From NCBI GenBank assembly GCA_963693365.1, contig CAVNZM010000002.1:4108259-4172258 (forward strand): a stretch of 64,000 nucleotides of DNA, read 5' to 3'. How positions within the stretch are numbered: the first letter of the stretch is position 1; the number at the start of each line of letters is the position of its first letter. The position numbers and the translations under genes are program-made. This stretch comes from Amoebidium appalachense. Its lineage: Eukaryota > Protista > Ichthyosporea. Positions 1 to 64,000 of the stretch are shown one piece after another. Below the pieces are notes generated by a model. It was not told the DNA's origin and did not search any database. It worked only from the letters and a program-made list of their open reading frames with translations.

Positions 1-208
1 AGAAGAGGCTTGGTTTCAACTTACATAGCAAGGTGTTTTAAGGTGTTATAATTGAGGAGCAGCCAAGGCAGGAAATAGGGGAGCGGGGGGGGGGGGGGGG
101 GGGGGGGGGGAAGGGGGGAGGAGGGGGGGGGGGGGGGGGTTATGATGTATAAACTGGAATGTAGCTTGCAGCCTAACCGCTACCTGCACACAACGTGAGA
201 GAACCTAC

Positions 209-285
209 TTTCCGTATGTGCCCTCTCCTATGGTGTCCAGGATGTGCAGGTCGTCAATGCCGATGGATGACGACGCGGCAGGCAT
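209..285 (-). CDS. First coding exon of a protein kinase gene that runs off the left edge of the window
   Basis: Minus strand reads aaaaATG then MPAASSSIGIDDLHILDTIGEGTYGK, containing the GxGxYG glycine-rich loop of kinase subdomain I. It is followed by a GTAGGT donor and a C-run-containing intron. Too short to appear in the ORF track. Confidence 0.75.
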
Positions 286-2169
286 TTTTCACAAAGCTGT
301 CTGTCTTCGGCCACAAGCCGTGTTTTCGTTTCTTTTCTCTATTTGTTGCACTGCTCTTATAAAGTGAGAGTAATGTACGTCGACTGCTTCTAGCTTTGGT
401 GCCTATGTGGCCACCAAAATTTTGCAATGAGGAGACTGTTTTTTTGAGCCAACGGGCAAGCCTTTGTGTGTAGTGGTTGTTGAGTACACATGCCAACGAG
501 GAGGTGGACTTTGTAACCTGCGTCCTAATAAATCCTTTTTGTTTTTTTTTAGAAAATGCGCTCAAGTTAATTCAAAGTAACAATTTTATGATTCCTTTTT
601 CTTTCCCGTTCCCTTTTTTTTTTGCAGTTTTTTGGAAGCAGATACAACTCGAGCAAGCCTAAGCTTGAGTGCACGACGTGAACGTGCCCCTCATGAAGGG
701 GTTTGCGACCGTTGGGTGAAACCCGACTTGATTGGCTTAATATTGCGCCAAAATTCAAATCCCCAAAGATGATTGGTGTGGGCGAAAGCCTTGCAACCGT
801 GCAGTGTACGGTCGGAACCTCCGACTGACCTGATTATCCGATCCAATCAAAGGTTTCCGTGACAGGGTTACGAATTGTGCACATGTAGTTATGTAAGACA
901 TGCGTGTTTGGCAATCAAAATGTGAAGACTCGATTCCTATAAAACTTCGCCAAATATTAGTATCTTTCCGCAAAATTTTACAAGTGCATATAAAGGGCAT
1001 TAATTGCGCTGATGTATAAAATTTATGTCAAAGATCCATCAAATATACGCGCCGACATAGGTCGAAAATTACTCTAACTATTTGAGGGGGGAAAATGCTG
1101 TTCCAGTGGTTTAAAAATGCCTCGTTGTGCAGTGTGTACAGCTTTAGATTATTCAAAAAGTGTATATATATATATGAACGTTCGTCGTATTCAGTAGCAA
1201 ATTTGCTGTCAATACGTCTCGGAAGACTTTCGAAGATGGAGCTTCAAAGTGCAGAACTTGTCAGTATGATTTTTGGATTTGGGGCTGATGCTTCAGATCT
1301 AGACGTCAATCTGAAGAAAGAAAGGATGGCAATGCTGGAGAGCATGGTGTTGCTGATCTTTCTTTTTTTTTTTGTTTACTTTTTTGATGGTATGGTTGCC
1401 TGGGGCATTTTAGGAGGGCATGGTGAGGAGCAGGAATGGCTTGGGGTGGGTGTGGAGCGCACTTGAAAAGGTTGGAAAGGAGTAGCAAGAAAATTTCAGC
1501 AGATGTTTTCTATGGTTGGAAATTGTTTTTATCTCTTATTATTTTTTTGGATTCATCGCTTGCTCTTTCAATACTAAAGATGACATAGTCTCATTTTGCA
1601 TGTTTCTTGCAATTTTTCAGTGGTGGGGTTTGGTGAAAACCGTAGTTCGGCACCTGTTGTCATTGGGTAGAACGGATGGTTGAGATTCGTGCTGGAGCTG
1701 TCTGTTCAAGAGAAGGTGTAGTTTGTTTGCGGAAATTTTTGAAGGCGAGAATGCATTTTAAGTGCCACCTACGCTGTTGTGGTGCAGATCGGTGCATGAG
1801 AAGTGTGAATAGCAGCTGTATTGTTTTTGTGCTTGGGTGTCATGTTGGCAAGTCAGGCATGAACAAAACAATAATAAAAAAATCCAACATAACGTCAAGG
1901 TGTCAGGTAAATGGATCACTGGTGGAGCTAAAAAAATTATTTCAAATACTTGTATACCTAGTATCATAAGTGTGAAACTAGATAATGGGCGTTTTTATTA
2001 TAGACGCTGTGTCAGGCGGATCTTTTGATTGTGTGTTCAATGTCATGGGTATTAGTAGATGGGATGCTGTAAGGATGCTTTTAGAAGTGCGCAATCACCC
2101 GGAAGTGAGGATCAAGGTTTTTAATTAAATTATGGATATAGGATTTGGGGAAAAGGAGAAAGGAGTGTT

Positions 2170-2347
2170 CATACATAGTCACCCAGGCCCTTCCCTTTCT
2201 GCCATTTTTCCTTCTCAGGTTCCTTAGTCATCTTTGTATTATTCCCTTTCTTTCTTCCCCCTTCCTCTTCCTCCTCTTCTAATAAATCTCTCGAGTTCTC
2301 CTCGACAGCATTAAACTGCCTTTTGGGAGTGCACGTGTGTGTAAGAG

Positions 2348-2378
<31 letters not shown>

Positions 2379-2682
2379 CCTCGGACCGGGGAGGATGTGC
2401 AATGAGTGTTTGTACATACCCAAGCCTTTCCCATTCTGCCTCTTTCCTTCTTTCTTAGTCCATTTTTTTGGTAATATTCCCTTTCTTTCTTCCCCCTTCG
2501 TCGTCTTCTTTTACATAAATCTCTCGAGTTCTCCTCCTTCTTTCCCGGCCTCGTCTCCCTCTACTGGAAAGAAGACAAAGAAAGGGCTAAGCTGCCTTTT
2601 GTGAATGCACGTGTGTGTGTGTGTGTATGTGGAGAGTATGTGTGTGTGTGAAAACAAAGGAGAAGTGTGTGTGTGTGTGGAT

Positions 2683-2720
<38 letters not shown>
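2170..2720 (-). repeat. Degenerate tandem duplication of a ~250-280 bp unit (C-run/(CA)n, acceptor-like aaaggcag, purine-rich exon-like block)
   Basis: Shared + strand blocks: ctgcctttt..gcacgtgtgtgt (~2317, ~2593), taaatctctcgagttctcctc (~2283, ~2516) and tattccctttctttctt.cccc (~2241, ~2475). Confidence 0.7.
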
Positions 2721-2722
<2 letters not shown>

Positions 2723-3435
2723 GGGGGAGGGGGAGGGGGAGGGGGGGGGGAGGGGAGGAAGGAGGGGAGGGGAGGGAGGAGGACGGGGGAGGATCACGAA
2801 AGTGCCGTTCGCCCTGCAGAAAACCAAAATCGAGCTAATATTGTAATCGCCACAACTTAGTAGTCCCCGTATCAGGCACACAGTTATGATTTCAACACCA
2901 GCAGCACCCACCGTGAAATTTACACACAGAACTAACTCCTTAAAAATCAAAAAAAACCATAATTTAGCACGAATTACCGGGGCGGCCGATTCTCTCAGTG
3001 AAGCGAGAGCGGAACTGAGGCTGTTGTTCAAACTATTTTGTTTTTTTTTGACCTGCTCAGCTGCCCGGAACTTATTTATTATCGAGCGATTCGAGGTGTA
3101 TGATGATTAGTTACTAATCATGCAACTGTACCACCGATACCAAAAACTTGATGTGATTTCGCTTTTGAGATTGTCAGGGCGAAGATAGAGTATATTGGCA
3201 GTAAGCATTTTCCTGTTTTGTTTACATATGCTATGATCCACAATCTACACATTTCTAAGACAACGGCTGATAATGGATACAATACTAACTCTATATTAAT
3301 AAATCTTGACTTCTCATTGAGTTGGCCAGGCCTGCTGCGCTTTTAGTTGTTGCTTTTCCTCCGAATTTTTGCGTCACTGATTAGCGACTGATAATGTAGT
3401 CGCTACTTGATTGGCGTAGAGTTTTCAGCAATCAG

Positions 3436-3497
3436 GAGATGATTGGAGGAAAAAAATCCCGATTTGGAATATGTCGTCATAATTTTATCATCGTGCG
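3436..3497 (+). promoter_or_regulatory. Conserved Amt upstream box, copy 1 (separated from its gene by the YR retrotransposon)
   Basis: agatgattgg...gattt..aatatgtcgtca..ttttatcatcg.gcg matches the boxes at 33970-34031 and 39898-39957. It contains an inverted CCAAT, a CGTCA half-site and an inverted GATAA. Confidence 0.7.
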
Positions 3498-3708
3498 CAC
3501 TCTTCAATCAGTGCTTGCAAGCATGTCTGATGCGTTGACAACGTTGAGTCCTCGGATCACACATTTCTGCAAAAGCACATATCTTCCTTCGCAACCAGCT
3601 CCATAGTAGAAAATAAAAAACTACAAAATACTACATAGGATGTATACCGGAGTGATCTGCTGCTTTCAAATACAAAGCACGAGTTGGCAAACATGATCAT
3701 TTGATGGT

Positions 3709-3984
3709 TGTACGTTTCATATGCGCAGCAGATGAAAGATGTTTCACGGATCACTTCGGGCGCAGGCAGCCGGGCGGCCCATGACGTCACGGGCCGCGGC
3801 GCCAGGCGCAGCCGCAGCGGCGGCTGACATCGGTCTGGCGCAGCGCCTGACGTCAGGCGCCACCAGCGCCGGTATTTCCGGCGCAGCACACTGCAGATGC
3901 AGGCCACCTTCGTTTTCGCCGTGTGCTGCACGTACGGTTTTTGTTAGCACGATTGCGTTTTCGGTGGCTAGCACACGGCGGCTC
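3709..3984 (+). repeat. Split direct repeat A1 (276 bp)
   Basis: Matches 13803-14078 with two visible substitutions. Contains TGACGTCA at 3782 and the 18-bp palindrome gcgcctgacgtcaggcgc at 3843-3860. Confidence 0.95.
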
Positions 3985-3988
3985 AAGT

Positions 3989-4061
3989 ATGGAAGTAGAC
4001 CCAACAGACAATGGCCCTGCAGCACAGGCAGGGCAGGAGGCGCGCCCTCCTGTGCAGGACG

Positions 4062-4133
<72 letters not shown>

Positions 4134-5413
4134 TTGCCCTGACCCCTGAGCTGGCAGCGACCATTCGCATGTCTGCTTCTGAGGTGGCCAACGCGACCCG
4201 TCAGGCCCTGCAGGCCAGCCCGGCCCCCCCTTCCCAGCAAGATCTTCTCCTGCGCGCCTTCCCCCACCTCGTCAACCTTGGCGGGGGCGGAACCGGTAGG
4301 AACCCCCCTGTCACGGGGCCCCCTGCCGCTGCGGCGGGGGCCGTGGATGCTGTAGAGCAACCCCCCGGCAACGCCAACAAGCGCCCCCGTGAGGAGGACC
4401 CTCAGGGCGGCGACATGCACCAGCTGCCTCCGCCGCCCAATGCCCTGCAACTGGCCGTTTGGGGGGCCAGCCAGCGCAGCCAGTCGAACCCACCCTGCCC
4501 CCACCTGTCCCCGGAGGTCCGGGGGGCTGCCATCTTCGAGCCTATGCAGCATTTCGCTTTACTCGACCTGCTGCCGCCCACGGGCTCTTCTGTCCACACG
4601 CAGCGCCAGCCGGTTTCCCTGCCTGGCCTGCCTGCTGGCACGGTTGTGCTGCAGACGCCTGGCACCCAGCGCCAGCCCGCCCTGTGCCCGGACCTGCAGA
4701 CCTACCTGCGCTGCATCTTGCAGCTGCTACGCCTACGCATCAACGCCGACGCCCCCGTCACGGCCCTGCTGGCCCACGCCGAGTTTGTGGCCACTGAGTT
4801 GGCACCCGAGTACCAGTGGGCTGCCATCATGCGCTGGGAGGATGCACACCGCCGGTCGTGCGCTGCCTCTGGCCGCCCACTCGACGCACCCGACGCTGTG
4901 CAGCTGGCCGTGTCCCTGTCTGGTGCCCGCCTGCACCAGGCACCCACCGCTCCCCGCACACCCCGGCAGCCTGCCTCTGGGGGGGCCACAGCCAGCCCTC
5001 GCGCCAGCCCGGCCCCTGCTGCGGATGAGATATGCCGGGGCTTCAACACGGCCAAGGGCTGCACCAGGAAGGGACCCAACCCTTGCCGCTACAAGCACGC
5101 CTGCCTGAAGTGCGGCTCAGCGGCGCACGGCGCACACGCCTGCCCTCCCAACCCAGCCAACGGGGCGGGGGAAGGGGGGGGCCAACCCGGCTTAGGGGGC
5201 CCACCCCCCTTTCGGGCAGGGGCTGACGTCCGCGCTGGGCCTGCCCTCTCCGTTGCCCTGCGGGGCCCATGGTCGCCCCCCCCAGCGGCACCACCACAGA
5301 CCGTATCTGTCCCCAACTTCCGCCGTTTGTTTGAGTTGTTTCCGCGCCCCGACAGTGCGTTTCAGCAGGCTCTGCTCCGCGACTTAGAGCTGGGCTTCTC
5401 GGTCGGTTACTTC
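3989..5413 (+). CDS. YR-retrotransposon Gag-like protein, continuing in frame into the RT N-terminus
   Basis: ATG lies just after A1 (MEVDPT). Contains polyQ and the Cys/His finger CRGFNTAKGC..C...H.CLKC....H....C, then ALLRDLELGFSVGY, which resembles the pre-RT region of DIRS/Ngaro elements. Confidence 0.8.
4064..4129 (+). repeat. (CAG)22 encoding polyglutamine in Gag
   Basis: Uninterrupted CAG run. Confidence 0.95.
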
Positions 5414-5415
5414 AG

Positions 5416-6528
5416 TTCGGCGAGCGGGTCACCCGGGTGGGCCGAAACCACCCGTCCGCGCTGGCGGCCCGTGAGCAGCTTGCAGCCGACATTGCGAAGG
5501 AAGTGGCATGCGGCCACATCCTGGGCCCCTTCACCCGCGACGAGATGGTGGCCCTTTATCCTTATTTTGTATCCTCGCCCCTCGGGGCAGTTCCCAAAAA
5601 GGGCGGCACGGGCGTCCGCCGCATCCACGACCTTTCCTTCCCGCGTGGCTCCAGTATCAACGATGGGGTCGATTACCCGGATCAGCTGGAGTACATCACC
5701 ATCCGCACGGTGATGCAAACAGTAGCTCGGCTCGGCCAGGGCTGCTTCCTCGGGGCATACGACGTGAAGGGTGCCTTTCGTCACGGCCCGGTGCACCCAG
5801 ACGACCAGCCACTGCTGTCGTTCCAGCTGCTAGGCGCGTTCTATGTGGAGACCCGCCTACCGTTTGGCTTGCGGTCCAGCCCAGCGTTCTGGGAACGCAT
5901 AGCTCAGGCCCTGCAGCACTTCGCCCACGCCCTCAACGCCACAGAGACACAGCATTTTGTGGACGACTTCTTTTTCGGCGGCCGTACGCTGCAAGAGTGC
6001 GCCTTCAACATGCTGGTGTTTCGGTGGGTGTGCTCGAAGGTGGGTGTTACGCTTGCCGACGACAAAGTGCAGCTGCCCTCACACACGCTCATCTACTCTG
6101 GGCTCGAGTGGGACACTCTGCGCATGGAGGCCCGCTTACCTGCCGTCAAGCTGACCGAGCTCCGGGCCCTGCTAGCCGATTGGCGGGGTCGCACCAAGGC
6201 CACTGTTCGAGACCTACGGTCCCTGTGCGGCAAGCTCATGTGGTGTGCTCAGGTTGTGGCGCTGGGGCGTGCCCGTGCCTTTCTTCAACGCTTGCTTCAT
6301 CTGCTGGCGGAGGCTGAGAGGGCCGGCCTAGGGCCCCACCACCACATCCGTGTCTGCGCCGACGCACGAGCCGACGTTGTGCTGTGGTCGGAGTTCCTCC
6401 CCGAGTGGAACGGCATACGTGTGCTTACCCCCCCCCGTGCATCACATGTTCACCACAGATGCGGCCGGCAGCATAGGATGCGGTGGCTACTGGGGTCAAG
6501 CGTGGTTTCACCTAGCATGGACGGACCA
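5416..6528 (+). CDS. YR-retrotransposon reverse transcriptase and RNase H N-terminus (frameshifted, interrupted by copia)
   Basis: Motifs NHPSA, SPLGAVPKKG, RRIHDLS, DVKGAF, LPFGLRSSP and FVDD. After a frame change at the C-run (~6428-6436) it reads TDAAGSIGCGGYWG..WF. Confidence 0.9.
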
Positions 6529-9500
6529 TGTAACTTAGAGGTTTCTCTGTGAGACTTTATTATTTGCTGACTTGCATTGACTGGCCTGCCGGGACCTTTA
6601 TATACTTGTGGTCTGGCTCACTGGAATGTTACATACTATTCCCGATTGGTCTACCCGCCGCTATGGATCTAGTCGCTACCAATCAAAGCACTCCAATAGA
6701 ATCTTCTAGACTCTTCTAGATCTATCCTGATCTATCGTGAACCTATCCACCAGTTTATCCCGAATATCTCGAATATTCCCGATCACTAGTGCTACGCTAA
6801 CGCAGGGCATACCGGATGGCTATCCTGTTCGACACCCCCACTTGCACTGTGTTCTATCTATGTACCGCATGCAACCTAAACCTAAGATGCAACTCTAAAA
6901 CTATGCTACTATACTAACACATATAACACCTACTATACGAACATTAACACTACACTATTTGTAGTTCTTACTCAGCCATGCCGATGGCCTGCCGATGCTG
7001 CACCAACTTAAGTCTCCCTAAAGCTTTGGTGCACATGTCGGCCACGTTACTGTTCGTGCTGCAATACACAAGTTCTACATCCCCATTCTCCACACACTCA
7101 CGGGTGTAGTGGTACTGAACGTCGATGTGTTTGCTCCTGTTATGGAGCATCGGGTTCCTTGCAAGCTTGATGCTGGCCTGGTTGTCGGCGTAGATGATGG
7201 TCGCCTCACTCATATCGTAGCCCAGCTGCCCCAGCAGCTGTCGTAGCCACTTAGCCTCTTTGACTGCCAGGCACGTAGCCATATACTCCGCCTCTGTAGA
7301 TGAAGTAGCCACAGTCTTCTGTTGCTTGCTGCCCCAGCTGATGGCAGATCCATTGGCAGTAAAGATGTATCCGCTCGTCGACTTACGGTCGTCGGAGTTG
7401 CCAGCGTAATCGGAGTCAGTGAATCCCTCCACTGTTGTACTCCCTCCTCCGCGGTAGACAATCCCGTAGTTGGTTGTCCCCTTGAGGTACCGGAGAAGAT
7501 GTTTGGCTGCGTCCCAGTGTTGAAGTCCCGGGTTGCTCACGAACTTACTAAGTTCCCCCACTGCTTGTGCAATGTCTGGCCGGGTGGCCACCATTGCGTA
7601 CATTAAGGAGCCCACAGCTCTGGCATAAGGAACTTGCCGCATCGCCACTCTCTCCTCCTCGCTTGCCGGACTCATGGCCTTGCTCAACACGCATCGCTCC
7701 GGTAGCGGTGTTGACTTAGCCTTGCAGTCGACCATGTTGAAGCGCCGCATCAATGACTTGATGTACGTTTCCTGTGACAATTTTATATCGCCTGTTGCAG
7801 CGTCACGACTGACCTGCACACCGAGTAGCAGCTTTGGCTCGCCGATCACCTTGACGGAGAACTTCGTCGCAACCTGCCTGACGAATTCTTGAATAAGATC
7901 ATCTGTCGACGCCGCCACTAGCATGTCGTCCACATGCACAGCCACCACCGTCTTTCCACTTCCGTTGACCTTGAAGTAGACACATCGATCAGCTTCCACA
8001 CGTGTGAAGCCAAGATCGACCATAGCCTCATGCATCTTCTCATTCCAGCACCTTGCTGCTTGCTTGAGGCCATACAGACTTTTGTGCAAACGACACACAT
8101 AGTCTTCCTTTCCGGGTACCTCGTACCCACGCGGTTGCTGCATGTACAGCTCTTCCTTGATGTCGCCGTTCAGGAACGCCGTGACGATATCTATTTGTGT
8201 GAGGTGCATGTTCTCTGCCGCTGCCATAGCGAAGAGAAGTCTGAAGCTGGTGAACTTGGCCACCGGGGCAAAGGTCTCTTCGTAGTCTATCCCCTCTTGC
8301 TGAGAGAAGCCCCTGGCCACACCACGGGCCTTGTAGCGCTCGACACTGCCGTCGGCGTTGCGTTTCATCTTGAAGACCCACTTGAAGGAAACTGCCCGAC
8401 GACCTGGTGGGAGTGGCACCAGTGACCATGTCCCATTCTTGACTAGAGATTCGTACTCCTCGTCCAGCGCAGCCTTCCACTTTGCACCATCTGGCCTGGA
8501 GATTGCTTCTTCCAGTGTCACAGGGTCATCCTCATTGCTATCAGCACTCTCAATTGCTATGCTGATACTGTCGCGGTACTCTACTACACCTGCGTTGATG
8601 CCGTAGGTCCCACCGCGCCTTGTAGTCATAGACGGATAGGCACTTCTGGTTGCAACCTGCAACTCTGCACTATCTTCCTCGTCTCCTGACCCTGCCGCGT
8701 CCGAATCGCCGCTGTCCTCGCCCGCGCCGTCGCCGATAGCATCTGAATCATATCCACTGTCAGTGCCGATTGCAGGCTTCCGAAAGGAATGTTGCTTCTT
8801 GACGCTGATTGGATTCCTCGATTCCAAGCTCTGCTGATTTCCGATTGGCTTATGCATCAGCAATTCCATTGGCTCATCTTGCACCACCGGAATACCGGCC
8901 TTTGGGGTGCATGATTCATCGATCACCACATCTCGCCCGACGATAGTCTTGCGCGCCTCGGTGTCCCACAACAAGTACGTCTTGCTGTCACCTGTGTAGC
9001 CGACGAATTTACACTCCCGACTCTTGGCGTCTAGCTTCCTGCGCTCGTCCTTCGGCACATGGACAAATGCCTTGCTACCAAATACACGTAGATGGCTAAC
9101 ATCGGGCTTCTCTCCATACCATGCCTCCCAAGGTGTCATGCCACCCAGTACTGTGGTTGGCGTCAGGTTCTTGATGTACACAGCTGCCTGTACTGCCAGC
9201 TGCCACTGAACCCCATACTCATGCCTGCTGACTGCAGCATGCAGCGCGCCGTCTCGACAATGGTCCTGTTAGCCCTCTCTGCTACACCATTCTGCTCTGG
9301 TGTGTAAGGGACTGTCGCCTCATGTTCAATGCCGCACGCTTCCAGGAACGACTTGAACTCAGTGGAGGTGTACTCACCCCCGTTGTCGGAACGCAGAATC
9401 TTGATGCTGGCACCGTGTTGCTTCTCTACGTGTGCCTTGTACTTCTTGAAGTAAGTATGCACTTGGGATTTATGTTTCATGAAGTACACCGTAGTGAACC

Positions 9501-11453
9501 TTGTCTTGTCGTCGATGAAGGTGACATAATACTTGGAACCTTGCAGCGACTCCTTGTTGAACGGTCCTGCCACATCAGAATGAACTCTGTCGAGCTTCGC
9601 TGGCGCTGTCTTGCGGGGTAGCTTACTGAAAGAGAGCCGGGCTTGCTTCCCTCTCGCGCATCCCTCGCACACACCGTCATCCTGGGTTTTGCAGTCGATG
9701 CACAGACCCTCGACGATGTTTTCTTTAACCATCTTCTGTAGCGTGTTTATTGCCACATGACCAAACCGCCGGTGCCATAAACTGGCGCTGCCCTTTACCG
9801 GCTCACACACGGTGTTACCCCCACTGCTGCCGACTGCAGTGGTCACCATGTTCACGCTCTCACATATGGGTTTCACTAGGAGACGATACAGGCCTCCCTC
9901 CACTACCCCACGGGCCACAACTTGGCCATCTGTGGCACTCTCAATCGTACACTGTCGACCGTCGGTGATGCCTCTTAACCCGTGCTTGCCGGCGCTTGAA
10001 GCCGACATCACGTTAGTTCCAAATGCTGGCACGTACAGCACATTCTGCAGTCTAAATGTCATGCTGTTGCCCTGGAACTCACTTGTTAATCTTACGACGC
10101 CTATTCCTAGCGCCATCACACCCGGGGTGTTACCCAGAGCGACGGGTTTGGGTGTGATCGACCGGAAGTCTTCCATCCAGTCCTTTCGGCATGTGACATG
10201 GGAGGTTGCGCCGCAGTCCCAATACCACTCAGTTGAAGAAGGGAGTCCGCTGTTTACCGCCATGGCGAGTATCTCCTTGGAAGCTCCGTTCTGCTTCGCC
10301 TTGTCGTCGCGATTGCCGCCCTTCTTCTTCTTTGGACACTGTGACTTGTAGTGCCCAAACTTGTGACATTTGTAACACTCCACCTTGGATATGTCAGTCA
10401 CGCGCGGCTTGCCGGTGTCCTGTCGTGGCGTACCGCCGCGCCATTGGGTGCTGGTCATCATCACCCGCTGCTGTTCCCTTGCAGCCTCGTTCTCCTCAAA
10501 ACCACGCAGCTTGGCGATTATCTTTTCCATTGTCTTCTCAGCTGCTGGTAAAGCTTGAATGGTCCTAACGTCGGTGCGGAATCGGTCGTCAGCGCCTACA
10601 CCGTCCAGGAATTTCTCGGCAACCATGTCCTCACTAACTCCATTGGGATCGATATGAAGAAGATCCTGCACAATGCACTCCAGGCGGGCCGCATACTCCA
10701 GCACGCTTTCCGTCGGCATCATATCAGCACGCCAGAACTGTTGAATCAACATTCTCTTGTGCTCATCTGTGTTGCGCGCAGCGTATGATGCTACCGTATC
10801 CCATATGTCCTTGGGATTTCCTACGGCAATAGCTCGCCGACACAGGCTTGCAGGTACATCACCTAGTGTCTCCACCAGGTAGGAAGTCGCCTTCTTCTGA
10901 TCCAAGGGGTCGATCTCCACCGGAGGTTGCTCCACCGGTTCGCCGTCCTCTCCTATCACTTCAGGAGCCACGTCTTCAATCGTGTACCATAATTCCTCGC
11001 CCTCGAGGAAGCACTTCATGCGCATGGCCCACATTGAGTAGGAGATTTTGCCCTTGCCTTCTCCTTCATACATGGGAACTGGACATTTTGCTCTTCCCAT
11101 CTTGTCTCAACAGTCGCTTGATCGTAGCGTTGTACTGGGTCCGTAACCGTAACTTAGAGGTTTCTCTGTGAGACTTTATTATTTGCTGACTTGCATTGAC
11201 TGGCCTGCCGGGACCTTTATATACTTGTGGTCTGGCTCACTGGAATGTTACATACTATTCCCGATTGGTCTACCCGCCGCTATGGATCTAGTCGCTACCA
11301 ATCAAAGCACTCCAATAGAATCTTCTAGACTCTTCTAGATCTATCCTGATCTATCGTGAACCTATCCACCAGTTTATCCCGAATATCTCGAATATTCCCG
11401 ATCACTAGTGCTACGCTAACGCAGGGCATACCGGATGGCTATCCTGTTCGACA
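6529..11453 (-). mobile_element. Full-length Ty1/copia LTR retrotransposon nested in the YR element RNase H
   Basis: LTRs at 6529/30-6834 and 11149-11453 look identical. TSD GACCA at 6524-6528 and 11454-11458. PBS GGTTACGGACCCAG at 11148-11135 and a purine-rich PPT at ~6835-6845. Domain order is gag-PR-IN-RT-RH. Confidence 0.96.
6968..11100 (-). CDS. Copia gag-pol polyprotein with one frameshift in integrase (~9206)
   Basis: CYKCHKFGHYKSQC knuckle, WDCGAT protease, WHRRFGH/CEGC, HSD..SDNGGE..NGVAER integrase, HVDD RT and TDSDYAG RNase H. Split between ORFs 9163-11100 and 6968-9181. Confidence 0.93.
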
Positions 11454-11458
11454 GACCA

Positions 11459-11849
11459 TTGGCGCACGGTCATTGCTGGCGGAGATGTGTGGGCTTCCGT
11501 GCTGTTTGAGCTGGCTGGCATTGCCGTGGCCCTGGCCTGTTGGGGTCCCAGCTGTCGCAACAGCCACATACGCGTGCTCACCGATAACGACGGTGCAGTA
11601 TCTACGATCGCGTCCCGTCACTCCCCCGTCCCTGCCATTGCCCGGGTGCTGCGTCTCATCACGCTGATGGAAATGTGCTACACGGTGCTGGTCTCGGCCA
11701 AGCACATCCCTGGCGTGGAAAACTCGATTGCGGATGCCATCTCGCGAGCACAGTGGGCCACTTTCGACCGGCTGCACCCGTGGCACGCACCAGTCCCAAC
11801 ACCCGTGCCTGAGTGGCTAGCGGGGTGGTTTGCTGCCCCTCTCTCGTGA
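11459..11849 (+). CDS. C-terminal part of the YR element RNase H
   Basis: Removing the copia and one TSD restores AWTDHWRTV...FELAGIAVALACWG..LTDN..HIPGVENSIADAISR in frame. Confidence 0.92.
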
Positions 11850-12542
11850 TGGGGCTGGGCCGAGCCCCCTCCCCTGTTCCTTTGCCTTCGTATTGGGCTT
11901 GGCGTGTGGGCTGTGGGGGGCACCGACACCCCCCCTTCCCCCCTTCCCACTTTGTATATCGCACGAGTCATGTTCTGCAGTGGCGGCCGGGGCCGGCCCC
12001 CCCCCCACTACACGAACTCGCTCGGATTCCCTCACTCACCCGGTGGAGTGTTTGGGACAATACATTACGGTCTTAGGGTGTACACACGGTGTGCCTCTTT
12101 GTTCTGTGCTGGCCCGCAGTGCCAACTGCTTGTGGCGTGTCCTGCCCCCCCCCCCCCCCCCCCCCCCCTCCTTCCCCTCCCCCAACCCCCCCAACCTGGC
12201 ACCCTGCCACCCCTCCACCCGCCCCTTCGATCGTGCATGCTTAACCTCGGTGTTACACACACATGCTCATACACACCCACACACTAGCGCACACACACGC
12301 ACGCCTACACCGCGGCTGGTGCGCGCATACCCCCCCCTCCCCTTCCCCCGCCCTCCCTGCCAGCGCTGCATGCATCCTCTGCCCTTTAGCTACGCCCCCC
12401 CCCCCCCCCCCTCCCCCCCCCTTGTTTGCCTGCCTGTGCACCCGCTTGCCTGCCGCCCACCCCGCTCGTTGCCTTTACCCCCCCCCCCCCCCCCCCCCCC
12501 TGGGACTCTAGGCATGATGCTCACACAGCTCTGTCCCTGCAG

Positions 12543-13660
12543 GTGGCTTGCTCCCCTTTGGTGGCGACCATGGTAGGCTTGCCCAGTGGTTCACCCCCGA
12601 GGTTTTGGCCCGTGTCCCGGAGGTGGCCCGCACCATCACTCGGCTGTCAGTGGGCGACAGCACGGAGTCCTCCTACTCGTCCTACCAGCGCCAGTTTATC
12701 GACTTCATCTACGCAATGGACTGCCGCAATCCTGATGGTGGCTACCTGCCAGCCTGCCCAGCCCAAGTGCAGCTGTTCCTTGCCTGGTGCGCCATGCGTG
12801 CGGTGCAAGCCCGGACCATGCCCAGCATCGTCTCCGCCGTCAACAGCCTGCACCGCAGCTTGGGCATGGCACCACCAGCGGGCTCCGGCCAGCAGAGCCT
12901 TCAGTGGTTTATCCGCGGGGCTGGCCGCTTCCTGCTGCTGGAAGGCAGCCACCGGCCCAAACGAGTGCTCGAGCCCCTCCTCCCAGCCGACCTCCGCGCC
13001 CTCCTCCCAGTCATCCAACCGGGCTCTTCATTGGAGGCCCTGCGTCTGTGGGCTGCCCTGCTGCTTGGCAGCTCGTGCCTCCTGCGCTCGGGCGAGTTCA
13101 CGTCCAAATCTGCGGCCAAGTTCAACCCCCTCCTTCACGCCAAGCGTCGCGACGTCCAGCTCCTATGGCAGGATGGCCGCCTGATTGGGGCAACAGTCTT
13201 CCTGCCGACATCTAAGACCGACCCCACGGGCAAGGGTGTTACCATCCGGGTGCCCGCCTTCCCGGAGGAGCCTTCCTTCTGCCCAGCAGCCAATCTAGCC
13301 CTCTTCCTGGGGGTCTCGTCAACCAGGGCAGGCATCCACCCAGATGCACCCCTGTTCAGCGTCGACGGCAGCCCTTACCTCAAGAGCACCTTCATCGCCG
13401 GTTTCCGCACAGCTCTACACCATGCGGGCTACGACCCCGACCGGTACGCCGGCCACAGCCTGCGCATAGGGGGGGCCACTGCAGCTGAGAGAGCGGGCCT
13501 ACCTGACGCCACCATCAAAGCCCTTGGCCGCTGGGCATCAGACGCATTCATGGTCTACATCCGGCTGCCCCACCGCGACGTGCAAGCCTCCATTGCCACC
13601 GTCTGGTCACACCAGGGCCTCGCCACGGGACCTTGGGGCGGACCCCCTACATCGCAGTAG
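12543..13660 (+). CDS. Tyrosine recombinase of the retrotransposon (no initiating ATG; begins at a splice-acceptor-like site)
   Basis: Catalytic motifs LRSGE, SKTD, HSLRIGGA and GRWAS..F..YIR. Confidence 0.93.
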
Positions 13661-13670
13661 GGGGGCCTTG

Positions 13671-13802
13671 TGGTGCTGGGGGGCTCATGGCATGGACCCC
13701 CCCTGGCGGCCCCCGCCTCGGCCAGCCCCTTGGGTGCAGGCACGACGGCCTGCACTCCACGGACACGGGGGGCATGAGGCAAGCACGAGTGAGTGATGTG
13801 AA
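13671..13802 (+). repeat. Split direct repeat B1
   Basis: Near-identical to 14193-14325. Confidence 0.93.
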
Positions 13803-14078
13803 TGTACGTTTCATATGCGCAGCAGATGAAAGATGTTTCACGGATCACTTCGGGCGCAGGCAGCCGGGCGGCCCATGACGTCACGGGCCGCGGCGCCAGG
13901 CGCAGCCGCAGCGGCGGCTGACATCGGTCTGGCGCAGCGCCTGACGTCAGGCGCCACCAGCGCCGGTATTTCCGGCGCAGCACACTGCAGATGCAGGCCA
14001 CCTTCGTTTTCGCCGTGTGCTGCACGTACGGTTTTTCTTAGCACGATTGCGTTTTCGGTGGCTAGCAGACGGCGGCTC
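13803..14078 (+). repeat. Split direct repeat A2
   Basis: Copy of A1 that abuts B1 (gtgaa|tgtacg). Confidence 0.95.
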
Positions 14079-14192
14079 CCACCCACCCACCTCTCAGTCT
14101 GTATACATGACGGTGTACGTATGCGACTGTGACTGGCTCACAGCCCGATTGCAGCGGCAATAAAGCATGTCGAGGCGGGGCCCAGCCCCGGC

Positions 14193-14325
14193 TGGTGCGG
14201 GGGGGGCTCATGGCATGGACCCCCCCTGGCGGCCCCCGCCTCGGCCAGCCCCTTGGGTGCAGGCACGACGGCCTGCACTCCACGGACACGGGGGGCATGA
14301 GGCAAGCACGAGTGAGTGATGTGAA
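14193..14325 (+). repeat. Split direct repeat B2 (right end of the element)
   Basis: Copy of B1, preceded by a unique 114-bp spacer containing AATAAA at 14159. Confidence 0.93.
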
Positions 14326-16268
14326 ACGTGCTATTTCGAATTCGGTGCGAAGCGAAAACATGATTGGTTTGTTCATGATGTTGCCGTTCAGCGCACATTC
14401 CGGTTCACGTGCTTCAGATCGCACACGCAACTATAAAAAACTGATGCGTTGCCCACAGCTGACAGTTCGGTGTCACTGAAACCTAAGTGCGGAATTAATT
14501 TTCTCTTGTCGCTTCTCCACATCTTTCTTTGCATACACACTCAATTCGCATCTATTCCAAACGACACGCGCATCAACTCTAGCTAATATAGAGCGCTACC
14601 CGCTTCACGCATAAAGCACGAGTTCGAAAATGGCCTACGACTCCGGAGACGTTGCATGGCTGCTCACAAGCACAGCGCTTGTGTTTATGATGACGCTGGG
14701 TCTTGCCTTCTTCTATGCCTCCCTCGTGCGTGAGTCCCACCTTGCCGACACGCTTGGTCTCACCATCATCTCCATGGGCATCGTCACCATTCAGTGGGTT
14801 CTTATCGGCTACTCGCTCTCCTTTGGCTTCGGCACCAGCAGCTTCATTGGCAACTTCATGTTTGCCGGCCTCAGGCAAATGTCTTCGTCAGAGCCGTCAG
14901 CCGATGCAGAGTCCTACGCTAGCAACGTCCCCGCCCTCGGCTTCATGGTTTTCCAGATGAGCTTTGCTGTGCTCACGCCGTCTCTCATCACCGGCGCGCT
15001 TATTGGTCGTATTTCGTTCAGGGGGTTCATTCTCTTCATCTTCCTCTGGACTACGTTCGTCTACGACCCCATCTGCCACTGGGTCTGGAGTCTTGACGGG
15101 TGGCTGCGTTCCCTGGGCTCGTTGGACTTTGCAGGGGGCTCCGTTGTGCACATCAGCTCTGGTTTTGCCGCCCTCGCCGCCGCGATTGTTGCTGGCAAGA
15201 GGCAACACCACGAGCGCGTCAACACGTCTGTGGATCTTCGCTTGAACCTGCTTGGTGCCGCCTTGCGGTGGGTGGGCTGGTTTGGCTTCAACGGCGGGTC
15301 TGCCGTGTCGGCTGGTGGGCTTGCCTCGTTGGCGTTGGCAAACACACAGGTGGGTAATACTGTTTCTAGTGGTCTTTTCTCGGTTACCAATAGATCTTCA
15401 TGGTCTGTGGCTGTCTTTCTTGCAAGTTGTGCATCTTGATGTAACAGTTCTTGCTGCCTGAGATGTTTGTTTTTTAATTCTAGAACTAGTCCGTTGTGTC
15501 CCATGATACCATCTTAAATATCAACTCCAATCTTCGTTTTCCCCTCCTCCGAGTCAAAACCTTTTGTAACACCTGCATTCACGCCACCAGATTTGTGCCG
15601 GCACTTCCATGTTCGTGTGGGCGATTCTCGACATGATGTGTGTTGGGCACATTGCGCTGGACAATGCGCTGTACGGTGCGGTGGTGGGTCTTGTTGTCAT
15701 CACCCCTGCCTGTGGCTTTGTGGTGCCCGGCTACAGTGTCGTCATGGGTGTCTACGGCACAGCTATCTCTAGTACCTCGTGCTGTTCCTCTGGAGAAAGT
15801 TCGTTGACCTCTTCCTCCCCTTCTTCCCCTCTTCCTACCCCACAGCTTCATTCATGCACTGCTATTCAAGCCCACCTCCCCATCACCTCCAACATCACAA
15901 GGAAGCATCACCAGCTGAAGTTCTAGCATGTTGCCTCGAAAGTGAACTTTTATTTGTGAAAAATGAAGACCTGCAAGCTTAAGAACCCCTAGGCTTTTAC
16001 AACCGACATCAACCACTCCCTTACTTACACCCCATCGAACCCATGCAGGTATGCGCACGACTATGTTGACGATGCGCTGTATGTGTTCTGCTCCCACGGC
16101 ATTGGCGGTGTGATTGGCTCTCTCTCCACCGGCCTCTTTGCTACCACAAGCGTCAACTCCGCTGGTATGCAGCCCTCTCCTCCAATCCCTTTCGAATTCC
16201 TCCCGATCCCGATCGTCTCCCCTCTGTTGCACCCTCGTCCACACCACTTTCCATTTTGTGCTTAGCTT

Positions 16269-16312
<44 letters not shown>

Positions 16313-16722
16313 ACCCCATACACACATTGCACACTTCCCCCTTTCCTCCCCGCCCTTCCTCCGGCGCGCGGAATTATTTTGGCTTCCCATCACCACAATA
16401 GTAGAACACTATGGCGTAGAGCGCATTTGGTAGGCCATCAACCTACAACCCTGCATCCGTACCCTTCACTTTTATCCACCCTTTCTGGTCACTCCCAATC
16501 CCTTCCGGTGCCCCAACTTCGCCCCCCCTCCCCCCCCCCCCCCCCCCCCCCACCTCTTCCCTTACTACAATATATCTCATGCCCCAAACATATGTACGCT
16601 TACTAACCCAACCCCGGCCTCCGCCTCCCCCTCAGCCCCCCCCCCTCCCCCCCCCCTCCCCCCCTCCCACACACACACATACACACCAAAAAAACCCCAA
16701 GAAAACCCATCCCTCCCAATCG

Positions 16723-16753
<31 letters not shown>

Positions 16754-17527
16754 ATAACAAAAACCAGGTGCGGACGGTGCATTCTACGGCAACCCCAAGC
16801 AGCTGGTGACATATACTAATCCGTCTCAGCAGATTAGCCCAAGTCTACGATCGAGATCGGGGGGGGGGGGGGGGGGGGGGGGGGTGGCCCGGGTCCACAG
16901 ATCATCAAGATCAAGTCCGGGGCCTCAAGATAGCTGAACAGCTGCGTGCATCTTGCCTCTGCCGGCGCAGGGCATTGGACCACGTCAGCCGGGACAGCCG
17001 TCCAATAGAATTCTAATTAGTGTGTAGGATAGATCGTAGGAGGACTTAGGAATGTGATTGTTCGGGCAGAAGCCCTTTTGTAAGGATTGGCAAGGTTTGA
17101 TAGTATATGTTGCCAAACGTATTTATATATGTAGATGTAGAGGAAAGGGGGGGAGGGAGGGGGGGGGAGGATAGTATGAAATGTAGATTTAGACTCTGCG
17201 GTGCCACTAGGGGGAGGGTGAGGGGTGAGACTTGGATAAATATATTAGTTGAGTAGATCGACTTAGCTCGTGCAGGCGCACGATAAAAGTAGATCGGAAT
17301 GTTAATGGAATGTGGCATCGTAGGGGGCCAGGTGATGATGATCTTGTAGGGCACGGCCTTGATGGCCTCAGTCGTAACTTAGACTTAATCCGTACGGATC
17401 TAAGTTTGCCCGTCGGAGCCTGGTCTTAATAAACTTTACCGTTTTTCTATACACGTTCGTTCCTTTTCGTGTGTGTACACTTAGTAGAGTGCCGCGTCTC
17501 TAGTACACATATATTAGGATACGACAA

Positions 17528-20500
17528 TGTAAACAGTTGGACTAGTTAGGATAAGGCCGAGTACAACTGAATCAAAATAAAGACAGAGAACGGGTAGAAA
17601 GGCACACGCGGCCAGGTTGCTTTTACTATGGGCCGACTCAGTCTGTCTCAGACTTCACTGATGTGATCCCCGTACTGGGACGGCTTTCTTATATAGCCCC
17701 CAGGTTTCGGATCAAGGCCCAGGATTGGTTCATCCACGGCCAGCGCGGGTGGCAACATGCCATTCGTGATTCTGGTGCGGTCCGAGCCAGTCAGACCTTC
17801 GTCCTATTTATGCAAACCTCTTATTGGTTCACTTCGTTTATGTGGTATGCAGCGGAAGAACCATATATGGTTCAATTCTTAGGTCAGAGTGAGTCCTATT
17901 GGTGCGGACATAATATTTATGTGATATTCATGACAAAGCACGAATCGTGTGCTAGTAGATCACATTCTTTAGTAAACATGTACAGTTCATGTGTACAGTT
18001 GTTTACACTCCCCCCCTTGTCGGGAGCCTGGTGGTGTCGTTAGACAAGCAAACCACCAGGCTGAGAGGCGATAAACAACCTTCAGCGAGAATTCTTGTGT
18101 GTGCCGAGCTGCTGGACAGAACAGAGCAAGGACGGTGGAATAGAGTTGTGCACGTCTATGAGCACTTCTTCATTTGCCAAAACGTAAATTCATGCAGCAT
18201 TCTTCTGTGATTTCATTTTCGTGGCGAAGATTGTTGCAGAGTGTGCGTGCGAATAATTCGCTAAGCCTTCGTCTCTGTGCTTGGCTTTTCTGTAGAAGTA
18301 GTATTTTCCTTTTTGGGAATTTTTCCTTTTTAGGATACTCCCGCAGATTCGTTTTCAATTGCGAGTAATTTGGTTGTGTGGATGAATGATCATACCAAAC
18401 ATTCGATAATGAATATAACTCAAGCCTTAGGTCACTTCGTAGCTCAGGTAGTGGTGGATAGCTTCAAGGCTTAGCCACTGCTCCTTATCCCGGTTCTACC
18501 TTAAGACTGTAAGGCGAGTCACCATGGCCGGAAAAGCCACTTCTTTCATGAACAAAGAGCACTTCTTTCCTTTCAGCTTTAACCCTGCATCATCGGAGCC
18601 GGGAATAGCATGAATAAGAATGCCCTAAATGTTCTTCGTTGGGCGACATAAAGAAATATATCAGCCCGTCAGAACCAGTAAAAACCCGGTTCATAATTCA
18701 TAAGAAGAGGGTAGGCAAAGCAAGCCTTCTTCAGAAAACACATGCTTCCATTCGTGAGCAGTTTTCGTATCCCATTTGCCAGCCATTTTCGTTGAGCAGG
18801 GGGATTCCAGGCATAATACATTCTTCTGGAGGCTTGGCCTAAAAAGAAAAGTCGTCGGAGTCGCCCTTTCTTTTGTAAGCAACTTCGTGAGCGCGCTTCG
18901 TGTTTTCATATCCTCCAGTGCAGGTCTGGATGGTGCCCCATCCTCTGCTTCATTTGTAGGTGGCCCTACTGTTGGTTCTGTTCGTTGTGTGGAAAACCAA
19001 AACCATTCGTATTCGTGGAACTGCTTTGTGCTGTGCTTGCTTTCGTGTTGGTGTTCATGAAGTTACCCCGTTCACACACCCTACTTCTTACATACATTAG
19101 ATGTAAGTAGCTGCCTGGTGAGTGTGTGGTTCGTGTTCGTGGCATTCTTCTGTTCCTTCGTGAGAAGAATATTCGTTTTAGCAGAGGTGCCCAATAAGGC
19201 AGCTTGTGGGGTTGTCTCCCGCATGTGCCCATTGGTGGGGTATGCACGTGCTAAATTGTTACAGTGTCATCATATTGCAAGGGAATAACATGGTCACCTC
19301 CGTACCAGGGCCTAGGTACACATGATGGTCCGATGTGTTTGTCAACAACACCTTGCATTCGTATTCGTATTCGTCTTCCACGTCACTTTCTTCAGTAGTG
19401 AAGGAGGGTATTCGTAATTCGAAACTGAAAGGCTTCCAGCCAAAATACTGACACTGTATGCTGGGGTTGTGAGGGAACGGTGCCCATACCACATTCTTTT
19501 GTTCTGGTGGGGGTGTGCCGGCAGCTAGTGCAAGGCTTGACAGTGTAATTGGTATGTTACACAGTATTGCCACAGACGGGCATTCACCTTAAAATTCGTA
19601 CCCAACACCTTCTTTGTTTTTCACATGCATGAACAAAAGTTCTGCATCGACTTTATTACATGCCTTTTGTGCACCAAGAGTGCAAATTCGTTAGGGCGTG
19701 GCACCAGGAAGGGCCGCCATACATGAGTCAGGCATATGTTCGTAATGTGTTTAGGCATGCCAGCATACATTCATGCGCATGTTGTGCATCCTGTGCGCTA
19801 AACTATGGGGCATGCTGTATTCGAGAACAGCAAGGGATTCGAAGCATGCATGCAACACTACTTTCATAAGATCTTAGGTCCTACATGCTATAGCAACAGC
19901 GACTATCTTCTTCGTTAAGTGCATTTGTGCTGAAAGTGGCCGTGCATCTGGCTTGCGAGTGTGGACGTGCATGCGGTGGCATGGACACGATGGCAGTGTG
20001 CAATAGGGCAATGCACGCAAGGGCAACGGTTTTATTTTCTTCCTAACATAGAGGGGGCTGTGTGCATTGCAACCCAAGCAGTGTTGTGCATTCGTCCTTT
20101 CATTTTCGTATTTCCAGTTCATTTTGCTTTCGTTTTTCGTTTTTTGTCGTTTGATAACTTTGTTACTTCGTTTTGTTTTCGTGTTGCATTCATTTCGTAT
20201 TTCCTCTATGCAATCGTTTGTCGTTAATTCTTTATTTCATTGTGTATTCGTGATGGTTCGTTTTTTGTTGGTTCATTGCTTCGTTAGCAATTCTTTATTC
20301 GTTTGTTCGTGTATTCGTTGTTTCGTTGTGTATTCGTTTTTCTTCACATTTTTGATGTGTCGTAGCAAAAGAAGTTTTACATGCTTTCAATTCTTTCCGT
20401 GTAGGTGGGCTGGCCACTTCAAACTTGTAGGTGTATATATTCTAAGCCGGACAAGGAAAGATGTGCCTATCATCGGGGTAAAAAGGATTGTGATCGGCGG

Positions 20501-21123
20501 GAGATTCTTGAGCTGATTGAAAGATGTGAGATTCTTGAACTGATTGAAAGATGTGAGATTCGAAGGATGCGAGATTCTTGAACTGCGCGGTCGCCAATGT
20601 AAACAGTTGGCAATGTAAAACAGTGTCCTGCCGCGGTCGCCAATGTAAACAGTTGGACTAGTTAGGATAAGGCAGAGTACAACTGAATCAAAATAAAGAC
20701 AGAGAACGGGTAGAAAGGCACACGCGGCCAGGTTGCTTTTACTATGGGCCGACTCAGTCTGTCTCAGACTTCACTGATGTGATCCCCGTACTGGGACGGC
20801 TTTCTTATATAGCCCCCAGGTTTCGGATCAAGGCCCAGGATTGGTTCATCCGCGGCCAGCGCGGGTGGCAACATGCCATTCGTGATTCTGGTGCGGTCCG
20901 AGCCAGTCAGACCTTCGTCCTATTTATGCAAACCTCTTATTGGTTCACTTCGTTTATGTGGTATGCAGCGGAAGAACCATATATGGTTCAATTCTTAGGT
21001 CAGAGTGAGTCCTATTGGTGCGGACATAATATTTATGTGATATTCATGACAAAGCACGAATCGTGTGCTAGTAGATCACATTCTTTAGTAAACATGTACA
21101 GTTCATGTGTACAGTTGTTTACA
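17528..21123 (-). mobile_element. Non-autonomous gypsy-derived LTR element nested at the host 5' LTR boundary
   Basis: 480-bp LTRs at 17528-18007 and 20644-21123 with two visible mismatches. TSD GACAA. Minus-strand PBS TGGCGACCGC next to the right LTR and PPT AAGGGGGGGAG next to the left LTR. Internal RT remnant AGLKLKGKKCSLFMKEVAF at ~18535-18590. Confidence 0.9.
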
Positions 21124-21255
21124 GACAAGCTACACCTTTCTTTTAGTGCGGTTTTTCGCGCTAGGGTAACGCGGTGACAGTTCCTTCTGGGCTGTTGCTA
21201 CACCTCAAAAACACAAACATAAACACAACCTCTCAACTAGGGCACACACAACACC

Positions 21256-22150
21256 ATGGCTAAGTTTCACGTAGATATGTTCTACGCGTTGGCAGCGGAG
21301 GATAGCTCCCTGCACACACAGATACCACAGGTTCACACACTAGCTATAGAGGCCAGAAACACAACAGCTTTTAGTTTACACTCAAACACCAGCGGTCGTG
21401 GGCGTGGTGGACGTAGCGGACAGCAGCAGCAGTTCGACGAGGGGCATCGTCGTGGGTCCTCAAGACAGCGTCGAGGTGGTATGGCATGAATGTTTGTGGG
21501 GTGACTCTACCAAAGGTATGAATGGTGTGAATGTTTTGTGGTTGGGGGAGGTTCCCCAGCCACAAGTGGATGGTCTCAGTGTTTCTTGTCCCAACCCGGT
21601 GTTTATTCTAACCACACCGGAGGGGGTTTCTGTGCCATTGTTTCCGGGAGGGGGGGGGACACACACGAGTAAAGGGGGAAGGGGGGGGGAAGACACAGAC
21701 ACGTAGAAACACACCACCACAACAACATACGACGGTTGCAGACACACCTACACCCACACACACACCCACACATACACCAAACACACACACACCACCCACC
21801 CACACATCACACACACACACTCCACCACCACCCACACCACATACACACCCCACCCCACCCGTGCAGGCACCACAGGTAGGTATGTTACACGTAGGTATCG
21901 AGGGTGTAAGTCTTCGTGGGCAGGGATTGGGTGTGAGTGATGATGTGTTGCTTGAATTGGAGGAGGATTTAGTTGGTTTTAGCCGGCATTATATAGACGT
22001 ATGGTTAGCTGATGGTAAGTTGAAGGCTGTTGCTTTGCTCGATGGAGGGGCTCAGGTTAATTGTGTGCATGCTTCGTTTATTCGTCGTTTTAATCAGGCC
22101 GGGGGGGAAATTCCTATTTTAGATGCTTCTAGCACAGCCTTAGGTAGTGC
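21256..22150 (+). CDS. Degenerate gag remnant and aspartic protease of the chromovirus
   Basis: IDVWLADGKLKAVALLDGGAQVNCV resembles a retropepsin site (DGG variant). The upstream gag region is short and broken, and the copia at 22151 cuts it off. Confidence 0.65.
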
Positions 22151-25100
22151 TGTTATAATACGTAGTATTTACATATTGTAAGATCTTCTCAGTTCGTGTT
22201 ATGTTTTCATTCATTTACTTAATGAAAAAGATGTGCTCCTTGTACGTAAATTATGACATCGATCTCCAGTGTATTTGAGTACTTGTAATCGTGTTGTGTC
22301 GGCTATATTCGTGTGTTTAGATATCGATTACAGCAACTGATTATAGGTACACGAGTCTACCCAGTGAGGGAGACACGTGTACATGTTATGTGTACATGAA
22401 TATCTTCGGTTATAACTGTGTTTTGCTGTTCGTGTTTTCTGTCCTGCTTTCTTTTCTTTTTCCTCTTTCTTCGTCTTTTCTTTTCTCTTTCTTTCTTCTC
22501 TTGTTTCCTTTCATTTAATTATATTTCTCTCTCACTAATATACGTTGAGTAGATTTATATTACTCGTTATGTTTTGATTGGTAGAAAAACACTTAGGTTA
22601 CACTTTAGCTTGTCAGGTATGATTCATAGCTTAGTCAACCACTTTTGTTTTGTGTGTTGCCGTACTATATCCAATCAGTGGACTTAGTCAGAAAATGTCT
22701 GAGTCTTTGTAGCCGATGATAGGTTAGAAACACCACCTCTTTCCTCGTTACTCTTCACCTCTTTTCTTTCTTATAGCTGTGACCTATGGTGTGTGTTCCC
22801 GCGTCTCCGGATCTATCCGGGAAATAATCAGTTAATTATGATTGGTTATTTTAGACATAGATCTGATTTCCGACTGGTCGGAAATCATGTATGGATTTAA
22901 CTTAAGGGAATTTCAGGTATTTATTAGCGATCAAAATAAATTGAGTTCAGTCGTGTCTAAACATTGATGTCTGTTGTGTACACTGCTCCGATCGTTCCGT
23001 GTTTTGTTGTTGTGTGTGTCTGTGGTGTTTTCACACTGCACCACTGTGTCTCTGCTTTCATCCCAAAATACTTATAGAATTTAACAGGTTATGCAGCCCT
23101 TTTGCACGCTCCCTACACACATCTAGAACTCGCGCTCGTTTTTCAATCATGGATCCAAACAAAACTGGCGTAAACAAAATCACCATGTGGAAAGGTGAAG
23201 GGAAGACTGGTCCCGATAGCAAAACTACCTATTTTCAATGGGAAATCATTTTTCTCGGCATGATGACCGGCACTAAAGGTGTCCGACTCGTGGATGTTGT
23301 CCTTGCTGACAACTACGTCCCCCCTACCACCGTCGCGGTTGACGGTGAACCCCCCTTCTATGGCTACGGCACTACCGCGGAACTCAAAGAGGCCCGCAAT
23401 TGCCTCCTGCTCCATATAATACAGAACATCGACCCTTCCGTCCTCACCACCGTTGCCCAGTACCGTATTGGCATGGACCCTGAACGGGCCATGTGGAAAT
23501 TCCGTCAACACTATCTCCAAGGCAAACCCGATCAGATCCGCATCCTTCACCGTCAGTGGGATGCCTGTGCCCTTCAGCCCGGTGAATCATTCACCACCTA
23601 CCTGAGCCGTCTGCAGACCATCGTGAACCAGCTCCAGTCTCTCCAAGATGAGTCCATTCACTTCACTCGTCTAGCTGAGAAGTTCTTCAATGAACTCACC
23701 ACCAGAGACGACCTCACCCCTGAGTTCAATCGTCTTATCGAAGACTATCACTTCGGTGATAAGCTATTCCCCGACTTCGAGTCCCTCCATAACCACGTCA
23801 AGGGCATCGAGTTACGTCAAGACCTCAAGATGCAACTCCGGAACAACCGTGCCCACCGTGCCTCCAAGTCCAGCATGGCATTAAATGCCAGTGCTCCCCC
23901 CCGTGATCTTCCTCGCCGTGACTTACGCACCCGACTTGACCGTACCTCTGGCACGGACCTCCGAACTCGTCTCTCCCGTCAGCACACCCGATCCCGTTCC
24001 CCCCACCGGCCTGCCTTCCGGTCCACGTCTCGTTCCCCCAGTCGTTCCCGTTTCTCGGGTTCCCGTCGTTCTGATTCCCCGGCTCGTTCTAACACCCCGT
24101 CCGTGAAAGAATGCTCCTACTGCCACGAGCCTGATCACACGATCATCGATTGCCCTGAGCCGAAATGCCGTATGTCCAGACACAACCGTTCCCGTCAAGG
24201 CAGTGAGAAATCTGTCTCCTTTGCTTTCTCGGCATACAATGCTAGCTCCGTCCCCGTGTCCTCCGACCCTGCCTGGGATTCCGGGTGCAACATGACTGTT
24301 TGCCCCACCCGTGAGTTCTTCCATGACCTCACTCCCCTTCCGACACCGACTCCCGTTGCTGCCTTCAATGGCACCCCCGTCTTGGCCACTCACACCGGCC
24401 ATATCGTCATCAACACCACCACCGACCATGGCACTACCACCCTAACCATTGAAGCCTACTACACCCCGTCTGGCCAAGCCTTCCTCATTTCAACATCCCA
24501 AGCTGCTGCCGAATACATCAAGGGTGATTTGAACGATGCCTCCACTCCGTCATTCCTCTTCGACCGACTCACCGGCCGTCATCTCGTCAACCTCCGTCTA
24601 CACAACGGTCTGTATTACTTCAAGGACTACACCATTCAACCACCCACTCGTCCTGTGGCTCTGGCTGCCACTACCAGTGTTAACCCATCCATCTGGCACC
24701 ATCGTCTGGGGCACCGAGCTATGACCAGCATCAAGGACATGGTGAAACACGACCTTGTTATTGGTCTCCCCTCCTCTGTCCTCGACTGTGATGTTCCTGA
24801 TTGTCATGGCTGCATTATGGGTAAGACCACCAAGGCTCCGTTCAGGGGTGACCGTCCTCACTCCAACATCCCCGGTCATGAATGGCATTGGGATTTTTTT
24901 GAGCCTACCACAACATCGTACGGAGGTTCCAAGGTTGCTCTCGTCACTGTCTGCCGTGCCTCTGGCCTCGTCAAGATCTACCCGATGGCCGACCGTACCA
25001 CCACCCTGGATATTCTCACAGCTCACACCAACCTCGTTGCCACCCATGCCCCCTCCAAAGTTGGTGTTTACCACTTCGACTCCGGCTCTGAGTTCACCTC

Positions 25101-27700
25101 CAAGGATACCCGTGCTTTTTGCCTCTCCCAGGGCATCAAGGCCAGCTATGCTCCGGTGGACTGCCCTCAACTGAACGGCTATGTTGAACGACGTATGCGG
25201 TTCCTCCAAGAGATTGTCTGTTGCCTCCTCCATCAAGTCCAAGATCAGTCTCTGTCTCCCAAACTGTGGGCTGAGGCCCTCCAACATGCCGCCTACATCA
25301 TCAACGTCACCCCGTCCACGACTGCCAATGGTCGTACACCATTCGAGGTTTTCTACGGTGTCAAGCCCGACATCTCCGAGCTCAAAGTGTTCGGTTGCCC
25401 TGCCTACACTCACGTGCCAGCCTCTAAACGGAACAAGCTGGCCCCCACCGTCAAACTCGGCATGTATATCGGCTATGATCTTCAATCACACTGCCACCGG
25501 ATCTTCAATGCCACCACCCATCGTGTCGGCCTCTTCCGTGATGTGATTTTCGACGAATCAGCTTATCTCCCGTCCGACATTCCATCAACCCTTCCGACCC
25601 CCGACACCACTGCTACCTCGACCACCCCACCCCCCACAGTTGACACTGAAGATGATGTTTGTCTGGTGTACTCTGGCCCCCCTCCTGCCATCGTCGTTCC
25701 CCCGACACCCCCCCCCCCACCGGCCCCCCTGCCCCCGTGCCCGTCCAGCCTGCCGACCCTCATCCTGCCCCTGGCAACGTCACACCCATCCGACCCGGCT
25801 CCCCCGACAACTTCCACTCGGCCCCATCCAGCCCGGAGGTTGCCCCCCCTGCACTTCCGAACTTCCAAGTTCCCCCCCCACCGTCTCCACCTACCCCGGT
25901 TCCTGCACCCCGTCGTTCTGCCCGTCTCCAGGGCAAGGTTGGACTTCAAGCCACCACCACCCTGCCAGTCCCCCCCGGTCCCCCCATCAACATCGACCAA
26001 CTACCCAAACTTGTCCGTCAACTCTGTTCCGGACCCAATGGTGATCAGGTCAAGTCAGCCCTGACTGCTGAGTATCAAGCCTTCGTCGACAAAGACATCT
26101 TTGAACTTGTTGACCCTCCCCCTGGTGCTAACATCGTCGGCTTCAAGTGGATTGTCTCCGAGAAAACTCTCAACTCGGCTGGTGACACCAAGATCAAGGC
26201 ACGTGGTGTTGCTCAAGGCTTCAGTCAGCAATACGGTGTTGACTATGAGTTGATTGAGAGCCCTGTCATCCGTCCGGCTGCTCTCCGTGCCATCCTAGCT
26301 CTGGCCGTTGTTGAAGGTCATGACATACATCAACTCGACGTGTCTACGGCCTTTCTCAACAGCCCACTCACCGAGACCATCTACATGAAACAACCCCCGG
26401 GATTCATCACCATGGCCACACTTGGCAAGGTCTGGAGACTCAAGAAAGCCCTGTACGGCCTCAAGCAAGCCTCCAAGGCTTGGTACGACTTCCTCGACGG
26501 CATTCTTCTTGCCCATGGCCTGACCCGTACTAAGACCGACCCGTGCATCTACCTCCGGTTCTTCCCCAACAACGATGTGGTCCGGGCTGGTAACTACGTC
26601 GATGACTCCACCATCACCAACACCCGGGGTTCTACTGCTGCCAGTGACCTGGCTGCCCACATCAGCAAGATGGCCAGCTGTCGTATGAGTCCATTTGACC
26701 GTATGCTCGGTGTTGATTTTAATCACTCTGATCCCCATCACCTCCACATGCACCAGAGGTCTTACATCATGGATATCATCCACGACTTCAACCTCACCGA
26801 TGCCAAGTCCAAGTCTACCCCCATCCCTGCAGGCACCACCGTCTCCCTGGCTGATTGCCCCCCCCAACCGTTCACCGTGCCCTACCGTGAGTTACTCGGC
26901 CGTCTCCTCTGGGTGGCACGGTGCACACGTCCCGACATTGCCTATGCCATCGGCTTCCTTGGTCGGTTCAGCACCAACCCCGGCAAGACTCACTGGGACC
27001 TTCTCCGTCGTGTGGCCCGGTACCTGCTCGGCACCATTGACCTTGGCATTGACTACAAGTACTCGGCCACCCAGTCCCCCATACTCGAATGCTACACGGA
27101 TGCTGACTTTGCTGGTTGTGCCGACAGCAAGAAGTCTACCACCGGCTACATTATCGTGTTTGCTGGTATGCCCGTCATCTGGTACTCCAAGCTCCAGCCC
27201 ATCACGGCCACCAGCACCACTGAAGCTGAGCTGATTGCTCTCAATGCTGGCACCCAAGAAGTTGCTTGGGTCCGTGACCTCTTCAAGGAACTCGGCTGTC
27301 CCATGCTTGCTCCGACTCCGGTGTACTGTGACAACCAGTCGACCATTGCCATCGTCAACTCCACCGGCATCAAGCACCGTACCAAACACATTGCCGTCCG
27401 GTATCACAACACCAAGGACTACATTGCCAGTGGGGACGTGGTTGTCCACTACGTTGAGTCAGCCCACAACTTAGCTGACATACTCACCAAACCCCTCCCC
27501 GGCCCGAGTCATGTCCACCATCGTGCTCGACTTTGTTTACCGGATATTGTGGATTGACCCGACCTACTTCAAGAGTGATTTTCTCATGTGTACTACTTAC
27601 TTTATCAACATCATTATATCATATGTATTGCCTTTGTGGGTATGCCCACTTAGGGTTTATATATAAGGTTTGACCCGTACCATCACTCTACTCTATCTTT
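22151..27700 (+). mobile_element. Ty1/copia element nested in chromovirus pol; 3' LTR missing (right boundary approximate)
   Basis: Putative 5' LTR TGTTA(22151)...TAACA(23086) is followed directly by PBS GGTTATGCAGCCC and a complete gag-pol. No second LTR or TSD was seen. Confidence 0.85.
23149..27557 (+). CDS. Copia gag-pol polyprotein (frame change at C-runs ~25680-25730)
   Basis: RS-rich tract, CSYCHEPDHTIIDC, WDSGC protease, WHHRLGH/CHGC, D-D-E (WD, FDSGSEF, NGYVER), YVDD and YTDADFAG. Confidence 0.92.
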
Positions 27701-27763
27701 CACTGGTTTAAAACCCAGTTAATCAAACACCGCCTATACACGTTATATATATTCGTTGTTTTT

Positions 27764-29047
27764 GTGGAGCATAGTTCGAGTCCGTGGAGAAGTCCGGTGC
27801 TATTGGTTAAGAAGCCCGACGGGTCTTGGCGTCTAGTGAACGATTACAGGGCTCTGAATCGGATCACTAAGGCAGACCAATGGCCTCTCCCTAACATAGA
27901 CGAGCAGCTTTCACAGCTGCACGGCTATACTCACTTTGCTAAACTTGATTTAAAAGCAGCTTTTTGGCAGATAAGGTTGGAGGAGAGCAGCAAGGAGAAG
28001 ACTGCCTTTGCACTGGGTGACCAGCTGTTCCAGTACAAGGTGGTGCCGATGGGTTTGCTCTCCTCTCCAGCTATGTTGTGCCGGGTAATGTATAAAATTC
28101 TCCACCCTCATTTGGATGTATGCCACCCTTATTTGGATGATGTTTTAATTAAAGGTAGGTCATTTGAGGAGTTAGTTAATAATTGTGAAAAAGTATTTTT
28201 CGCTTTGGGTGAGTCTGGTCTTCGTATTAGCGGTAGCAAGACTGTGATTGGTGTCACAGTGCCGGAGGTTAAGTTTTTAGGTCATATTGTGTCTAGTAAT
28301 GGTCTTGCCCCTGATCCGGAGAAAATCCGGGCCATAGTTGAGTGGCCCCGTCCTCAGACTGTCACTCAACTAAGGCAATTTTTAGGTTTAACTAATTATC
28401 TTCGTCGTTATATTAAGGATTATAGTATGCTTGCTTTGCCGTTAACTAGTCAGACGGGGGGGGAGAAGAAGAATAGAATTGATTGGAATGCTGATGCTGT
28501 TTCTGCTTTCGAAAAGCTTAAGTTAGCTTTGCAGTCTTCGAGTAGGCTTGTTCATCCTGATTTTTCGGCCGGGGGGGGGATGTTTAAAGTTCGGTGTGAT
28601 GCAAGTAAGGTTGCTGAGGGGGCCGTGTTATATCAAGTGCAGGAGGGGCAGGATAGAGTGATTGCTTATGCTAGTCGTTCATTTAGTAAAAGTGAACGTA
28701 GATATAGCAATCCGGAGAGAGAGTCCCATGCTATCTTTTGGGCAGTCTCACAGGCATGGAGGTATATACTCGCAGGCAGGACGTTTGAGGTCTACACCGA
28801 CCACAAGCCCTGCCTAGCCATGGCCGGCACCACTCGTCTGGTCAACGAGAGGATGCAGAAGTGGGCCGCGGCTCTCGGTGAGTTCTCCTATAAATTGTTT
28901 TATGCCAAGGGTGAAACAATGGTTGACTGTGATGCTCTCTCTCGTGCTGCTTATATTTTGTTTGAAGAAGAGAAGGAGGGGGAGGGGGGGCTAGTGAGAG
29001 ACGGGGGGGGAGGGGGGAAGGGGGGGAGAGTGAGCAGAAAGGAATAG
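27764..29047 (+). CDS. Chromovirus reverse transcriptase and RNase H
   Basis: SPWRSPVLLVKKPDGSWRLVNDYR, LDLKAAFWQI, YLDD, CDAS and YTDHKP. Confidence 0.95.
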   Translation: MEHSSSPWRSPVLLVKKPDGSWRLVNDYRALNRITKADQWPLPNIDEQLSQLHGYTHFAKLDLKAAFWQIRLEESSKEKTAFALGDQLFQYKVVPMGLLSSPAMLCRVMYKILHPHLDVCHPYLDDVLIKGRSFEELVNNCEKVFFALGESGLRISGSKTVIGVTVPEVKFLGHIVSSNGLAPDPEKIRAIVEWPRPQTVTQLRQFLGLTNYLRRYIKDYSMLALPLTSQTGGEKKNRIDWNADAVSAFEKLKLALQSSSRLVHPDFSAGGGMFKVRCDASKVAEGAVLYQVQEGQDRVIAYASRSFSKSERRYSNPERESHAIFWAVSQAWRYILAGRTFEVYTDHKPCLAMAGTTRLVNERMQKWAAALGEFSYKLFYAKGETMVDCDALSRAAYILFEEEKEGEGGLVRDGGGGGKGGRVSRKE

Positions 29048-29052
29048 ATGCT

Positions 29053-30984
29053 GTGTCTGTGGATGTGTCTTCTTGGGTTCCGGGGTTGCTTGCTTATAAG
29101 TGTAGGAGAGGGGGGGGGAGGTATTTGTCAGTGTCTGAGGTCGGGACCGAGTCTCATGGCTCGGCCCCTGCCTTAGCACCTACGGCTTTGATCTTAGCTC
29201 AGGAGGATGATGTGTTGATTGGTCTGGTTAAGAATTATTTAAAGGGGCCGGTTGATTCGATTAAATTTAAAAATAAAAGGCAGATGATTAAGGTAGCTAA
29301 GTTAGCAAAAATGTGTCAGGTAGAGCAGGATTTAGTTTATCATTGTTCTGGGCCAGACGGACACCGAGTTTGGGTCCCGACGGCACTTGTGCCTGAGGTT
29401 TTGCATATGGTGCATGAGCATCCCATGGCTGGTCATTTAGGTGTAAATAGGACGTTGCTTCGTGTTAATCGTTCGTATTTTTGGCCGGGTATGAGTAGGG
29501 AGGTGAGGGATTATGTGTTGTCATGCATGCATTGTCAGGAAAGGAATGAGAGTCCCCACTCTCGTTCCCGCCCGTCGTTTATTAGGGATTTTAATGTTCG
29601 TATGTTTGAAAGGGTAGCAGTGGATGTGGTCGGTCCTTTTAATTCTACGGTTGAGGGTAACACTGTTCTTGTTATCGTCACCGATGTGGCCACTCGTTGG
29701 GTTGAAGTTTTTCCTCTCCCCACTGCTAATGCCGTTTTGTTTGCTCGTATTTTTGTGGATGAAATTTGTCTTAGGTTTGGTTGTCCTCGTGTTTTGTTAA
29801 CGGATAGGAGTCGTGTGTTTTTAAATCAGTTGGTGTCGGAGGTGTGTAAAATTTTAAGGGTAGCTCATATCACTACGTCTGCATATCACCCTCAAGCAAA
29901 TGCCATCTCTGAACGTGTGCATGCAGTGTTTCAGAAGTCCTTTGGCAAAATGGTGGATGTGGAGGCTAATGATTGGAATCATATGTCTAGGTTTATTGCT
30001 CATTCATATAATTCTACCCCTCATGCTGTGACTGGTTTTTCTCCGTTTTATTTGGTCTATGGGCAGGAGGCTATTAGTTTGTTAGATACGGCACTTTTGC
30101 CGATGGGGGGGGCTGACCGACTAACTTATCCCCACTGGACTGAGTTCCGGGAGCAGCTACTAACCCGGGCCCGGGCTGCACGTGATGCAGCTCTGGCCCG
30201 TACACAGCAGGCACAGACACGTGCAGACGTGTCCACACGTCCGTTACGTGAATTTGCCGAGGGTACTTTAGTTTTAATTAGGGATCATACTAGGAAAAAG
30301 AGATATAAGCAGGAGCAGGAAGGTAAGGGTGAAGGTGAAGGTCTTCGTAAGTATGGTAAGAAATGGTTGCCTCTTTTCATTGGCCCGTATAAAATAGTGG
30401 CTAGGTTAGGTCCGACGGAATATAAGGTGCAGAGGTTAGATAATGAGAGTGATGTTAGATTTTATAATGTAGGTGATATAAAGGAATATTATGATAGGGC
30501 CCTTAGGGTTAAACGGCCGGAGGGCCGTCGAGTGTTAGATGCATTCACCCCCGACTATGACGGGTCGGTGGATGTATCGGAGGCTGCAGTAGATAAAATT
30601 ATGGATAAAAAGGTTATCGAAGGTAAGGAAGGTAAGGTAAATTATTATTTAATTCGTTTTGAGGGAGGTTATCAGGAAGATCAGTGGTTGCCTGAGTTTC
30701 ATTTGGATTGCCCGTTTTCTATTCGTGCTTATGAGGCTAGATTAGTGCAGAGGGAGTTGCCTAGTGCTCCCTCTAGGCCAAAGAGAGTTATTCCTCAGTT
30801 TAATCGTGGTGTGAAAAGGTCGGTGGGGGAGGGGACCGGGGGGGGAGTGATGCAAATACACGTAGACACACGGGGGGAGGGGGAGGGGGGGGAGGAGACC
30901 GAGGAGGAGTGTGAACGTAGTCGTAGGAATTTAATTTATTATCATAGGTGTCTCCGTAGGTATCAAGCTTATGGTGTAGATTAA
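29053..30984 (+). CDS. Chromovirus integrase with GPY/F motif and C-terminal chromodomain
   Basis: H..H..CMHC zinc finger, VAVD/LTD/ISER catalytic core, FIGPYKI, and the chromodomain VDKIMDKK..YYLIRFEG..DQWLPE.HL.CP. Frame break from RT at the G-runs. Confidence 0.93.
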   Translation: MSVDVSSWVPGLLAYKCRRGGGRYLSVSEVGTESHGSAPALAPTALILAQEDDVLIGLVKNYLKGPVDSIKFKNKRQMIKVAKLAKMCQVEQDLVYHCSGPDGHRVWVPTALVPEVLHMVHEHPMAGHLGVNRTLLRVNRSYFWPGMSREVRDYVLSCMHCQERNESPHSRSRPSFIRDFNVRMFERVAVDVVGPFNSTVEGNTVLVIVTDVATRWVEVFPLPTANAVLFARIFVDEICLRFGCPRVLLTDRSRVFLNQLVSEVCKILRVAHITTSAYHPQANAISERVHAVFQKSFGKMVDVEANDWNHMSRFIAHSYNSTPHAVTGFSPFYLVYGQEAISLLDTALLPMGGADRLTYPHWTEFREQLLTRARAARDAALARTQQAQTRADVSTRPLREFAEGTLVLIRDHTRKKRYKQEQEGKGEGEGLRKYGKKWLPLFIGPYKIVARLGPTEYKVQRLDNESDVRFYNVGDIKEYYDRALRVKRPEGRRVLDAFTPDYDGSVDVSEAAVDKIMDKKVIEGKEGKVNYYLIRFEGGYQEDQWLPEFHLDCPFSIRAYEARLVQRELPSAPSRPKRVIPQFNRGVKRSVGEGTGGGVMQIHVDTRGEGEGGEETEEECERSRRNLIYYHRCLRRYQAYGVD

Positions 30985-31167
30985 TTTATTATTTTTCTTC
31001 GTCATTCATTTAATTTAATTTTTTTAGGAGACTGATTAGTCTATGTCTTTTTAGGGGGTGTTAGATGTAATGTGACTGAGGTGGGACTCAGCTTTTCCGG
31101 GGGCCGGGGGGGGAGTTGACATATACTAATCCGTCTCAGCAGATTAGCCTAAGTCTACGATCGAGAT

Positions 31168-31201
<34 letters not shown>

Positions 31202-33083
31202 GGCCCGGGTCCACAGATCATCAAGATCAAGTCCGGGGCCTCAAGATAGCTGAACAGCTGCGTGCATCTTGCCTCTGCCGGCGCAGGGCATTGGACCACG
31301 TCAGCCGGGACAGCCGTCCAATAGAATTCTAATTAGTGTGTAGGATAGATCGTAGGAGGACTTAGGAATGTGATTGTTCGGGCAGAAGCCCTTTTGTAAG
31401 GATTGGCAAGGTTTGATAGTATATGTTGCCAAACGTATTTATATATGTAGATGTAGAGGAAAGGGGGGGAGGGAGGGGGGGGGAGGATAGTATGAAATGT
31501 AGATTTAGACTCTGCGGTGCCACTAGGGGGAGGGTGAGGGGTGAGACTTGGATAAATATATTAGTTGAGTAGATCGACTTAGCTCGTGCAGGCGCACGAT
31601 AAAAGTAGATCGGAATGTTAATGGAATGTGGCATCGTAGGGGGCCAGGTGATGATGATCTTGTAGGGCACGGCCTTGATGGCCTCAGTCGTAACTTAGAC
31701 TTAATCCGTACGGATCTAAGTTTGCCCGTCGGAGCCTGGTCTTAATAAACTTTACCGTTTTTCTATACACGTTCGTTCCTTTTCGTGTGTGTACACTTAG
31801 TAGAGTGCCGCGTCTCTAGTACACATATATTAGGATACGACAGCTGGCCATCCAGCTTGCCGATGCATGTGCCACTGCGGGCTGGTCGTTTGTGCTGACC
31901 CTCCTCATCTCTCTGCTGGTCAAGTACACGGTGGGCCTGGGCGCACACATGGGGGCCAGCGAGGTCACCATGCCCCACACGGAGCAGAGTCTGATTGGCG
32001 CTACCGTCGTGCCCGTGGCCGTGGTTGCCGGCCATGGGAGCGATGACCTGAGCGATGGTGTGGCAAAGAAGCAGAGCGCATGACATGTGGTGGGGTGTGG
32101 AAAGAGGCCCGGGCGGGTGGATTGAGTGAATTGCAGCAGTGATTCACATGGTCCTTTTTTTTTATTCCTTTGGTTGAAATTCGCCGGCAGGACCGGCATT
32201 ACTGTTTTCGTCCTAAGAAAGGGAAGCCAACCATTTCGGCACGGGGCCCCTCTGTTCGAGTTATTCTGATTTAATGTTTTTAGCGACACACACTTGCAAC
32301 CTGTGAACTTCTTAAAACTTCCCAAGTGTGCCTGTGGACTCGCATGTATATACATGCTTTCGAATTTTCAATGCACATGTGGACTCGCATGTATATACAT
32401 GTTTTCGAATTTTAATGCACATGTCGGACATGCATATGAATGAAAAGACACTTTGATAATGTAAAATACATAGCCTCCGGTATGCCGTGCATACTGCCGA
32501 TCGGATGATTAAATTTCCGTTACGAAATATTTCAAGAAATAAGGAATAGATGGGACACGTACGGGACACGTACACACCTGATGCTACTACACATTCAATT
32601 TCCCACCCATGCTTTTCTAAAGCAACATGGGTGATTGGTCGTCCAATGCATGATCCACTTACCGAGGTTGTTTGTATTGGCTAAAGGACATTTGGCACCC
32701 AGACCTATATGTCATTTCGATAGGTTATACATAATGACCCCCCCGGGTATTGTTGTTAAGTACATGGTGGTGTGGTGATTTTTTTTTGTGTGTGTGTGTG
32801 GGGTGGGGGGGGGGGGGGGGGGGGGGGGAGGACGAGATACCGGTGGGTGAGACTGAGTGGTAGTGGAGTGGGGTAGGGCGGGGAAAGTGGTTAGCTATAG
32901 GCTCTGTGTTCGAAGAATGTACATGTACGATTCAGTTACACTTTTTGCAGTGACATGTGCACGTGCGCCTACTGTTGTTTTACGTGTTTGTGTGTGTATG
33001 CCTGTCTGTGCTTGTGTATACGTACTTGAGATCTAACCACGATCAGTGTGTGCGTGCGTGCGTGTACGCGCGCGTGCGTGTCT

Positions 33084-33529
<446 letters not shown>

Positions 33530-33652
33530 AATATCTGTCGGAAGATTAGCTATTGTCGCGGCGTGTGCGAGTCAACGGTTCCTCGGTCAGTCAGTGTCTT
33601 CCTGCTCCTTCTCCCCCCTGGATCTAGATCCCCCCCCCCCCCCCCCCCAGTT

Positions 33653-33702
<50 letters not shown>

Positions 33703-33969
33703 TTTTGCGGTGCACCGTGATGATGGGGCTTCGCCCGTCATGGCTGATAGTCGTAGCATCTGACATTACTATCTCGTACATAATTAAATTCTACATGTTC
33801 TTATGTTTCCAGTCACAAGTTAGTTGACCAACAATCGGCTGTGTTCGAACTTCCAACTTCCCAGCAGGCCGCGCTCAGTGGCTCAGCTGGGCCTGTGCAC
33901 GTGAAAAAACAAAGCGTTCCGATTGAACCAATTGTTTTGATTGGCTATTCAAAATATGGAGGCCCTCGT

Positions 33970-34031
33970 GAGATGATTGGTTGAACAACTTCTTAGATTT
34001 CTAATATGTCGTCACTTTTTATCATCGCGCG
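33970..34031 (+). promoter_or_regulatory. Conserved Amt upstream box, copy 2
   Basis: Same motif string as the other two boxes, ~520 bp upstream of the ATG. Confidence 0.7.
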
Positions 34032-34492
34032 TGTTCGAACTTCCCTTCCCGTTTGATATTACACGCTTCAGTGCTCAGGAAGCACATAAGCATCAAAATT
34101 AATAAAGAACATTATCGGGTTTTTTTCCTTCTCTTTAAATCTTTTTTACATCAACGCCAAACACTATATTAGTGAGAGATCATCGGTAACCTCTGTATAC
34201 ACGTCACAAATGTGCTAGGCGCAAATGTGATTGGCTCGTTCCGATATTTCCTGCCGACCGCACAGATATAAAAACATGCATCGCTCGTCGGAACTCGATC
34301 ATTTCAGTGCAGCACACACACAACCGTTTACTTCCCCCGTGCACAGCTTTGGTTTGATGCCATATACAAAACCCCCACCAGACACAAAAACAGTTCCCCT
34401 CCACTCGCGTGCGAAATTTTCCTTAAACTTGAATGCCTAGCTTTCACCCAGGCAACACACGCGTCCTTTTTGCACCTCAAGCGGCTTCAAAA

Positions 34493-37634
<3,142 letters not shown>

Positions 37635-38531
37635 GATGGTGTAATGTGTGGAAAGACGCCCAGGAGGGTAGACCGGAGTGAATTGCAGCAGTGATGTTGA
37701 TTTCTACTTTATTTCTTCGTTATTTAAATGCGCCGGCAGGACTGGCATGTACTGTTTTCGTTCTAACAACTTCACCGAAGCTTCCGAAGTGTGCCTACGA
37801 ACTCGCATGTACATACATGTTTTCGAATTGAATGATGAAAGGACACTTTAATAATGTAAAATACCTAGGCTACGGTGTGCCGTGCATACTGCCGATCGGT
37901 TGTATAAATTTCCATTTCGAAATCATTCAATAAGATTGGAATCATTGATGGGACACGTACACAGTCTCGTGCAGGCAAACCTGATGCCACATACATACTC
38001 AATGCCCACGGGGCCCCCATACTTTTCTAAATATCATGTAAGTTTGACCGTCGTCCATTCACTTACCGACGCTGCTTTGTCTTACCAAGGAACAATTTGG
38101 CACCTTTAATGATTCCTCCACCGGGACTTTTTTTACTCGCATATGTTTGATGGTCACCGTGGTGCGGGGGATGGGTGGGTGGGTGGTGGGAAAGGGGGGG
38201 GGGGGGGGGGGGGGAGGGGAGAGGGGGAGGACGAGGAGGAGGGTGGGTGGAACGGGTCAGGGTGCTAAGGGAGGTGATCGATCATGAGAGAGATTGACCT
38301 AATTAGGCTCGCGCTAAAGACTGTGTTTGAGGGTGTACCGTTGCCAATGGCATCTGCCAAGTTAAAAACGTGCATGTTGGATGCAATTACAAGTGACGGT
38401 CATCGGGATGCCATGGATTTCGCAGTGTACGTCTGTGTCTATACATCGTTTGGTGCACGTGTGTAGGCGTGTGTGTGCGGGCCCGTCTGTGTTTGTGTAC
38501 TTGTGTCATGATCCCGATTTGCGTGCGTACA

Positions 38532-39227
<696 letters not shown>

Positions 39228-39398
39228 GCATATCCCCTCCCCCTCCCCCTTTTTTTATAACTTGATAGTAAAAAGAAAAACCAGCCGGATCAAGCCCCTG
39301 CCCAATTCCCATCCCCCCCCCCCCCCCCCCTGCTAACCCCCCCCCCCCCCCCCCGTTCACCCCGCTGCCCTTCCCTTCCCCTTCCCTCCAGCCCCCCT

Positions 39399-39429
<31 letters not shown>

Positions 39430-39897
39430 CCTCCCCTCCCTCCCCTCCCTCCCTCCCTCGCCCACCACCACCACCATCACCACCCTCGAGCTTCAATTGC
39501 AACGGTTGACACCAAGCCTCTAAAATCTACCCTGGTTGGCTGTTAATCATGCCACTTGATCGCCGAAACGAAACTCGAGTTTTTCGAAAGACCTGATCTA
39601 CTTTTACCTACATCCAATTTACGACTCCGACTTGCAAGCTGCAAGCTGTTTTCAAAGCGAAAAGCGGCTTAGATTTGCTTGTTTTTATAGATTTTACTTT
39701 ACAAAATAGCTTCTTCAATGCATGCATGTGACCATGTTGTGTGCTGATACCGGTGCCTGGTTGATAAGGACGAACCAGCTATCGGATTTCTATTGGTGCC
39801 TTTAGATTTTGCGCTGACCAATCGGGAGCAAGTTGCTTTTTTCGATAAGCGATAAAATTGCGAATTGTTGATTGGTGAATTGTCCTGGGCTTTCGTA

Positions 39898-39957
39898 AGA
39901 TGATTGGACGAGCGAATTCCAAGATTTCGAATATGGCGTCACTTTTTATCATCGCGC
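39898..39957 (+). promoter_or_regulatory. Conserved Amt upstream box, copy 3
   Basis: Same motif string, with extra GATAAG/GATAAA sites at ~39763 and 39844-39856 and a TATAAAAA-like site at ~40240. Confidence 0.7.
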
Positions 39958-40427
39958 GTTCAGATTCTAGATCTTCACCTAATCCCCTTAGGCCAGTTTC
40001 GGATCATGCTTCAACACACAGGGAAAAAAAAATACATTATAAAGAAATAAGAGCATTATCTGCTTTTTAGTTTTTTTTCCTCTCAATTCCTTTTTCTATT
40101 CACGCCAGTAACGCCAAACTCTAATGACCATTAGTAAGGTCAATGTTTGCATTCGACATCGGTCATGATCAGATGTGATTGGTTTGTTCATGATATGCGT
40201 TGGGATTCCATTTCACGTGCTTTGCTGCCGCCCCACAGATATAAAAACTTGCATGAGTTTCCATCTCTACCAGTTCCGTCCACACAACACTTTTGCTCGG
40301 CGAGGTTTTCGATTTCATCCCGAAGAGTTCCCTCTTCCATTCGCTTAAGCACATCACGCCTATATTTGAACGCTTCTTTTAGCCAAGCAACACACGCGTC
40401 GTTGTTGTACCTTAAGCAACTTCGAAA

Positions 40428-42906
40428 ATGGCCTACGACTCCGGAGACGTTGCATGGCTGCTCACAAGCACAGCGCTTGTGTTTATGATGACGCTGGGTC
40501 TTGCCTTCTTCTATGCCTCCCTCGTGCGTGAGTCCCACCTTGCCGACACGCTTGGTCTCACCATCATCTCCATGGGCATCGTCACCATTCAGTGGGTTCT
40601 TATCGGCTACTCCCTCTCCTTTGGCTTCGGCACCAGCGGCTTCATTGGCAACTTCATGTTTGCCGGCCTCAGGCAAATGTCTTCTTCAGAGCCGTCAGCC
40701 GACGCAGAATCCTACGCTAGCAACGTCCCCGCCCTCGGCTTCATGGTTTTCCAGATGAGCTTTGCTGTGCTCACGCCGTCTCTCATCACCGGCGCGCTTA
40801 TTGGTCGTATTTCGTTCATGGGGTTCATTCTCTTCATCTTCCTCTGGACTACGTTCGTCTACGACCCCATCTGCCACTGGGTCTGGGGTCTTGACGGGTG
40901 GCTGCATACCCTCGGCTCGTTGGACTTTGCAGGGGGCTCCGTTGTGCACATCAGCTCTGGTTTTGCCGCCCTTGCCGCCGCGATTGTTGCTGGCAAGAGG
41001 CAACACCACGAGCGCGTCAACACGTCTGTAGATCTTCGCTTGAACCTGCTTGGTGCCGCCTTGCTGTGGGTGGGCTGGTTTGGCTTCAACGGCGGGTCTG
41101 CCGTGTCGGCTGGAGGCCTCGCCTCCTTGGCGCTCGCAAACACACAGGTGGGCAAACATTATTTGTTGCATTGGTGCCCATGTTCGGAGCAATCTATTTC
41201 TTGGTGGTGCATGCGATGCTCTGTTGCCTCATGGTTGATCGTTGCATGCCCATGAAAACCAATTTTTGTTTCTATTCTTTATTTCCTTTCCAGTCTGAAA
41301 AAGTAACATATTATTTACGCTACCAGATTTGCGCCGGCACGTCCATGTTCGTGTGGGCGATTCTCGACATGGTGTGTGTTGGACACATTGCGCTGGACAA
41401 TGCGCTGTACGGTGCGGTGGTGGGTCTTGTGGTCATCACCCCTGCCTGTGGCTTTGTGGTGCCCGGCTACAGTGTCGTCATGGGCGTCTACGGCACAGCC
41501 ATCTCCTACCTCGTGCTGTTCCTCTGGAGAAAGTTCGTTGCCCCCTATTCCACCCCCTCCCCCCCTCCCCCCTCCCCCCGCACCACCACCACCACCCCCC
41601 TCCGCTCAGGCCCCCAATACGTAAGCATGATGGACAGTCCGAAATCTGCTTCACTCCTGCATTTGCCTATTCCTCCCCTTCCACCTCCCCACACCCTCGA
41701 CCCCTACTTTTGCTCCTTAACCCTCCAATTCCCCGCCTACCCACCCACCCACCCACGGTCGAACGCGAACTCGTGTTAACTTTTGCACTTCGAATTCCCT
41801 TGGATGTCAAATGAATAGTTAAGATTCAATGATTTTGTTCTACTAGCAACCAGAACATGCATAATATGCAAGAACAAACGCCTGAGCCCGTGAGATTGCC
41901 CATCGGCCCATGCCCCCAGGAGTTTGTTGCACAACATATCAATTGGCATGCCACTTGCACACATGAGAAACGTGCATTCACATTCAATTTATTGAGTCAA
42001 AACTGCTCAATCACAGATGCAATACATGCGCACCACAGCGCCATATCATATGTACACCACACAAATACAAAAAAAAAAAAAAAAAACCCGGGTCTACACT
42101 CTAAATATGAAAACTGCACCAGTTATTACGTTTGTCGCAGTATACTGTTTTTATCGGAAAAGTACAGATGTCCGATTCGCAAAAGCCTTAATGCGGATCA
42201 TGCGAGCACACAGAAGGTGACACTTTCGGATGTAATAGTTGGCACAAAAAACAAAAGAGTATCGTCGTTATAAAGCGCACAGAAAACCATCTATCACTTG
42301 CTTACACCCCATCCAACCCATGCAGGTATGCGCACGACTATGTTGACGATGCGCTGTATGTGTTCTGCTCCCACGGGATTGGCGGTGTGATTGGCTCCCT
42401 CTCCACCGGCCTCTTTGCTACCACAAGCGTCAACTCTGCTGGTATGCAACCCTCCCCAAATCCCCTTCCTCCCTTCTCCCTTTCGTTTCCTTTCGTCCAC
42501 ACCACTTTCCATTTCGGGCATTCCTTCCCTCCCCCCGTCCTATGTACCCCATTCACACCCCAGCCCCCCCCCCCCCCCCCCCCCCCCCCTTCTTTTCTGG
42601 CGCACGGACTCGTTTTCGCTCTGGCGCACCTGGGGATATCTATGATATTTGTGCACCGTTGCCCACACATACACAGACACACACACAATGTGCATGCATG
42701 GCACTGCTACCGACATCCGGTGCATGTTGTAAAAAATGCTCCCGACATGCTCATTACGCCGATGCACGATGACACCCACGACCTCCCCCCGTCCCCTCCT
42801 TCCTCATTGGTCCGACTCTCCTTGCCCAACTTGGTCTCCCTTCCCCCAAACATACACACACATTGGTGCTAACAAACCCGCTTACCTACCCCCCCCCCCC
42901 TCGCCC

Positions 42907-42957
<51 letters not shown>

Positions 42958-43271
42958 ACACACAAAACAAAACAAAACAAAACAAAACAGGTGCGGACGG
43001 TGCGTTCTACGGCAACCCCAAGCAGCTGGCCATCCAGCTTGCCGATGCATGTGCCACTGCGGGCTGGTCGTTTGTGCTGACCCTCCTCATCTCGCTGCTG
43101 GTCAAGTACACGGTGGGCCTGGGCGCACACATGGGGGCCAGCGAGGTCACCATGCCCCACACGGAGCAGAGTCTGATTGGCGCTACCGTCGTGCCCGTGA
43201 CCGTACTGGTCGGCCATGGGGGTGAAAATGGGAACGCAGATATGGTTAAGAAGCAGACTGAGAGCGCATGA
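40428..43271 (+). CDS. amt: Ammonium transporter (Amt/Mep family) copy 3, apparently intact, 440 aa; exons 40428-41147, 41327-41532, 42326-42441, 42991-43271
   Basis: GT-AG introns join to 1323 nt in frame. Contains the twin-His motifs DFAGGSVVH and HGIGG, plus WFGFNGGS, FQMSFA and GLVVITPA. Confidence 0.93.
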
Positions 43272-44189
43272 GAAACAAAGGTGTGGTGTGTGAGACGTGT
43301 CAAAAGGTAGTCGGACAGGAGTGGTAAAGACATAAAAAATTTTTTTCTCCAAATTTAGGACTTCTGGTGGGATACGGCGGGTGGTGGGCGGGGTATGTAA
43401 TAATCGTACTCTAGGTGCAAAGATACTTGAGGGTGCTCTAGTTTGCCGGCTGGACCGGCATACTCGCTTTGATAGAGAGGAGGAGATAAGGCTTCACTCG
43501 GACCTGGGTGGCACCTCTTCCGTTATTTTAAAATAGATGAATTTAGCAGTCCAAATCATGCTTTTGTGTCTGGCAAAGTTCAACGTCACAGTCAGAAAGC
43601 TTGTGTGTTGATTCTTTCAACCTATTCATAGCGTTACCCAATGGTTTTTTAGTGATAAATCACCAGCGGTTGATAGCTCTCACGAATTATTCAGTAATGG
43701 GGTGTATTTGAACTTTCATAGCACGTGCAAAATGTGCATGGGGCATGGGGGCGTGGTATGCACATGGACCTGCGAGCATGCCATTTTTCTCATATTCAGC
43801 CCCCCCCCCCCCCCTCCCCCTCCCCCCCCCCCCCCCCCCCCAGGCGCTGGCCCCAATATTCTTTCTCTTCCCTCTCCCCCCGATAGAAGTCCCGCCACAC
43901 ATTAAGAGCTTATAATCAAGTAAACGGCTACGTTATCAGCTACCGTAACAATGATAGATAGACTGTCAATTTGCACTGTTATAATTGAAAAGAGCCCCGA
44001 ACACTCAGCAGCTAGTCTCCAGGTCTCAGTGTCTTTCCTCCTCGCAACTCGTAGGGCCGATACCTATTCAAAGACGGCGAAGTTGGACAAGACATTGGTT
44101 TAATGTAATCCTCCCCCCCCCCCCCCCCCCCCCCCTGCCGCGCGCCCCTCTCTCCCCCCTCCCCCATTCCCCCGACTTTCCCACCGAAG

Positions 44190-44227
<38 letters not shown>

Positions 44228-44481
44228 CCTGCGCCCTCCAACAACTTGATTAAGTTAAATCTAATGCCAGCACCACCAGCGTCTGTAATTGGCATGTCAT
44301 ATCAACCCCTCAATGCAGTCATGCTTCATTGGTGCTGCCCCCCCCCCCCCCCCCCCCAAAAAAAGAAAGAAAAAGAAAAAAAATATCCCTCCCCAATCTT
44401 CCCCTCCTACTAACACACACACACAGGCACGTGCACGGCGCACACACACACACACACACATGCATGCACGCGCGTGCGCGT

Positions 44482-44526
<45 letters not shown>

Positions 44527-44550
44527 ACGCACACACACACACACACACAT

Positions 44551-44581
<31 letters not shown>

Positions 44582-45443
44582 TACACACACACACCACGCG
44601 CGCACAAATATACCCATTACATCCCCACTCCCCCTCACCCCCCCCCCCCAAAAAAAAAAAAATAAGGTTTGGAGTAGCCACACCACTGCGCACATCCGAC
44701 ATCCGCAAACACCAAGATGTGGAATTCGGTCACGGGTAATTGGAAGTGAAGGGGACGGCCGTTCGGACACAAGAAAGGGGGGTGGATGCAGGAAGCATAC
44801 AGGTGCTCATTCATTACATGCGAAAAGCTCGGCATATATTCTCAAGGACTCTGCTGGCCAAAATACGTTCCCAGTTGACGATTTTTTCAGATTTGCGGTC
44901 AGAGGTAATGTAGTGCATCTCTGAGTTTGGATAAATATCGTTAATAACGGAAAAACGAATGTGGATATTCCGAAATTCAACCCCGAACTACGTATTTCTT
45001 ACAGGGTGAACAGCTTAGGCCAATTTCAGATCATTCATACAGATTCAATCATTAATATGCCTTTAGCGCTGACCTTCAGATGTGCAGATTCGTTCGAAAT
45101 TTGAAATTTGCCTCCCCTCCCCTCCCCCCCCCCCCCCCCCCCCCTCACTCTCCCCCCCCATATCCTCTCTTTCAGTCAACCGCGAAGAGAAACTAAAGCA
45201 ATCCTCCCCCCTCCACCCCTTCCCCTCCCCGGGGCGTCCCCCCACCCCCTTCTCCTCCCCCCAATACAATTAGAACAAAAAAAAAAAAAAAAGAAAGAAG
45301 GAGAGAAAAAGAGAAGAAGAGGAAAGATAAAAAAACTGGGAGTTTACATATTTGCGGAGGTTGCAAGCAACGTTACCAGAACCACCACCACGGAGTGAAT
45401 CGCCCCCCTTAAAGTACCGTGGGACGCACTAGACATGTCGACT

Positions 45444-48506
<3,063 letters not shown>

Positions 48507-48581
48507 TGTTATTTGAATTTGCCGACCTTAGTAGGTCAAAACAATGTGATGCGTCATTTAGCTTATTGATAAGTCGACCGT

Positions 48582-48630
48582 GAGCCACTTTAGTGGCTTG
48601 AATAGGTCGAAATAGCCACTAAAGTGGCTC
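48582..48630. repeat. 17-bp perfect inverted repeat whose arms are themselves palindromic
   Basis: gagccactttagtggct-N15-agccactaaagtggctc, with a third copy gagccacttttgtggctc at 49546-49563. Confidence 0.85.
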
Positions 48631-50599
48631 GTACCGGACGATCACCCCTGCAGCTTAGTGGTCAAGAGTCGCCCGCGCTTTCTAGATCTTGGCATGCCCA
48701 GTTAGCTGCTAAAGTTTCCTGCCTTTTTTGTCTCTGGACCAAGGTGATTGGCGTAAAAAAAAAGGGCGCCAGCGCTTGCCAACCAACTCGGGGTATCGTG
48801 TTTTTTAGCATTCCTCGGCAGTCGACAGATCGATTTCAGCCCAGATTTCTGCCGGAAGCGGGTGAACCCCTTGAGCCCAAAGCCCCAAACTCAAAGATAA
48901 GCTAGCTCCCCGGCACGTGCTTCTAATACTGATCGAGTCATTGCAATTGACTGGGCTCTATGTTTCTCAGTTTTTGTAGGGCAAGGGTAGTAGAAGTGCA
49001 CAGTTTAAACAGAAGCCGTTTATTCACCTACTATTGACTTATAAACATAAAGAAATGATCGTGAGTCACGACTCACGGGATGCTTGACGTTATATAAATC
49101 CTGCAGCTGTACGTACTGTACATAGTATGCCACATGTACAGGGCCTACAGGAACCACGTGCGATTGTGTGTACATATGACGTAACACCAGATTGTTATGG
49201 CCAAGTTTTGAACATGGCCTTGATTGTGGCTTGCGACAGCACAACTGAATCCTGACCACAATTGTGCCAAACTCCTGCGACACTTTTGTGAATACATGCC
49301 ATTAGCCATACCCACTGAGTCCATGGATGGGACCGCGCATTCCCCTTAAATGATGCCTCGTTATTATTATCACAGACTTTGTCTGGTGAAGAGCCATGTT
49401 CGACCAGCTTGTCATTTTCGCTGTATGTTGCTTTATCTCATTTTCCTCTTGTCCCTCTGCAAGGCAGCAGGGGCGGCCAAACCAAACGATACCATTCACT
49501 AGGCTAGTAGCACAATGATAATAAGCCGACCGGCGATCTAGATCTGAGCCACTTTTGTGGCTCGAATGACCTAGTTGCGCGCGATCCCTACAAGTGGTAG
49601 TAAACATACAAAACTCACAAAACAAACTACACACCGACGTTGTTGACAACCTAACGGTCACGCAGACATCAAGAACACGAAGTTTTGTCTCTAATGTCTG
49701 CTTCATACTGCGCTGCGAACTTGGGGTTGAAGCGAAGAATTTGATTTTCTGGACGAATTTTTGGTTATGTTCGAAATATTGTCTCCCCACGGTGTGCTAC
49801 GGCCTAAAATAACTAGTAGAAAACAAAGAGGATAGTATTGGCATGCTACCTGCAAAGTTTGATGGTTTTACGTCGTCATTTCACTGAGATCACTTAGTCG
49901 CGTTCTGCCACGGATAGCCTTCTTCCACCGGAAATGGAGGTCGGCAGTCGGGCGGAATCGATTCAAATTCACACTGGGAGATCTCTGGACAAGTTTTTGG
50001 TTATGTCAATATATAGGTGCTTCAAGGTGTGCGGACCCCTTTAAAAGTAGCAGAAAGCAAAGAATAATGTGCTAGCATGCTAGCGGCAAAATTTGAACTG
50101 AAGTGGGGGAGCATAACTATCAGCTGGTACTACAGTTGCTATATATTTGTATTGCCCCCACAACACTGAAGAGGGGCACGGCGAAAATAAACACTTGTTC
50201 TTGCACAGTAGTGGGGTGGTGTAAGCCACTGGCCCGGGGTGAAGGGCAGTGTAGGCTCACAGTAAGCACCGGGGTGAAGGTGCAGGGAGGCCCTGGGTGA
50301 AGGGCGGGCAGGCCCGGGTGAAGGGCAGGGAGGAACCCTGGATGACGGACGGGTAGTAATGGGGGGTTGACGAAGCAGCCCGGGGTGAAGGGCTGTCGAC
50401 CTTAGGCCACAGGGGAGTCGCCGTCGAGAGTAGACTTGATGTGATCGAAAGCCGAGTGAGTGCAGTCTGACTGAAGGGCGCCGGGAGTACGAATTTATAT
50501 ACCCACTGAGGGTACTAGAGTCGGCGAAGGATGAAAACTGTAGGTTTTTAGTGGGAGTCATCACAGCACCATCCACACAGCATCGTGCACATACCCGCT

Positions 50600-55546
<4,947 letters not shown>

Positions 55547-55718
55547 GTGAATGCCGCCGGGCTTTTCTCTCACTACTCCCCCCCCCCCCTCTTTTTATTA
55601 CGTATTTATCTATTATTTAGTTGATTTGATTTTTATTTTATTTTTCATTTGAAATGTGTTTTTTTTTTTTTATGACCGGGGGGTCGAGAGAGGTGTGTGT
55701 GTGTGGGAGGGGAGCCGG

Positions 55719-55757
<39 letters not shown>

Positions 55758-56280
55758 ATGAACAAAATGAATTTCCTTGACGAATGTATATGCATTCAAA
55801 CTGTAGGAATATTGAGTCGGGAAGTTGTATAGGCGAATTGATGTTCATTGCCTCAGCCCAGGTTAATTAGTCTGACTAGGGGTCGGACACCCGTATTTCA
55901 CATAATTGCGCTATTGAATTCCATATTTGTACGTCATATTGGATCATCGGAAACCGTTGCGTGTACAGTACTTTGCATATCAATATCCAAGTATTGTGAT
56001 AATCATCGGAATGAATTTCAAACCGAGGGCCTTGCTGCCGACTTACGTCCTGGTATAGTTATGTATACCGCCTAATCCAGTCTGAACGAACAATATATTT
56101 GAATTGGACAACGGCCTTTCAGTACTTTCTGTTGGTGTCACATGACAAGGCACCTGGTGTATATTGCAGAATGAAGTTAATCAGAAACTTTCTAATCCTG
56201 TCGGCCCGGAGGAGGATCATATCGGGTCTTTCGGATTCAAGGCTGTGTTTTCTGTGTTTTCATCTCTCTCCCCCCCCTTT

Positions 56281-56333
<53 letters not shown>

Positions 56334-58061
56334 CTCTCTCTCTCTCTCTCTCTCCCCCGCCCCCCTCCCCCCCTCTCTCCCCCTCCCCCCCCCCCCGTCT
56401 GCTCTCTATCTCTCTCTCCCTCCCTCTCTATTCCTCCCTCCTTCCCCCCCCCCCCCCCTTCCCCCCATCTCTCTCTCTCTCACCTCTCTCTCCTTTACAA
56501 GCTTTGGAGGTTTGGGGGGAGGGGGGAGGAGGAGGAGAAAGGGGGTGGGGGCTTGAGTTGATGTTGCTTTGGGGGGAAGGGATTAGGGGAAGGGGAGGGG
56601 AGGGGAGGGGGGAGGGGGAGGGGGGTTGAGGTGGAGAGGGGGGGGGGGATGGAAGGTGGGTAGGGTGGGATGAGGGGGGGGTATTGGGCGCGCGGGCGTG
56701 TGTATGCGTGTGTGTGTGTGGGGGGGGGGGGGGGGGGGGGGGGGTAGGTGGGGGGGGGGGGATGGGGGGATGGGGGGGGTATAATTCGGTGTGTGGTAAC
56801 ATGGGGGGGGGTATTCGGCGTGTGGTAACATGAGGGGGGGAGGGGGGGGGTAGAATGTGGTGGTGTAACTGAATACATAACATGTACACCGAGACGTCTT
56901 GTGTGAATCAAGGTAACTATCCAAAATATCAGTACATGGGTGGGACGTGTACCCACCGATATCAGTACATGGGGGGGGGGGGGGGGGGTGGCTCTCTCTT
57001 AGAGTATGCTACAATCTTTTTAGGAAGAACAAGATGCTGATTTTGTAAAGCGCACATGATACACAACTACGACAGACACCACACAGATTTTGGAGCGGGG
57101 TGGGGGGTAACCGTAAAGACAGTCATTGCGTTACGGAGCACACAATGCCGACGGAGACCACAACGTAGCAATTGAAAAAGACACACACACAAAGGATATT
57201 CAAGACTTAGCGTTGGTGGTGTTGTGGCTGCGCGCCGGGGAGGAGCCTCGGAAGGTGGGGGGGGGGGGGGGGGGGGGGGGGCAGAATGTGGTACATAGCA
57301 CCAAGTATGCATATACACACAACGGGCAACACATGACGGTTTGCAATCCACACAGAGGTTCGGGGCTAGGCATGATTGAGGGTCTACGGCTAACACTAAT
57401 CGCCACCTTACGTGCCTACAACAGGGAGTGGCGACAGGGTGGATGGTGGGAGCGCACCTGTGGGATAAGAGGGGGGGGGGGGGGGGAGGGAAGGAGGGGG
57501 AACATGCGCATACAACTGGACGATGAGAAACACGGTGCATGACTTAAGTCACACGACAAGGAACTCTCTTCCAAGCCAAACATTAAGGGAACAAGTGGTG
57601 TTTCCGTACCTGTAAGGTAGTGCATGCGGAGCACGGCACGGGCTGACGAGACATAAGACTCACGAGGACATAATGAAAGCGTACCGAGTTTATTCATCTA
57701 CGTGACCCAGCACGAACTCACTTAAGGGCAATCTGCTTTGCACTCAATCGCCCAACTCTTCTACTTTTGAGTAGCCGTGTCTGTGCTTGGCTGTGAGCAG
57801 GGTTGCCTACGTGTTAATGATCATAATAAAAAGATGTCTCCTTTCATAAAAACGGACAAGTGTGTGAAACGGTGGGTTGCCTACACGAACAAGCATGTAT
57901 GAATGTATATGTATGTATGTACATTGCATCAAGCAAGACTGGACCTAGACTATATTACGTTCACATATTTTGATTTCTTGCCTGCGCAACCGTGCATGGC
58001 CGGTGGAACTACCCTGCCCTGCCAGCGGCAAACATACGTAACGGTGGCCGCATGGCCCCAC

Positions 58062-58794
58062 CTACAACTCGTCCTTTGCGGGCTTCTTCTCATCCTCATC
58101 CTTGATCTCCTCCTCTTCTTCCTCATCGTCATCGTCATCTGCAGGCGGAACGAGAGGATGTTAGATAAGGCACATCGACAGAGGAAACGATCACAAAATG
58201 CCCTAGCTGTTTTATACAAAAAGCACTCGACCGTCTTCTTATCTTATGCTACTCGTGCGGTGACCAGTGTACCTCGCACATAACCCCCCTCTCCTCCTCC
58301 CCCCCCCCCCCCTCAAAAACACACCAATACTGTACCATATACCCTCGCCAACCTCCCCATTTCCTGTCATCATCGTGCCATAAAATCCTCCCCCCCCCCC
58401 CCCCCCCCGACACTCCGTCCCCCTCCCCCAAAAAACAGAAGGACTCACACATACCCTTCTTGTCATCCTCCTTCTGCTCGTTCTTCTTCGCCGCCTCCTC
58501 GGCCTCCTTTGCTTTCCTCTCCTCCTCGGCCTTCTTGTCGGCCTCCTCCTTCAGCTTCTTCTCCCCCTCGATCGTCACCTTGAACGTCTCCTCCGCGAAC
58601 TTCTTGGCCTCAGAGATGCTGTCGGCAATGAGGATGTTGTCGAAGATCGACCCGGACTTGACCTGCACGGGGAAATGGGTGTAAGTAAGCAGGCAGGCAA
58701 AGTGTGTGCAAAAAGGGTAAGGTGTGAATGTGGCTACTAAAATCCATGTTGGAACATGGGAAGCTGTCTGTGAAAAAGGGAAAAGTGATGGGGT

Positions 58795-58864
<70 letters not shown>

Positions 58865-58913
58865 GGGAGCAAGGGATGGATTGACCAAACATAGACAGGT
58901 TGTTTGTGTATGT

Positions 58914-58974
<61 letters not shown>

Positions 58975-60899
58975 ACTTGCCTGCCACAGGTCGAGACCGA
59001 TGGCGCCGAGGTCCTTGTACAGGTAGAGGTTGTCGTCGGGCTTGTACTCGGGGTTGGGGATCTTGGGCTTGACCCACTTGCCCTTGTAGGCCGGGTTGTC
59101 GATCTGCTTGGGGGCCCAGGGGCCCTTGTACTCGGGGTTGGGGATCTGGGGGGCCTCCCACTCACCATCATCCTCATCATCCCAGTCCTCGGGCTTCTTG
59201 GCCTCGGGGTCGGCAATGAACTCGGGCATGTCGTCCCAGCCCTCCGGCTTCTTGTCCTCAGGGTCGGGGATCTTTGCCCGCTCATCCCAGTCCTCGGGCT
59301 TCTTGGCATCGGGGTCGTCGATCTCCTTGGGCGGCAGGAAGTCCCAGTCCTCCTCGAGCTTGCCGCTGGCGGCCTGGGGTTGGGGAGAGGATGTCAGTGA
59401 GTGAAAGGGCATCAACCGGAGGAAGGGGTGTTGAAGGGGGTGGGGATAGGAACGAAGCAAGCTGAAGGTGGTGAATGCAGGCGGGAGAGGGGAGGGGGTA
59501 GGGATGTTCTATGTACAAGATTCACAAGGGACCACGTGAGAAGCAGATGCGTGGCACATTGCTGCAGGAAGGTAAACAATGGGCCGTGTGTGTGCTGGGA
59601 AGGGTGGGGTGGGGGGGTGGGGGAGAGGGGCATTCGATGTGGGGGATATCGTTTGTCGGGTCTGCCCAAGTAGATTACAGGAGGCAAGAGCTACAGGCAC
59701 AGCATAGGACAGGCAAAGCCAGCAGAAAAGAACCGTACAGACAGTTCACATGCCTATATAAGGACTGTTGTAAGGTGTCAGCATGAACAAAGTTGTCAAC
59801 AGAAAGGAAGGAAAGAGCAACAGGAGGAGGAGGAAGGGGGGGTGGGGAAGGGGGGTGAAACCTGTTGCAGACGCACACACAAAGAGGAAGTACTCTTGAG
59901 ATCACATCTCCTCGTGGGGGGGGGGGGGGGGGGGGGGGGAGGGAGAAGGGGTACATAGGGGGTTTGGGAGGGTGGGGAGACAAGGGAAAGAAACGATACC
60001 TTCTCAAGGTCAACCAAGACCTCGTAGGTGTTGTCGGGCTTGACAATAAGGGTGTACAGGTGGGTCGACTCGTCGTGCTTAGCAGGGATATCGACCTTCT
60101 TGAGCAAGTTCTTGCCCTTGTAGGTGAAGATGACGTGCACACGCTTGGTGCTGCCGCAAATATCGGGGCCGAACATGATAGAATACGGGGTGTCACCGTG
60201 CATCTTCTCCTGGTCGAGGTCCTTAGTGAAGACCTTAACGTAACCACCACCGCAGTCAATGCCCTGCTCGTGCTTGACGGAGAACTGGATTACGAGGTCC
60301 TTACCCTCGTTGCTGAAGGGGTCGAACTTAGCGGAAATTCCGTAGAACTTGGCATCCTGGCTAGTCTGGAGACCTGCAGGGGAGAAAAAGCAGGTCAGAC
60401 TCGATGCTGAAAGAACAGGATACCAGAATAAAGAATTGTTCCTCCCTTAGAAACAAGAATATAAAAATTACCCCACCCCCCACTATTCGTCCAACAACGA
60501 CTTTTGTCCTCACAACCCACTCGATGCCATGATACGGGTAGCAGTTCAGAAGACCAATACTAAGCAACAACAGCAAGCACCAACCAATCTACGCAGCAAC
60601 CCCTTAAGGCACAGATGACTTGTCAGGATCGAGTGTAAATGCCTTCACAAGGACAACACTTACCCTTATCCTTCTCAGCGTCGGCATAGAACTTGCCAGC
60701 AGACAGCTTCCACTCGCCTTGCTCGGCGCCCTTGAACGTGGAAGAGACCCAGCGGCTCTTGTATGAATCTGAGTAAGTAAACAGCTGTCAGCTAGAGCCT
60801 AAACAGAATGCTCCGAGACAAACAAACCCACAAAGTGACAGGGGGGAAAAGACGGGATGGCGTGACGAAGGGAGAGTGGTGGTAATAGTTTGTGGTCTT

Positions 60900-60938
<39 letters not shown>

Positions 60939-61291
60939 GGAAGGAAGGGAGAGGGGGGAAGGAGGGGAGGGGCTAACCCGTAAAAGAAATGAACAAGAGG
61001 AACAAGTACAAATTCCCTCCTCTAAGAGACTCAAGGAAGAAACTTCAAGCATATCTGGAACTACAACTATGCTGGCCACGAAAGCTCCGCTACGAAAGTC
61101 CCCCAAGCGGCGAAACTCATACCCAGGATCGGAAAAGATCTTGACCACGACACTAATGACCGTTGAAAGTGGCTATCTTTCTAAGGCACATCCTTCTTTT
61201 CTTGACAACACTCACCATCGAAAGTCTCCTGGAAGAGGATCTTTGCCGACGCAACGCCGGCAAGGAGGGCAACGGAGGCAACGGGCTTCAT
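58062..61291 (-). CDS. CALR: Calreticulin; exons 61291-61216, 60768-60664, 60373-60000, 59373-58981, 58662-58455, 58138-58062
   Basis: Signal peptide [46 protein letters not shown]-domain repeats, DLWQVKSG, an acidic tail and C-terminal KDEL. Confidence 0.96.
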
Positions 61292-62035
61292 TTTCGCTGA
61301 CAGTTATACAAGACGTGGGGGGAGGCTACACCACGGAAAACTGAGGGGTGAGGGGGTGGGTGGCAAGAATTTATCCACAGTGAGACGCATCGAAGGAATT
61401 TTACAGGCAGGTAATCTTCGTGATTTACAGCGAATTAGAAAGGGAGAAATGCTGCTCATAAAATTGATCTGGTCGCAGAACTGAAAACGTGAGTATTTTA
61501 GGATGGAATATATAACAGGAACCACAACATTATGAAAAACATAAATAGGTAGCTATTAAAAGTTATACAGATCATTTTCCTATTTATATAGACTGTAGTT
61601 TTTATATATGTGTAATCCCGTTTTCGATCTAATAACGCTGTTTTGTTTACTCTTTTCTCTTCCAATCAAGAACAGGGGCAAGCACATAGCAACCTGCGCA
61701 CAAACCGGCTGGTCAAAACACATTGTGACATAACAAGAATGCAATTGGATGCAGATCCAAGTACTTGCTCCCAAAGTTCATCTATGAAACAAAGATCTTC
61801 CATCAGAACAAAAAAAAGCGTATGTGAGAAAAAGGTAAAGTGAAGGTAGTAATTTTTTTCGTCTTTTACTGTTGTAATAACGAATATTGAGACGAAAAGG
61901 TGCTGTTCCCAGTGTGTATGCAGATGAATAGCGGTCAACATTCCATTGCCATAAATATTTTTGGTGGTATACGTGCAAGCTTTTCATTGGTCAAGCGTGC
62001 AGCGCTCGTTGTTTCAGGAATAGTCTTATTGGTAA

Positions 62036-62054
62036 CCAATCAAAACGTGCCACA
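62036..62054. promoter_or_regulatory. ERSE-like element upstream of calreticulin
   Basis: CCAAT-caaaacgtg-CCACA fits CCAAT-N9-CCAC(G/A). Confidence 0.5.
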
Positions 62055-62453
62055 TAGGCGGCACCACCAGTTTTACCACGCTTTTACTGTACACGTGCTA
62101 TACAGTGGAGATCTAATAAGTATAAGGTGGCATCATTTGCATGCCCAAACAACACACACACACACCAGTTTAACCGGTCATGTATCGCCAAATGTAGTTT
62201 GATAGACCACATAATACCGCAACACACACACATCACATTCACAACAGACACCCAGAAAGATAGCCTACCTGTAAATTACAACATCCTTGATTTTATACTA
62301 AACACGCGTAACTACGACCTGTTTATTAGATGTATTGATTGGCTTGAGAAACACATCACTACAAAATTATAGCGCACGCGCACACACACACACAAACACA
62401 CACACACACACACACACACAACCAGCTGATACCGAGTGTCCCGAGGGGAGCCC

Positions 62454-62457
<4 letters not shown>

Positions 62458-62535
<78 letters not shown>
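62458..62535 (+). repeat. Poly-A tract (~78 nt)
   Basis: Directly visible, flanked by ggggagcccc and ggggaacccc. Confidence 0.9.
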
Positions 62536-62536
<1 letters not shown>

Positions 62537-63847
62537 GGGGAACCCCAACTAATTGATTTCTCCTTGTAGTCTTTATGGTGTCTCGTAGAGAAAGTAAACC
62601 CTGATATATAGTCACCACCCGACATCTATGTACGTGATCATGATATACCGCTGAGGGGATATTCCGAGCAAACCCCCCCCCCCCCTACCTGAGACTGGTT
62701 CTCTTTGCCTCGAGTAAACAGCGTAAACCCCCCTTTTACTTGTGTCAACAAAACCTCAAAACCAAACCAGTTCGCCGAATCCGCCCACTGCATTGTTACG
62801 TCTTTCACCATCGCTCGTCTCAGAGTATATGAGTTTCTTGGATTCCACTTTGCTGGTTTGGTAATGTGGTCCTTGTATGTGCTCTTGAATGGGGCACAAA
62901 TGAGGATTCTAGCGGGTGGCTAACACAGCAATAAAAGTCTTGGGTAGATGGTGCCCCCATCTACCCATGGCCACAAACCTTAGCCGAGTTGACTTTTTGT
63001 TTGCTGCGTTTATACACTCTCCAAAACACTATGTATGGCCTCTGAAAGTTTGCCCACGTCTTTCAAAGCTCCTCCTAAGGCTGCTCATGTAAGCCCCGAG
63101 GCATGGTCTCTATTCTCTCCCTCGCAGGTCATCCTCGCCATACACCTAAGATCTCTTCCCCATGTCCCTTCCTCTCACCCCCCCCCCCCCCCCCCCCCCC
63201 CCCACTGCCCCCCCCCCCTTTTCAACCCCCCCCCCTCTCCCCTCCCCCCTCCCCCCAATCCTCCTTGCTCAATTCCTCCCACCATAACTAGAAACCCTAA
63301 CCCCATATCAAAATACCTTTCCCAGATGCCTCCAGCTTCTCCCCCCTCCCCTCCCGCCCCTTATATTCCTCCTCCGTTACCCAAAATCCTCTCTTTCAAC
63401 CCTGTCTCCTGCTGTTCCACCCCAGGCCCCATTCCATTCCCCTTGTTCCTTACCTTCCATCCTTTCCCTTTTTCCCTGTCAACACTATACACCGTCGGAC
63501 TCTGTTTCGGATATCCCTTAGGCATCTTTCCCAATCCCCCCCCCCCCTCCCCCCCCTCAAAACCCCCACCCCCCACCCCCACCCCCCTCTTGCAGTGCAA
63601 AGCTCCCCTCTTCCCCCCCCCCCCCCCCTCACCTCTCCCCACCGCACTGTGACACTTGTTGATTCAGAATTGGTACGCATGCCGCTTTGAACATTTATCT
63701 CCCCTTCCCTTCCTAGCCGCCTCCGGAACCGCATGCGTGCTTGTCTCTTATGGTGCTTATGCGCCCGTCTAGGTGTGACATTAATGGTATCGTCAGCCTC
63801 CCTTCATGTGTAACTTTCCCCTGTATTTCCAATGTGTGATTTTGTCC

Positions 63848-63894
<47 letters not shown>

Positions 63895-64000
63895 CCCACC
63901 CCCCCCACCCCCACCCCCCACCCCTCTGCCCCATCCCACACCCTCCCGTTCCCTCCTCCGTTTTGTCCTGTTTCAGACTCCCGTACATTAAACTTTATCT

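Follow-up and report, generated by a model that had tools for sequence, protein, structure and literature searches.

The locus analysed here raises the question of how a retrotransposon can express a tyrosine recombinase (YR) whose reading frame is closed by upstream stop codons and whose first ATG lies inside the predicted protein fold. The locus is part of a 64,000-nucleotide stretch of Amoebidium appalachense DNA (here called the window), a segment of an intron-rich eukaryotic genome. Self-comparison, translation, and Pfam searches identified a Ngaro-type retrotransposon with the order A1-gag-RT/RNase H-YR-B1-A2-B2 (Table 1). The original prediction held that this YR needs either a non-AUG start or a phase-1 upstream exon spliced to an acceptor inside the element; the positions on which it was built (the TGA/ATG overlap, the 693-bp spacer, the stop at 12515, CTCAC, 12542, the ATG at 12716, and phase 1 at 4295/4296) were all found to be right.

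Table 1. Features of the Ngaro-type element (positions counted from the first nucleotide of the window; a slash marks the predicted exon border).
Feature	Position	Strand	Basis
Terminal repeat A1	3709–3984	+	99.3% identity to 13803–14078 over 276 bp
Predicted common first exon: 102 codons and one base from the gag ATG, with polyQ	3989–4295	+	ORF from ATG 3989; exon status predicted
Candidate phase-1 splice donor CCG/GTAGGA	4296–4301	+	Donor matrices
Remainder of gag, Cys/His knuckle region	4296–5195	+	Translation
Candidate second phase-1 acceptor before pol (hypothetical)	5200–5219	+	Pyrimidine run, CAG ending at 5219
pol: reverse transcriptase and RNase H start	5309–6528	+	Pfam RVT_1, E = 1.2e-10
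Inserted Copia element	6529–11453	−	Identical 305-bp LTRs; 5-bp target duplication (6524–6528, 11454–11458)
RNase H 3′ part, stop TGA 11847–11849	11459–11849	+	Translation; aligns to RNase H ends of relatives
Spacer, 693 bp, C-rich 3′ half; predicted optional-intron 3′ end	11850–12542	+	Composition, frames
Candidate branch point CTCAC (−20), pyrimidine tract, acceptor CAG/G, phase 1	12519–12542	+	Host-trained matrix
YR coding region (first ATG at 12716), predicted second exon	12543–13660	+	Cre-like fold; 46% identity to P0001
Repeat B1	13671–13802	+	98.5% identity to 14193–14325 (133 bp)
Repeat A2	13803–14078	+	Self-comparison, pairs with A1
Terminal repeat B2	14193–14325	+	Self-comparison; other insertion flanks start behind 14325–14327 in runs X1, X3, and X16

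The element carries split direct repeats in A1-B1-A2-B2 order, with gag, RT/RNase H, and YR following one another on one strand and no DDE integrase of its own, which is how passages of PMC3783388 and PMC9210276 define Ngaro elements. No adenine methyltransferase domain was detected downstream of RNase H, which ends at 11849, and four ORFs in the spacer had no Pfam match. PAT-like elements combine split direct repeats with a methyltransferase, according to a passage of PMC7192593; here, split direct repeats are present and no methyltransferase was detected, which speaks against a PAT-like element. Membership of the DIRS1-like group is likewise not indicated, as self-comparison of the element gave direct repeats only and inverted terminal repeats with an internal complementary region are absent. 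The element thus resembles the Ngaro superfamily (order DIRS) in its split direct repeats, gene order, Cre-like YR, and lack of a detected methyltransferase (PMC3783388, PMC9210276, and PMC8547959, in part). Unlike Ngaro elements described in these passages, whose ORFs overlap or are fused, the window element has a gap of 693 bp between RNase H and YR, and it has no SGNH hydrolase ORF. The gag gene was identified by its position and Cys/His pattern, with no Pfam or database homolog found for it; a TAG at 5193–5195 lies outside the gag frame in the window copy. The YR ORF spans 12518–13660 from stop to stop, and its match to Pfam Phage_integrase (E = 0.0059) is below the cut-off. A quick YR tree, built with no named reference elements, placed the window YR with the proteins P0001, P0002, P0051, and P0057 (SH-aLRT 98), in a clade separate from 28 rows representing the related loci described below.

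The window copy is inactive: it is interrupted by the Copia insertion, and its pol has two frame breaks, near 5410 and near 6430. The Copia element splits RNase H, a point absent from the original prediction, and looks young, with identical LTRs; its own gag-pol is broken into two frames near 9200. A second Copia element (22945–27557) is followed by a Gypsy-type RT/RNase H/integrase region (27674–30984), and the segments 16807–17526 and 17522–18007 are repeated at 31117–31842 and 20638–21123, respectively, which suggests nested insertions. A long CAG repeat encoding polyQ (4066–4131) lies within the predicted first exon.

The RNase H stop (TGA) overlaps an ATG at 11849 that is in the YR frame (TGATG), and this frame is then closed by stops at 12074 and 12242, a TAG at 12509 that the original prediction had not listed, and a TGA at 12515. 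Because the last two stops lie downstream of the last C-run, variation in C-run length cannot open the YR frame. The first ATG in the YR frame (12716) corresponds to ORF residue 67, 33 residues inside a Cre-like fold. The predicted YR structure (mean pLDDT 78.3, pTM 0.66; values <50 at residues 1–16 and 39–54) matches Cre (Foldseek E = 3e-10; VIA Z = 20.9, rmsd 3.7, 274 aligned), with residues 34–344 of the model placed on Cre 25–318; in this model, a protein beginning at residue 67 would be missing two predicted helices of the N-terminal domain (27–44 and 47–66). The best-scoring stretch shared with the nearest protein, P0001, starts at ORF residue 10, which is the first whole codon after the AG at 12542; the called Met of P0001 itself lies 37 residues before the point at which its conservation begins. 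The catalytic residues R190, H313, R316, and Y347 are invariant across the YR alignment. A search for longer YR fusions returned one fungal protein only, and scans of viral contigs found no match.

Other copies of the family were read as assembled contigs of eight out of 24 listed sequencing runs, over 11455–13670 for runs X10, X15, X19, and X23 and over 11455–16200 for runs X1, X3, X16, and X20. Element contigs in X1 had a depth of 344–366, as compared to approximately 24 on flank contigs, corresponding to roughly 15 copies. The X1 contig covering 12510–13683 (depth 366) showed three substitutions (two of them at 12655 and 13210) and no gap, and it extends 31 letters further into the C-run; the X16 contig is identical over 12510–12685, and X3 has no gap before 13677. 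Since multi-copy contigs carry the same region without indels, the absence of an upstream ATG is a family trait; loss of an ATG in the window copy alone, through an indel in 12510–12716, is excluded by these gap-free contigs. The spacer is present at family-level depth wherever contigs covered it, and the set of X10, X15, X19, and X23 has no long contig across 12131–12655. No joint at 12543 was seen among the loose ends listed for the contigs of the eight runs, none of which is confirmed as RNA; contigs drop rare forms, and the absence of this junction counts neither for nor against splicing. The ratio of YR to RNase H contig depth was 2.0 in X15, 1.5 in X19, 0.6 in X10, and 1.1 in X1, values that cannot rank the genes. 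Contigs in X1, X10, X15, and X16 match only the YR motif at 13441–13479 and then diverge, indicating at least one more YR family. In X1, summed depth reaches 950–1540 over B1-A2-B2 (13681–14316), as compared to approximately 360 over the coding part; this is more than the repeats alone predict, and one possible explanation is the presence of short or non-autonomous copies with the same ends.

The spacer had been likened to host introns, a description that fits its 3′ 412 bp (C skew 0.57, five C-runs) and fails for its 5′ 280 bp (C skew 0.11). Host introns span C skews of −0.50 to 0.79, and the window has long C-runs at 55 places; composition alone is therefore weak evidence. Neither Pfam nor Rfam matched the spacer, and its 5′ part folds no better than shuffled sequences (z = −0.87). 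In the window copy, one of the spacer frames stays open over 251 codons, and a 1-base deletion near 11996 in contigs of X1, X3, and X10 disrupts it; the spacer is thus unlikely to be coding. We read the spacer as the 3′ end of a single optional intron of 3317 bp, in preference to a host-style intron standing on its own. Of the original suggestion of a host-style intron kept in the element, retention through unspliced RNA would stand, with the spacer becoming the tail of an intron that would contain pol.

Host splice sites were taken from 17 introns framed by translation (five in calreticulin, three in the intact ammonium transporter, six in the broken transporter paralogs, and three in the ABC gene), those of calreticulin and the intact transporter giving clean spliced proteins. 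The fourth calreticulin intron, at 58980 on the minus strand, has a GC donor (GC-AG), and splicing leaves a clean frame with DEL at its end. The three ammonium-transporter paralogs (14630–16806, 34493–37634, and 40428–43271) have three introns in common; the third paralog alone is intact, with the first frameshifted and cut by insertions and the second carrying stops. On the plus strand, an ABC-transporter gene (50600–55400) carries frameshifts and stops; its introns, like those of a class 3 lipase gene on the minus strand (45600–48500), have very long CA/GT and C/G runs. With a matrix trained on 18 host acceptors in the window, framed by homology, the acceptor at 12542 ranks first among the 21 AGs in 11850–12720 and third among the 282 in the element. 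Across the window, 141 of 7117 AGs (about 2%) score at least as high, and 15 of the 18 host acceptors outscore it in a leave-one-out comparison. The pentamer CTCAC lies at −20 from 12542, and branch-like pentamers are found at −20 to −27 in 11 of the 17 host introns. Judged on the window alone, the acceptor at 12542 is plausible, not proven.

The proposed donor at 4295/4296 is a weak site. Under a generic donor matrix, the GT at 4296, which is in phase 1 at codon 102, is the best in gag and second among the 189 in the element, with a score of 2.3, as compared to −1.7 to 6.4 for host donors; under a matrix built from just 12 donors in the window, it ranks only 40th of 655 GT/GC sites. Donor and acceptor agree in phase, and the interval from 4296 to 12542, minus Copia, has a GT, a candidate branch point, a pyrimidine tract, and an AG; the joined frame is open over 475 residues and ends in a single terminal stop.

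Distant relatives provide evidence from outside the family. A scan of metagenome contigs yielded 79 loci (best 80 of 564 confirmed) that are approximately 33% identical in YR; 69 of these have the RNase H end motif (ADxLSR anchor) and form 32 families at 75% identity, with the other ten dropped. In these relatives, YR overlaps the end of RNase H and there is no spacer, and no Met precedes the helix-B motif in 23 of the 32 families. A CAG in the RNase H frame lies 18–57 nt past the ADxLSR anchor in 31 families and is in phase 1 for YR in 30; the exceptions are a frame-broken locus (L049) and one without the CAG (L045). The 12 nt ahead of the CAG are at least 66% pyrimidine in 26 of the 32 families; by the same measure, the count is at most 5 of 30 across 23 control windows lying upstream and reaches 10 of 32 in one control window lying downstream, the test window having been picked after the pattern was seen. 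Seventeen of the families come from one assembly; among the other 15, from 12 assemblies, 14 have the CAG and 10 the tract. The position of the CAG slides from +24 to +54 among families, fourfold sites before it carry a pyrimidine in 59 of 76 cases (1478 of 3384 upstream), and the CAG:CAA ratio is 36:9 versus 155:90. A stop in the YR frame precedes the CAG in 28 of the 32 families, and a canonical slippery heptamer is present in one. These patterns point to a nucleotide-level signal in the relatives with the same phase and layout (stop, tract, CAG) as in the window. Because the window YR is approximately 3.2 changes per site from the locus families in the quick tree, the phase match spans a deep split. 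Within the family, the acceptor region is unchanged in the X16 contig and free of indels in the X1 and X3 contigs. Spliced genomic copies were sought among the 79 related loci, and none of 115 junction-like deletions had GT-AG ends.

Signals on the donor side were scored in 14 families, those with a callable repeat pair from which the first ATG of the element could be placed. The best GT past this ATG (generic matrix) is in phase 1 in 12 of the 14, at codons 55–126, as compared to 67 of 181 control windows in RT and YR (binomial p = 2.6e-4, the families not being independent); four of the 14 repeat calls (L003, L034, L065, and L075) may not be true terminal repeats. Three further families, placed through a long gag ORF, gave two phase-1 sites and one phase-2 site, bringing the count to 14 of 17 among the 17 of 32 families covered. 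A pyrimidine run and CAG also precede pol in the window, the CAG ending at 5219, 24 nt after the TAG. A phase-1 candidate pol acceptor is found in 13 of 22 relatives, but a Met precedes the conserved motif in 18 of the 22. Candidate acceptors for a split gag were counted, without a control, in 7 of 11 families. In five loci (L005, L009, L017, L025, and L029), gag seems to be split into a short first ORF of 70–140 codons, which ends soon after a phase-1 donor, and a second, separate ORF that holds the knuckles and has a candidate phase-1 acceptor close to its beginning; judging from these ORFs, the Gag of the five loci may itself need splicing.

Several other routes to a YR product were weighed against splicing from gag. 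Use of the acceptor at 12542 from a different donor is unlikely, even though 96 of the 189 GT sites have an in-phase upstream ATG. The site at 6040 in RT scores 5.4 and beats 4296 under both matrices, but it is served by an ATG at 5508 that lies outside the RT frame; a site at 3872 in A1 scores only 0.1, and the best donor in the relatives sits in early gag. The original prediction had also offered a short exon from the ATG at 11849; the TGATG overlap is indeed there, but the four phase-1 GT sites that follow score between −2.8 and −5.6, and this exon is not supported. Slightly less likely again is a separate YR transcript from an internal promoter in the spacer, translated from a non-AUG codon (TTG 12548, TTG 12605, or GTG 12623). 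These codons are in frame, upstream of or at the edge of the Cre-aligned region, two of them have a purine at −3, and the spacer is retained in the family; however, these codons would face competition from the out-of-frame ATGs at 12514, 12517, and 12570, and an internal promoter leaves the phase-1 CAG and pyrimidine tract of the spacer-less relatives unexplained.

Ribosomal frameshifting into YR, from pol or an upstream ORF, has precedent in that Ngaro YR ORFs are described, in a passage of PMC3783388, as in frame with or frameshifted from RT-RH, and the 251-codon open frame of the spacer in the window copy is in keeping with it. With the RNase H stop lying 693 bp before YR, a single frameshift is not enough, and two +1 shifts would be required; the deletion near 11996 breaks the open frame in other copies, and the relatives have a YR-frame stop just before the CAG and almost never a slippery heptamer, making this route improbable. 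We regard as equally improbable that the AG is a chance match and that the element either makes a shortened YR from ATG 12716 or makes none and is mobilised in trans. The share of window AGs that score as high, the low model confidence at residues 39–54, and the presence of other YR families in the same runs are consistent with such readings; against them, residues 10–66 are open, conserved with P0001, and aligned to the Cre N-terminal domain from residue 34, and the catalytic residues are invariant.

We propose that YR is made from a spliced RNA in which the first 102 codons of gag, ending at 4295/4296, would be joined to the acceptor at 12542, and we give this reading a probability of about 0.74 on the sequence evidence; splicing to 12542 from any donor is very probable. 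The phase-1 exon, donor, and acceptor of the original prediction have gained in weight from the 32 distant families and the family contigs, with no spliced junction observed. A transcript initiated in A1 would be either left unspliced or spliced. The unspliced RNA would be both the Gag message and the genome for reverse transcription, and splicing would remove 3317 nt (4296–12542 minus Copia), namely the rest of gag, pol, and the spacer, the predicted product being a Gag-N/YR fusion of 475 residues. Its Gag-N part would provide the start codon and might assist the loading of YR into the particle. Copies derived from spliced RNA would lose pol and be non-autonomous, and autonomous copies would keep the intron; because the predicted intron holds pol, so that losing it deletes pol, there is nothing paradoxical in its retention. 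The same gag exon may also feed pol through the acceptor at 5219, a weaker proposal. For Ngaro elements in general, the balance tips slightly towards a short Gag-N exon that holds the only usable start codon and is joined in phase 1 to YR, and in some families also to pol or the rest of gag. As part of that reading, and with the same modest lean in its favour, the window family would have moved the YR acceptor from RNase H into a host-like non-coding tail; because the acceptor sits outside RNase H in this family, a single frameshift is excluded, and the family offers the cleanest test.

In retroviruses and LTR retrotransposons, one transcript serves as unspliced genome and as a spliced downstream message (env mRNA, spliced gag, or Tyb-type), and in retroviral-type subgenomic splicing a suboptimal donor preserves both RNA forms. 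The proposed splicing differs in that its downstream product is the integrating enzyme, which would carry the N-terminal part of Gag as a fusion, and the window element, unlike retroviruses and LTR elements, has no DDE integrase, protease, or LTRs. Introns in some fungal elements of the DIRS group may have been mentioned by Goodwin and Poulter (in 2004), which could lower the novelty of the proposal. Penelope-like elements keep introns after retrotransposition; these are short, and the reasons are described as unknown in a passage of PMC8557442. The likeness lies in splice signals kept across rounds of copying; unlike the introns in that passage, the predicted intron here contains pol, and selection alone explains its retention. 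In Dictyostelium DIRS-1, an engineered intron yielded spliced as well as unspliced cDNAs (PMC7192593, in part), suggesting that DIRS RNA is exposed to splicing and that either form can be copied. DIRS-1 belongs to the same order (DIRS), but it has inverted repeats and a methyltransferase, the intron was an engineered reporter, and natural splicing of YR is not described in the available passages of PMC7192593. The stems “splic” and “intron” do not occur in the text available from PMC3783388 and PMC9210276, nor does “splic” in that from PMC8547959. Keyword passages of these papers and of PMC3266345, PMC7192593, PMC6681497, PMC4157794, PMC5890265, PMC8557442, PMC3212892, PMC5718144, PMC9341512, and PMC8226300 contain no description of a spliced YR in Ngaro, and literature searches turned up none.

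How a YR without a start codon, as in 23 of the 32 related families, is expressed is a question left unanswered in the passages of the literature searched, and a Gag-N/YR fusion would answer it. If true, splicing from gag would define the real N-terminus for working Ngaro recombinases or transposition assays, and pol-less spliced copies would be predicted as a class of non-autonomous elements; host splicing would set the Gag:Pol:YR ratio.
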